This document shows positions 1 through 64,000 of a DNA stretch of 64,000 nt, one piece after another (position 1 is the stretch's first letter; the number at the start of each line of letters is the position of its first letter). The translations under genes were made by a program, and so were the position numbers. This DNA comes from Vermamoeba vermiformis. Its lineage: Eukaryota. Where the stretch lies: positions 1 to 64,000 of the forward strand of contig JBEWZL010000057.1 of assembly GCA_045837725.1 (NCBI GenBank), read 5' to 3'. The notes beneath the pieces are model-generated. The model did not search any database, had not been told where the DNA came from, and saw only the letters and a list, made by a program, of their open reading frames with translations.

Positions 1-145
1 AAAATGCATTTGGGTCATATTTGGGGGGCATTGGGAGGATTATTTGATGGAAAATCAATGTTTTGTAAGATTTTTAATAAAATTTGATGTTGGCCCTTGA
101 AATTACTTGCAAAAATCTGCAAATTTTCAATCATTGCTGCCCCAT

Positions 146-680
146 TCGGAAATCATTAGCAATTTCCAAATTAGGAAGGTTGCTAGCATAAACAATGCTT
201 TACAGCATGTACATACCATTCCAACTTGTCCCGTCAAATTCTGTCAATTACTAACTGTTTGCCAGAGTGCTCCAAGGTGGAAACAGGCAGTTAGTGTAAC
301 TAGCAAATATAACCATATATGGCAGGAGGTTATGGACATCATAAGTGGACCTTTACAAAAAACAATGATTTGAACTTGCCGCGCCAAATTCCGGCAATTA
401 CTAACGACTTCCTTGTTGCTCGTAATCCTTGTAAATTCTGTTTTTTAACTGAAATTTCGGGATTTGACAGTAATTACCAAATTAGGAAAGGATGGGGCAG
501 TTGGCATTTGTTGCACCATGGTTACTAAAGTTGAAACTTGTCCCGACAGTTTTTATCAATTACTAACGATTTGCTGATCACTTTACTATATTTCTATATT
601 AGGCAAGTAGAAAACTCAGTTTTCACCTGGGAAGTGCAAGGCATATAAATGATGAAGGGAAACTGTTAGTAATTGCCAGA
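146..680. repeat. Degenerate internally repetitive non-coding tract, possibly the subterminal region of a transposon
   Basis: AACTTG(T/C)C..(N)..CAATTACTAAC units at ~223, ~373 and ~535; CCAAATTAGGAA at 166 and 477 (~311-bp period); inverted GTTAGTAATTG at ~665; no credible ORF. Confidence 0.5.
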
Positions 681-1100
681 TCATATGCACACAAGTGCCA
701 AGAGGAGTGTTTTGCAAATGTCAACCTCATGGACCCCTGATATGCACCACAAATTTCCTTTTTAGGCTATTCCATGCTATATACTTGCTTTTTGCACTGT
801 ATTTGCCCTAGGAACACTCAAGTAAGCATCAGACTCCAATTCTTTTGTGTACCATGATCTGGCAACCTTCAAAGCATCAAATCATGATTACAAACCAGTG
901 AAACACTTCCTAATATGGGCACCTTAGAGTAAAATGGGGGTTTCCCAGTTGATTTTCAAGAAAACAGGCTGTAACTTCAGCTCTACGGCATATTTTGATG
1001 TGCCGTTTTTTTTGTTCAACTTGCACTTCCATGTACTATGGGTTTTCTGAATAAAAAAATGTAATATACCCAAAGACATTTCTACAATACCCTCCGACAT

Positions 1101-3298
1101 ACGTCAATAGTTGAAGGCCTTATACTACGATATAAAATTAACACTGGAGTATTTGATTTTCGGAGGATCAAGAACCGCGTGATCAGATTTCAAGTCCAGT
1201 GTTATCATTTAGGCCGCGTTGTAAGCCAAGGAAGTTCATTGCAATGGCGGTTATTACCAAAAAGGCGAATAGCAGACGAAGATTCACCGACAGCAGTTGA
1301 AGACGAAGGTATTTCATACCACTCATTTAATTGTTAAATTCTGTGCTTGCATTCAAATCCTGGCATTTATTTTTATATACTCAATGGTGTCGCTAATACT
1401 GACTTAATGTGCAGTCGTTGTCCCTATAACGTGGATGCAGGGAAATGACATCCCGTCCACAATTCCGAGCTCGGAAGAACCATCACCGCAATATTATTCC
1501 TCACCCTATGAAGACGACGAAGATAGCACTATGTTGGCACTTAACAGCCCTGAGCAAGAGCGCAGCTTCGAGCCATACGAAGAGCGTTTACTCGTCCAAC
1601 CACAGTAAGATTTGTTTAGGGATTACGCGCCTTTCTAACTTGTCAAAGGGACTACGACACTAATCAGTACATGGTGCTATACAACGGCAACGCAGAAGTG
1701 ATTGGCAACTTCAGAGCACTCAACTTCTACAAAGCATCAGACATCAACATCAAAGAGGACATTCGATTGCTCACTGAAGGTACGTAATAGGTCTCGAGTA
1801 CACTTTGAATATGTTGTTTATACATGAATGTCAGATCGTGATCCTCGTGGCGTGTTGTTGCAAATCGATGGAGTGGAATACAAGTTCAAAGAAGGACTGC
1901 GCGGCAACACTGATGCCAACAAACGATTCGTTGGTTACATTGCACAACAAATCGAAAGTGTTGTGCCTTCAGCAGTGCAACTGATCGATGGTATCTTGCA
2001 TGTGGACTACGAGTCATTGATTCCATATTTGAGTGAATCGATCAAACAGAACTTCAAAGACATCAACAATCTCAACTCCAAAACAGATCAAATCCATCAA
2101 GTGGTTGATATGATGTACAACGAGTTCATCAAGAAAGAGCGACATCGCACGAGAGGTAGTGACGTCTACTCTAGCAGCAAGCGTACAAAACGAAAATGGG
2201 GTTGGATCATTGGCGCATCAGTCTCGCTAGTCTTACTGCTCTGCGTGGCTCTCGGAGTGTTCTTATCTTTGCGCCCTAACGCCCAATCATTAACGCCGTT
2301 AACACCAAGCACACCCGCTGGTTCAACTCCTGTACCAACACCTTCAGTTCCCTCCGCTCCGATAGATCAGCTCGCAGATATGATGGCGCTACAAGAATTT
2401 TACACGTCAGCGAACGGAATACATTGGGGCACTACAAAATGGATGACAAAGGCGCCGTTCTGTGAATGGGAGGGCGTTACGTGCAACGAAGAAGGACGAG
2501 TGATCAAACTTCGACTTAGACTTAGAAAGTATGCGAGGGCCACTTACGGACGCTATTGGCCATCTTGATCAACTGCAGGACTTGCACATCTCGTACACCG
2601 GACTCAGCGGCACTATCCCCACAACTTTGCTGAATCTGACTCAGTTGGAGTACTTAAATCTCGACTACAACAATTTCGAGGGCGTAGTTCCACCCGAGCT
2701 CTTCTCACTCCCAAAGTTGAGGTCCATTTCGATCAGTGGCAGAAACAACTTCTTGCCCTGGGAGATACCTACAGCGATCGAAAATGCACTTCTGCTGGAG
2801 GATCTCACGTTAGACGGATGCAATGTGATCGGAACTCTTCCTGCGGAGATTGCCACTTTGCCAAAGTTGACAGAACTTTCCTTGGAAAACAATCAACTCG
2901 CTGGCACTATTCCGAGCTTCAAAGGCTCTTCCCTCCAGTTGTTACACCTGTGGAGCAATCAATTCAGTGGTAGCATTCCACCGTTGCCTGTCACGTTGAA
3001 TAGCTTGGACTTGTCGCGCAATAACTTGACAGGTGGCTTGACGAACGTCAACGCGCTCAGCAACTTGACGCACCTTTCCTTGAACTTCAATAGCTTGAGC
3101 GGCGAGTTTTGGTTGAACGATCTGCTGATGGGTAGCATACTGACTCTCAATATTGCTAATAATGAGTTTACTTCTGTCGCACCAACGCTAGCAAACCCTG
3201 TGGCACTTGCGCAATTCCGCTGCGACGTGTCGGATAATGATTTTAAATGTCCTATCCCTGACTGGATGACGATCGATTGCAGTGGTGATTGCGTGTAA
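1101..3298 (+). pseudogene. Copy A of the MYRF-like S74-TM-LRR family; 5'-truncated in exon 1, apparent frameshift at ~2530
   Basis: 1101-1308 translates TSIVEGLILRYKINTGVFDFRRIKNRVIRF...LLPKRR, homologous to the second half of exon 1 of copies B-D. Further exons 1415-1604, 1649-1779 (YKASDINIKEDIR) and 1835-3298 (GYIAQQ, TM helix, CEWEGVTC cap, LRRs). Similarity stops upstream of ~1101. Confidence 0.7.
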
Positions 3299-3429
3299 TA
3301 TATTTGCGGTGTAAATAAAAGTATGTGATTTTGTTCATAAAAAGTTGCACTTTTCAACTGAACTTTCGGCTGACGAGGAGACAGAACCCATTTTTCACGT
3401 TTTCGACACCGTTAAAATATGATCGATTT

Positions 3430-5921
3430 ATGCAACAAGTACATATACAAAATAACTTTCTGCTATTCGTCCCGATTAGCGGCGGCGACGAATCTGTCTT
3501 CTCATTTTCACCTACAACTACCCCGCATCTCGGTTTGAATTTGACGAAGCAAGATTCGAACGAAAGATGGTTTTACCAGGTGAAGATTGTATTATGGGAA
3601 GGCAACAATGAAGTCGTAGTCAATAACTGCCTGAGTTGGGCGAAACGAGTGCCATACAGATTCCAATTACAGCCGAATACAACAAATATCGAAGGATTAT
3701 TATTTAAATTAAAAGTTAATCCTGGTCGATTTGATTTCAGACGAAGCAAACAACGTATTGTCAGATTCAATGTGACCTGTTTCAGTTCTGGTGCTCCTAT
3801 AGGTCAAGGAACTTCAGCTTTATGTCAACTATTACCTAAAAAGCGTGTTGCAGACGTAAATGAAGGTTTAGAAGCGGAAGGTAAGCATAGTGATTTTATT
3901 TTAATTTTCCTTAATTTATCAAATTATTTTTTTATTTTATAAATATCTTCCACGTAATTTAGCAAGTTGCCGTTGCTAATTTAATTTTGCTAGTCGTTAT
4001 TCCTGTGGCATGGACTACTAGTAATAGCAGCGACTCTAGTAACTCAATCAACTCAGCGGAGTCGATATCGCAGCATTCTTATGCATCACCAAGCCTAGAT
4101 AGTGGTGAAGTGCTCGAAATAAATAATTCCGACGGCCAGGAAGGCGGATCTGGCAGCTACGAAGACATCAATTCTGAAGACAACGCGTTATTGCCCGCAA
4201 TGTAGGTACCTCAATGTAATCAACCACCCGTGTTAACGTATAATTAGCAACACAAACATTTTTGTACCTAATGACTCACCTTCGTACGATCTAAATGGAG
4301 GAATGTTGGCTTCGAGGTAGGTGTCGTGTTACTCTTACAATTTGATCGCTAACCGTCAGCAGATACGCGGATGATGATCAATATATGGTGCTGTACAACG
4401 GCAACGCAGAAGTGATTGGCAACTTCAGAGCACTCAACTTCTACAAAGCATCAGACATCAACATCAAAGAAGACATTCGATTGCTCGTCGATGGTAAGTA
4501 GTTGTTTTGGCACGTGTCAAGACTTGGTCAATTTTCTTTGTTCATTTGTGTTATCAGACTATGACCCACGAGGAGTTCTGATGAAGATCGATGGCGTGGA
4601 GTACAAGTTCAAACGAGGAGTGAGCAACACGACAAACAAACGATTCGTTGGGTACATTGCACAACAAATCGAAAGTGTTGTGCCTTCAGCAGTGCAACTG
4701 ATCGATGGTATCTTGCATGTGGACTACGAGTCATTGATTCCATATCTGAGTGAATCGATCAAACAGAACTTCAAAGACATCAACAATCTCAACTCCAAAA
4801 CAGATCATATTAACGATGTCGTGGATATGATGTACGCAGAATACCTGAAAAAAGAACGGAAGAAGAAATCAGCTAATGCATATTCGACCACGCATTCGCC
4901 AGACGACGGACCAATGGAATTCTTTGTCGTGGAGGACAAACGAAGTAAACGCAGGAAATGGAATTGGATCGTTTTTGGCTCAGTGCTTGGATTGGTGCTG
5001 GCAAGTTTAATCAGCAGTGTGATACTGTGGCAGTTCCTCTACAATTCTCAAGTCCCGGGTACATCTGCCGCGACAGACAGAGAAGTACTCATAGAACTAT
5101 TCAACGCTACCAACGGTGTTTATTGGAAGAATTCAAAGAAGTGGCTGTCAACGGCGTCAATATGTGAGTGGTATCAAGTCACGTGCAACAACTACGGGCG
5201 AGTGTCAAAGTTAGTACTAAGAGACAACAATATCACGGGCACTCTGCCACCGTCAATTATCAAGCTGGACAATCTAGTAGAGCTGTCAATTCACTCTAAC
5301 GACCTCGGAGGAGAGTTTCCAATCGACCTTCTGAGCTTGCCCTCACTGCAGTCCTTGAGAGTACACGGAGGCTCGTTTACTCCGTGGGAGATTCCGTCGA
5401 ATATCAACAAGGCAACTGTGCTTACAATTTTATCGCTGAACAATTGTAGTTTGATTGGACCACTTCCAAAAGAGCTAGGGACACATCAAAGCTTGACGAA
5501 AATTGACGTGTCAAACAACAGAATCGATGGCACTCTGCCGAGCTTTGCCGCTTCAATCATTGAAGTGCTTCGATTCGAGAACACGCAGCTCTCAGGCGCG
5601 ATCCCTCTGCTACCCGACAATATCCTCGAGCAATTGATCTTGCGACAGAACGAGATGACGGGCGGATTGAGTCGCCTTGCAACACTAACTCAAGTGATGG
5701 TGTTGGACTTGGCGCACAATAATTTCCGTGGTGACTTGGAGTTAAGTGATGAAGCACTGGACACTCTAACGCTACTCGATGTCTCGGACAATTCTATCAC
5801 TGCCGTGCACGCAGACTTGAGCAGGATAAACACTTACGTTGTTTGCAACGTGTCGGTCAACTCGATTGATTGCCCGATTGATCAGTGGTTGGTGGACCAT
5901 TGCAAAGGCTCTTGTACATAA
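3430..5921 (+). CDS. Copy B: N-terminal beta-rich domain + peptidase S74/ICA autoprocessing domain + coiled coil + TM + LRR ectodomain (MYRF/MrfA-like layout)
   Basis: Exons 3430-3880, 3994-4201, 4248-4316, 4363-4493, 4558-5921 join in frame with GT-AG introns. Motifs: ASDINIK (S/K dyad), GYIAQQ, VDYESLIPYL, TM WIVFGSVLGLVLASLISSVILW, CEWYQVTC cap, LxxLxLxxNxxxGxxP repeats. Confidence 0.85.
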
Positions 5922-6207
5922 TATTTATAAATGGCATTTATTGTCGACATTATATTATTTGGTTGTATTGTCTCCTTTTCGCCTTCAAACGAATGACAAG
6001 ACGATATATAAGAAAGAGGAAGAAATAGGAGGATTGTCAGTGAGATTCGAGGAGAAAGGAGCCATAACAAACGACGAAAGAACCCGCCCGGGGGAATGAT
6101 CCGGCCAGCAAGTAGGAATCACCAACCATTTCACGTGCCGTGAGATCTCGGGTTGCAACGAAAATTATTGTTAGTTCGATTATTGAATGAAGTAGGTTAT
6201 ATAGAAC

Positions 6208-8813
6208 ATGCAACAAATACTTACCGCAAATAATTTTCAATTATTTATCCCTCTGGGAGGGGCCGAAGACACTGGATTTGCTTTTTCGCAAACTACAACT
6301 CCCTGCTTCGGTTTGACATTGACGAAACATGATACGCACGAGAGTTGGTTTTATCAAATAGATTTATTTCTTCACGAGGACGAGAGAGAATCAGCAATTC
6401 AATCGAGCTTGAGCTGGGCAAAGAGAACACCCTATCGCTTTCAGAAAAAGCACAACTCGTCAATTATTGATGGATTAGTGGTTCAAATACGAATTAATTC
6501 TGGCCTATTCGATTTCAGACGCATCAAAGAACGAGTGATCAGATTCAACGTTCAGTGCTTCTCATCTGGGAATTTGCTGAGTCAAGGCTCTTCTGCATTA
6601 TGTCAATTATTGCCCAAGAGGCGCGTGGCAGAAGATTCAGAAGTTGAAGAGGAGGGTAAGGAAGATCCACAAGTTAAATAACGATTCACAATTTCTCATT
6701 TTTATCTTTGAATGGGAGACGTTCGATAACAATACATATAATTATAATTATTAATTTTAATTTAGTAACGGTTGTTCCAATTGAATGGCTTCCGGATCGC
6801 CCGATAAATCCAATCGTTTATCAAAGCTCGGAAGAGCCTTCGCCGCAAGCATATACTCCCTCTTATAAATATGAAGAAGAGGACAGTCCAATGGTGGGCG
6901 TTCACAACTCGGAAGGAAGTTACGACGCTTTTGATTCTGATGAAAATATCCTCGCTCCGATTGACAAGTAAGGCCAATAATGTTATTATAGTAATACTTT
7001 TGCATAAATAATAATTGATTTATTGTCGCAGAAAGGTCAACTTTCCTCGTTACGGATCGGAATACGGGGAATACGAGTTTGATAGCGTAAATTCGTAAGT
7101 TTGAGTAGATAGTTCTGTCATTCTTTATCTAACCCATAATGTATGTAGTACACACTACTATAAGCACGAAAGCAACGATAATAATCAATACATGGTGCTG
7201 TACAACGGCAATGCAGAAGTGATTGGAAACTTCAGAGCACTCAACTTCTACAAAGCATCGGACATCAACATCAAAGAGGACATTCGATTGCTCACTGAAG
7301 GTACGTAATAGGTCTCGAGTATACTTTGAATATGTTGTTTATACATGAATATCAGATCGTGATCCTCGTGGCGTGTTGTTGCAAATCGATGGAGTGGAGT
7401 ACAAGTTCAAAGAAGGACTGCGCGGCAACACTGATGCAAACAAACGATTCGTTGGGTACATTGCACAACAAATTGAAAGTGTTGTGCCATCAGCAGTGCA
7501 ACTGATCGATGGTATCTTGCATGTGGACTACGAGTCATTGATTCCATATCTGAGTGAATCGATCAAACAGAACTTCAAAGACATCAACAATCTCAACTCC
7601 AAAACAGATCAAATCCATCAAGTGGTTGATATGATGTACAACGAGTTCATTAAGAATGATAAGAAGGCAAAATCAGCGCACGATACTACATCACGCCGTA
7701 CCTCAAAGAGACCGCACGCGTGGATTATTGCTGCATCAGTCTCAGTGACGTTCTTAATCACAGTGGCTGTGGGCGTGTTCTTTGTGCTGCCTTACGTGTA
7801 TTCAGTCAATCCGAATCCACCGAGCTCTAACACAACCCCGCCGAGTTCACCAGACACAAACCCCGTGCCAGTCCCTCCTTTATCCAACGAACAGCTGATT
7901 CTTGCAGACCTATTCAATGCTACTCGCGGCCCGTATTGGACCAGATCGATCAATTGGCTCAATACAACGCTGTCAGTGTGTCACTGGGCAGGTGTCAATT
8001 GTGACAGCGATGGGCGTGTTATTGAATTGATCCTCAGCAACAATGACATGCGCGGCACATTGCCAGCATCGATTGGAGATTTGGAGCGGTTGCAAGTGAT
8101 TAATTTCTCATTGAACAGCATCGGCGGAACAATTCCAGCGACCATTGGCAAGTTGAAGAACTTACGCAGTCTAAATCTGGTCCTCAATCACTTCCGCGGC
8201 ACTGTTCCCGTGGAGATTTCAATGTTGACAGAGTTGCAATCGATTTCTCTCAGCTCGAATTTGTTTGATGATTGGCAAATACCGGTGCAGTGGCAACAAT
8301 TGACCAAGCTCAAACACATTAATTTGGACAGCACTGGCCTCGTCGGAACAATTCCAGACATATTTGGCGCGATGACACAGCTGTCTTCGCTGTCACTTTA
8401 TTACAACTTGCTCGAGGGCACTGTGCCGAGCTTAATCAACACGAACATTTCTACGCTCAAAATCAACTCGAACAAGTCTCTCTGGCAACATCCCGCTTTT
8501 GCCCAGCCAGTCGTTGCAGTTAATCAATCTGCAGAACAACAGCTTCACGGGAGGTCTCGAGAACATCAACAACATTACAAGTTTGCAATACCTCACCTTG
8601 TCGAACAACAACTTTCAAGGCGAGTTCTGGCTGCGCGATGATTTGATGAGCTCATTGAAGAGTCTCAACATTGCAGGCAATCACTTCACGAGTGTGCCCG
8701 CGTCATTGACACCGTTGCGCGCGTCAGTTATCATGTGCAGTGCCTCGGACAATGACTTCAAGTGTCCGTTGCCTGATTGGCTCGTCAAACGCTGTAAAGC
8801 AACTTGTGCTTGA
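6208..8813 (+). CDS. Copy C of the S74-TM-LRR family (apparent frameshift at ~8480)
   Basis: Exons 6208-6655, 6766-6967, 7032-7094, 7149-7300, 7356-8813; same S74 motifs, TM helix, Pro-rich stalk, CHWAGVNC cap, LRRs, C-terminal C...CPLPDW..C..C. Confidence 0.82.
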
Positions 8814-8885
8814 TTGCATCGAAGGAAGCTTGTAAGTAATGATTTAATTTATGTACATAAATGTTGCTGCGAGTCGACAAAGGTG

Positions 8886-11375
8886 TCAGGAACAGTTCAC
8901 GTTGCACTTCGCTTTCATCCAATCAGGTACGGGACACCAAAACATGTTTTGATCCGCACGGCACGACACTAGATTCTCTGGGACAACATCCATTATTGCA
9001 GGATCTACCTTGTTATATCCATTTTTGACAATATTTAATCGTTGTATTGTCCTGAGAACCGAAACTGGAAGCGAAAAGACTAAAGAAGAAGTAGATCCAT
9101 CGCCTTCGATGTCGAGATCCGTCAAGTTCTTCATGCTTGCAAGTTTGTCGTCTAATGTGCCATAAAAGGAAAGGTATGCCATGTGCAGTACTTGCAGTGA
9201 GCTGGAAAATGTCGGAAGAAAGCCATTGAGCCTGGTGTTGGACAGGCGCAAGTCAATCAAATTGGGACCCGAAAACGCAGGAATGCGGCCATACAAGTAA
9301 AAGTTGTTTTGAAGTGACACTTTGACAAGCGACGGCAAGGCGATTTCAGGTGGCACGTACGACACATTGGTCTGTTCGAGATTGAGAATTTGCAGCTGTG
9401 TCATGAGCTTTACGTCTGCAGGTACCACCCAGCCAGCAAATGAATTCTGATCGAGCATCAGCTCTACAAGCGATGTCATTCTGAAAATATCTTCGGGCAC
9501 TGTGCCTTGCAATTGATTGTCAGACAAGATAAGTCGCTGTAGTCTGATCGAGGCCAGCGAGGCAGGAATAGTGCCGTTGAGGTGATTCGAAGACAAGTCG
9601 AGGACTTTCAGCTGTGTCAGGCCTGATATGGAGTCTGGAATGGTGCCTCTGAGTCCAAATTGACTCAAATTGAGCTGTTCGACGTGTCTTCGTTGCGTAG
9701 AATTGCTGCACGTGACACCAGACCAGTCGCACATTGGGCTGTCGCTGTCCCAATCACTACTCCAGGACGGTCCATTTGTCGCGTTATATAACTCGATTAG
9801 AATGCGTCGCTCAATCATATTGTCAGGGCTCTGAAGAGGGGAAGGGATACTTGGAGTCGGTGTGAGTACAGCAGTTGGCACTTGTGTTTCGGGTGATGGT
9901 GCACTAGGAACGTGCGACGGACTTGGCGATATTGTTGTTGGACTCGGGCTCGGCGCAGGGGTGAAGTGGATTGGAATATAGTTCAGTCCAATCAGAACTC
10001 CAATCGCTGCAAATGTTGCAATCACGAGGGGTATGAGGTAGCGCAGGTACTTTTTAGACCCTTTGGACTCAACAAAAATGACGTCGTCATTGACTTTTGG
10101 TCCAGATTGAGTGTTTCTCCGTCGGTCATTCTTGGTGAACTCGTTGTACATCAAATCAACCACTTGATGGATTTGATCTGTTTTGGAATTGAGATTGTTG
10201 ATGTCTTTGAAGTTCTGTTTGATCGATTCACTCAGATATGGAATCAATGACTCGTAGTCCACATGCAAGATACCATCGATCAGTTGCACTGCTGAAGGCA
10301 CAACACTTTCAATTTGTTGTGCAATGTACCCAACGAATCGTTTGTTTGTCGTGTTGCTCACTCCTCGTTTGAACTTGTACTCCACGCCATCGATCTTCAT
10401 CAGAACTCCTCGTGGGTCATAGTCTGATAACACAAATGAGCAAACAAAATTGACCAGTCTTGACACATGTCAAAGCAACTGCTTACCATCGACGAGCAAT
10501 CGAATGTCCTCTTTGATGTTGATGTCTGATGCTTTGTAGAAGTTGAGTGCTCTGAAGTTGCCGATCACTTCTGCATTGCCGTTGTACAGCACCATATATT
10601 GCTCGTCGTTATCGTATCTTGTCAGCATGTGTTGCTCATTGGCACTGATGTCTTCATACGGGGACATATTGAGAGCGACTTCATCTGAACTAATGCCACT
10701 ATTGTCGTTATTGCTTGAAGTATAAGTTGTCATAATACTATCGTTTTGATTCGAGGGTGTAAAATCTTCAGGGGAGGCGTCGCCCGAGCCAACATCATTT
10801 GGTCGCCAGAATATTGGTATTAGCGCTGTAAATAAAATTAATAATTATGGCAACAAAATACGCGATTACGATACGGATCAGATCCGTGTCAAAATTACTG
10901 ATCTGTCATAAAGTTGAATCATACCATCGTCGTAGGGAGCTGTATCATCTTCTGCAAAACGTCTCTTTGCTAATAGTAAGCAATTCGATGACGAGCCTTG
11001 ATTAAGGAGAGTGTCAAGCTTGAAACAGCTGACGACAAATCTGATCAGACGTTGTTTTGTTTTACGAAAGTCAAATATTCCACCATTAATTTTAAGTTGT
11101 AATATTAACCCTTCTATTGTCGTTGTTGAAGGTTTTGTTTGAAATCGATATGGATGTCGCTTTGCAAAACTCAAACAATTATCAACCGTCGTTTCTGTTG
11201 TTTCATCGCATAATAAAACATGCACAGAATAAAACCAGCTTTCTTGAGTATCGTTTTGCGTTATTATTACTCCAAAACTCGGTGTTGCGCTTTGTCCGAA
11301 CGTGAATCCACTGACATCCCCTCCTTCAACAGGGATGTACAACTGAAATATTGTCTTCACATGAATTTGCTGCAT
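8886..11375 (-). CDS. Copy D of the S74-TM-LRR family (inverted, intact)
   Basis: Exons 11375-10925, 10825-10487, 10423-8886 join in frame; MQQIHV start resembles copies B/C; YKASDINIKEDIR, GYIAQQ, TM helix, PS/PT stalk, CDWSGVTC cap, LRRs. Confidence 0.85.
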
Positions 11376-11793
11376 ATTTATCTCGGCCAATACATTGTCA
11401 ATGTGTTCATCGTGTTTGATGTGTCTGCGTAAATAATTAAAAAATCACATTATTACCAATTCAATGCGCAGAAGATTCCTGAGTGGAACGAACAATTGGC
11501 CGGAAACAACTTACTTCTTGGACAAGGTGTGCAAACCGACCTGATAGAAATAGTAAAAACTACTAACACTTCGGCAGCAGCAAGATTGCTACCGTATTAT
11601 TCGAAGTAAACGAGCCTCATTTCAGTTTCTTTGTCCATGCGTACTTATTTCCAAGTTCACAACCCTTTGTCCATGTACGTAAAGAGCCACATCACAGTTA
11701 AATTACGATTAGCTCTTCGGAGTTAGAACATTCCGACGATTTTTTCCCGCGCTGACGAGAAAAAAAGTTGTACTGAACCTATTATTGCACGTG

Positions 11794-12649
11794 ATGAACA
11801 CTAAAGCACTAATATCTGCCTTATTGGTCTTTATGACCTTGTGTGGCGCCGTCGCTAATTTTTTAAAACCCAACACTGGTAATGGCAACTCGAAGACAAA
11901 ATTAATTAATTACTAATTTATTTGTATTTTTTCGTTACGCAGTGCTGACTATTAAACAGATATTAAACGATTTCCGGATGGCTACTATGAAGTTCGATAT
12001 AGTGGCGGTAATTGCAGCCAGGTAAAGGGTTTCGTTTACAGACAGTTGAATGTTTGCGCAAGAGATGTGGACAATCCGGACTTCTATAGAGCGAATAAGT
12101 GCAATGGTCGCATTATGTCATCTGTAACATATTGCGACTCAAATTGCGATCCCGACCAGTGCTCTGGCGATGATTCGAGCCTGTTGGATGGCTGCATGCA
12201 GTCAAAACCTCACCCACTTGAGTCCATTCTGCGCACTTGTGGCCCAGCTCCAGAAATTTTGTATGGCCATCGATGGTTACTTACGTTTAAGTCAGCAGAA
12301 ACGGACTGCACCAACTCGATCTTGCATTCGGGAGTTATCTCGGATTCTTGCTTCATCATTTGGGTGAATCTAGCGAAGATGATCACTTGTAATGAGTACG
12401 TTGTATATAATATTATTTATATACCTTAAATTAATTAATTTCAACAATTACAGCACATCTCGAACGGAGATTCAGTTTTCACACTGCAATGATTATACTT
12501 GTGATGGGTGCACCGTGGATCAAAAAGTAACAGATAATGATGTCGGAAAATGCAAATCTTCTGAGGTTAGTATACAATGCTATTTCGAGATTACTCTAAC
12601 TCGAACTTATTTTCTAGACCACGAAGTGCGTTACGATGCTGCCTCCTAA
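11794..12649 (+). CDS. Small secreted cysteine-rich protein of unknown function (exon structure uncertain)
   Basis: Signal-peptide-like start MNTKALISALLVFMTLCGAVA at 11794; Cys-rich segments in ORFs 12046-12429 and 12392-12649 separated by GT-AG introns. Confidence 0.5.
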
Positions 12650-12829
12650 TTAGGTGGCTCATGTATTGCGTATGTTGTTTTCATTAAAGACTATATTTAC
12701 ATAAACGTTCAATACGGGCGTTCAATGCGGGTAACGGAAAAATTAGGTTTACTTAAGTCAACTAGTGATATCGCCCAAATTAACAATAAAGTAGTTTGAA
12801 TTCGCATTAACTTTATTTACACTTTGATC

Positions 12830-15800
12830 TTATTCCACAATATTTTTGAGCTCGTTCAACTGATTCTGCATGTCCTCTGCTTTGGCTTGAATTTCAAAAG
12901 TCTTCAAAATTTCAATGCACACGGGTCTGTTGCTCTGAGTTTGTTTAATCAGCTCGAAAAACCTGTTGAACTCTGGCATGCGGTCGTGTTTCTTGTACAC
13001 GGGTCGGATCTCGCCCAACACACGTGCCAACTCTTGGTACGACGGCTTCTTTGGCATGACGTGCAATCTTCTGCCTTTGCTCAACACTTTGTGCACATCA
13101 AACAGTGCTTTGATTTGAGTGGGTGCGACCTCTTTAGCCATATTGAGTGCTTGCTCGAGTTGTTGGTCGAAGCTACTAATTACGCTTGATTGGATCTGGT
13201 AACCACTCGTCACTGCAATCGGAATCCAGCTGCGCCAGACATAGCTTGACAATATAGACACGATCTTATCAATGAACTAAATAGGGGTATTAGTATGATA
13301 ACCCTAGCATGAGTCGCGGATCTACTTGCCTCTTTCTTGTGCAACTTTTTGGACTTGGCAAACAGTTCAGTGGCCTTCAACAGCGCGGGAATACGTTGAT
13401 TAGCCTCTTGTGTGTTGTAGAGTGTCTGTTCGCCGAACGACAAGCTGTTGAGAGCCTCTTCAACTTGGCCGTCGCTGAACTTGATTTCAATGTGCACGGG
13501 ATGGTTATCAGCGACCTTCGCCAACAAGTTGCGACGTTCTTCAGGCCAGAATGCTGGATCCGTGGTCTCTTTAATCTCCAGCAAGAGCTCGAGCGAGGGT
13601 TCAGTCGTGAACAGTGCAGCCAAGGCCTTTTTCTCCGTGGCAGCATCTTTGACCAATCTTGCTTTTTCTAACAGCCACTTGCTAGCCTTGCGCTTCAAGT
13701 CTTGTGTTGTTGAAGGAATGTCTAACGAACGCCGGCCAATGAACAGTGCGTCTTTGATCGTGTCCATGCGAGGATTGCCACCAACGGGCTCCTCGACGAT
13801 CATCTTCTCCACGGCTGGTTTCTTTGGTTTAGGTCCTCGTTTCTTCTTGGCAGGCTCGACGTTCGTGTTATTGTTGTTAGGCTTGTCAACGTTCATAGTG
13901 CCCAAGTTGATGATCCAATCAGCAAAGTCTAGCAGCTCATTGCACGAGCTGATGTACGCTACAAAACTTTCCATTTCAGGCAATGGCTCGTGTTGGAGAG
14001 CTTCAGCATTCTCCCAGAAGATACCATACAACTCCTTGGCATAGTCTCGACGTTCAGTCATGCTGATTGGTGGTGTTTTGTTCAGCGCATCCTTCATGAT
14101 TCTTGCTGCTTTCAAAGTGTCACCTTTGTTTTTCACGTAGCTAGCGAACTCGAAGTTATCTTGACTACGCTGCAAGACTTCACAACACTTGTCGATTGTC
14201 ATTCTGAATCGATCTTGGCCAAAGTTATGTGCCAGATCGCATAGCCACGTGCAAAATTTGGATAAGAACTTGGGGTCGTCGCTCTCACCAAACGTGATTT
14301 TGCGTGGGATGTTCGCTACACAGAAATTAGTTGGATTGAAATACACGGCGGATGAACGTACCATTAAGATCCTCCTCGAAATCCATTTGTTCTTCCATGG
14401 GCATGTCCATGTCCTCGTCACTGCTGTATGAGTCGTCAACGACGCGTTGTAAGTATCGCTGACGCATGTGATGCAAGTTCTCGTGCATATGGTGCACATG
14501 ATGAATGTGACCTGATCTGTTGAGTTGTGCTTGGTTCGCTTGAGGTACCAGAGCGAGTGCTTTCTCGCCCAACTCCAACGCGCGCATTTTATCTTTAACT
14601 AAACACGTGTTAATAAGGGCTTCACACGAGTAACGGGCGGTCAAATGTACGTACCAACGTCATGAACAAAGTACGCTAGTGAGATGACGTCGATGACACG
14701 AGAAGTATTGGCCAGACACTTTTCGATTACGCGTGCAATGCCGTCATTTTTCGCGATCTTCCAGCTCTGTTCGCATATCCACAACAGATCTGCTTTGTCG
14801 AACACACGATCACGACGGAAGATAGCAAGACCAACTTCCAAACCGAGGTCCGGGAACTTGTTCTTGATGCACAACTTCGCCAAGTGGATTATATCTACGT
14901 ACATTAGAAAGAGGCTTCAAAGCAGTTCATGGACATACCTTTAGCGAGTCTCAGTTGTGCGGCAATCTTCTTGACGTTGAGCTCAAAGTCGGGGGTGTCA
15001 CGCTTGTCTAACACCAACTCCATGACGTAGTCCAACACTTCTTCGCGTATTTCTGCAGACAGTGAGATGATGTACTTAAGCGAGTCCAGCGCAAATGTCA
15101 GCGCATGTTCAGCGTGTCCGAGACCATGACAGAATTTGCTGAGTTCGTACAGCTCGTCAAAGTTCTTCAAGCTACTTTTGATGACGTTCAAAGTGGCCAA
15201 CAGTTGTCCCATGGTTTGGAGTTGACACCCACAATATTTTTTTTTGGTTTTTTTTTTTGGGGGGCCATTGCGTCCTCATTTTCTTCAACAAGCATCCTAC
15301 GACGGTGAGTAAGTTATTCGATGTTGGCTATTGACTTACTTTGCAAATGCCCAGAGCACATCGCTGTTGTTGATAGCTTTCAGAGTGTTGTCGTGAGACC
15401 TCGTCAAGGCATTTCAATTTCTTGCCAATCTTTGCGATGAACGTCAGTGCATCGTCAACTAACTTCGCTTTCTCTTCGTTCAGAGGCGTGTAGTAATCTT
15501 CTGTAATCGCTGTGGTGGAAATTAGTATCCGGTGCGCACAGGGCAAGAGCTAACTTACGTCTGGAAACCAGCCAGTACGAGTTGTGCGCGTGCTGCTGAT
15601 TTTGATGAGAGTTGCGAATGGTTCCAAGGGCTCTCATGGCAAACTTCAGCGCCAACTCATCGCGCTCTCCTTTGTAGATAATATCAGCCAATTGGAGCGC
15701 GTCTTTGCCGTTGTCAACGAGTGGAATGCCCTTCTCCATAGCTTCGTCGATCTCCTTGGACTGCGGCAAACTGAGAGCGAGCTTGACACACCAAATGAAC

Positions 15801-18800
15801 ACTTCGAAGCGAGGCGTTGAAGAATTGGAATGCGCTTTGGCGGCAGCACTCATTCCCAAGCTGATGGCTGTAGCATCTTCTTTCATGTCGTGGAAGTCCT
15901 TAGCCAATTTGAACAAGGTGGTACTGGACAGAACTTCCGTGGCTTTGGTGGCCAATTCTTTCAGTAGCTTGGCCTTATCCTCTGCAGACTCAAGTTAATA
16001 AAGAGTAACAGACTTAAACATGTACGTACTTGAATTGGTAATCAGCTGCAAGAGCCAAGTGATTGCTGACTGATTAGAGGTCGTGGCTGTGAGTGCGGAC
16101 GTGTACCCTCCGTCGTAGTCGTAAATATTGTGACGACCGTTGTCTTCGGGTTCGCGGCGCAATGCTCCCATGCCCAAGCGAATAGCGAGCTGCATTTTGT
16201 TGTCTCTCTCACACTGTTTTGCTAATTCCAGCAACAATGAGGCGTCATTGCCCAAGTCTCCCAATATTGAAGGCAACTTCTCTTCGATTAAGTTCCAGCA
16301 ATCGGCGGCAGCGGCTACAAAAAGGCTGTTAGTATCAAGTAATCGAAAAATGTAATGCGTACCATTTTTAAATATCCAACCAACGATTTCTTTCTTGGTG
16401 GTTGTTTGCCAGTTGTTGGTGTGAGACAAGGCAAGGAAGCCCATTGAAATGGCTTCACGGGCAAATCCTTTGTCTAACAAGTGAATTGCCAAGGCTAACG
16501 CGTCCTCAGATTCTATGCGGCGCATGTTGCTCTGCTTGAGACACTTCGTGACCGTATCGATCAGGTAATTAGAGCCCAATTTGCTAGCCACATCAATAGC
16601 TCGTCTCAAGTTTGCGAACTGCACCCTTGCACCGGCAATTAAAACACGCAAGGCAGGCATGAGTAACTTCTGTCGCAGCAATGTGTCGACTTGAGCGAGC
16701 ATAAAAGTGCGAATCTCGGCGTATTTGTCTTTGCCCGCGAGTTCGACTAAGATGTCGAGCATCAGTCGTTGTTGGATCTCTGGTGGCACACTGTCGAGTA
16801 CACGCTTGACTGAACTCATTTCTTGCTCGGCCAAAATAGTGACGCACGATTGGCTGGCTAAGTCGGCCAGGGGCAAAATTGTGTTGTCGGCGATAGATGT
16901 CTTTGAAGCACCTTCGTCATCGATCACAATGGTCTCGACTTCCATGGGCTCATTTGTCAAAGAAAGGGCGGTTTTCTGTCGACCGAGTTCAGACTTCTTT
17001 TTCTTCGCAAAGCTGAGCACAAAGTCGAGAGTCCAGCGACTCAGTTCGAGCGCGTTCCACCGCTCGGGAATTTCGTATTGAAGGTACACTTGCAGCTGTA
17101 TCGGGATGTGCGATAAGCTGCTCTTCAATCCAATGACTGCCACACAGAACGCGCCTGTCGGGTCTTGATCGCGAATAGCCCTGGCAAATTTGATGGCATC
17201 GGAAGGCTCGATATTTTGTTTGAGCGCCTCCGACACGGCTTGTTCAATCTTGCCGTGCGCCAATAATAGCTCTGCGGCTTTAAAGTGTTCTCCAGAAGCA
17301 GTTGAAAGATTGACAGCCTCTTTTGCCTTGCCTAGCAGACACAGAGCGTCAATTCTTGCCTCGATGATTGCAGGTGATTCTTTGTTGATGTAGACAGGCA
17401 CCATGGCGTCTTCTTCTTCTTCTTCTTCAGGCATCTCTTCGATGCTCGGCAGTGAATCTTCATTGCTGTTGTTATTTATATTTGCAGCCTCTGGATCGCG
17501 AGGAATCATGAGCGGAATATCTCCCTTCAAAATGTGTTGCAACTTTTCGTCGTTCCAGCCAACCAGTGCACTGATGCAATCTTTGAACACGGAAATATCT
17601 TGTAGGTCTTCAAGATGCTCCATTGCCATGTTGCGCCATTGGGTAAGTTTCGTTTGCAATCTACCTTCAATTTCTTGGCTGATTTGACCTTCAGGCGAAT
17701 GTGCAACATCTCGTTGGTAAGTCCAGTATCTAAATAACGGTCGTTAATCGAATATTCATAAAGTATGCTTGATTAACGTACGTTATTAATCTGATCCACG
17801 TGGATTCTATTCGTAGCAACAAGTCGACAAAGGATGGCACATTGACCATGTGAATTTCAGAGTCAGTGATGCACGTGTTAAGCAACTCGTCCGTCAAGGC
17901 AATGCCAATTTCAATCGCTGCAAACGGTTAAAATCGGACTTAAATAATTGCTAATTAACTCACCTGTTTGCGTTTCTCCTTGGTGATACAGGTTTGCAAT
18001 GCGAATCAAGTACGGCTCAACGGCAGTTTTGATGATAGAAAAGTCACCTTCACCGAGCTCAGGGCTGTCATCGTAACTGTCTTCGCTCGATTCAAACACG
18101 CGTGATTCTATAGTGCAAATATCGTCAATAAGAGCAGAAAAAAAACAAGTCATGATTTGAGCTTACGTTCGTATCTGCGCAGGGCACTCTTGAGATCAGC
18201 TTTAATTCTGTTAATGACGTCTTCCACGGCAGCGGATGGGTGCACTTTCTTCTTCTTGTCGCCCGTGCCAATATCCTCGCTAAGTTCTGAAGCAAAGAAC
18301 GACGGCTCCTTGAGAATGCAATCGACTTCTACGTGCAAAGCAGACGGGTGCGCGAACAAGGTATTCAACAGACCATTGCGCAGCTCTTCTATGGACAGCG
18401 AATTAATTTTCTCCTTCAAGCTGTCGTAATACACCACGGATGCAGCCTAACGACAGTGTTAGATAGGTCGAGGACTATAGTACCTGCGATCACACTTACT
18501 CTGTTTGACACGAACAAAATAGTTGCAATGACATGTGCGCACCACTGGTATGAGGTCTCCTGCGAGCAATCGCATTGTGTGCCGATAATACGACCGTCAG
18601 GTGACACGGTGATAATTGTTTTGTTCACTGCAAATGTTATTGGTCAGATCATAGACCGTGATTTCAAAATGGCAAAAGAATTAATTAGCTATTTGAAATG
18701 TTTTGAATTTTCTTGCCTTATATAATATTATGGCATAATCGATCTGTCTTGGGGTTTAACTTACCATCAAAATCAGCCTGAAGTCTATTTTTGATCGCGA

Positions 18801-19147
18801 GAACGGATCTTGGCTTGTTTTCTTTTTCAAATAAATCTTTGCCGCTATTAAATTCAGAGTCCATGCTTTGCATGCGAATTGATGCCGCGGAGAGATTTGG
18901 CAATTTAACTATTGAGGATCCAAAATTAGCTCGTGGCGGATTAACAAGAGAGCGAATCAATTATGACTGATATTAGCAGCTGCTTATTATATAATTAAAG
19001 TATTTTGTACGTACTTTTATCGTCATTCTCAGCATGAGAAAGCTTCTGTTTCTTTGGCGCCAGATCCGTTTCATTATGTTCTCCTCCAAGCTCTTCAATC
19101 TTGCGTTTCTTATTTATGACGCTATTTGTGTTATTTGCATTATCCAT
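12830..19147 (-). CDS. Large SWIM zinc-finger protein with helical-repeat C-terminus (ZSWIM-like), multi-exon
   Basis: SWIM signature CDC-x7-CAH (QCDCSQETSYQWCAHVIATI) at ~18530-18580; NLS-like KKRK at the N-terminus; consecutive minus-strand helical ORFs linked by short introns. Confidence 0.7.
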
Positions 19148-19540
19148 TTTACTATTAATTATTTCAATTAGTCCAAATATGCGATAAATGCAAAAGATCA
19201 AGAAAAGAAATTATAAGATCCTTATTTGACCTAAACAAATCATACCTTTGAATTTTATTAATTCTTCGTCTTTATTATTCTTAGAATTTTTGTTCGATTG
19301 GATCTGAGAAGGGACAGCTGCTTGCTTTTGTCGATCTATCTTGTATTTGCAAATACGCTCGTATTGCTCTAAACATACAAAGGAGAAAATATTAAACGAG
19401 CCTAAATTGAGTCGTGTCACTCGTGTTCAGACCAAAAGACGAAATAAAACAGGCGCCAAATTCTGAATCTGTTTGACAAATCGCGTGACCCCGTCCGTTC
19501 TCAATTATTTGCGTGAAACGTGATTATGTAAGCCACACAT

Positions 19541-21111
19541 ATGGAGGCCAGTCCTAAAAGTAAGACGGCACCCGAACCCAAAGAGAAAGATCCGTACCCG
19601 ATCCCGGGATTTGTGTGGGACATTCGTGATTTAATTGTAGAATGGCGTAAGGTATGTATTAAATTTTTATTTAATATAATGGTACCATTTCAGGCCAAAA
19701 TCAGATCGTAGAGCGCCAAATCCAGATCTGATCATGAAGAAAAATTCCTAAAAATTACTAATTAAAGTTCTATGGCCAAATATACGCGGAATAATAATTA
19801 TTGCCGTTATCAGGCAAATAGTTTTTCATACCAACACTTCAAAGAAGCTTGGAAGCGGTTAGAGTTCTCCTACATCCACGCAGGACGGACAGAATTGCTG
19901 ACAAAAAGAGAATATGTAAATAGTTTATATCATGCCGCATATGGTAAGCCTACTTGATTATGAAATTAATCGGGATCTAATAAATACTCTTAGGTTATAT
20001 TGTTGTAAATGACTTGCAACTGCGCATTGGAGGCCTATACGCATTATATACCTTGTATTATACTCAACCTAATCAACCTCGTGTGGCCATACCAATATCA
20101 ATAGGTATAGCCCTTCACTAAATTCGAATACAGATCCTGATCTATTCTTCAGGTCTATGGAAAGAAATTGTATTATTACAACAACAAGCGATTCACATTG
20201 GCAACAAAGAGGCCTACGCAATCATCCGACGTTTGAAGCAAGACAACGCGTTCTTATTTTCAGCGAGTGTGCCCATCATTCCACCGCCGGGCATTGTTAC
20301 CGAGACCACTTCGTACGTATTCTCGTTAAATATAATAGTAGTTGATATAACTAGCAAATATCACATCAAAATGCTAACTCTTTTTGCAGAAATGTAATTA
20401 CCTTGAGGCCAGACATTTTGCACGCCAACACCACGGTATGATTTGCAGGAGGCTTTTAATATGCTGGTATTAATTAATTTCAATATGAATTAGGAAGGAG
20501 TTATCGACTTTAATTCACTGAATGATATTCATGAAGCGTATAACAAAGCGAAACTGCAAAAGACAGGAGCGCCATTAGAGGCAAGTTTAACACTGTTATT
20601 GAGCTTATGTAATGGAATATAAGAGCTCTTATATTAATTATTTGTATAGAACTCGCCGTCGCTTAATGTAATTCACGCGAATTTTACGAGTGATTTGAGC
20701 ACGATGATCAACGACGCACAACAAACTATGGCAAAGATTAACTCGGCAGATCTGAGCAGCCAATTAGATCAAATGATACATTCAGACAATACACAAGACA
20801 ATAGCAACGTTATACTAAATAATAATAGCAATGGCGCATTGTCACCAAGTTTGACATTGAGCACGACGAAGAAAAAGAAAAAACGAGTTTTTGATGAAAT
20901 TCAAACTGAAGATGAAGTGAAGACATATAATCCTAGTGATTATTTATATGAAGATACTGTCAAACGATTAAAACGACCACCGCGACAACAAAATCGAAGG
21001 ACGAGTTCAGAAGCGAGTAATACGAATGTAAATAATGCTAATAATACCAACAATAATAGTATGATCGTTGATGAAGGCTTGTCCGATAATAGCAGCAGCG
21101 ATGATTTTTGA
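19541..21111 (+). CDS. SNAPC1: snRNA-activating protein complex subunit 1 (SNAP43)-like
   Basis: Exons give FSYQHFKEAWKRLEFSYIHAG...LRIGGLYALYTLYYTQP, matching the SNAP43 N-terminal domain pattern; low-complexity Asn-rich tail. Confidence 0.75.
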
Positions 21112-21305
21112 ACGAAGAAAATAAAAAACAATTCCAAATATGGATCTAGATGCAGCGCCACAAAGAAACTACGATACTAGTATTCGGAGCGCAGCGATCA
21201 GGGACGAAGCGTGGACAGCGACATTGTGCAGTCTTCAGATAAATGTTTACTAGTACTAATACTTTCCACGGCCTGTTCGTGATTGATGCGATAAATGATA
21301 TTTAT

Positions 21306-22641
21306 TTACAATTTGGCGACAGGTCGGATCAACAAATCCAACACGTCGTCAGCAATCCGTTCAGGGTTGTCTAAATGCACGTGATGTGAGCCCTCAACGA
21401 CTTTGACTTGCAGCAGAAAATTGATGCACTTCATGCGCTCTTCAAGGGTCTCAACGATTTTTGAATTCTTTTGCAAATCTGGCGCTGGATCTCCTTTTTT
21501 AGGCGTGCGGAACTTTCTTAGCGTGCCCTTAGTCCAAAACAACAATACTGGACAATTAATACGCCTAAATAACTCGCGCGAATCTTCTTCTGAGACGCTC
21601 AGTTGTTTTTCATAAACTAAGCGTGGATCGTGCGTAAAGGCCACGCCACCAGGTACGAGCGAAGTAGACCTCTTAACTATACTCTTAGCAGAGTGCTCGG
21701 CGAGGGTCGGATTGTTGCTCATCAACTTCTTAATGCATTCTTCGATCGAGCGATAAACTTTGGGCTGTCGTCCAAAATTCTTTTTTTGCTCTTTCCATGC
21801 CTCCTCGAGCTCCAAACCGACATTTGTTGGTTCAGTACGAATAATAGGACCTAATTAGGGCAATAAGAATTCAATTCTGTTGGATCCAGAATTTTAAAAG
21901 CTTTACCTAACCCTTCTACTAAGGTAACGCTCTTAAATCGATCAGGAGTGACTCCTGCGACAATTGATGCAATACCTACATAATTAATATGTTAATCAAT
22001 CAGCAACGAATTTACTTTGCAATAATTTTGCTTTCGGATCACGAGCACGCGATCTTGCAACGAATTAATTTTGATATTAACAGCATTAATATGAGCATAT
22101 TATTTTTATGATTACCTGCACCCATCGAATGAGCTAACAAATGACAGCTTTCCCAATTCAGTGCATCCATCGCATTCAGCACTGAAAAGATGTAGGAAGG
22201 CCAAGTATAGCCAGCAGTAATAGGCAAGTGCGGACTACGACCATGACCGAAGAAATCAATTGCTACAACGCGGATCCCTTTCGAAGCCAAAATTGGTGCT
22301 AATCCGTCCCAGGTGGCGGCATTATCAAGCCAACTAATTTTAAAATTAATAACATGATTTAATTGTATACAAGAAGGTTATATTTCTTACCCATGCAGCG
22401 CTAGAACACGGATCTAAAATAAATAATTCCATTTATTAATTTGCCTGTCAATTTGAGTTTGTAATGACTACTTACAGCGCTAGACTTCGGACCCCATGTC
22501 TTACCCGCTAGTCTCATACCATTGAACAATAATAACGTTATTTCTTTGCTTGGAAACTCTGCTGCAAGTTTTTCTTTGGGATTTGGCTTCATTTGTTGCT
22601 TGCGATGCCTGTGGCACATTTGCAGGGGTAGGTTGTGCCAT
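21306..22641 (-). CDS. Alpha/beta hydrolase, serine hydrolase-like (SERHL type)
   Basis: LHGWLDNAATWD, IDFFGHGRS, nucleophile elbow AHSMGAG, C-terminal GSHHVHLDNP. Confidence 0.85.
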
Positions 22642-23014
22642 GGTTGTATTATATACAGTAGTTAAATAAATAAATATCCTTGTGCACAAAAACAAATTGG
22701 CCCGTGGGAACCGATCTCGTTCCGTAATCGCGGAGAAAACACGGAGCCCGCTTGTGAATCAGTCAATAGTGTCCGTTAACTAAACAATATACTATGTATC
22801 AATATTAGAGCGTACCGTGACTGGATGGTGGCAAAATCCAAGATAATCCAAATAATTCGCATCTATTTACCATTTTTATCTTTAAATGAGTTTCAGACTG
22901 CGCGTTCAAACGATTAAAATACTCCATATTATAGCGTTGATTCGCTACTAGTATTTTTATAATCTCATCCTGTTTATTAAAGATGCAGATGATACTTTTG
23001 TAGTATTCAAATTT

Positions 23015-26000
23015 CTAAACCAATTTGGACAAGACAGCGTAGTTAGGAGTACCTACAAATAATAGAGTAAGTATATATAGTCATGCGAGATGAGAGATCG
23101 GACAAATCGTCCATTAAAATTAACTTACCAAGACCGGTAACGGGATCCCAACCAGGATTGCAATAGAAGCCAGTGTAATAGCAGCAGCCGTATTGGTTGT
23201 TACTATAGAGGTCTATTAGTACATATACATGGCATTATTCACACGTCAAATTGCTCAATTTAGACTTAAAGTACGTTTAAAAAGCGAAAGCGTAAGCGTA
23301 ATGGCTGAGCTCCGCTTTATTAACGAATTCGAGCAATAATTAAATACGCACCCGACAGTAACGTCATAGAACGCATTCTTAGTCTTAGTGGCAGTTTGGT
23401 AGAGCCAGGGGTTCAAGAAACCAAGAGGAGGCTTGTTGCTTCTCAAACGAATGTCGTTCAAGAGCGAGATAATGCCTGTAAATACGTTAGTACAAGGGCT
23501 ACGTATTATATTCATGCGATATAGCCGCAATATTCAAGCAGATTTGTTTTTCTAAGGTTTCTAACGATCCTGGATGCGGAGCTAAAAACGTACCGGCAAA
23601 AGTAGGAGCGGAAGCAGAGGTACCAGCGACGGAGTTAGTGAAGCCACTGACAATGACTTGGAAGTTCTCGCCGTACGCTGCGACCTAATACGCATTCGAT
23701 TGTTAGTAACTTCCTAATTTGGAAATTCGCGATAGAATTTAATTCAAACTTACGTCAGGAGTACCACGACCAGTAGGGTTGTAGTAGTGACTATAAAGAT
23801 AAAAAGTATTAATATTATTCCCTTGCTAAGGTTATTGCACGCCACACATCCGGATCGTACGAGCCAAAACTTCTCAGGATAGCATTTATTTGATTACTTA
23901 CGTCTCAGGGAGGTCAGACTCAGTTTGGAAGTAGGTTTGAATGGCTTGAGACTAAAATAAAAAGCTGTTAGCTCGATCTAGATCGGGTAGATTTAAGCGC
24001 TCAAGTTCGATTGTTTTGTGTGACGTATAAATACGCTCTATAATATATAACTATACGTACTTGATACGAAGGAGCATCAAAGTGCCAGCTGAAACCTCCG
24101 CCAGACCAGCTAGTGGATTGTTCGGGACCAATGGCGTCTTGTTGGAACTTAGTGGCACCAACAGAGGTGACATAAGGGCCTATAATAGTACACAGTTAAT
24201 ATACCATTCATAACAACGGATAAATAAGCTGAGAATAATGGATCAGTTCTGGATGTAACGTACTGGTAGCAGGGAATGAAGGTTGGAACTCGTAGCAAAG
24301 CGAGCAGCCAGTGCCGCTGTCACCACTAGCAAAGATGATGCTAATACCACGCGCACCAAGCTTTTGGAACTCTTTGTTGAGACGATCTCGGTAGCTGGCG
24401 GCGGGGTAGTTGCCTTGCGAGCCATAGGAGACGGAGTGCACGAGCGGGCAGTTAGTAGCATTGGCGAGTTGGGCGACCCAAGCAGTAAGGTCTAATAATT
24501 AATGTTATTAACGGCATTAATATCGAATTTTCTTCGGATCTGCTTACCGGACCAGAAGTCGAATGGATCGTTGGACCAGAACCAAGTAGGAACCAAAGGA
24601 GCAACACCCAAGATGTACTAAGGAGTAGAATATCATTATTAATACATTTAAAGCCAATTTAAGCTCGTGTAACGTACTTGAATGTCCAAGGAGGCTTCAA
24701 CACCAGGATCAGACTCGTCGTTGTTGCCGTAGAGGTTGACAGTGTAGGACTTGGCGTACTTAGGAACATAAGTCTGCATGAACTGCTTCAAATCAGCAGT
24801 GCTGTAGTATTGTTCTTGGAACTCAGCGACGGCTTGAGTGTTGTTGGGGTGACCACCAACAGCCGAGGCTGAAACCTAATTGCTCCCGCGTTAATAAGGA
24901 TATTATATAATATTTAAGCTATTTTTAAGCTGAATTAACTCACGTTGTAACGAGCTCTGAGGACGTCAGGAGTAATAGTGCTGAGAACATCGCGTCCTTG
25001 AGGGGTAGGGCGCTGTTTGCGAGGCATAGGGAAGCTAAAGATGTTATATTAGATTATTAGAAGCCTTTTATATTGTTTTGGGGCTACTTACCCGTTGATA
25101 TGAGAGATCAAGTCGATCTTGCCATGAAGAGTTCTAGGGATGCTACAAAATCAACGATTAATATCACAAATGCGCTTAACATGATATATTAAATGAATTA
25201 AACGGCTAATTAGGCTTAAAGTAATGTACCTAAGAGGAGAAAGACTGGTTACGTGTACGCGCTTGCGTTCTTGGCTCTTGAAGGCGTGGAACTCGACTTG
25301 CAACAGTCTCTCGACATGACGGACAGGGGCTCTAACGGAGATAAAGTCCTATTATCATTATATTAATAAATTTATCGGATGTACACTCGTGCTTGAAATG
25401 TTGCAGGACTTTTCTGACAGTCGCGAGAACTCATCGCGTATCTTATAATTACCTTGTTCATATTCAACTCATAATTGAAGATTTCATGCTCTTCCAACCA
25501 GGCCAGAACAGCGTCAATATCTTCTTCAGCAGGAGCGAGCAGATTTGTGAGGTCGTCAATAGAAAGATATTGACCGTATTGTGGGGATTCGGGATCAGAG
25601 ACTTGCCTGATAGTATTAAGATTAAAATCAAGTTTATTTGGGCGGGCGATAAATCTGACAGGTCCATCTTGACAGTTCAGAAAAAGGTTCAAAATTCAAT
25701 CAAATACGCTTTAAAAAATTACATAATATTCAGTAGACAATAACTTAACTAGGGACTATTGAAATGCCTTTAAATCAAAATAGTAATAAAAGATATTTTA
25801 CAAATAAAACCCGCGTAATGTGTCTATAAGCTTAAACTAAAGAAATTAATACTCACATAAGGATCTTATCGAGTTGTTCGGTATTTCTTTGCTTGAGAGC
25901 GATCAAAAACTTGACTTCGTGTTCAGCATCGGCAGCACCCATGGAGATCCATTCAGTAGGAACGGTAACGGGCTTAGGTTCGTCAAGATAGACGCGCGTG

Positions 26001-26056
26001 CATGCCACCAAGGCGACGAAGATGCTCGCGAGCACAACGAGACGTGTTGCGGACAT
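23015..26056 (-). CDS. Sedolisin/tripeptidyl-peptidase I family (S53) secreted protease, many exons
   Basis: Signal peptide; prodomain VSDPESPQYGQYLS; EASLDIQY; ASGDSG; catalytic GTSASAP; GFLNPWLY; WDPVTGLGTPNY. Confidence 0.9.
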
Positions 26057-26451
26057 GTTGTTGGAAGAATAAAATGGATCCTGCGTGATTTTTATGAAAA
26101 TATTTTTGCTCCAAAAGAGCACAACAAGCAGGATATACAGCATTTCAATCCCTTATATATGATTTTAAAGGAACATATCATTATTTCCTTCCGTTTTTGT
26201 TTCTGGTATTAAAAGTAACGGCTATCTTAAGATGCGCGACAGCAGCTATTTCTTCTACGCACCTCATTTGCTACAATATTATTACATAATTAAATAGTAG
26301 CTTGGAGACGATGCATTGTCCGGACAAATTGGTCGCGCTACATCCACGGAGCGGGACTCATCAGGAGTTCGGAATAAATTTCAAAGCTGCTGGACGCAAA
26401 TAAAATCGCCACGCAAAGTTATTTGCAACACAAAGAATATAGCGCACCACA

Positions 26452-27184
26452 ATGCAACGAATATTAACGCCACAGAACAAACAACAAGCGGTGGATGTAC
26501 TTGTTCGCGCCTTTGCAAAAGATCCCGTTTCAAACTACATATCAACAGCTGAAGCTTCGAGAAGAGCGTTCTTCCAATTGAGTGTGAATTATTTATCAGC
26601 TCATACTTATTTATATGAAGGAAACAAGGCAGCAACAGTTTATTTCAAATCTGGCGAAGCAAACAAAAATGGACTTATGGCAGCTATTAATATCACCATT
26701 ATGTACATTAAAGCTGCTATATTATTCTTCATTCTCATGGCGTAGGGCCTCGGATATAATGGGCGTAAGTCAGAAATTTCTTAGTTTATCAACAATTTGT
26801 TAATTATCTTAATAAATAATAATATAGGTAATGGATAATATTGATAAATCAGAAAAACAGAAGCTAGCTAATTATCCGAAGTATTATTACATTTATTTTC
26901 TAGCGGTGGATCCTGATCAACAAGGTAGGTGACCTTTCAGCAATAGTAATGCGTTTCTAATCATGGTTGTACTATTAGGACGCGGATTTGGCTCAAAAAT
27001 GCTTAAAGAAATTATTGCTAAGGCAGATGCAGAGAATTGTCCAGTATTGCTTGAAGCCTCCTCAGAACGCAACAGAAATTTGTATTTATCGCACGGATTC
27101 GAAGAATTTGACGTATACAGCATGCGTTATGACCCTAGCGTCAAGTTGTGGCTTATGTTGCACAAACCTTCGAGTTCAAAGTAA
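26452..27184 (+). CDS. GNAT-family N-acetyltransferase
   Basis: AF.KDP N-terminal motif; YIYFLAVDPDQQGRGFGSKML across an intron (acetyl-CoA motif A); LEASSERNRNLYLSHGF. Confidence 0.85.
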
Positions 27185-27581
27185 AGATCAGATCTTTATT
27201 TATCACTTGAAGCATGATCGACGCTTGTTGAACCACTAATAATATTAGGAGCGATCCTTTCTAGAAATTTTCTGGGACGGGACTGTCTCAATGTCTAGAC
27301 GAGAAAGCAAAAAATCTTGGATTAATTTGACTTTAAACCCTCCTGCAATAACACGGCTAATAATACCCCGCAACCTATTTATATATATTAAGATTGTAAT
27401 TATAATTGGATTGGCATAAAGGCTGAAGGTAAGCCTGAAATTAAATGCAAGCCCATTTTCTCAGAATAAATTCAACGTTTTTTTAGCGTTCGAATAAGCG
27501 CTTAAAAATCAACATTAATGATTTTTACGCAAGTGATTTTGATTAAAATAATATAATTAATTTATTCAATGACAGATCCAA

Positions 27582-29293
27582 ATGTCAAAAAGAAAACACA
27601 TCGTATTTGACTCCTCCGACTCGGACTCTGAAGCACCACCTAAGAAGCAGAAAATTAAAAAAGAAATTCCAATTGCACCACTAACGGAACGATTTCCAAC
27701 GGTTTTTGACCTTGCTGGCAACTACGAATCTGGTGAGGCACCCAGAACATTGATGGAGCTCAGATTAATGCAATATAGCGCTGCTATTCGTTCTAAACCT
27801 AATTGGCGGGAAAAGATTAAAGATCCTACGATCAAAAGCAGGTGGATCCAAGAAGCGAGAGGTTTGTACTGCGATCCAAATCCACTGTTGTACTTGGCTA
27901 ATTGATGATTTAATTAGGTCTAGCCTCAAGCTCGATCAAATATGCTATAAATGAGCTCGAAAAGTACTATACGAAGCTAATTGATGGTCCTATTGTCCCG
28001 TCACCAGTGGATGGTGTTTACCAAGCAGATCAGCTCATTCCACCACAGCTCAAACAGGCCCTCATAGCAGGTGCAGCAGTACTAGAGAATGTACCTGATG
28101 ATCGCAAGGACTGGCACCCTGATTCGAAGTGGCAGGTGTTAGATCTGGTGCATCCATCGCTGTACTGCTACGTCAAAGGCAAGACACGTGTCACTGACGG
28201 CAAAAAAATGCGTTGGAGAAAGTTTTTGCGAGCAGGAGAGCCAGAGCCCAAGCCCGACAAGAAAACTGAGACTAGACTCGGCAAATCAGCAAAATATCAA
28301 TGGCTGCCGTCCGAGTTCAAAATTGATGCTGGTGGCAAAGTGACAATAGAGAGTTATATTAATAATTTGCATCCTAAACAACACGCAGGACTATACGGCA
28401 CTATAGCATCGATATTCGAGCGGTTTGTGCCGCTCTTCAACAAAACACTCACGGATGCGCTGAATCCCCGACGTTACCGTGTTCGCTGCGATGGAGTACG
28501 CTACGAGAGGGGCTGGCACGACTTTCCTAATTACGAAGACTATCTAGCCTACGAGAACATACGTCAACCGATTCAACCAACCTTGGGCGAGTTCACTGAA
28601 GTGCCGCCCCCGAAGCAACTTGTCAATCTGAACGGCCGGACGGTGCAAGTGATCGTGAAGATGGCGAATATCATTTTGACGCCTGACAACCCACAGTACG
28701 ATGGCGGTGTCTGGCACGTTGAAGGCATGGAGAATGAGCGCATCATCGCGACAGGCATCTATTACTACACGTGCGAGAACATCACCGAGTCACAGCTCGG
28801 CTTCAGAGTGTCAGTCTGCGAGCCCGATTATGAACAGCACGACCGTCGAGGAGTCGAAGAGATTTATGGCTTGCGCGATGGAGAGTTGTTAGTGCAGCCA
28901 TTGGGCTCCGTGATCACGCAACAAGATCGATGCGTGGTGTTTCCTAATTTGTACCAGCACAAGGTGGCACCGTTCAAGCTCGCCGATGCGACGAAGCCAG
29001 GAGTGCGGAAGATACTTTGTTTTTTCTTAGTCGATCCAGCCACACCTATATTATCAACTGCGAGAGTGCCACCGCAACAGGTCAGGTGGATCTTGAAAGA
29101 AAAGAAATTTTTAAAGGGCACGTACTTGGCTTTACTGCCCCAAGAGATTCAAGACATTATTATCGATTATTATGAAGACGATGCACTAGCAGCAGCGCAA
29201 AAACATCGCGACAAGTTGATGTGCGAACGGAAGTACTTTGAACGAACGAACAAAGAGCGATGGGAACGACCGTTCTCTTTGTGCGAACATTAA
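27582..29293 (+). CDS. DUF4246-family protein (putative 2OG-Fe(II) oxygenase-like fold)
   Basis: DWHP..VLDLVHPSLY, KYQWLPSEF, SYINNLHP, QVIVKMANIILTP, WHVEGMENERIIATGIYYY, FPNLYQHKV, C-terminal FSLCEH; one intron at ~27862-27917. Confidence 0.8.
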
Positions 29294-29380
29294 AATAGCC
29301 TAATCTATGTCTAAATAAATTTAATTTATTATAAATAATAAACTAGCTAATAAATAAGGTAACATTTAAGTTCGAAAGAC

Positions 29381-32300
29381 TTAAACGTCGTTATAAAACA
29401 TAGTAGGTTTGGCTTTCTTGCGCAATATTGAAGCACGCAATCTAAGACAAGCCTTGATGATCTCCATAATACCAGTGTGGATAATAATCGATGCTAAGAC
29501 CTTGAGCCAGTCCCATCCGTTCAACGGCACCAATTCGAAGAAGTCATTGAAGCCAGGGATGTAAATAGACATGATCAACAAGCTGGCTGACAAGAAGAAT
29601 GCACCAATCAGCCACTTGTTAGCAATTAATCCAGTGCGGAAAATCGATTGAGTTTGAGATCTGCTCAAGAACGAGTGCCATAATTGAGTCATGGTCAAGA
29701 CGGTGAAGGTAACTGTTTGAAGATGCGACAATTCCAAGCCTTCAATGTAATAGCCAATCAACAGCGTGGCTAAGGCCAAGCCAGACATGGACAAGCCTTG
29801 CGCTAACAAAACGAAACCAGATCTGACAGTAAAGATGCCTTGTTTGGGGTTTCTAAATTGTTATATTAGTACCTGGGCACTATATTATTAAATTATTATA
29901 GCAAAACTTACCTTGGTTTACGAGACATGACGTCAAGTTCAGCTGGATCAATACCGAGGGACATGGCAGGAGGAATATCGGCTAAAATAAAGAATTAGTG
30001 GCTGAAATGAGTATAGTTGAATATAATATAGACATACCAATAATGTTAGCCCACAAAATTTGAATAGAAGCAAAAGGAATAGGAGCTGCGATAATGACGG
30101 CCAACAACATGGTCAAAATTTCAGCTGTGTTGCAGGACAATAGGTAGATAATAAACTTCTTAATATTGTCGTAGATTCGGCGACCTTCTTTGACCGCGTA
30201 AACGATGGACTTGAAATCATCGTCGGTTAAAACAATGCCTAAAAAGGAAATTTTGTTAATGAATCTGACAAAGGCTTAAAATATGTAGTATAGACTTACT
30301 AGCTGCTTGTTTAGTAATATCAGTGCCTGTAATGCCCATAGCGACACCACAATCAGATTTCTTAATGGCCGGAGCATCATTAACACCGTCACCAGTCATA
30401 GCGGCGACTTCACCCTTCTTTTGAAGCGTTTCGACAATTTGAAGCTTGTTGTCGGGAGACACCTTTATAAAACGTTAATTACGAGAGTTCTAAGTATTTA
30501 ACTTCTTGCAGATTCGATCGAGAAAAAAGATCGAGATCCGTTCGAAGTCAAACAGAGACTGTGAGGCAGGCAGATATAACACTAGTATTTCCTAGTGCTA
30601 TTCTTTTACAACTCGACGAGTACTCGTGTTTATTATCGGAGTCAAGCACGTACTGGCGTTTGAATACCAATTCGAATCGTGGAACTCGCGATTTTATTAC
30701 TAAAACTAAAAATGAATAACAAAATAAAAGTACTTACTCTTGCAAACACCGTGGGGAAGGGGTCTAAGGTGGCTAATTGCTTACTTTCGTACAATAAATC
30801 GATTTGCTCGCCGGTGAGTACATTGCTTTCTTCAGTGGCAATTCCTAACTTGATTGCAATGGCCTTGGCAGTCGATGGATGATCACCTGTGATCATGCAG
30901 ACTCGAATACCTGCGTCGCGGCACTATAAATAACGAATTAATCAAAATTCAAAATTGGATGCGGATCTTTATCCTTAAAATTTGGTTGGTTGCTTACTTG
31001 TTTGATGACGTTGTTGACGTTCTTGCGAGGAGGGTCCAATAGACCAATCAAGACCGACGAAGCAGAGGTCGCTTTCGACATTTTCAACGTTTTTGAATTC
31101 CTCATCCGTTTTTTCGTCCAAATTGTAGGTCTTGTAACCAAAGGCCAATATTCTCAAGCCTTGGCCAGCCATCTTAGCTCCTTGTTTCTCGATTTTCTTC
31201 AATTTCTTCTCGAGATCTTTGTGTTTTTCGCCGCTCAAGTACTTGTTGCTCTTTTTCAACAGCGACTCTGGCGCACCTTTGGCGAGAATGTAATACTTTT
31301 CTGCGGTCTTGTACACGACACTCATGCGCTTGCGGTCGGAGTCGAATGAATGCTCGTTGACGAATTGAAATCCTTCTTCTGTGAACCGGTCTTTGCCGAG
31401 TCCAAGTTTGATGGCGGCAATGTGCAAGGCAATTTCAGTCGGGTCACCAGTCATCACTGTTTGACCCTCGTCATTTTCAGCGAGACCTGTGTTGTTGCAA
31501 AGACCAGCGCCCATCAATAAGATGCGCAAATCAGCAGGGAACAGTGTCACGTGTGATTTCTTCAGTTTGATCGTCCTTAGTCTTGTACGTGAATTTGCCC
31601 GCAGTGTCTTTTGGATCCGTCGAGCGGCCTTTAACTCTGTACTCGCGACCGCTGACCCAGACCTTCTTAGCGGTCATTTTGCCTTCAGTGAGTGTACCAG
31701 TCTGAAAATGAAGTGGTTAGATCCGGTGACATGTGTCATAAAGTGTCACTTACCTTATCAGAACAAATGGTGGTGATGCTGCCAAGAGTTTCAACAGCGT
31801 GCAATTGACGCACTAAGACGTTATGTTTTGACATGCGCGAGACACCAATGGCCATCGTGACAGTAGTGACAGCCACGAGACCTTCAGGAATGACTGACAC
31901 GGCCAAGCTGACACCGACTTTGAGCATGTCAAGCCAGTAATTGCCGCGCACGAAACCAACGACGACGATGATGACGCACAAGCCGACAGCGACGATGACG
32001 AGAATGATGCCTAATTTGGTAAGTCGCTTTTGCAGAGGAGTCTTGGGTGACTTGGCGTTGTTGAGTCGGACGGAGATCTTTCCCATTTCAGTGCTGGCAC
32101 CGGTGGTAGTGACGATACCTTTGCCGCGACCTTTGACGACGACTGTGGACATGTAGCCCATGTTCAAACGATCACCGAGGGGAGGACGCTTGGCGGCCAT
32201 CTTCTGCGTGTTCTTTTCAATGGCCGTAGATTCACCCGTCAAAATAGCTTCGATCACTTGCAAATTGACAGCTTCGCCTGCATTAAAAAAGTGAGATTTT

Positions 32301-33831
32301 GTGAATAACATTGATTTTCATGAATGGAGCGTACATAGGCGGATGTCAGCAGGAATAGCGACACCTTCTTCGAGCAGAACTATATCACCAGGCACGAGCT
32401 CTGCAGCGGGCAGAGTGTCCACTTCACCGTTACGCAGAACTCGAGCCGTGGGTACGTCGAGTTTGAGCAAAGCATTCAAGGCTTTCTCTGCTTTGTACTC
32501 TTGCGTGAAACCAATGATAATGTTGATGACGACAACTGCTGCTAGAGCACCCATAGCCTTGTAGTCACCTGCGCATTGCAATGTTAAAATTTTGAACAAA
32601 ACTAGGTGACTCGCGCTGGAAATTTCGACTTGGATACTTACCAATACCCGCACTGGCACCCATGGCCACGACGAGGATCAAAATCATAATGTCGCGCACT
32701 TGGTTCCATAACATTCGCTAATAAATAATAAGAGGTTAATTATTGCAAGTCTTTTTTTGCTTCGATCTGACATACCCAGATGCTTTTCTTTTTGGGCTTA
32801 GGCAACAAATTCTGGCCGTAATGTTCTCGGCGGGCAATAACCTCAGTGTCGGTAAGGCCTTGATCAATGGAGGTCTTAAATAGAGCCACTACTGTCTCCA
32901 CATCTGCGTCGTAATATGTCGCTAATAAAAGAATCACATATCAGTCACAAAAATCAATAAACTCCACCTCCGCATTAGCAATTTAATCAGAAAAGGGGCG
33001 CAGAGTATGAATTTACTAATGTCTATATTTAGAATTCTAATAAACAAAAATGCTGTCGCGACATTATTGTAATGTTGTCAAATGAAATTTTAAGAATTGA
33101 ACTTACGAGAGCTATTAGGGGCTTTCTCGTCGAATGACTTTCTGTACAGCGCGTCGCTTTGATCGACAAGATTGCGCTTTTCGAGCAACATCTGAGAAAC
33201 TTCCTTGACGTCGTCGGGGATGAAATCCTTCAGTTGCGAGCATTTAGGGAATGAGTTCATCAAAAAGTGCACGAAGCGCACAGAGACGTTTTGGTGCTCT
33301 TCTTCGCACTCGAGGACGTGTTTGTGAAGGCGCATTCGGCGCAGATCACCATTGGAAAGGCCTTCAAAGGCATCTTGCACTTCCTCGACTATGCAATACA
33401 ACGCGTATTAGTAAACGGGCCATCGGAAGCCGAATTAAAGATAAAATCTATGCAATTCTGATCTAGATTTCGTTCTTTCGTGTTTTTCAGTTACCTTGTT
33501 TGACAAACTCGAAGAGGACAACCAAAGCTAGCTGAGCCTCGGCAGATGGCTTGCCATAGATCTTGTGCTCACGTTGGCCGATGAGTCGAATCAAAACGTT
33601 GACGAGATTCGTTGCGGTGTTGAGATCGACGTGGGTAAGCTTGATGTCGCTGTACCACTGCTGCAAAGTCTTCAAGGACTCTTCAGATTTGTCCTCAGTG
33701 AGGTTGAAGACGAGGCGTTGTAGTTCTGCATTGTAGGCGATTTGTTGTTCTTCTTCTTTGGTCGGATTGAGGCTCTTGCGCTTAGATGAGGGGCCGTTCG
33801 AAACGCGAAGAGAGCTGTTGGACTTTTTCAT
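29381..33831 (-). CDS. P-type II cation-transporting ATPase (Ca2+-type motifs) with ~200-aa N-terminal helical extension
   Basis: LTGES, IPEGL, ICSDKTGTLT (split by an intron), [30 protein letters not shown]. Upstream exons 33831-33495 and 33388-33107 splice in frame onto 32921. Confidence 0.88.
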
Positions 33832-34276
33832 TCAATGTGTTGCGTGGGGTTGTTGTAAAATAAAATGATCGCTTCTTCGCGCATTTATAGCTGAACTCTA
33901 GGGAATTTCAGTTGGTTTTTTTTTCAGGCCTTGGATTGCGAGCCACATCCATTTTCGGACGAATAAAATTATTCAAGGAACGCTAAAAAATCGAATCTTC
34001 GAAAATAACCTGCGTTTTGCAGGCGTTAGGCCGCAAATGAGCTATTTTGGTGAAAGATTCAGCTCATCCGTTTCGAAAACCAATAAAATCTATCTTAATA
34101 CTGCGTTCTGTCGCGTTACAGTCGTTATATCATTCATAAAATAATTAAATATCGCTGTTTTAGGGTTGTTTTCTGTGCTCTAAGCGTGTGTTCATCGTGA
34201 TCAGCTAAGAGTAAAAATAAAAGTTGGCTTACCCCTTCAAAGTTCACTTATTTCAGCTTAGAAACAATACGAACAC

Positions 34277-35254
34277 ATGTCCGACGAAGATAATAGCACA
34301 GCTAATCAGAATGACGCGGATTCAGCCAACTACACTATTAGAGAACAAGATCGATACTTGCCGATCGCAATGATTTACCGAATCATGCGCAAATCTATTC
34401 CCCAAGCAGCCAAAATCTCCAAAGATGCGAAGGAATGTGCTCAAGAATGCGTATCAGAGTTTATTAGCTTCATCACATCCGAGTAAGCCAATAATTTTTA
34501 CTGTCGTTGTAAAACGGTCTAGATCTCGTTTTGTTATTCAAAATTCGTGATAATTATTCACTGCACGTGTATAATTAAGAATAATATGCAAGAAAGCACT
34601 TTTTTACGAATTTTTACTATTTTTCTAATTATTTTGTAATTTTTCAAAGGGCAAGCGAAAAATGCGTTACAGAAAAAAGAAAAACAATCAACGGCGATGA
34701 TATATTAATAGCAATGACTGCACTAGGATTTGATAATTACGTCGAGCCATTACGACTTTATTTAAACAAATTACGGGATGTAAGTTAAATTCTTAATATT
34801 TCATTCTATCGTAGTGTTGATAATAATAATTCTATACAGTTCAACTCTAAGTCCCAAGGCACTAAAAAGACGAGTAAACGAGGCAGCGGCGGTGATGGCG
34901 CTCAAAAACAAGCGGATTTACCTTTGACCGCACCGCCAGTTATTCCACCAAGCATGTACGGCAATTATAGCGTACGTATAAATATGACATGCCATACAGT
35001 ATAGTGTTTAACGAATATACAGGGCTATGCGGTACCACCAGGCTTTCCTAAAGTAAATACTACTTACACCGTGTCAGATCAGCTCCAAAATCAGAACAAC
35101 GTGAATACCAATAGCGGAAATAATAACAACAATGAGTTAAATATGCCTTCTATTGAAGTGCCTATGATGCCGGTACGTATTAAACGAACACCAATTTGAA
35201 ATCAAAATCTGATCTTTAAAGTAGCCGAACGAATCTGGCATTCAACATGAGTAA
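34277..35254 (+). CDS. NFYB: Nuclear transcription factor Y subunit B (CBF-A/HAP3)
   Basis: [10 protein letters not shown]...[58 protein letters not shown] histone-fold signature. Confidence 0.92.
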
Positions 35255-35483
35255 TTGCCATCATATTACGATGAGTATAGAAGATATATGACATTCGTGT
35301 ATATAATGTAAATAGCACACTCGTTACTGATAGTTGCAGTTCAGGCTATTCTTTTTTATTAATTTTATACATGAGTACTCCTCTAGATCAAGGAAGAATG
35401 CGAGCAAAATATATTACAAGGATCCGCCGCTCGCACCACGGATCGTATTTCTATAATACTACTATTTGATTTCGTGTTGAATT

Positions 35484-37109
35484 TCAATTCGCTTTGTTTT
35501 CTTTGTCGAGTTCCACGTGGCTCATCTTGTTCATGAACGAGGTGCCATGCACAGTGCCACCAACGACAGCGCTCGTGTTGCCAGTGCTGGTCTCGTGCTC
35601 GGGCTCGACTTTGAACAGCTGTCTGCGCGTGCTCGAGGACTTGGCGTGCTGCACAAGGGTCGCGAGTCCTTCAACTGCTTGCAAGTCCACCGTGTTCAGC
35701 GCGTCGTTGGTGACGTGGCCATGGACTGCAATACTGTCGTTGACACCTGTCACTTGAATCATCGGCAACACGCTCTCGTGCAGCGGTGCAGTTTTGAACT
35801 GACTCTTGACCAGTGTTCGTCCAGCCAGGTCTTTGGTAGCAATGAGCACTGGTCGTGCGGGCGTTGAATTCGTTGACCAAGATTGACCCGCACTGCTCTC
35901 GTGTCGTTTGCTGCGTTTGGGCTCGCCAGTGGCTGTTTTGTGCTTGGGAGTTCGATTCTTCAGATCGGAGAATTTCAGTGAATGCACGGTGATCGGTTTG
36001 TGATCTGCGCTGGGAGATTTGAGCGGAATAATTGTTGGTAGTGAATGGGAGGCTGGATCTTGTTTGAATGGACTAAGAATTTTTCGTCGTTTGAAGGGTG
36101 AGGTGTTGGAGGTGCTATTTACAAAGTGATGTGTTGTATGCGACTCATCTACTTGGTCTATTTTACGTTTTTTGAGATTATTGATCAGCTTCGTACACTG
36201 CATCCGTTGAAAAAAAAATTAGAAAAAAATTTAATGATTATTGTTTGTGATATTACCTCGTCTTTAACAATACTCTCGTCAGTTCCAATCTTTGACAATA
36301 TCATCTGATCGGCATTATTTCCATTTTTGGAAGTTAATTTGATTGGCGTTGAGTGCGGGGACTTCAATAGCAAATTATTTTCAACGCCACTGAAACTCGT
36401 GCTGACATTTAAATGTTAGCCTCGTCATTGCTTAATATGACTCTTATTACCTTTTTTCGTATTGTTTTGGATATCTTTCGAGAAATGCAGTGAGTTGTTT
36501 CTGCATCTCGTCGAACGGAACGGTTAGCGATGAAGATCGCTGTTTTTCATTGTTATTTACAGGTGCTTCTGTTAATATGATATTATGAGTATACTGCTGT
36601 AATATTTATAGTGCAGTTAAATTAATTACCTGAGGTCGGCAGCTCGAGGATCTGATCGAGCGATATTTTGCGGAGGTACTTGTTGAAAATAGTGCCAATA
36701 CGCGGCAATTCTGTCATAATAAATTATATTTAATTAATATATCACTATTATCCTTCAACCGTTGATATTTAATTGGTACAGAATTATCGCATCTTTCACC
36801 ATTAATTTAATAATTATGTAAATTCAAAAATAATGCTTACCTCGTTCAGCAGCGAATATTCGTTGTTTTTTAAATGATTGTACGCCCCAAAATTTTTTAG
36901 CTGGACCCTTTCGGCGAGATTGAGATTCTGTAAGAAAATTAGCTGCAGCCTAATAGGAGCAAGTCGAGCATATTATTTTATTATTGCATTATATTAATGG
37001 TGGTATTGTGATATTTCATTTAAATACAAGGTGGATCGTGTAATCCGTTGCCAATAGTCTTACCCGACGGACCAAAGTCAGTTCGTACTTCCTCAACAAC
37101 CACGCTCAT
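35484..37109 (-). CDS. Hypothetical basic, low-complexity, probably nuclear protein; multi-exon
   Basis: Candidate start MSVVVEEVRTDFGPS at 37109; several short exons with GT-AG introns; last exon has KKRK, SP/TP sites and a KEN motif. Confidence 0.55.
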
Positions 37110-37170
37110 CAATACAATATATCACTATAGTAATATAATACTATTTACACTATCAAGTCTTGTGCTTGTT

Positions 37171-37451
37171 CATAAAGGACAATTTGTTAATTGGATCATT
37201 TTCTTCAAATGAATCGAACACACAAGCTAGACCTCAAAGGCTTCGTTATAATACTTCTATAACAAATTTGAACTTTGATACGTGCTGTATATGTTTTTAG
37301 GCTAAAAAAATGCAACGATGTGCTAATCCGTTATAACTGCCAAGATCTGGCCGAGCGTCAGGTAAAAACGATTGGAATAATTGTAAAATATTACAAATAT
37401 TTAAATAATCATCTATGAAATAATAAATGAGAAATATTTCTAGAATCTGCC
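37171..37451 (+). repeat. Left copy of degenerate ~285-bp direct repeat
   Basis: Colinear blocks shared with 53273-53566: CATAAAGGACAATT, CAAATGAATCGAACACAC, CCTCAAAGGCTTCGTT, ACTTCTATAACAAATTT, TGCAACGATGTGCTAATCCGT, GCCAAGATCTGGCCGAG, AAAAACGATTGGAATAAT, TTTCTAGAATCTGCC. Confidence 0.9.
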
Positions 37452-37493
37452 CAATTAATAACAGGGGATGAGACTGCAATAAAGGCCAGTAAT

Positions 37494-39027
37494 TTATTCG
37501 TAGCACCTCTTGTACATACAAAGCAGTGCATTTTCAGCTTTGGATCGCAAAGCCCAACTGCGCAGTAATCTGAGGGATTCTGTTGGTGGAGCGACTGGCC
37601 TCAACCATTGCTGCACTTTATCAGCCGTTGCAAGGCTACTATTACTAGCAATTGGTTGAAATTGTTTGGTGAATAAATAGAGCAAGAAGTTGTCGATTAT
37701 ATTGATGTGCACGGTTGGAGCGCTAGATTCGAGTTCGATGAGCTTTGACCAATGCAGTTTTGGGGCTCGATGATGCCCAGCGTGGAAATTATCGTTGAAT
37801 GGCGCTACATAACCGTTCCAATTAGTCGTGCTGCTATCAACTGTGTTTGGATTGGTCGGATCTATCAACGAGTGCCACAGCCACGCACCTCTGCTGATAT
37901 AAAAGCCTGCTGGAGCGTACGTGAAAAATAATGGCACCAACAAGCTCGATTGGACTTTCCATAGGGCTAACAGCACGAGGACGAATACTACTTGCCCGAG
38001 AAACATCTCAGCAAGTGCGATCCGAACACGTGACTTGTGGATCTTGTGAATGAGATAGCGATACACTCCAATGCAAGTCGTGTAGTCTAACCACATGCCA
38101 AACGAATAAACTGAGAACTCGAGAATACTTGAGCGATCGTATTTGGCTGTTGATTGAAAGTCGGATGCGTTGTTGTTCTCTTTGTGATGGATCAGCAAGT
38201 GGTTGGTTTTGTACACGCAAGGAATGTATCCAAAAAGCACAGCGGTGACTTGCAGCACAAAAGAAGAAACTTTGTGCTTGAATGGTGCCAGATGCATGTT
38301 CCAATGAAAGAGCCATTCCATCGGTAAGCCGAACGTCTCTTGATAAATAATGTAGAGTGGTAATACAATAATTGCATTTCCAACTGCGCCGCTGCTGAGC
38401 CATATAAACAGCGCATTTTGAGTGACGAATAGTAGTAAAAGTCCAAAGAAGGGAGCGTCTTGCGGGTTATTGACGAAATAGGTCCACCAAGTAACGTCTA
38501 TGAATAATCATTATTATTAAAGTAAGCCTAATATGTTAAAAATTAAGGTACTTGCCACAGTTTTTAGGATAAAACTTGTTTCGCAACGCCTCCAATACCG
38601 ATCGGTAAGTTTTCGTGCTCCAAAATACAGCAATATAACTCCAAATGCTGCCAGGCCATAGTAATAAAATTGGAAATACCAAGCTAATCACCCATAATGT
38701 ACTTGTTGAAAGCTTACTCACGCTGAAGAATTCTTTACGGATCTGCTTTAAAGAATTCAAGTACAAACCACACACGAACTCTAAAGTTAAGCAAAATAAT
38801 AAATACAATACGGCTAGAGTAATATATACATAATTGAATGCGATCATGATTAGTTGTGTTATCGCCATTGCATTGAGTTGTCAAAAAAACCGCGATCCAA
38901 AGAATACTCCCACGTGAAGCGTTCACAAAGAATATCGCTGCGTAAATACGGACAAAGAATTGAACGCGTTCTCTAGGATTTGAGAAAAGGGACAAAAAAT
39001 TTTAAGTGTCAAAGAATTAAATGACAT
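37494..39027 (-). CDS. Membrane fatty-acid desaturase/hydroxylase-like protein with extra N-terminal TM segments
   Basis: Three His boxes: EWLFHWNMH, HLLIHH, FHAGHH; hydrophobic segments; apparent single-base frameshifts near 39000, 38860 and 38340-38400. Confidence 0.75.
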
Positions 39028-39066
39028 TGTGTTATTCTTTTGCATTGCCGTTTTTGGAGATAAAAT

Positions 39067-39072
39067 CACGTG
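39067..39072. promoter_or_regulatory. CACGTG (E-box/G-box) in the divergent promoter between the desaturase and peptide 1
   Basis: ATCACGTG; CACGTG begins 86 nt before ATG 39153, followed by TAAATA at 39092. Confidence 0.45.
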
Positions 39073-39152
39073 ACTGGACCAGATTCAAATTTAAATAGCC
39101 TGGTAGACGACAAACATTCGCTCACCTAAGATACGAAAACTAACTAACAACA

Positions 39153-39347
39153 ATGGACGTTCAACACCAAGTCGCTCTTCTCGCTCAATCTGCCGCCTGT
39201 TTTGGCTCTGGATGCTGCTGCTCGGGCAGTGGTTGCAATTGCTCGTGCTCAAAGTCCCGTTCAGTGCTGCCAGTCCTTGATACCGACACTGTTCTCCCAT
39301 TCGAAAGCGAGGAACTTACTGAAGAATCGCTCTCCAGCTTTATGTAG
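39153..39347 (+). CDS. Cys/Ser-rich small peptide 1 (64 aa), candidate lanthipeptide precursor
   Basis: MDVQHQVAL...GSGCCCSGSGCNCSCSKSRS...SEELTEESL; paralogous to 39615-39836; AATAAA at 39383. Confidence 0.75.
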   Translation: MDVQHQVALLAQSAACFGSGCCCSGSGCNCSCSKSRSVLPVLDTDTVLPFESEELTEESLSSFM

Positions 39348-39528
39348 GACTATTATAGGCAACTAGGCCTAACTAGTTTTTCAATAAATATATTCAAACG
39401 TAATTTCTGTCATAATACTTGTCGCTCGCACAATTTTTATTTTTTAAACCAGATCTAATTGATGTAAAGAATAAGGTGAGATATAAAATCGAAATTACCT
39501 GCTGAGAATAAACCGTAAGAATAGCGAT

Positions 39529-39534
39529 CACGTG
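39529..39534. promoter_or_regulatory. CACGTG upstream of peptide 2
   Basis: ATCACGTG; CACGTG begins 86 nt before ATG 39615 (same spacing as peptide 1); TAAATA at 39551. Confidence 0.45.
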
Positions 39535-39614
39535 GCTTTGTCAAACACCATAAATACTGAGGTTGTCATTCATTATGTACAAGCTATCAATACACACACA
39601 CATCAAATACTGCA

Positions 39615-39836
39615 ATGGACGTTCAAATTCAACTCGCCCTCACTCCTCAAACCCTCACTCGTACTTTGGGAACTGGATGTGGCTGTTCCGCTAGCGTGGG
39701 TGGAAGCTGTAATTGCTCTTGCTCTAAAGGCCGCTCGCTTTTGCTTGCAAACGGATGTGGCTCCGATGCAGGTATTTACGTCAGTGAAGAACTCAGTGCG
39801 GACTTGATTGCCGAAACTTCCCTATTCTGGGAGTGA
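39615..39836 (+). CDS. Cys/Ser/Thr-rich small peptide 2 (73 aa), candidate lanthipeptide precursor
   Basis: MDVQIQLAL...GTGCGCSASVGGSCNCSCSKGRS...SEELSADLI; AATAAA at 39874. Confidence 0.75.
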   Translation: MDVQIQLALTPQTLTRTLGTGCGCSASVGGSCNCSCSKGRSLLLANGCGSDAGIYVSEELSADLIAETSLFWE

Positions 39837-40426
39837 AACAAATTAAACCCTGTTGTATTCTTTTTCTTTTCTAAATAAAGAATTGGCATTATTTAAAAAA
39901 CCGAGCTTCTCTACGATGATTATTTACTCATATAATTGATCGAACGCACAACGTATGGAAAATCAGTGGGTCGGATCCTTCTGGTACAAACCAGCTCCTT
40001 CATTCTTTACTCGAGAAAAGCGCTACATTCGCAGTTCAAATACTGATAAGAAAGTCGAAGTGCTCAACGATAATCACTCTTACAACCAATCAAGCAAAAT
40101 TCATCGGATCAAGATCTCGGATTTGAACGTCGCGGAGTCCTCTAAAGATGGCTAATACTCATAAGAAACGATAAAGAATTGTATACATTAAAATGTAGTC
40201 AAAAGGAATAAAGACTCGCCCGAGTCTACTTCAGATCCAAAGAATACAAAGTGCATTCTCGCACGTTCTTCGCGTTCACGAATAACAAAATTTCAAAGAA
40301 TGTTTTGTCCGCAGTTACGAAATTTCAGGTTTAACGCGTAATTCTCAGCTCGATGTACGTATTCTTAAAAGTTGTGCGTTTTTTTTAGAGTCTCAGTTCA
40401 TTTTAAATTGTTTTATATTGCACCAC

Positions 40427-43400
40427 ATGACCGAATATCATTTTGTAGTGCATAACCAACCGCAACAACCCGAGCTATTGGCGGTTTTAGAAAGTGGTAT
40501 GAAAACAAAACTAATTTGTTTGAACTAATTCTCTCTAATACGATCTCTTACCTTAAAGTCGAAGCCAATGTTGTTGAAATTGGTGATATTATTTACGCCA
40601 TAGCACCAACGAGCATTGTTGCTCGGATTCAGGATCAGCACGGGGAGATCTTCAATTCTTCAACCTTCCGTTCCCGATGGCCTTCTACTCTGCGTTTAAA
40701 TAATCAATATGCGTCAGTTACGCATGAAAGGCGTGCAAAAGAAACGACTCGAGAATTGATTGAAAGATTTTTTCCCAAATCTGTAAGTTCGATCATTTTG
40801 CCTTAACGCGAGACTAACATTCCTTATAGACTGAGGTTAACGTCGATAACGTTGTCGTCAGTAGCATCACCAAGAACCAAATGACTTGGGGCACGCAGAA
40901 ATTTGAGACTTTGGAGTTTGTCGCAAACTTCGAATCCGCGCTGATTAACATTTTGGTCGAAGATAGCGGCAATAGAAATCACGATACTTTGCACCTATTC
41001 TCTAGATTCGTATCCCCTGATACCCTTTCGTCGATGGCCAGTCGCCTTTCTGGAGCTGGATCAACTGCTGAAATTCCTTTCACCCAAAAACCAGAACTAG
41101 CAAGCGCTACCTTCATCGACCAGTTCGTCAACATTGTTGCACTCAATGGCTCCAAAGTAGCTCTTCATGAAGTGGACAACAACCGTGAGATCTCGTACGC
41201 AGCACTCAACAAGCTCGCGAACAAAATCGCCCACGCCATCATAGAGAAGAGACCAAGAAGCAAGTTGCCTGTTGGAGTATTCATGAATAGATCAGTCAAC
41301 TGTGTTGCTGCAATGATTGGAGTACTCAAGGCTGGATGTGCATACTTACCACTCGATCCATCGTATCCAAAACAAAGACTTGACTCCATGATTGAAACAT
41401 CGAAATGCGAGTTGATTCTTGTTGATGATTCAACGATCACGAGTGCAAGTGATTTGATCCAAGACAAAGCATCCGTCAATGTTGATGAATTATCGACAAT
41501 GTTCAGTGAAGACAATCCAAACGTGCAAGTGTCTTCAGACGATCTAATGTACGTCATCTTCACTTCTGGAAGCACGGGAACATCCAAAGGGAGTGATGGC
41601 TACGCACGCGTCAATGATGAACAGATTGAATTGGATGTTGGACACGTTCAAGGCAGAAGAAAATGAAGTGTTCCTGTTCAAGACCAAACTGTCATTCATC
41701 GATCACATCACGGAGCTGTTAACTGGCTTACTATGTGGAGGTCGAGTTGTAGTGGCATCAGATGACTTGGTGGCCAATGTGGAACGACTGCTCGATGTAC
41801 TTGCCGAACAAGCTGTTACTCGTTTAGTCGTGGTCCCTTCGTACTTGAAAGCTTTGTGCCAATCTTTGCAAATAAGACCTCGCAACTTAGCCCTACGTTA
41901 TTGCTTCACGAGTGGCCAGCGGTTGGATTCATCCACAGCACGAGCAGCGTTGCGAATGCTACCTAGCACGTTGCTTGTGAATCTTTATGGTTCAAGTGAA
42001 GTGGCCGGCGACGTCACCTATGCGATAATTAAACATCCAGCTGACATAACAATTGGTGTTCCGATAAGCAATGCACGTGTTATCCTCGAACCTACCAGTG
42101 ATGGTGAGCCAAATGAAGGCGAGATTCTCGTTGGTGGTGTGCCAATCGTTCGAGACATCGTTGGAGCAAGCAGCGCTAACAAATTCTGCACTATTGACAA
42201 CGTGCGCTACTACAAGACCGGTGACATTGGTAGACGGCTTGAAGATGGGAGAATTGAGTTCGTTGGAAGAATTGACGACCAAGTCAAAATAAGAGGTTTT
42301 CGTGTCGAGCTTGGAGAAGTCGAAGAGTGCACAAGACAAGTGAAGCAAGTTGAAGATTGTGCTGCCGTCTTCGATGAAGTGAAACAGCAGTTGGTGCTCT
42401 TTGTCAAGCCAGAGAACTGTGATATTGAACAGGTGAAGAGTCACATCAAGATTAGTCTTCCGGAGCAATGTAATCCAAGTTTGATTTTGGCAATCGACAA
42501 CATTCCCTTGACACCAAATGGTAAAACAGACCGCTTGAAGTTGAAGCAACGAGTCAACGAAACTCTCAGTGGATTGCAGATCGTCAACAAGCCAACAACT
42601 GCTTTGGAGCAGAGCATTCACGACATTTGGAAGCTAGTGCTTGAACGAGACGTGGATCTTCAAACTGACTTCTTTGCGCTCGGCGGACATTCATTGCATT
42701 CCATTCAAATTCTGTCGCTCATGAAAGCAAATCTCAATTTAGATATCAAAAGCCACGACTTCTTTGGCAACCCTTCAATTAGCCAATTAGTGCAATTCGT
42801 CGAAAATAATCAAGATCAACTCACCAGTCCGATGGCTAATGTGCCAATCCACAACGAGAGCGATGAATATGTTCCGAGCACTCCATTCCAACACCAAATG
42901 TTCTTCGTACAAATGCTAAAGCCTACTTCAAGCGCGCTGAATGTTTGCAGTGCCTTGCATCTCAGGGGACAACTGGACATCGTATTAAACACGGGTCAGG
43001 ATCTCCCTAGTTCAAGTGGTGAATAAAGGGTCTCATGCGACTCTTCGTTCATCAATTTCCAACTCGCCGTGCATCAAACGAATGCCAAAGATCTTGTGGA
43101 CTGCTTGAAACAAGAAGTAAGTCGAGCATTCAACCTCGTCACTGGTCCCTTGTACAACATCGTATTGTTTGAGTGTGGACCTGAAGACCACTGTCTCATG
43201 GTGAATTGCCATCACTCGATCGTTGACGCTTGGTCGATGGAGCTGATAGAGCAGGAGATCGCCTCTCTTTACAACGGAAAAGAGTTGCTACCACTGGACG
43301 AAGAGTTCTCTAACTATGCCCATGCTGAACGAAGTCGTGTTGTTAGTGAAGAGCACATGGAATATTGGCTGCAAGCTATCGAAAAGAACTACGTACGTCG

Positions 43401-46400
43401 TGTGCACGATGAAATCAAATCCACAAGACGGATTCAGCAATACTTCGACTTCGATAAGGTACTTGCACCTATTAATAATAACATCAGTTAATTAATGAGA
43501 ACTTTTTAAACCAGGGTCTTAGCGATTTAGTGCGGAATTACGCTAGAAATCAGCAGTGCACTCCGTCTTGTGTGCTTCTGACTGCCTTTCAAAAACTGCT
43601 CTACGAAAATAACTCACGTGTTGGTCTCTTGGCATATCCTGTCACCAATCGAAATTCTTTGGCGTTGTCTTCAGTGGTTGGCCCAATCTTCAATACAATG
43701 CTGCACCAGTTAAAACAAGTAGACTACACACGCCCGTTTTCCCAGCTGGTTGCGGAGAACTTCAAGCTTTGGAAAGAAGAACTCCGCTACAACACTTTGC
43801 CGCTTGCCACAATTTTGTCGAAATTCCGCGGCAATCAGGGTGACGCACGTTCGCTAGTTGAAGTAATGTTCACGTTTTGGAACGCGAAACAATGCAGCAA
43901 TCTCTTCAATGGGCTTAGCAACAAATACGTGGAGTTTTTCACCGATGATTCACAATTTCCTATCGAAGTGAATTTCACAGAGAGAGACGGAGAGCTGCGT
44001 TGCATGGTTGACTACAATTTCTCCTATCTGGCCATTGACGCTGCACAGTTCAAAGCTCGCTTGACCGAGATTCTAACGCAGGCATTCAATAATAACGAAT
44101 CTCCAGTCGTCAGCAGATCCGTTATTAACAGCCCACCCAAAGTAATCTACGGTGACTCTGTGGCAGTAATGAGGAGATGCCTCCACCAAGCTTTTGAAGA
44201 TCAAGCTGCCGTACACGTAGAAGACATTGCCATTTTTTGTTCGCTGACAAAAATCTCGTACGCGGATCTCAACAAGCTCGCAAACAGAATTGCCCACGCC
44301 ATCATAGAGAAGAGGCCAAGAAGCAAGTCGCCTGTTGGAGTGTTCATGAATAGATCAGTCAACTGCGTTGCTGCAATGATTGGCGTACTCAAGGCTGGAT
44401 GTGCATACTTACCACTCGATCCATCGTATCCAAAACAAAGACTTGACTCCATGATTGCAACGTCAAAATGCGAGTTGATTCTTGTTGATGATTCAACGAT
44501 CACGAGTGCAAGTGATTTGATCCAAGACAAAGCATCCGTCAATGTTGACGAATTATCGACAATGTTCAGTGAAGACAATCCAAACGTGCAAGTGTCTTCA
44601 GACGATCTGATGTACGTCATCTTCACTTCTGGGAGCACGGGAACGCCAAAGGGAGTGATGATTCCTCACTCGAATGTTCTTAATGTCAGTTCGGTACTTC
44701 AACGACAAGCTCCAGATCTGTGCCAAAGACAAGGTGCTCGCACATACTTCATTCAACTTCGACATTTCAGTGCTTGAAATCTGGTGCGCGCTGACAACAG
44801 GAGCGTCAATTGAGCTAATGGAGAAGACGCTTGAGCACGCTGCCTCGTTAGGAGATGAATTGATCACGAAGGGCATTACGGTGGCCCAAGCTACTCCAAG
44901 TCTCTGGAAATTGTCGTTTGCAAGCCCCTGGAAGGCTCCACATACGCGCATTATCGTCGGTGGAGAAGCTCTGACCATTGACGTCGCCCAACAACTGGTC
45001 AAGCGCGCTGGGCGGGTCTTCAACGCCTATGGCCCCACCGAAACAACTATATGGTCAACTTGCAACGAACTGAGTCCAACGCAGGTCCTATCAACATGCT
45101 GCATTGGCAAGCCTATCTGGAATACGCAAGTCACTGTACTTACTAGACTCCACGGACGGGGCCGGCGAAATAGTCATTGCTGGTGACGGAATATTTGGAG
45201 GATACATCAATCAACCTGAAAGAACGAGTGAGAAGACTCTCGTATTAAACAATGCTCGTTTTTACCGAACTGGCGACCGCGGAAGATTGCTGAACGATGG
45301 AAGTATCGAATATATCGGAAGAATTGACGACCAAGTCAAAATAAGAGGTTTTCGTGTCGAGCTTGGAGAAGTCGAAGAGTGCGCAAGACAAGTGAAGCAA
45401 GTTGAAGATTGTGCTGCTGTCTTCGATGAACTGAAACAGCAGTTGGTGCTCTTTGTCAAGCCAGAGAACTGTGATATTGAACAGGTGAAGAGTCACATCA
45501 AGATTAGCCTACCAATGCAATGCGTTCCGAACTTAGTCTTGACGACTACCACAATTCCGTTGACGTTGAACGGCAAAACAAATCGTCTGGAGCTAAAGAA
45601 GCGAGCAAGAGAGGTCCTGGAGCAGCGACAAATCGTCAACAAGCCAATAACTGCCGTAGAACAAAGCATTCACGACATTTGGAAGCACGTCTTCAATAGC
45701 AGCGCAGATATTGACGTCCATACCGACTTCTTTTCGCTTGGCGGCCATTCTCTTCATACAGTTCAGATCGTATCAACAATCGGAGCCAATTTGAACGTGC
45801 AAATTACGCTGCAAGACTTCTTCGGCTGTCCTACAATTAGCCAACTTGCTAAATTAGTAGAAAACGAATTAGCAGCGCAGAAGACGCTGAAATCGTTCGT
45901 CGAGGTGCTCACCGATGACTTGCAATTCACTGTCACGCCTCCAACCACTGTAGACCACAACCAATACCAGGAGGTCGTTCTCTTGACTGGTGCTAGTGGG
46001 TTTGTTGGCATGAAAGTCCTCGAAGCATTGCTCCAAAGACGGAAGGATTGTACCGTCTACTGTTTGTCTCGTCATGTGGCCAAGCTTGTTGCCGAAGTCG
46101 ATTCTCGTCTGGCCGTTTATTCATCAAGAATACGCTGCATCGAAGGAAAGCCTGAATTGCCTTCGCTTGGGCTTGCCAAAGAAAGCTACGCTGATCTGCG
46201 AAACAAAATTACCAAAATCGTTCACTGTGGAGCCGAAGTCAACTTCTTAAAGGATTACCTGCACCTAGCTTCAAACGTAGAGTCGACTAAACACCTGATA
46301 GAATTCGCAGCTGACAAAGGCATACCGCTGATTTACATAAGTACCAACAATCCGTTCTATTTGGATCCAGAAGAGAACATTGCGACATTGAGTAGAGAAC

Positions 46401-46883
46401 TTTCCGAATACTATGGGCTACATTCAAACCAAATTAGTATCGGAATACATAGTACAGAAAAATCTACGACATTACACGATCATCAGGCTTCCATTGGTGT
46501 CTTCAAGATCTCTCACGGACGACTGCAATCAAAACGAACTGTTGATGGCGGTCCTGAAGTCATCCTCTTCGTTGGGAATCTATCCAGACATACAAGCTGA
46601 GATTGACGTGTTGCCGGTAGACATCGTTTGCCGAATATTGGCGGACATCATCGAAAATCCCGAGAAACACGCGAGGCTTTTGTCGATCTCGAACAACGAG
46701 CCACTGACTCTCAAAGATATTGTCGAGCGCGTTGGTCTGCAGCTTAAGTCGTCTTCGTTGGAAAACTGGAAACGAAAGAGCGGTACTGATTTCGCTAAAT
46801 TTCTGGCCATTCTGCACGAAAATGCGTTCCCGCCCAAAGTACGGCACGGCAGGTTTAGATTTGTAGAGGACACGTGGTCTTAG
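40427..46883 (+). CDS. Bimodular NRPS: (unknown N-terminal domain)-A-T-C-A-T-R (terminal thioester reductase)
   Basis: Two A domains (AYLPLDP, YVIFTSGSTG.PKG, Y.TGD, GRIDDQVKIRGFRVELGE, LT.NGK); two T domains (FF.LGGHSL); C domain HHSIVD; reductase LTGASGFVG and GYIQTK. Introns ~40497-40558, 40783-40829, 43459-43514; apparent frameshifts ~41585, 42990, 44690, 45140, 46410. Confidence 0.9.
41190..41598 (+). repeat. Near-identical intragenic duplicate of 44253-44660 (A-domain N-terminal part)
   Basis: DNA almost identical, including synonymous sites, from ATCTCGTACGC to GGAGTGATG. Confidence 0.9.
42265..42455 (+). repeat. Near-identical intragenic duplicate of 45317-45507 (A8 motif region)
   Basis: GGAAGAATTGACGACCAAGTC...CACATCAAGATTAG occurs twice with only a few substitutions. 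Confidence 0.9.
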
Positions 46884-47490
46884 TACTACACCAATCAATC
46901 TTGCTTGAATAAAATTGTGTTTTGTGTGGTAGATCTGAAAAAATATTGTTAGTTAGGAGCACAACGCTTCGAGAACAACTACTAAGCTATTTGAGGAATA
47001 TTTATGTACGAATTGACGGAGGCAGCTGCGCAGGCCTTGTACGTACTTTAGATTTGACAATGTCTCATCAGAATTCTAAATATTAAAATACCGCCAAAAA
47101 ATTATTCAATATAAAATGCAACTTCCTTTATATTGGTTTTTTGCATATTTTCCAAGAGGCACGGTGCTCTATTTTTTTTTTGGTTAAATCTTACCTTTTT
47201 TCCAACAGATCTTGCATTGTCGACAGTTGCTCGTGATATTTGTTACGAAGCGTTGTGTATTGAAACGCGAGCAATAAAATGTAAGTTACATTATACAGAA
47301 TCAAATCTAGAGCTTCCGAATCTCTACTTGGAAAATAAAATTAATAGATTTACCTCAGGTGAAGGTCTAAGCAGAGTCACAACGTGGTGCGTAGCTTTAT
47401 GACCGAGCAAAGTAAGTCAAAATTAAAATTCCAATCGTTTTGTTTTATCTATTCCGGCCCTACAAACAAAACAAAGTCACGTCACCATCT

Positions 47491-48234
47491 CTAAAGCGAC
47501 GAATGTTGCTTGTGTTGAACGTGGCTATCGGGAGAGGTGTTGAGATTTCCAGAATAGTACACCACGTCCACCTTGCTTCCCTTCGACAACGTGACGTTCT
47601 TCGCGCGCACCTCCTTCGCTCTAGTGTTCTCTAGCACGACGTCTCCTTCTGAGATCACACGACTGGCTACTTCAAAGCCCGGAGTACCTGCTTTCGCCTC
47701 GATCTTGATGGAGTGCTGGCCGTACAAGTCTCGCACCTCGCTCTTGGATTCAGAGTCACACTTGAACGAGATGTTTTGACCTGAAAGCACGTTAGTGATC
47801 ATGCGACCAACACCAGTGAAGTTCGTGGCTTCGATATTCTGCGAGACATTAAGAAATCCGATGTGATTGAGTTTCTCAACTTTCACGCTGCCACCGACGG
47901 CGAGCATTCCAGTGACAGAGACGCTGTTGCAATTGACGTTGCCTTCGACAGTAACAGGACCAATCACATCGATAGAATTTGTCAGATCGCCTTTGCAATA
48001 CATTGGGCCGAAGTGAGTGGAGCCAGAGTTGCTTGAGAAAGTTGGTCCGTAGGTCTCAGAACTGCCCGGAATGTACTTGCGAGCGAAGGGAGGAACGTAG
48101 GCTTGCCAGTCTTCGTTGCCGGATTCGGGGCTTGAGGGAGGAGAGCTCGAAGATGACGCATGATTGTGCCAATTGTGAGGGCACTGGCCGTGGCTATGGT
48201 TTGGAATGAACTTTGTCCAGAAGGGTTCAGTCAT
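47491..48234 (-). CDS. Bactofilin-like/polymer-forming beta-helix protein (Bacillus YhbE/YhbF-like C-terminus), intronless
   Basis: V.G.V.V.G-type repeats; C-terminal EGDVVLENTRAKEVRAKNVTLSKGSKVDVVYY. Confidence 0.6.
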   Translation of the reverse strand: MTEPFWTKFIPNHSHGQCPHNWHNHASSSSSPPSSPESGNEDWQAYVPPFARKYIPGSSETYGPTFSSNSGSTHFGPMYCKGDLTNSIDVIGPVTVEGNVNCNSVSVTGMLAVGGSVKVEKLNHIGFLNVSQNIEATNFTGVGRMITNVLSGQNISFKCDSESKSEVRDLYGQHSIKIEAKAGTPGFEVASRVISEGDVVLENTRAKEVRAKNVTLSKGSKVDVVYYSGNLNTSPDSHVQHKQHSSL

Positions 48235-48543
48235 GACTTGCTTGCGTGGTTTTGAGTGCGATAAGATTTAAAATTAATCGATGTGAAGTTTTTTTTGTTT
48301 TTGACGTATTCTTATTCTTAGTAACACAAGCACGTGATTTCTCGCGCACGACGGACATAAGAATACAATCTGCCTATTCTTTAGCCTTTCGCTGAAAATT
48401 TTCACTTGCAGTTCAATTCTTCGTTCCTAACTTTCGAAAGATATTCTTTACCTCAATGCACTATTCTTATGCAATTTACTCTATTCTAATCGTTTATTTA
48501 CTTGAATACCAATACAGTAGTCTCGTCTACTCATTACAAAGAA

Positions 48544-49239
48544 TTAGATTTGTTGTTTGCTCTCCACATCCGAGTGAAATTCGGTCAAATTAGTGGAGTA
48601 CGTGAGTGATTCAACGTGAGAGTGAAATAAGGTAACATTTTCTCCGCGAACACTCTTCGCAAACACATTATGCAGCACTATGTTCTTTCCTACGATGCTG
48701 TTCACTTTAACTTTGGGTGTGTTCTCCTTCGTTTTGATGAGTACTGAGTCTGCGTTGATTTCGCTAATCGACGAGGACGAGTCAATTTTCAATTCAATTG
48801 CCTTCGCTGAGATTGATTTGGCTTGCACATTGCCTACGACAGAGCAGGTTTCGGTTTTAATGTCATTCGCAGTCAAGGCACCAGTGACAGTCAGCTTTGC
48901 TACTACAGAAGATCCAAGGATAGAGAGCGGTCCAGTGACGGTTACCTCTTCAGCTTTTAAGTTGCCGCGGATAGTAGCGCTTCCGTAGACTTTTAACTCG
49001 TTGGATGTGCAGCCATTTTTTACGACCAAGGATCCATAGTGCGTTAGAGATTTCTCAAGAGAGTCAACGACCTTTTCGCCGTAAGTTGCATCAGATTCCC
49101 AGCCATCGAGGTTGTGCCATTGTTGATCCCAGTCTCGTGCCTCGTCATCCAGATCCACAAACTTTGGCACATACTTTCGCCAGTCAAAGCACAGGGTCAT
49201 GCCAATAAGTATAAATATGAACACGATATTCGAGCGCAT
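48544..49239 (-). CDS. Second bactofilin-like beta-helix paralogue, with predicted signal peptide, intronless
   Basis: Hydrophobic start MRSNIVFIFILIGMTLC; LKVYGSATIRGNL, VTVTGPL, LTVTGAL repeats; IVGKNIVLHNVFAKSVRGENVTL...VESLTY. Confidence 0.6.
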   Translation of the reverse strand: MRSNIVFIFILIGMTLCFDWRKYVPKFVDLDDEARDWDQQWHNLDGWESDATYGEKVVDSLEKSLTHYGSLVVKNGCTSNELKVYGSATIRGNLKAEEVTVTGPLSILGSSVVAKLTVTGALTANDIKTETCSVVGNVQAKSISAKAIELKIDSSSSISEINADSVLIKTKENTPKVKVNSIVGKNIVLHNVFAKSVRGENVTLFHSHVESLTYSTNLTEFHSDVESKQQI

Positions 49240-49363
49240 TTGGGGTCTTCAGTTGTGTTGTTGTTAATCGTTTTAAGAATTGATTTGAAAGAATTGAGCG
49301 AAAAGCTATTAAAATTTGTTTTTCGGAATAAGCCATTTCTATTCTTTATTAAGAAAGGACAAC

Positions 49364-52300
49364 ATGGATTTGAAGCAATTCAACGCACTATTTAAAGATA
49401 GGTTACCTTGGGGAAGATCTTTGCTTTACGCCCCTCATTTGTGCAAGAGCTTGGAGGCTATTTTACCCGTCCTCGAGCAAATAAGCAAGATAGATCCTTT
49501 AAAAGTGCTATCGGAACTCGTGAAAGCATGGCTTCAAGAATTGGATTCGTTGATCTTACCAACAATCGTTCACGAAATTAAAATCGCGGATAAAACTGGA
49601 GCTCTTCGCGGTTCTACTTCCGAAGAAAAGTATAAAAGGTAATTAAAATATAAGTAATCTTAAATTTCTAACAAATTACTTTATTCCCGTAGCTTTTTCA
49701 GAGATGCGAATAACAAACTTGCGGCCACTTTCGCTCAACTTCCCAACAAATACCCGATGTTAATGGAATATATTAAGCTTTATGTTTCATCAACCGTCTC
49801 GAATTTGAAGACAGCATTGGAGCGCTTTGTAAAAGACTCCGAAGAATTGCAATCTTTGGTATGTAACGCTGCGAAAATGATCCACTACAAGCCTAATGAA
49901 CAAAATAGGGATCAGTGGTATCGATTCTTCCAACTGATTCTGATAGACATGGAAACGGGCAACAAGTTCTCATTTTCGAGTTCGACAACAGCACGAAACT
50001 TGTGTACAAGCCCTTTGGAGGTACGTTCATGATTGAACTTTGCGGTTTTATGAATTCTCGCCAACAATATTCGCTCAGGGGACAGTGCGCGTGTGTTTAC
50101 GAACTATTGCAAAGCAATGAACTATCCTAAGATTCCTCGCATTGTTGTGCCGAGCAATCAGCTGCTGCCTCAAAAGGTAAGTTAGAACACGATCATTCGA
50201 TCATTAACTAAGAATAATTGCAGTACTATTGGATGGAGTACTTGACCTATGCTCCGTGCCAATCAGAGGTTGAGGTGCGACAGTACTTTCACAACGCTGG
50301 CAAGCTCCTGTGCATTGCAGAGTCGCTCGTTATGTCTGACGGACACAGCGATAACTTGATTGCTAGCGGCAGTGTGCCAGTAGTTGTTGATACGGAGACT
50401 ATATTTAGACCCCAAGTGTCGCGGTTTGAAAATGAACTTGACACTTTTGAGAGTAAGATATTAATTGCAATGGAACGGCAGTATCTAAGCGTTATTTTAA
50501 CAGAGAGATTGAGGATGACACTCTTAGTCCAAGACCCACCAGTTGTGGGTAAGCAGTTCGATGAGTTGCATGCTGCGTTCCAACAGCACGAAGAAGAAAA
50601 GCCAATTAGCGTGTTGTCCTACCATGCAAGTCACGATTTCACAGCTGACATCACACTAGAGACCGAGATGAGCGAGATCGCAACAAACAAAGCTGTACCA
50701 ACTTTGGCGGGAAAAGTCGTGTTCTTGCACGATAATAGTCGATGCATTTATGGAAGGTACGTCACTTTATTTGCACCCTCTTATATTAAACTAATGATGC
50801 CAAACAAAGGATTTATCGAGGCAAAGCAGTTGCTATTAGCCAATAAGGAGGTTATTGCAGCTTTGCTTGAGAACATTCAAACACGAGTAATTCTGCGACC
50901 AACCGCGTTGTACCTGAATTATCTTAGTGCTCTGAAGCAGCCTTGCCACCTTGGTTCTAGGGAAGATGCCGAGCTGTTCTTGAGGTACTGGCGCGACTCG
51001 AAGTCTTTTTAGTTGCTAAATACTATCCGCAGAACTTCGCTCAAACAGCACAACATTGAAGGCGCCAAAAGTTTTGCGAACTACGATGCTCTACTCGATT
51101 CAGAAGTAACTCAGTTATTAAGGCTTGATGTCCCCGCATTCTACGCTTTTGCCGGTGACCTTTCCGTGTGCACTAATACAGAAACGATAGCAAAAGACTT
51201 CTTCTTAGCCCCAACTAGCCTTGATTTTGCAAAGGCATTGCTTGACACCCCATTAAACGACTCGGATCTCAAAGCTTTGCGCGATATCGCGTCAACAAAG
51301 GCTAAAATGACGTTTGAAAGTGACAGTAAGTTGATTTATCCTCGTTAATGATTACTAACGATTAATAAGGTTTCGCAAAATTTGCGGTTGCTTTAGCGTC
51401 TAAGGCGAAGCGTCTTGACGATACAACTACATTCAGGGGTGAGTCTGGAAAGCTTATTGTCTTTGCAGCGCTTGCAAACGAACAAAAATTAATTGGGTAT
51501 GTTTGTAAAAACGAAATTAATAGTTGTGTAACCGTTCGTTTAGTGACGCAGCCAAAATCTTTCACAAAGAAGCTATGTCTCTTATCGATTCCTTGCTCAG
51601 CCAGCTTCAGAATTCTGCCATCCAACCTGATGGAGCCGCTCTTGGTACTTGTTCTGTGTTGTACGCATTGAGCTTGACGGCTTCTACGCTCAAGTGTACC
51701 AACTGATAAGATCGTGCAAGCTGCACTCCGCGTGGAGGAGACTGTCGACGAGTTAGATTTATTGGGTGGCGTAGCAGGAGCGATTTTGTGCCTATTAGCT
51801 ACTGAACATCTCGTTCAGGATACTCCTGAAGGTAATGACTAACACCCGAAATACACGATATATTTACTACCTCATTTCCCTAGGCGCTTTGTTGCTGAGC
51901 AAAGCTGAGAGACTGGCGGATGCAATGTTGAATCAATACTCTAGGTGGAAGAAACTCACGGGAGCGTCACACGGTTATTCTGGATTGATTCTGACGCTGC
52001 ATCGTTTGTACATGAGAACAAGCCGCGAAAAGTACTTAAACTTCTTGATTGAGCTGGTGCATATTGAAGACAAGTTTTACTCCCAAGAGTAAGGACAACG
52101 CGTAGTCTAATAGTACGGCATTAACGCTAGTCTATAGGCACAGAAACTGGTTGGATATGCGCGAAGGTATGGACAACTACGATTGGTACACTTGGTGCAA
52201 CGGGGCACCGGGAATAGCTACAGTTCGAAACTCGATCTACTCTGTGCTGCCAGACACGATGAAAAGCGATTGGTCAGCGACAGCGATGCAAATCTACGAT

Positions 52301-52664
52301 GATATTCTGGCAAGGTTCGAACAAACGTTGCTGATCAATCAATCTTTGTGTTGTGGCTCAGCTGGGTTGATAGAGGCAGTAAGTTACAAATATCAATAGC
52401 GACGTATCATCAGAACTAACGTCGCTCTCTTAGCTGTTGTCATACAAATCGATAGTTAACAAAGAGCGCGTAGAAGAAATTGACGAAAAAGTATCCGGGA
52501 TGACCCGAAGATTGTGCGAAGTTGTTTTGACGAAAGGCACCAAAGGAATTACTGACGATGGAATGTTCCAAGGAACTCTGGGCTTGGCATACATTTTACT
52601 TCGTGCGCAGGGCTACCCGACTTGTATCGTTAACTGGGAGACCCCAACGAGTCAAATTATATAA
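49364..52664 (+). CDS. lanM: Class II lanthipeptide synthetase (LanM: kinase-like dehydratase + LanC-like cyclase), ~11-12 spliceosomal introns
   Basis: Dehydratase: LRGSTSEEKYKSF, DRHGNGQQV, KLVYKP, WMEY, DGHSDNLIA, PVVVDTET, RVILRPTALY, LDVPAFY. Cyclase: LDLLGGVAG, GASHGYSG, NWLDMR, WCNGAPG, SLCCGSAG, GMFQGTLGLAYILLR. GT-AG introns e.g. 49639-49692, 49859-49908, 50021-50078, 50177-50223, 50985-51032, 52090-52137, 52379-52433. Confidence 0.9.
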
Positions 52665-52793
52665 ATATCGCAATTTCACGGACGGCTCTCGTTGCAACAA
52701 GTACGGGAGCAGAAAGTGTAATGAATTTTCATTTGCAGACAATTTCCCAAACAAAGGACTAAAGTTAAAGGAACTCATCCTTTCGGTCCAGCC

Positions 52794-53191
52794 ATGCAAC
52801 AGGAACCTACAGCAGACACAATTGCTTTGCAGGCTTTACAAGCAGAGCTTGAAGAAGCCGTACAACGGTCAGAGCAAGAGAGTACAAGACTTTACAAAGC
52901 AGCCATAGAAAAGAGCGGAAATCTGAATGAGATGATCGATGATTGTTTGCGCTTTTGCCAGAAAGTTACAGACATTGAACAAAAGGTAATTATCGCGTAT
53001 TTGTTAATTTTTTTGTTATGAGGTAAAAATATTTTAAATTAAATTAATAATGCAACTGAATGTAAATTTAGATAGCAGAATTAACACCAAACCGAAAATT
53101 GATAAAATTGAAGAGTTTGGTTGACGCTAACTGGCCCGGAATGAAAGTTCACAAGCACCCTCCTAACGGGAGTCGGCTGCCGACTCCGTAG
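52794..53191 (+). CDS. Small coiled-coil hypothetical protein (~100 aa)
   Basis: Exon 52794-52985 with heptad pattern; intron 52986-53071; second exon IAELTPNRKLIKLKSLVDANWPG... ending at TAG 53191. Confidence 0.5.
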
Positions 53192-53272
53192 TTTGCCTGT
53201 TTAAGCCGTTGACTTAGCTTAATTAATGTACGTACCACACTTAATCGAAATTAAAATGCTACAATGCTCACT

Positions 53273-53566
53273 CATAAAGGACAATTGTGCATTCGTCCAT
53301 TTCCGCTTTTCTCAAATGAATCGAACACACGAGAAGGCCTCAAAGGCTTCGTTCGTTGTAAAACTTCTATAACAAATTTCGAACCTTCATACATGCATAT
53401 TAGGCTGCAACGATGTGCTAATCCGTATTACCTAGCCAAGATCTGGCCGAGTGAGGTAAAAACGATTGGAATAATATTAAAATAATTTTAAAATATTACA
53501 AATATTACAAATAATCATCTACGAACTCAAGGGGATAATAATTGAAAAATGTTTCTAGAATCTGCC
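53273..53566 (+). repeat. Right copy of degenerate ~285-bp direct repeat
   Basis: Colinear, same-orientation homologue of 37171-37451. Confidence 0.9.
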
Positions 53567-53772
53567 GGATTAAAGAGAGGATCTCTCAAACCTAACGGAT
53601 ATCACGTTAAAGCTTTCTTTTCTTTCAACGATTATGTATATATTACTTTATTGTCGCAGGACGCAAAAAGTATTGTCACCAAAAATTGACAGCAAATTTA
53701 TTAACTTTATGGACCCGTGAGTAAATTTTTTGTTTTTGAAAGCTAATTATTATAAGCCTGCAATAAACAAGC

Positions 53773-56700
53773 ATGCGACTGCTTGGTATTACTTTAATAA
53801 TCATAGCGGCGTCTTTAGTTCGAACTGGTACGTATAACGGAGATCTCGGCCAACCGCTGTCAAATCCGGATTGCTCATGTTTTAAATTTAATCCAGGTGT
53901 TATAAGACATGTTTCACCTAACGGCGTTGATATTAACGATTGTACCGCTGCTTGTCGGTCCTTAACCTACGCAGTTACTCAATCTGCACCTGGTGACACT
54001 ATCTTCCTCGCGAACGGAACGTACAGTGGTTCATCAAACAGAGATTTACTCCTGCAAAATTACCAGATAAATATAATTGGAGAGTCAAAAGCGGGAGTAA
54101 TCATCGATCTGCAAGATCAAGGTAAAAATAACTGATTCTTTTGTGAGTCATGTGTTTGATTCGTTTAAATATAATTGTCATGAATAACAGTACCAATATC
54201 ATGATAGCTGCAATTTAATAGGACTAGTTCAAAACAAGCTGATTATGCAGTTAAAATGATTAGAAAATCTGATTTTTTTTTGTAGGACGAGCGTTTATTC
54301 TCGAAGACAGCAACATTAAGATCGCGTCAATTACGTTCATGAATGGAAATGCTCCGAACTCCTCGCCTCAAAATTATCGCGGCGGTGCTCTCTTGGCCCT
54401 CAATAGCTCCTCGCCGTCATACTTGGAACTCGAAGATGTCACTTTCAACGCGTGTCACGCCTCGAGTCCTGACGGCACTGGCGCAGGTGGAGGTGTGGCT
54501 ACGATCGTAAGTCCTATGAGCACGTGACGGCGAGTACTAACCAGCCAATCACAGCGAGCCACTGTTACAATGCGCCGCGTCGAGTTTGTGGATTGTTATG
54601 CAGGTGTCGCGGGAGGGTTCTACGCTGATAGTGCAACGGCCAACATCACCGACACGCACTTCACGAACTGTTCGAGTGTTTCATTGAACGGTGGTGCAGG
54701 TACAGTATTGGGCCTCATTTTATTCCTTCTCAATACACATTCTAACCAATCACGTGCTTGTAGTGGTGGTGGAGGGTGAGAGCCAGCTGTCGTTAGACCA
54801 ATGCTCGTTTGTGGACTGCAAGAGCGCTAAATTCGGTGGTGCCATTTACGAGTGTACGCAAGTGACTGTAACGAACTTATCATAATGATGATAAGAATAA
54901 TAATGATAAGAAGTAATACTAATCAGTCGCACAGCTGGCACGGCAAACTATTCAGTCACGCGCTCGGTCTTTGAACGCAATCGCGCTGTGTTTGGCGGTG
55001 CAGTATATCACTCTGGCAGTACCAGCACTGAAAGCACGTACCAGCAATGCGACTTTATCGGCAATGTGGCGACTGAAGGTGGTGGCGCGGTGGCTGCAAC
55101 AGCGAATTCAAAGCCCACGTACGACTACTGCAACTTTTACAACAACTCTGCACCGACAGGCGGGGCCATTAATGCTCTCGCTACGAATGGCGTGACCATT
55201 ACACACTGCGCGTTCAAATACAATCAAGTTACAGTGCAAGGCAGCGCCATTAATTTTGAAGGTCCAGCGGTGGTCCTGGACAATCTCTTCAAGGAAAACT
55301 TTTCGAACAAAGGCACCTTGTCATTCTCCGTCTCTTTATCCATGGCCAGCACATTCGTTGGCAACGCTTTTACGGGCAATGTAGCTACACTAGGAGCTGC
55401 CTTGTATGTCGAGACCGATGGCAATGTAGTGTAAGTCAAGTATTGTATCTATTTAGTCTGCTCACTTTTACTCTTCCAGACCGTGGGCCTTCGTCAACAG
55501 CACATTTGACAGCAATGTGGCCACGTCCGGAGGAGCTGTCCTGATCTCGGGAGCTAAAGCTACTTTCGACGGCGCTACATTCCATGCTAATTCCGCTGAT
55601 GAGTAAGTGCTGCATGTGGGTGACATTAGACTGATCAAGGTTGACAGTGGAGGTGCTGTTAAACTAGAGAACGGTGCTGTAGTGTCATTCACTGCTGTGA
55701 CGTTTGACAGCAATGTGGCGCAGACTCTGGGCGGTGCCATCAATCAAGACACCAGCACATTGATTCTGAGCGACAGTGCGATGACATTCAACCGCGCTAA
55801 GAACGGAGGTGGCTTGGCTGTTGCAGGTCCGACATGTCCCTCGTTGACTAGCGTGACCATACAGTCCAACAGTGCTGTCGAGTGTTGTGGGGCCGTGTTC
55901 TTGAGGGACTTGACGTGCTCATTCGAAACATTTTGCACCAACTGCACACTGACAGCGAACACAGTGGAGACTTGCGGACTGATGTGCACTTGCGAGCAAG
56001 GTCCTGTCACGAGTACGTCTAACTCAATTTACTTTCAATCGATTGAGCTCATACTGTTCATATTGCCAGACACAGCCTGTCCTCCATCAGTGAACGGTCC
56101 TAGTGCCGAAGCGAATGGAGGGTCTTCGAGTGACGTACCAATCAGCACTGTAGTTCCTGCTGTCGTAGTCCCGGTTGTCGTGGTGGCTGTGGGAATATTT
56201 TTGCTCATTTTCTTTATTAAGAAAAAGAAATCAGCCCAAACTGTCACTACCTCCATTGACATGCAGAATTTGACTGGTGAAGACAGATTGCATGTGCCGT
56301 ACAAAGAACTCAAGTTCAACAAAGAGATTGGCTCGGGCAGCTTTGGCAAAGTGTTCATTGGAGGTAAGGCAGATCTGGCACCATTTTAAGTTTTCAGCGT
56401 CTAACGGTGCTGCAAATAGAGTGGCAAAAAACTGAAGTGGCGCTCAAACTGAACACTTCTGGCACCTCGCAAGAGTTCCTTAGCGAGGCCAAGTTGATGA
56501 TGTAAGGCATTGCCTCTCTGCATCTTTTGTTCTAACTGACTGATAGTGCGCTGCGTCCTCACCCGAACATTGTTCAATTCTTGGGCCTGTCAACTGACGG
56601 TCCTTATCCCGTGATGATCATTGAGTACTGCGACGAAGGCAGTCTCGACAATCTGTTGTTCGACACCGAGAGCAATATTCCTCTCGAGAGACAGCTGGCC

Positions 56701-57218
56701 ATGATCAGTGCTGTCGCTAAGGGCATGTACCACTTGCACAGCAACAATATTATTCACAGAGATTTGGCCGCTAGAAATATTCTCGTAAGTCCATTGATTA
56801 ATTGGTTTGACATCACACTCACGACTCTCAGATATCAAAAGGCACGCTTAAAATATCCGATTTTGGCATGTCACGCACACTGCAGAACATGGACACGGGC
56901 ACGACCAAGACGGACATTGGTCCCGTGCGATGGATGGCGCCTGAGTCCCTCAAGAACCGCTCCTACAGCAAGAGTTCTGACGTGTGGTCGTTCGGTATTT
57001 TAGTTTACGAAATTTCAGCGAGACAAGAGCCGCACATTGCTGAAGACTTACTCACCATTGCACCGAAGATCCGCGACGAGGGGTTGACTCCTCCGTTGCC
57101 TGCAGACACGGATCCGTTCTTGGCAGATCTGATGAAACGGTGCTGGAATTTCAATCCTGAGGCTCGTCCGTCCTTTGGAGACATTTGCGATTTGTTGCAG
57201 ACTCGTCTCCGAAATTAA
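53773..57218 (+). CDS. Receptor tyrosine-kinase-like protein with pectin-lyase/Pmp-like beta-helix ectodomain
   Basis: Signal peptide; GDTIFLANGTY; repeated FxxN...GGA(I/V); TM VVPAVVVPVVVVAVGIFLLIFFI followed by KKKK; IGSGSFGKV, VALK, HRDLAARN, DFG, GPVRWMAPE, SDVWSFG. Confidence 0.88.
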
Positions 57219-57289
57219 TCATGCGTGAAAAATATTCACAGTTGTATCAATAAACAATATAAACCTATTTATCGAGCAGCGATTGAGAT

Positions 57290-59392
57290 TTAGACCAATT
57301 TATCTTCCAGTGCCTTCTTGATCGTGTTCATGAACTCGTTGGTCGTCTGCCAGTGCTCGCGTTTCATGCTACGAATAGCGTTAATTAATAACTAGACAAC
57401 GGATCTGATAAGTTCATAACGCTTACTTGGCTCCGTGAATAGACAGCGCAAGATCTTTCGTCATTTTTCCGCCTTCAATCACACCAACACACACTTCTTC
57501 GAGCTTGGTGGCAAAGTTCAACAGATCGTTGTTGTTGTCCAGCTTGGCTCTGCGGTTAAGTCGTTAGTTGCGTGCAATTGTTTACGTTAACGAGTCACAC
57601 CTGTGCATGAGACCACGCGTCCAAGCAAATATGGAAGCAATCGGATTGGTGCTCGTCTCTTTGCCCTTCAAGTACTCGCGATAGTGTCGTGTCACTGTGC
57701 CGTGCGCTGCCTAATCGAGAGGTGAGACGTTGTGTTTAATCACGTGACCACGTACCTCTGTCTCAATGGTGCGACCATCAGGTGTGATCAGTTCACTCGT
57801 CATCATGCCCAGTGAACCAAAGCCCTGGGCTACTGTGTCGGACTGCACATCGCCGTCGTAGTTCTTGCAGGCCCACACAAAGCCACCACTGCTTTTCATG
57901 CACTGGACAGCGGATCAGATCCAACTCAAACCGGAACAGATGAATAATAATTGACGTACCTGAGCCACCATATCATCAATAAGACGGTGTTCATACGATA
58001 TTCCAGCGGCTTCAAAACGAGGCTTGTATTCTCTGAATAAATACGAGGTTAGTTTCAAGTGACACTTTTGACACGTTAAATTAAAATTCTATTTTTGACA
58101 CTTACTTGTCGTACATCTCTTGGAAAATATCTTTGAAATGACCGTCGTATATTTTGAGAATTGTATTCTTGCTGCTGAAAAACAAAGGCATTTTCTTGGC
58201 CAGTGCGTACTCAAAACTACTGCGGGCAAAGTCCTTGATCGACTACGCGAATAAAATTGATAAAATTAATCACAGGTGCTTCAATAGCGATCCTTCAATC
58301 ATTACCTGCGTCGTGTTGTACATGCCCAGGCCAACTCCGCCCTCGTCCTTGAAATCAAACACTTTCCAAGTCTTAGGCTTCACTTCCATCAGCAGGCACG
58401 AAGCGCATTTCAAATCGACCTGGCTGCGTCACTTTGAAGTCCGTGGATTTGTACTGCAAATATTATTACCAAATTAGGAAAACAAACTAGTAATTTTCAG
58501 ATGCGGATCTATAAGACATACTTGATCGCCGTGAGCATGTCTACCAATAATAATAGGATGCGTCCAGCCTATTCATGAATTATTATGTTATTAATTAAAT
58601 TTACTCGTGTTATTATGAAATTTTTCGTACCAGGAACAAGTCGAGGAATATTAGAGCACATGATTGGTGCGCGGAATACAGTGCCACCGAGAATATTACG
58701 AATAGTGCCGTTAGGACTCGGCCACATTTTTTTAAGGTTAAATTCTGCCATAAGAATGAGATTTTTAGTTGGATCGAACGAAAAACTTTTCGTACCTTTA
58801 ACACGAGCTTCATCGGCGGTAATTGTAGCGCATTTAATGCCCACATTGTACTTTTTAATAGCATTGGCAGCATCGACGGTCACTTTATCTTCTGTCTTAT
58901 CGCGGTGTTGGATGCTGAGATCGTAGTAATCAAGTTTGACGTCGACAAACGGAAGAATCAACTGCAAAACAAATTAATAAGAACATTGTTAAATATTTTC
59001 CGCGTTTGTAGCACGACAAGCCATTGCCAGATTATTTATTGAAATTTTATTCCGTGATCTCGGATCAAATACTTTAAAACACGAAATTAAATGTTAATTA
59101 TTATTACTTACTTCATTTCGGATTTTTTCCCAAATAATCCGCGTCATTTCATCGCCATCTAGTTCGACAACAGGATTGGCGACTTTGATTTTATTTTTGT
59201 AGGCTTGAGAGGCTGCAGAAAATATTAACATGAATTTTCTAATTATTCAATATAATATTTGGTATTATTGAAATTAAATTTACCGTAAGTACGCGTGACA
59301 TTTCTTTGCTGCGCAGAGCCAACCGCGGAACGAACAACCCGCGAGCTGCTACGACTTCCTTTATGTAATAACTGGCCTAGTGTGGCTAACAT
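57290..59392 (-). CDS. IDH: NADP-dependent isocitrate dehydrogenase with mitochondrial targeting peptide
   Basis: [88 protein letters not shown]; Arg/Ser-rich leader. Confidence 0.95.
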
Positions 59393-60328
59393 GTTCATAT
59401 TCAAAAGCTTCTAGAAAAAATTCGGCTCGCGACCTCGATCTATTTTATTTATTGTGCCCAAACATTGTTCACTTCCCGTAGCATGTAAAAGTAATGAAAT
59501 TACTATCACCAAAACTTCGCTTGTCGCTGGACTGTGCGCAAGTTGATGAGTATAGATGAAGTACGAGAAGGTAGCAATCTTCAAAAAGAGCCTAAAATGC
59601 GACGACGCGTTGTAGAGCTGAAAAAAGCCAAGCGAAATAAGAATGAGGGAGTATGCATCGATTGGACCGGAAATCCCTACTGTGACCCTCTGCAGTTTGC
59701 CACAGACTAAGTGTCAATAGTAAATGATTATTTCTATACAAATTTAAAGATCAACTGTGCTACGGTGCAGAGTGGTTCGGCGAATGGCGCTCCTGGAGCG
59801 TCATCAACAGACACGTGACTTTTCGAATGTTTTTAACAGTATGCGTATGCAAGAAGACTATTGAATTAAATTAGACCTATAAAATATGCCTAGGATGTTA
59901 CTTTGTATTGGTGCATTCAGCTAAAGCCTTTTTGAGCGTGCAAAAAAACCCGAGTTTTGAATTTATCGGCATTTACATAATTGGGAACAGTTACGTACCG
60001 ATAATTACGGCACAACGAATCTGAATTAAATTACTTTCGGAAAGTTCCGACCACACTGCCACGAAAGGACTTTTATTTGAACTGAACGACTATTAGACTG
60101 GAATTTTGTATTACAGTTTGAGTTTTTATTAAATTTAGTTTCTTTTCCCTCATGGACTCCCTTTTGTTTCAACGAAGCTCAATGATTGCATTTTCGCACG
60201 GTTCTAGTCTGTTCGCGAATTTGGCTTTATTCATTCGAAAAGCCTATCTTTGGGTTGAACAGAAAGTACAAAAGAAGTTGGCCAAAGCATTCTACTTTCA
60301 ACCTTTGATCATCGGAACCACAACAGCG

Positions 60329-60937
60329 ATGAAACTTGTTATCCTTTCCGTTCTGTGCCTCACTATAATCGTGATCTTTTGCTGCCAAGCTTGGTGTCCC
60401 CAAGTCCAGGTGAACAACCAGACGATCACCTACCCTTACCAGACAAGCATAGAATTTCGACAACCAGTGGAATCTTCCAATCAATGTTGGGTAATGCGAC
60501 TGCAACCAAACGCCTTCGTTGTTTCTGACTACTTCGAACAAAACGCAACACCTTACTCGGTAATCAGCTTTCAAGGTGACCTCATCGATATCTGCAATGG
60601 CAACTATACGAGGGCTGTTACTTCTTCCGTGACATTGAACAATTCGGATTTGCTATCTTTTTCTGCAAGTTTAGATAGTGTTAACGTGGCTCCCTTACCA
60701 TTCCTGAATGCCGCCGCCATAGGCCCCAATGGGTTCAATTATTTGAACATGACGACATCGGCCGCCACCTTTACTGCTTGCAACCGTGGCCAACGAACCT
60801 GCAGCGGCATTACCAACGTTCTTCTTTCCCAAGGATTCAACATTCAAATTCTTTTCGGAGGAGAAATCGATCTTGTATATCCGGCAGGAATTCCCGCGTG
60901 GGCTAGCAGCACAAACAGTGTCAAATTTAACTGTTAA
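60329..60937 (+). CDS. Secreted hypothetical protein (ORF open from 60152)
   Basis: MKLVILSVLCLTIIVIFCCQA signal-like start; Cys residues and N-glycosylation sequons; AATAAA after the stop. Confidence 0.6.
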   Translation: MKLVILSVLCLTIIVIFCCQAWCPQVQVNNQTITYPYQTSIEFRQPVESSNQCWVMRLQPNAFVVSDYFEQNATPYSVISFQGDLIDICNGNYTRAVTSSVTLNNSDLLSFSASLDSVNVAPLPFLNAAAIGPNGFNYLNMTTSAATFTACNRGQRTCSGITNVLLSQGFNIQILFGGEIDLVYPAGIPAWASSTNSVKFNC

Positions 60938-61163
60938 ATTAAATTTAAACAAGACAAGACGTACAAATAAAGCATGATTGCATTTCCACAAGCACAAACA
61001 TTCTACGATGGCTCTCCAAACCGAACTCCCTATAACTGTTATAACAATAACCTGGTGTTTGGTCCCAAGGGACTGAGTTTCCGTCACTTCCTGAATATTT
61101 ACGGGATGGGACCAGAGAAGCAAATAATTTAATTCAACAAATATTACTATACAAGCACATCAA

Positions 61164-61970
61164 ATGGCTCATTCAGAAATCATTCCGCGAGAGCTTTGGA
61201 TCGAGATCTTGACACGAGTTGACGATCTAACACTTGCCTCCTCAGTTCTACTAGTATCAAAGCTTTTTCATGTTTTAACTGGTGAAAATAGCGACTATGG
61301 AGGCATAAATGCCGCGATAAATTTGCAAGCGATTCGAAATTTGAATCCTTATCGTGGAAGAACTATTACTGGACGAGTGGTAAATATAACTCATTAATTC
61401 GGTATTGCCGTATTTTAAATATTTAAATATAATTTTTTTGACATACGTGGACGATAACAGCTAACAAGATTGGTTTAGCGGTCAAACTGTTCCCGCTCTT
61501 TGGTTTTTCAATCGGCAAAACATCCCGCGAAGAACTATGTGCTGCGCCAGGATCGGTATTGAATTCAGCCGGCAAAATACCATTCGTTCAGCACAAAGGT
61601 CTCCATTTCCGAGTTTTTGGCGATGATTGCTTTTCGTCTCTGTATGTCACTATTGCCTACCACGACCACATCCTTCCTGCGTAAGTCTTCATAGCGCATG
61701 TAGATTATAAATTTAATTATTCTTTTTTCTAATTCTAGCGAGTGGGAAGCAAAAGGATTGACGTGGGACAAGTCCTGGAACGAATACAAAGACTGGTGTA
61801 AGAAGTCGTTCGGAAATTATCGCGTCGTGAAAACACCGCGTCAAAAATACGTTGATGCTCAGAACTACTTTGTAGCCACACTAGAGGCAGTTGTCAGAGA
61901 GGCACCAGACGTGGTATATACAATCAAGCTGAAGTTCAAACATAGACCCGGTAAGTCCATCCCATTGTAA
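61164..61970 (+). CDS. F-box domain protein
   Basis: N-terminal IPRELWIEILTRVDDLTLASSVLLVSKLFHVLT; downstream exons bounded by GT-AG. Confidence 0.65.
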
Positions 61971-62225
61971 CGTTATATCAGTACTAACAAAGCCCTGGTC
62001 TGCAGGAGACGTTGACACAAAATCCACTCTGTACGGCGTGTTTCTCTTGTCGCACAAAGACGTCTTTCAACGCCTTTCTCGAAATGAACTCTGTACTCGA
62101 TACTACAAGGGGGTATGTGACGATGGAGGGAACAACGAAGAAATGCTTTAGGCTGGGTCACTTTTTTATCAGCAAGAATAAAACGGAAATTGAATCAGTG
62201 TCGTATTTACAAGGTTTATTAAGTC

Positions 62226-63815
62226 TCACAGCTGCAACAAATTGTCCGGCAACACTGAGCCTTTGTCGCCTGCAGTCTTGCTGCTCGTGCTACTATTCGT
62301 GCTATTTACAGGTTGTTTCTCGCGCACCGTGACTTTCGGCGTGGCGTTGAGTTTGGACCGACTCGGCGTGACTGCCTTCGGTGTGGCAAAGCTAGGTGTG
62401 GCTGCAGGTGATCGTGACGGCGTGCCTGCATTGAGAATTGACGGTGTGCGCGGTGACTGCATTCTGCCCGGTGTGTTGTACGAGGCACGAAGTTGGTCAT
62501 CAGCATCGAGTCCTGCGCCCTGTCTTTCTGCGTGCCAATTTCTCGACTAATTGCTGGCCTGCAGGTGACAACGGTGTTTTGTTGCCGACATCACCTGGCG
62601 CTGATTTTCGTCGCGGTTGTTTGGCACGCATCTTAGCTTCAGCTTTGTTAGCCAGATCCAGCGCCATTTTATCTCGACTCGGCATGTCTGGAATTTTGAA
62701 CTGTGGTCCACTCGATGATTTGAGTGGCGTCTCCAAGTCATCGATACGTAACGGCGTGGATTCAATTTCACCCCACGTGATGAACGGTGACGCATCCGGT
62801 GCTATTTGCGGTGTGCTCACGAATCCCTATAATTAGCCATAGTGTAAGTGTTATATTCGTATTATTGTTCTTACTATCAGTACTTACATAGCCATTAATG
62901 CGCGGTGATTCAGGCACGGGAAGTTTGTTCGGGCCATCGCCGTACAGTTCTATTAAAAGATGTTGTTAATTCTCTGCAAACATGTATAACACTAGGCATG
63001 AACATAAGGAGCTTTTGATATTTGTACTTACGATCAAGATCCACTTTAGCATCTTTGCGTCTCCTCCTTTCTTCGAAGATCTGCTGAGGGTCTTTGATCA
63101 CGTTGTACATCTCCGCAGCCTGCGCTGCTTGTTCGCGCGCTAATTTTTCTTTTTGTTGTCGCTTCTCTTCTTCGTCCACGCGAATGCGTGTGTTGGTGTG
63201 TGAAATTTCTTTTTTGGGTTCTGAGGACACTAACGGCGCTGGCACTCTGTGGTTGAAATTTGTCAGAAAACTCGATATTACTAAATATAGAAAAGAGAAT
63301 ATTCATTAGGTCTCATACGAGTACCTTTGTCTCGAGCAAAAAAATTAAATTACAAAAGGTACTAAAAAGAGAATTGTCATAAGTGATTGAAATGGCATGA
63401 AATTGATGCAAAGATAATAGGTGATTGCCTAATAAGGTAAATTAAATATACATACCCGTCAGGACTGTACATGAGTGAATTCTTCGGGGTCCAGTTCCAC
63501 GTCAAATATCCCTTGCTGTCGTTCGGATTATCGAATGCCAATTTAGGCAATTCTTTCTTCTCGAACAGCCAATGATATTTTTGTCGGTGCTCTTTGTTGT
63601 TCTTTTCAAGCACTTTGTCAAAACTGTCGTCATCCTCGCTCTTGTACGAATGCAAGTATTTGTCCAGTGAAATGTTCGCAGGTGGTTCATCGTTATTATT
63701 GTTGTCTTGCAGACCACTAGCAACATCTTCACTATCGTCTAATCGTCGACGCTTGTTTGGCTCGATTTGAGGTGTTCGAGCGAAATCTGGTGTTGCGTAT
63801 GGATTTGGTGTTTCT
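62226..63815 (-). CDS. ESS2: Splicing factor ESS-2/DGCR14 homologue (5' exons beyond or unresolved at the window end)
   Basis: SLDKYLHSYKSEDDDSF, WNWTPKNSLMYSPDG, SPFITWGEIESTPLRI, FKIPD, LSPAGQQL, DDQLRASY, TP-rich tail. Confidence 0.88.
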
Positions 63816-64000
63816 GCAAAATAAATGTCAATAATACTGCACAACATGTATTGGCTATTTAACGTCCAATAATCTATAGACCAAATAATGGCACAGAATT
63901 GGTTGAGAAATTAATTATCTGGATCCGAATAAAATAATTAACCTTTGAATGAATGAATTCATACCCAAAAAAATACTATATAATTTTATACAAATTACTT

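Follow-up and report, generated by a model that had tools for sequence, protein, structure and literature searches.

A transcribed, intron-split class II lanthipeptide synthetase gene and candidate precursor genes in a repeat-bounded island of a microbial eukaryote

The window (the whole stretch of DNA analyzed here, 64,000 nucleotides long) contains an island of genes enclosed by two old, low-identity copies of a short direct repeat (Table 1). Between the repeats lie a gene of the fatty-acid-desaturase family, two genes for short peptides, an NRPS gene, two genes for beta-rich proteins, and a gene for LanM, a class II lanthipeptide synthetase. Alignment of the left with the right repeat copy by blastn indicates 75% identity over 322 aligned columns, gaps included, a separate comparison gives a mean column identity of 80%, and a blastn search of the 64-kb window for a third copy finds none. 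The direct repeat of ∼285 bp that a preliminary description of this DNA had placed at the island borders is real, and the flanking genes are, as also described there, ordinary eukaryotic ones, including those for a P-type ATPase, a DUF4246 protein, LRR proteins, a kinase, and Es2. The DUF4246 gene is matched end to end within a single ORF, three LRR genes in the flanks are long open ORFs, and the P-type ATPase gene has a clean 52-nt intron following ICSDK. Scans of the 64-kb window for tRNAs and Rfam families gave no match. No protease, transporter, or immunity gene was found within the island, and no LanT or LanP domain occurs among the island ORFs scanned, in agreement with the preliminary description. 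A small coiled-coil gene, which had been proposed at 52558–52908, was rejected: the ORF has no Pfam match, it runs in a different frame over the final LanM exon and the 3′ end of the LanM gene, and the LanM stop codon at 52662–52664 falls inside its span.

Table 1. Features of the repeat-bounded island, with window coordinates and the basis for each assignment.
Feature	Position	Strand	Basis
Left direct-repeat copy	37170..37458	.	blastn vs right copy
Fatty-acid-desaturase-family membrane protein	37494..38868	-	PF00487, E 5.5e-12, 46.4 bits
Peptide gene 1, 64 aa, central core GSGCCCSGSGCNCSCSK (7 Cys, 12 Ser)	39153..39347	+	ORF, translation
Peptide gene 2, 73 aa, core GCGCSASVGGSCNCSCSK (6 Cys, 10 Ser)	39615..39836	+	ORF, translation
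Two-module NRPS, A-T-C-A-T-R	40427..46883	+	Pfam and NCBIfam
NRPS introns	40497-40558, 40783-40829, 43459-43514	+	first is a spliced joint in X9
Beta-rich protein 1, 247 aa, single exon	47491..48234	-	X9 contig 47439-48254
Beta-rich protein 2, 231 aa, hydrophobic N-terminus	48544..49239	-	X9 contig 48470-49260
LanM, class II lanthipeptide synthetase, ∼914 aa	49364..52664	+	PF13575, PF05147, TIGR03897; RNA joints; HMM-scored models
LanM introns, spliced in RNA	49639-49692, 50985-51032, 51326-51369, 51497-51543, 52089-52137, 52379-52433	+	X9 contigs
LanM introns, predicted	49859-49908, 50021-50078, 50177-50223, 50757-50809, 51832-51883	+	prediction
Right direct-repeat copy	53272..53573	.	blastn vs left copy

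The desaturase-like gene of the preliminary description is upheld by a PF00487 (membrane fatty-acid desaturase/hydroxylase family) score above the cut-off of 29.7 bits, and its translation includes the histidine-box-like motifs HLLIHH and HAGHH. The gene is predicted to have two exons, separated by a putative intron at ∼38498–38558 with a weak GTGGCA donor, and an RNA contig of X9 covers 38556–38855. The A-T-C-A-T-R domain order of the NRPS likewise stands according to Pfam and NCBIfam, the reading in the window being split over seven frames by six breaks and a TAA. Its core motifs are retained (GGHSL twice, HHSIVDA, TGASGFVG, and YIQTK), and the NCBIfam model for AusA is among the best matches of three of its pieces. 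AusA, the aureusimine synthetase, has the same domain order and a terminal thioester reductase in common with the NRPS of the window, whereas the latter scores 208 bits against an equivalog cut-off of 2500, contains three introns and an N-terminal extension, and is frame-broken.

The two beta-rich proteins are paralogous (35% identity, E 6e-20), so that the gene pair described earlier as bactofilin-like is confirmed as a pair, whereas its affinity to bactofilins is weak. Both proteins have a beta-rich repeat pattern in common with bactofilins (PF04519) but match the Bactofilin Pfam family at E 0.018 (protein 2) and 1.4, with scores of 15.7 and 9.7 bits, below the cut-off of 27.9. Beta-rich protein 1 has an Atlas score of 0.90 to clusters in which PF04519 occurs in part of the members, no homolog in a word-indexed search, and an all-beta AF2 model of low confidence (pLDDT 54) for which Foldseek returned no match in the PDB at E ≤ 0.001. 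The weak top Foldseek rows are beta-helix proteins, with a bactofilin at rank 42, and serve as a lead only.

The LanM gene model joins an N-terminal DUF4135 dehydratase and a C-terminal LanC-type cyclase (LANC_like) in a single gene, in agreement with the earlier claim of a full LanM, but it is interrupted in the window by two frame breaks. PF13575 matches with E 2.4e-35, PF05147 matches on two exons, and TIGR03897 matches over positions 205–435; when scored with an HMM made from five LanM sequences, the ATG-to-stop model reaches 235 bits. All of its 11 introns are short and of the GT..AG type, six being spliced in RNA contigs and five predicted. The dehydratase motifs DSDRHGNG, KLVYKP, SDGHSDNLIA, VVVDTET, and RVILRPT are retained in the gene model, which has every catalytic motif of the dehydratase (D.H, the YKP lysine, D.H..N, D.E, and R..RPT), and the D.H..N, D.E, and RPT motifs of a LanM exon align to those of CylM and LicM2. 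The roles assigned to these residues follow the literature on CylM. The cyclase motifs GASHGYSG, WCNGAPG, and LCCGSAG are also retained; WC.GAPGI aligns to LicM2, and the zinc ligands and the histidine of SHG are present. The LCCGSAG motif gives an all-cysteine (Cys-Cys-Cys) zinc site whose third ligand is Cys rather than His, the CCG variant.

RNA contigs of X9 cover 21 of the 30 bins examined, although X9 was found by a search with 43000–52999 and coverage of that interval is therefore by selection. The depth is greatest over beta-rich protein 1 (33.9, the highest value in the island), reaches 13.7 over peptide 2 (bin 39505–40105), and ranges from 2.6 to 7.6 over most of LanM; it is 0 in the bin of peptide gene 1, and no coverage is found over 40707–43110 of the NRPS. 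LanM contributes six spliced GT..AG joints and the NRPS one. Depth is zero in the bins beyond the repeats (36500–37100 and 52727–54500), and coverage coincides with the island and ends at its borders. These data show that at least one public RNA run contains spliced transcripts of a complete, intron-split LanM gene, and that the desaturase-family enzyme, both beta-rich proteins, and the AusA-like NRPS occupy a common island and expression domain with LanM. The raw RNA reads X21 and X23, which bear the same species label and comprise ∼13 million records each, contain 0 reads over 37.7–54.5 kb and just 7 and 8 for the neighboring gene, all but two of which are 95–99% alike rather than ≥99%.

The domain families of the island are typical of bacteria, as would be expected if the region were an assembly chimera or bacterial contamination set among eukaryotic genes. 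This explanation is already contradicted by several observations and has a negligible probability: the spliceosomal introns of LanM and the NRPS are removed in RNA, the GC content of the island (0.40–0.47) is like that of the flanks, DNA contigs of X1 span 30 of 30 bins including both borders at similar depth, and a pattern scan of the bacterial and archaeal GTDB species genomes with a LanM exon revealed no close relative. The island and its surroundings belong to the nuclear genome of a microbial eukaryote whose genes contain introns.

Searches for relatives of LanM returned only distant sequences. LanM has no close relative among 1.84 billion representative proteins, a word-indexed search matched only five distant LanMs, the best whole-exon identities are 27–30%, and metagenome contigs scanned with a LanM exon and with an NRPS piece contained no relative. 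A FastTree phylogeny of 81 LanMs places the window protein in a clade of 52 rows with SH-like support of 99 that holds 35 of 35 CCG rows and 0 of 26 CHG rows; the protein itself lies on a very long branch of 2.53 changes per column. LanM is a bacterial family, and this together with placement of the window protein in the CCG-type clade suggests that the gene is of bacterial ancestry and probably entered the lineage long ago. With 11 modeled introns, a GC content like that of its surroundings, and no closely related bacterial sequence in the searches, LanM is a long-term resident of this genome rather than a contaminant. The preliminary description had proposed a horizontally acquired, domesticated cluster; the domesticated part of that proposal agrees with a long-resident, intron-bearing, transcribed eukaryotic LanM, whereas acquisition from bacteria is a probable reading of the phylogeny.

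Both large genes are interrupted in the window. The LanM frame has two single-base breaks, at ∼50738–50740 and ∼51697, the second of which may alternatively be explained by a weak GTGTTG intron at 51656–51710. For the NRPS, three-frame translations were read as showing breaks at ∼41581, 42990, 43060, 44690, 45144, and 46390, in addition to an in-frame TAA at 43024–43026. With eight frame breaks and one stop across the ∼8.7 kb that code for LanM and the NRPS, the island could be a decaying relic, a formerly working cluster whose LanM and NRPS genes have since become pseudogenes, the RNA being residual or derived from a related strain. This interpretation is consistent with the lack of breaks seen in the desaturase, peptide, and beta-rich genes, with the long open DUF4246 and LRR genes outside the island, and with the absence of island reads under the same species label; moreover, an independent fragment from another assembly, P0006, likewise ends early, at ...AMERQ. 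We nevertheless regard decay as unlikely, if deserving of some weight. At 41581, 45144, and 50740, exactly three of the break sites, one base is missing from the DNA contigs of X1, and all catalytic motifs are retained. An extra base accounts for seven of the eight frame breaks, and each of the 12 indels listed for X1 is a base omitted with respect to the window sequence (a further 19 lie beyond those listed); both patterns resemble insertion errors in the window consensus more than natural decay. Among the 20 NRPS differences listed between X1 and the window, nine are synonymous and 11 are not (200 more lie beyond those listed), and this richness in synonymous changes, which also speaks against decay, hints at past constraint. 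A further fragment from another assembly, P0007, reads ...FLHDNTDAFMEG; with the intron at 50757–50809 removed it has the LanM consensus spacing G-7x-Y-3x-I-2x-GF. The working genes, if any, would be the X1 versions, free of the extra bases at the three sites.

The two paralogous Cys/Ser-rich peptide genes reported in the preliminary description are present, and their products are 56% identical over 43 aa. They lie 9.5–10 kb upstream of LanM, and their composition suits precursors with Ser/Cys cores. The core is located in the middle of each peptide rather than at the C-terminus, following a short N-terminal part and preceding a long acidic tail. Neither peptide belongs to a Pfam or NCBIfam family or matches a known leader or precursor family; for peptide 2, a word-indexed search revealed no homolog, and the best Atlas hit, a Cys-rich RiPP precursor family, scores 0.79, too low to count. 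In the mechanism proposed here, LanM would act on these neighboring peptides of 64 and 73 aa, phosphorylating Ser and Thr residues of the central Gly/Ser/Cys core and eliminating the phosphate. Core cysteines would then be added to the dehydro-residues, giving small peptides densely bridged by thioethers, and host proteases would cut off the N-terminal MDVQ.Q.AL segment and the acidic C-terminal tail, which would function as parts for recognition and leaving.

Alternatively, the genes may be neighbors that share no pathway: LanM might act on other substrates or repair damaged proteins like LanCL, the peptides might be metal-binding and metallothionein-like, and the NRPS might make an unrelated dipeptide aldehyde. 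The peptides indeed fall outside the known families of lanthipeptide leaders and cores, their look-alikes in the Atlas are weak, and A-T-C-A-T-R NRPSs work alone in bacteria, the AusA model ranking among the top matches here. In addition, the core composition of the peptides resembles that of fungal copper metallothioneins, and their CxC spacing is reminiscent of copper metallothioneins. No metallothionein Pfam family is found for the peptides even at E up to 10, however, and both have long N- and C-terminal extensions that are absent from small metallothioneins. The agreement of X9 coverage with the extent of the island also argues against unconnected neighbors, as does the substrate breadth of CCG-type LanMs, which process many diverse Ser/Cys-rich substrates. 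A set of genes with no common pathway is considered distinctly unlikely. The best explanation at present is a eukaryotic, intron-bearing LanM that modifies both candidate peptides, with working versions, if any, as in X1; we give this explanation slightly less than even confidence, and within it modification of these particular peptides by LanM is a conjecture.

Among known systems, the closest are the CCG (ProcM-like) LanMs, which likewise combine DUF4135 with LanC, have the same catalytic motifs and the all-cysteine LCCG zinc site, and are accompanied by more than one candidate substrate gene; the window LanM falls within the clade that holds them. In contrast to these bacterial enzymes, the window LanM is encoded in a eukaryotic nucleus by a gene with 11 introns, lies on a very long branch, has candidate precursors with a central core and acidic tail, and is not near a LanT-type exporter or a protease. 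Lipolanthine clusters contain a class III-like synthetase together with PKS/NRPS components by which the peptide receives an acyl unit. The island is similar to microvionin-type lipolanthine clusters in having a lanthipeptide enzyme near genes of the fatty-acid and NRPS types, a resemblance here of gene proximity alone, and the earlier suggestion that the product is conjugated to an NRPS- or lipid-derived part finds support in no result obtained here.

Eukaryotic LanCL proteins have the LanC-type cyclase fold in common with the window protein, which differs from them in being a full LanM. A published study describes eukaryotic LanC-like proteins as cyclase-only and treats lanthipeptides as a bacterial invention, and reports in one algal LanC-like protein a Cys-Cys-Cys triad unaccompanied by a dehydratase (PMC11251773). 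A literature search found no eukaryotic LanM. Taken as a whole, the locus may represent the first eukaryotic lanthipeptide pathway, in which a CCG-type LanM, acquired in the distant past and now with 11 introns, would make multiply thioether-bridged products from two host-encoded Cys/Ser-rich precursors of a new type, having a central core and acidic follower, within a co-expressed, repeat-bounded island that also contains an AusA-like NRPS, a desaturase-family enzyme, and two new beta-helix-like proteins. This full reading is tentative, and we consider it possible rather than probable. The spliced and transcribed LanM near Ser/Cys-rich peptide genes makes it a testable question whether lanthionine-bridged RiPPs are made in eukaryotes. 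If the reading is true, the island would harbor the first lanthipeptide pathway in a eukaryote, would provide a rare case of bacterial-type secondary metabolism whose multi-gene island is now fully eukaryotic, and would supply a permissive CCG-type enzyme with a novel type of precursor.

Both halves of the LanM are matched by Pfam and NCBIfam families (DUF4135, E 2.4e-35; LANC_like, over two exons; TIGR03897, positions 205-435), and the gene model runs from an ATG at 49364 to a stop at 52662-52664, giving ~914 residues and 11 introns, in keeping with the full LanM of the preliminary description. Splicing, which that description had proposed to check in RNA, is seen in contigs of X9, a recorded RNA-seq library that carries a different organism label and whose contigs are 95-99% identical to the window; these skip six short GT..AG stretches in LanM and the intron at the 5' end of the NRPS gene. 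Five more LanM introns of 47-58 nt and of the same type (GTA.GT ... CTAAC-like ... YAG) are predicted by enumerating intron paths and scoring the products with an HMM built from five LanMs; one of these predicted introns was derived from a fragment of another assembly. The resulting model carries the dehydratase motifs DSDRHGNG, KLVYKP, SDGHSDNLIA, VVVDTET and RVILRPT and the cyclase motifs GASHGYSG, WCNGAPG and LCCGSAG. In alignments with LicM2 and CylM the D.H..N and D.E residues of the central exon match, the WC.GAPGI motif aligns with LicM2, and the third zinc ligand is cysteine, not histidine. The small coiled-coil gene described earlier at 52558-52908 is rejected: this reading frame lacks a family match and shares DNA with the last LanM exon, which is read in a different frame and has its stop inside it.

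The two peptide genes described as paralogous and Cys/Ser-rich are both present, and their products are 56% identical across the first 43 residues. No precursor family in Pfam or NCBIfam matched them, and a language-model search with peptide 2 places it nearest to Cys-rich RiPP precursors, with a score too weak to carry weight. CCG-type LanM enzymes commonly have several substrates. The best-supported reading, each step of which we infer, is that the LanM works as a class II enzyme, or did so until recently, and that its substrates would be the adjacent peptides. This is favored by their many Ser and Cys residues, whose counts almost match, by the presence of two peptides, as is common for CCG-type enzymes, and by transcription of one of them in the run that shows spliced LanM. 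The main rival is that the peptides would bind metal in the manner of metallothioneins, in view of a presumed likeness to fungal copper metallothionein sequences; against it, no metallothionein family matched the peptides even at E up to 10.

Features of the island (positions in the window)
Feature	Position	Strand	Remark
Direct repeat, two copies	37170-37458, 53272-53573		75% identity over 322 aligned columns, several indels
Peptide gene 1	39153-39347	+	core GSGCCCSGSGCNCSCSK
Peptide gene 2	39615-39836	+	core GCGCSASVGGSCNCSCSK
NRPS introns	40497-40558, 40783-40829, 43459-43514	+	the first seen in RNA (X9)
NRPS break	~41581	+	inside TSGSTG.PKG motif; no intron explains it
NRPS breaks	~42990, ~43060	+	early C domain; in-frame TAA between; no intron explains them
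NRPS break	~44690	+	after HSNVLN; no intron explains it
NRPS break	~45144	+	in VTVL/DSTDG; no intron explains it
NRPS break	~46390	+	before YIQTK motif; no intron explains it
LanM breaks	~50738, ~51697	+	second may be a weak GTGTTG intron instead

X9 was found by a search with 43000-52999, so coverage there reflects selection; coverage at 37.1-40.7 kb and the silence of the flanks are independent of it. X9 depth is 0.9-2.4 over the desaturase, 13.7 over peptide 2, 0-3 over the NRPS and 27, 19 and 6.4 over the beta-rich genes; over LanM it is mostly 2.6-7.6, with 0.08 and 0.35 in two bins at 49722-50923 (the large central exon). Depth is zero at 36500-37100, left of the left repeat, and at 52727-54500, right of LanM. 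In X21 and X23, sets of raw RNA reads of ~13 million records each that share the species label of the DNA, no read fell on 37.7-54.5 kb; 7 and 8 reads lie on a neighboring gene and confirm a minus-strand intron there. Since 13 of these 15 show 95-99% likeness, and not at least 99%, the X21 and X23 material is distinct from the window, and reads of greater divergence may have escaped detection.

Among 82 full-length matches of at least 800 aa that were checked, 37 have CCG and 26 CHG. In a FastTree phylogeny of 81 LanMs, the window LanM falls in a clade of 52 rows (SH-like support 99); every one of the 35 CCG rows belongs to this clade, and the 26 CHG rows all lie outside it. Where exactly the window LanM branches is uncertain, as its branch, the second longest in the tree, carries 2.53 changes per column. 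A HMMER search with a 253-residue LanM exon against 1.84 billion representative proteins gave 3219 matches at E ≤ 0.001, only two of which reach E ≤ 1e-30, fragments of 83 and 90 aa that are 99% and 95% identical and come from one 3317-nt record; the next best match has E 1.7e-14, and whole-exon alignments are 27-30% identical. When metagenome contigs, and one genome for each species of bacteria or archaea, were scanned by pattern, no close relative emerged. The GC content of the island matches that of its flanks, and this agreement, together with the 11 introns and the isolation of the protein, points to long residence in a eukaryotic lineage. From the known distribution of the family and the tree, the LanM is probably of bacterial ancestry.

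The NRPS has the domain order A-T-C-A-T-R in Pfam and NCBIfam, as had been described. An N-terminal extension of ~190 residues, part of it from two small exons at the 5' end, precedes the first adenylation domain (40427-41140) and has no family assignment. The first halves of the two A domains (41190-41598 and 44253-44660) are 95% identical in DNA across 409 bp; for the middle parts, which bind the substrate, our own alignment gives ~66% identity, and blastn gives 76.6% for 42240-42806 versus 45291-45864. It looks as though gene conversion, or a duplication internal to the gene, took place recently.

Seven of the eight frame breaks in LanM and the NRPS each come down to a single surplus base in the window. 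The first LanM break was located through P0007, a LanM protein fragment of another assembly that reads ...FLHDNTDAFMEG and then runs into an intron; with the intron at 50757-50809 removed it gives G-7x-N-3x-F-2x-GF, which agrees in spacing with the LanM consensus, G-7x-Y-3x-I-2x-GF. The GTGTTG-intron alternative at the second break gives 232 versus 235 bits. Contigs of the DNA run X1 have precisely a single base fewer at each of 41581 (depth 172 of 226), 45144 and 50740, and over 36500-54500 all 12 indels listed between X1 and the window, with 19 further ones unlisted, are bases missing in X1, eight of them intronic or intergenic, which suggests insertion errors in the window assembly or an odd mutation spectrum. 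This bias of direction fits breaks that are consensus errors, although the desaturase, peptide, beta-rich, DUF4246 and LRR genes have none. Alternatively, LanM and NRPS may be starting to decay in the strain or haplotype of the window, which would fit the way breaks cluster in this pair and the premature end of P0006, another fragment of the other assembly; however, the motifs of both genes are kept, and the 20 X1-versus-window differences shown for the NRPS (9 synonymous, 11 non-synonymous) also count against decay. Under both readings, public data contain versions that are open at three break sites. The near-identical P0006 (window ~50233-50481) stops at ...AMERQ where the window continues YLSVIL..., and P0007 begins at a Met 11 codons past this end, so that a stop or frame break is indicated in the other record where the window is open. 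One X1 contig also skips or replaces 42984-43038 (55 bases), at the same spot as the C-domain break and TAA; with its ends, AT..GC, it is no intron.

The fatty-acid-desaturase family is matched by Pfam for the gene described as desaturase-like. The two genes described as bactofilin-like are paralogs (35% identical); the bactofilin link is weak, with Pfam matches of E 0.018 and 1.4 both under the cut-off and an Atlas score of 0.90 against bactofilin-linked clusters. A homolog search found none for beta-rich protein 1, and the structure model, all-beta at low confidence, has no significant fold match. No exporter or protease gene was found in the island. The NRPS, desaturase and beta-rich proteins are tied to the peptide chemistry solely by position and a shared expression domain, and the lipolanthine-like hybrid suggested in the preliminary description is conjectural.

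Both copies of the described direct repeat are real, and self-comparison of the window revealed no third copy. X1 depth over them (155 and 167) is not above the surroundings, which argues against a high-copy mobile element. One X1 contig (depth 62.7; shorter side 50 letters) joins 53453 to 37359, from the right copy back into the left. The other haplotype could hold a repeat copy of different build, a third copy could lie elsewhere, or the island could exist in tandem or as a circle, the tandem form being unlikely because island depth is not raised. The flanks hold ordinary eukaryotic genes as described (P-type ATPase, DUF4246, LRR proteins, receptor-like kinase, Es2). The receptor-kinase-like gene to the right (54910-57003) combines Chlam_PMP repeats, a weak dystroglycan-like stretch and a Tyr/Ser-Thr kinase domain. 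Elsewhere, a ~480-bp segment occurs four times (1654-2143, 4361-4873, 7175-7677 and 10121-10619; 83-96% identical, one inverted), and at least three copies start tandem genes with a Peptidase_S74 (endosialidase chaperone) domain and leucine-rich repeats, in a scan that covered the last three.

The island as first described thus stands in its repeat, LanM, NRPS, peptides, desaturase and flanks, but not in its coiled-coil gene, and its bactofilin link is weak. Full-text literature searches found no eukaryotic LanM, and an earlier report may exist in subscription journals or supplements. One paper states that LanC proteins of eukaryotes have no association with lanthipeptides or dehydratases, and it describes a Cys-Cys-Cys triad in one LanC-like protein from an alga (PMC11251773); passages of a diatom genome paper name lantibiotics solely in a COG transporter category (PMC3491386), and those of a third paper mention no eukaryotic enzymes (PMC7268733). 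The frame breaks in this copy, a product that is so far a prediction and the conjectural roles of the other island genes lower the standing of the interpretation. Its core, a eukaryotic LanM accompanied by candidate precursor peptides, is both plausible and unusual.

What the first reader, a model, noticed from the sequence alone, without database searches (positions are those of the whole stretch)
39153..39836. Two paralogous precursor-like peptides with the LanA-leader-like 'SEEL' motif after the core
Seen: both share MDVQxQxAL, a core G(S/T)GCxCS..G.CNCSCSK, a basic K-x-R-S-x-L junction and an acidic tail SEEL(T/S) (SEELTEESL; SEELSADLI). Established: class II leaders (ProcA/Nif11 and lacticin-481 types) carry an ELSxEEL-like recognition helix before the core and end in a double-Gly site. 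Inference: here the recognition element may be a C-terminal follower, with KxR as a cleavage point, which would be an unusual layout. Alternative: the core resembles fungal Cu-metallothionein (Neurospora GDCGCSGASSCNC...), so these could be metal-binding peptides.
Basis: partly seen in the sequence, partly recalled or inferred. Interest (0 to 1): 0.85.

Follow-up and report, generated by a model that had tools for sequence, protein, structure and literature searches.

The report
Candidate lanthipeptide precursors in a eukaryote
Two small cysteine-rich genes of a microbial eukaryote lie near an intron-containing copy of a bacterial-type peptide ring-forming enzyme (LanM) and are probably its substrates, a kind of pathway so far described only in bacteria and archaea.

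Summary
A (39153-39347, 64 aa) and B (39615-39836, 73 aa) are real paralogous genes: silent sites are saturated (pS 0.76, pN 0.31), and both share a promoter motif at -87 and a polyadenylation signal. They are the genome's only two copies. Its single lanM lies 9.5 kb away, has 12 modelled GT-AG introns (5 seen skipped in a public run), and keeps the dehydratase and Cys3-zinc cyclase motifs. No canonical LanA was found. The enzyme groups with a dehydratase-only clade rich in Chlamydiae, whose precursors also run leader-core-follower, though without detectable homology to A/B (88, 106). Best reading (0.6): A and B are three-part LanM substrates of a eukaryotic class II lanthipeptide pathway. That the SEEL tail is the recognition element is only weakly supported: A's tail beats shuffles, B's does not, and both score below true leaders. 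Metallothionein remains possible (0.2). Modification, binding and expression of A/B are untested.

The parts
39153..39347 (+). Peptide gene A, 64 aa: N-terminal part (1-17), Cys/Ser core (18-34), K-S-R junction, acidic tail
   Evidence: unchanged in run X1
39615..39836 (+). Peptide gene B, 73 aa: N-terminal part (1-18), Cys/Ser/Thr core (19-38), K-G-R junction, tail
39204..39254 (+). Putative core of A (G18-K34): 6 Cys, 5 Ser
   Evidence: read from the translation; boundaries inferred
39669..39728 (+). Putative core of B (G19-K38): 5 Cys, 6 Ser/Thr
   Evidence: read from the translation; boundaries inferred
39306..39344 (+). SEEL tail of A; hydrophobic residues L55, L60, F63 at i, i+5, i+8 as in LanA leader helices; the ORF stops where the double Gly would come
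39783..39833 (+). SEEL tail of B; only the first five residues fit the leader helix
39065..39072 (+). ATCACGTG (E-box) upstream of A; its TCACGTG starts 87 nt before the ATG
39527..39534 (+). ATCACGTG upstream of B, same distance
39383..39388 (+). AATAAA after A
39874..39879 (+). AATAAA after B
49364..52664 (+). lanM: class II lanthipeptide synthetase, model of 896 aa, 12 GT-AG introns of 44-58 nt, DUF4135 dehydratase plus LanC cyclase with WCxG and CCG. Two one-base frame breaks in this assembly (near 50737 and 51698) that run X1 does not share
40426..46883 (+). Two-module NRPS (A-T-C-A-T-reductase) between the peptides and lanM; link to the peptides unknown; start inferred
   Evidence: four frame breaks absent from run X1
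37494..38868 (-). Fatty-acid desaturase family gene, divergent from A (285 bp between the presumed starts); 5' end inferred
47491..49239 (-). Two paralogous-looking genes with weak bactofilin-type hits (E 0.018 and 1.5, under the cut-off); the second is divergent from lanM

Best explanation
A and B are ribosomal precursor peptides for the neighbouring LanM in a small secondary-metabolism cluster of a microbial eukaryote (an amoeba-like protist is my inference). Shown: two constrained, co-regulated genes; one spliced lanM with complete catalytic motifs; phylogenetic placement beside a bacterial clade with three-part precursors. Inferred from established class II chemistry: in the cytosol (no signal peptide by eye) the dehydratase phosphorylates and eliminates Ser/Thr of the 17-20-residue core to Dha/Dhb, and the Cys3-zinc cyclase adds the 5-6 core Cys to them, giving up to about five thioether rings. 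Inferred and weaker: the N-terminal MDVQxQxAL and/or the acidic tail dock the peptide on LanM (my split within this reading: N-terminus alone 0.4, both 0.35, tail mainly 0.25); host proteases then trim both ends, the C-terminal cut at or near K-x-R; the product serves in defence against ingested or intracellular bacteria.
For: One PF13575 locus in 43 Mb, 9.5-10.2 kb from the only two family members; chance of that distance for one given family 5.5e-4. In 400 kb of background, 13 of 1204 small ORFs have such a Cys/Ser core and 0 of those 13 have AATAAA within 80 nt of the stop; of the 4 such ORFs in the window only A and B do. lanM is transcribed and spliced in run X1: 5 of the 12 modelled introns appear among the listed joints, 15 joints were not shown. 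The D-H-N and D-x-E residues align with CylM 347/349/352/364/366 (their catalytic role is recalled); R-x5-T, GxxHG, WCxG and CCG are present. CCG marks ProcM-type, substrate-tolerant LanMs whose precursors may lie apart (PMC10027976 passages; PMC11251773 passages). No NHLP or Nif11 precursor over cut-off, no YcaO, no chlamydial-type precursor found in the genome. The dehydratase falls with the dehydratase-only clade (100/100), and 11 of 13 loci of that clade carry a short-leader / central Cys-Thr core / conserved-tail peptide. Cores hold 5-6 Ser/Thr and 5-6 Cys, and position 19/20 swaps Ser for Thr.
Against: A and B have no relative anywhere searched (0 of 8 candidates; 0 of 325 and 0 of 76 stretches), so co-occurrence with lanM could not be tested. 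They show no homology to the clade's own precursors (hhalign probability 0.5%) or to any LanA model. An NRPS and two other genes lie between them and lanM. The lanM upstream region lacks the CACGTG motif that A and B share, and that motif is common in the genome (0.6 per kb). No protease or transporter was found among the 40 ORFs scanned, 38 of them from the 79 ORFs of >=100 aa. No double-Gly site. The X1 contig over A/B is unstranded, at about the depth of its neighbours (41), so their expression is not shown; RNA runs X21 and X23 gave 4 partial and 0 reads and test nothing. By raw ORF count (13 per 400 kb) one Cys/Ser-rich ORF near lanM is not rare.
Confidence: 0.6

Rival explanations
1. A and B are metallothionein-like metal buffers (or precursors trimmed to a short Cu/Zn-binding core) that lie near lanM by chance.
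For: CxC and CC motifs with Ser, Gly and Lys around them, as in metallothioneins (PMC1808422 passages). A 17-20-residue core with 5-6 Cys is near the size of the Neurospora copper metallothionein (recalled; one search shows that protein only as a reference title). Tandem, intronless, co-regulated copies fit inducible stress genes.
Against: Cys is 10.9% and 8.2% and each peptide has 3 aromatic residues; the paper gives 18-23 Cys and a lack of aromatics as typical and used >25% Cys to define its GenBank set. No Pfam or NCBIfam family at E<=10; the 20-residue core of B matches 0 PDB sequences at E<=10 and A matches no metallothionein. No TGCRCNC element on either strand between 37000 and 40700 (that motif is recalled from animals and may not apply). 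The Cys-free ends are conserved, which a pure chelator does not need.
Confidence: 0.2
2. A and B belong to the NRPS/desaturase unit or are disulfide-bonded small proteins of another role; LanM acts on substrates not recognised here.
For: A shares a 285-bp divergent promoter region with the desaturase gene and B ends 590 bp before the presumed NRPS start. CCG-type LanMs accept scattered substrates. Genome searches go exon by exon and can miss a spliced precursor (caveat).
Against: No role for such peptides in NRPS pathways is known to me (own knowledge). No signal peptide by eye for disulfide formation; the Cys count in the core of B is odd (5). The only PDB matches of A are two non-significant Cys-rich hits (E 0.27, 0.28).
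Confidence: 0.2

Closest known systems
Class II lanthipeptides with CCG-type LanM (ProcM/prochlorosins, SyncM)
   Same: Two-domain LanM (DUF4135 + LanC; best solved relatives LicM2 and CylM), CCG zinc motif, several Ser/Thr- and Cys-rich candidate precursors for one enzyme.
   Different: Eukaryotic host, 12 introns, eukaryotic promoter and polyA signals; no Nif11/NHLP leader, no double Gly, core in the middle with a 26-35-residue tail; no peptidase-transporter nearby. A tree joining it to three NHLP-type chlamydial LanMs is rejected (p-AU 0.0006).
Dehydratase-only DUF4135 loci of environmental Chlamydiae and others (L028-L034, L111, L125, L139, L144, L150, L155; I found no paper on them in one search)
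   Same: Nearest clade of the dehydratase domain; precursors of 65-80 aa with short leader, central Cys/Thr core and conserved C-terminal follower.
   Different: They lack a LanC in the fetched flanks (0 of 13), usually have an ABC transporter next door (Pfam-checked in 3), and their peptides are not detectably homologous to A/B.
P0069 (1523 aa, one unnamed assembly record): DUF4135 + LanC (CCG) + beta-lactamase-family hydrolase
   Different: About 30% identity; fused hydrolase; host and precursors unknown (no close prokaryotic locus: 1 of 14 stretches, 21% identity). The tree tool warns that the pairing joins two long branches.
Follower-peptide RiPPs: bottromycin; fungal MSDIN/amatoxin precursors
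   Same: Core followed by a C-terminal sequence; MSDIN precursors have a short leader, core and follower in a eukaryote (passages).
   Different: Other chemistry (YcaO macroamidine; POPB macrocyclisation). No YcaO found here.
Eukaryotic LanCL proteins
   Same: LanC fold; this genome has an ordinary one on contig C266.
   Different: LanCLs are described as unassociated with dehydratases or lanthipeptides (PMC11251773 passage); the window enzyme is a bacterial-type LanM fusion.

Membership tests
LanM (class II lanthipeptide synthetase) | N-terminal DUF4135 dehydratase fused to a LanC-like cyclase | tested here: met
   PF13575 and PF05147 on successive exons; TIGR03897 hits on two pieces, each under the whole-protein cut-off; one 896-aa model
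LanM (class II lanthipeptide synthetase) | Kinase/lyase residues and zinc ligands conserved | tested here: met
   D-H-N and D-x-E align with CylM and LicM2; KLVYKP, RPTxxY, GxxHG, WCxG, CCG present; functional roles of the dehydratase residues recalled
LanM (class II lanthipeptide synthetase) | Intact, expressed gene | tested here: inconclusive
   Spliced contigs in run X1; the extra base at 51698 is missing in depth 24.2 of 33.5; both X1 versions near 50737 and P0003 are in frame. The window assembly itself has two breaks; protein not shown
Class II LanA precursor | N-terminal leader with ELxxxEL helix ending in double Gly (Nif11, NHLP or lacticin type) | tested here: not met
   No Pfam/NCBIfam leader model at E<=10; best leader-helix score lies at the C-terminus
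Class II LanA precursor | C-terminal core | tested here: not met
   The Cys/Ser cluster is central, followed by 30 (A) and 35 (B) residues
Class II LanA precursor | [quoted passage not shown] | tested here: met
   A 6 Cys + 5 Ser in 17 aa; B 5 Cys + 6 Ser/Thr in 20 aa
Class II LanA precursor | Encoded near lanM | tested here: met
   9.5-10.2 kb, three genes between
Class II LanA precursor | Dehydrated and cyclised by the LanM | not testable with these tools
   needs biochemistry
LanA leader helix placed as follower | Tail scores like true leader helices | tested here: inconclusive
   A: 13 of 3000, 4 and 6 of 2000 shuffles reach its score, yet it is under the 5th percentile of true leaders; B: 398 of 3000, 574 and 334 of 2000. 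A first matrix from 8 windows gave 1060 and 3073 of 5000
Metallothionein | High Cys content over the whole chain, few or no aromatics | tested here: not met
   10.9% and 8.2% Cys, 3 aromatics each against the criteria in PMC1808422
Metallothionein | CxC / CC motifs | tested here: met
Metallothionein | Match to a described MT family or structure | tested here: not met
   HMMER is weak on short Cys-rich queries
Metallothionein | Metal induction and metal-thiolate clusters | not testable with these tools
   no usable expression data

The most novel reading that the evidence does not exclude
A eukaryote runs its own class II lanthipeptide pathway, domesticated from a bacterial (Chlamydiae-associated) lineage, and the acidic ELxxxxL helix that normally precedes the core has been placed behind it and acts as the LanM recognition element, released by a cut at K-x-R. 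P0069 would be a second member with the trimming hydrolase fused on.
Probability: 0.2. Interest if true: 0.92.

Novelty: new variant of a known kind. Interest (0 to 1): 0.76.

Why it matters
Surveys place lanthipeptide clusters in bacteria and a few archaea (PMC7268733 passage; it mined prokaryotic genomes only) and describe eukaryotic LanC proteins as having no dehydratase or peptide partner (PMC11251773 passage). An intron-bearing, spliced LanM is therefore surprising by itself, whatever A and B turn out to be. If A and B are its substrates, this is a native eukaryotic lanthipeptide pathway, with a precursor layout that leader-based mining tools would miss. It makes two questions directly testable with three genes: can a LanM read a follower, and do protists make thioether peptides against the bacteria they eat or host. 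An enzyme evolved for a eukaryotic cytosol and a free N-terminal region would also interest peptide engineers.

Tried and rejected
Relatives of A/B: none in the protein collection (0 of 8 candidates), metagenome contigs (0 of 325), prokaryote genomes (0 of 76), or 6894 small ORFs of 160 lanM loci (best E 0.011). Atlas: best score 0.78 to a radical-SAM Cys-rich RiPP family, under the tool's 0.9 mark, for B; nothing for A. PDB: designed Pizza repeats for the A/B profile are summed weak repeats with no passing stretch, rejected. Homology to the chlamydial-clade precursors rejected. First leader matrix (8 windows) showed nothing; later matrices were trained on windows picked by an ELxxxEL-like pattern, so they test likeness to that motif only. 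Assembly artefact or shadow ORF: rejected. Bacterial contamination: rejected by spliced introns and eukaryotic neighbours. lanM as pseudogene: disfavoured, breaks absent from X1; none of the alternative introns listed across the 51698 break looked convincing. Other eukaryotic lanM loci: none recognised among 80 metagenome loci (best 50% identity); none in viral contigs (0 of 29); one weak phage record. A hydrolase like P0069's C-terminal domain: none in the window, 15 matches elsewhere in the genome, none on C57. Earlier findings: five look-ups returned nothing. My notebook says 13 introns; the count is 12.

Full report
1. Observation. A (39153-39347, 64 aa) and B (39615-39836, 73 aa) exist as described and align at 46% identity with all named motifs invariant. 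Each finds only the other in the 43.3 Mb, 309-contig genome; a pattern for the N-terminus hits 2 places against 0 for its control. They are genes, not shadow frames: 18 of 29 codons with the same residue differ silently, pS is 0.76 and pN 0.31 over 63 aligned codons. Outside the ORFs the two loci share little except TCACGTG 87 nt before each ATG, a TAAATA after it, and AATAAA 36-38 nt after each stop. A 1215-nt contig of run X1 covers both; its gaps and a replaced 65-nt block fall outside the ORFs, A is unchanged and B differs at one base at most.

2. Host and neighbourhood. The window is eukaryotic: fragmented ORFs, a P-type ATPase, LRR proteins, a tyrosine-kinase-like domain and nuclear protein Es2. 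'Amoeba-like protist' is my inference from gene content and short introns; I did not establish the taxon. Order: desaturase-family gene (minus), A, B, a two-module NRPS with terminal reductase, two minus-strand genes with weak bactofilin-type hits, then lanM. No protease or transporter was seen among the 40 ORFs scanned (38 of the 79 ORFs of at least 100 aa, plus A and B).

3. The lanM gene. PF13575 matches one place in the genome; PF05147 matches this gene and an ordinary LanCL on C266. The gene model runs 49364-52664 with 12 GT-AG introns of 44-58 nt and gives 896 residues without a stop, apart from two one-base breaks. Run X1, recorded as probable DNA, behaves as RNA: its contigs skip 5 of the 12 introns among the rows listed (15 joints not shown). 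It lacks the extra base at 51698 in depth 24.2 of 33.5, has two in-frame versions near 50737, and lacks four single bases at the NRPS frame breaks; protein P0003 reads through in frame. I take the breaks as assembly errors, though an allele cannot be excluded at 51698. Exon 5 aligns to LicM2 (E 1.6e-9) and CylM (E 7.4e-8) with D, H, N, D, E at CylM 347, 349, 352, 364, 366; their catalytic role is recalled. The cyclase has GxxHG, WCxG and CCG. CCG marks substrate-tolerant LanMs such as ProcM (PMC10027976, passages); it is not rare among the session's hits (108 CCG, 64 CHG of 193 long proteins).

4. Origin. In a 71-row quick tree (71 of 139 candidate domains) and a 25-row careful tree the dehydratase pairs with P0069 (99/96; flagged as a meeting of long branches) and the pair joins a clade of roughly 500-residue dehydratase-only proteins (100/100) whose named members are mostly environmental Chlamydiae. 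Holding it with three full-length, NHLP-leader chlamydial LanMs is rejected (p-AU 0.0006). P0069 is a LanM with CCG and a fused beta-lactamase-family domain, known from one unnamed record, with no close prokaryotic locus; that it is eukaryotic is a guess. Transfer from bacteria is inferred; the donor is not shown, as the trees are rooted only at the midpoint.

5. The sister clade uses three-part precursors. Of 13 dehydratase-only loci, 11 carry a 65-87-residue ORF with a short leader, a central core (often KCCATGTC-like) and a conserved tail ending in (Y/F)GxL; 8 were found by pattern and 3 by eye; the other 2 loci start at or near the enzyme. None of the 13 has a LanC in its flanks. This shows that a central core with a follower is normal in this enzyme lineage, which favours A/B as substrates. 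It is an analogy of layout: profile comparison finds no homology (probability 0.5%).

6. Is there another substrate? No NHLP or Nif11 match over cut-off, no YcaO, no match to one chlamydial-type precursor. These searches can miss spliced or divergent genes. For one given family the chance of lying this near lanM is 5.5e-4. In 40 background stretches (400 kb) 13 of 1204 small ORFs pass a crude Cys/Ser-core filter, 0 of 13 with a polyA signal; so gene-like candidates are rare, but by raw count one such ORF near lanM would not be.

7. The SEEL tail. A's tail has the leader-helix spacing (L55, L60, F63) and ends where the double Gly would be, but has Ser at the position of the class II (E/D-8)(L/M-7) motif (PMC7268733, passage). 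A matrix from 24 leader windows gave A 13 of 3000 shuffles and second rank among 199 small window ORFs, B 398 of 3000; with 37 windows from 30 of 160 loci A gave 4 and 6 of 2000, B 574 and 334, and A stayed below the 5th percentile of true leaders. A first matrix from 8 windows showed nothing. In DprM two leader glutamates near the C-terminal end of the leader matter for activity, but the structured N-terminal part is needed as well (PMC12537861, passages and first part of section 10). So an acidic helix can be a LanM contact, and the two invariant Glu here are candidates, but the equally conserved MDVQxQxAL is as likely a handle. No complex model is available; binding is open. K-x-R is conserved but is not a canonical kexin site (own knowledge), and the peptides show no signal sequence.

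8. Metallothionein. The cores have CxC motifs, but whole-chain Cys is 10.9% and 8.2% with three aromatics each, against 18-23 Cys and few aromatics as typical (PMC1808422, passages). No family or structure match supports it. Expression data that could decide were not obtained: X21 and X23 do not hold the locus and X1's contig has no strand.

9. Mechanism, steps marked. Shown: genes, shared promoter, spliced lanM with its motifs, placement in the tree. From established class II chemistry: ATP-dependent dehydration of core Ser/Thr, zinc-dependent Cys addition, up to about five rings. Inferred: A/B are the substrates (0.6); docking through the N-terminus, the tail or both; trimming at both ends by host proteases; defensive role.

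10. Literature. Ten full-text searches listed no paper on a native eukaryotic LanM, on a LanM reading a follower, or on the dehydratase-only chlamydial loci; the library lacks most subscription papers, and for broad searches only the top 10-20 titles were seen. Seen as passages only: PMC11251773 (eukaryotic LanCs lack dehydratase and peptide partners), PMC7268733, PMC10885120 (bottromycin follower), PMC6514808 (C-terminal recognition sequences in eukaryotic RiPPs), PMC10676384, PMC11264318, PMC11189026; nothing of use in PMC12328550, PMC9233826 and PMC6337107. No supplements were read; those of PMC11251773 and PMC10676384 could list eukaryotic or chlamydial DUF4135 proteins.

11. Verdict. The enzyme is a LanM by the sequence tests run. 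A and B fail two defining features of class II LanA precursors (leader first, core last), so I do not file them as members; they most likely work like LanA precursors with an added follower. New variant of a known kind; interest 0.76, carried mainly by the spliced eukaryotic lanM.

Noticed in passing
L028:1581-5138, L029:5749-9244, L031:5804-9440, L032:6256-9683, L033:5796-9365, L034, L111, L125, L139, L144, L150: Compact bacterial system, mostly environmental Chlamydiae: dehydratase-only DUF4135 protein, usually an ABC transporter, and a leader-core-follower peptide with a conserved (Y/F)GxL tail; no LanC in 13 of 13 loci. Not found in print by one search; worth its own study.
   Followed up: partly
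window 41672-47195, minus strand: Run X1 shows a multi-exon transcript antisense to the NRPS: listed joints read CT..AC on the + strand with good donors and branch sites on the minus strand; the spliced form has no ORF over 187 codons.
   Followed up: partly
P0069 (protein collection): LanM fused to a C-terminal beta-lactamase-family serine hydrolase, sister to the window enzyme; possible built-in processing protease.
   Followed up: partly
window 40426-46883: Largely intron-poor two-module NRPS with terminal reductase beside a desaturase; frame breaks at 41583, 44686, 45142, 46392 are absent from run X1 and look like assembly errors.
   Followed up: partly
window 47491-49239: Two minus-strand genes with weak bactofilin-type hits; the second begins with a hydrophobic, signal-like stretch and is 125 bp from the lanM start.
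   Followed up: no
window 1828-10466: Several LRR proteins, three ORFs also with a Peptidase_S74 (endosialidase chaperone) domain, near the contig start.
   Followed up: no
window 53773-57003: Pectin-lyase/polymorphic-membrane-protein repeats followed by a transmembrane-like segment and a tyrosine-kinase-like domain: probable receptor kinase.
   Followed up: no
L045:728-9360, L054, L059, L099: Full-length LanM clusters with several NHLP-leader precursors in Chlamydiae genomes, two of them beside further presumed RiPP-modifying genes (not scanned).
   Followed up: no
P0076, P0183, P0188, P0257: LanM proteins fused to a squalene-hopene-cyclase-like, FAD-synthetase-like or acetyltransferase domain.
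   Followed up: no
OR846606.1:31764-31958: An unannotated Enterococcus phage record holds a LanM-like stretch (35% identity, E 7e-7); may be host DNA.
   Followed up: no
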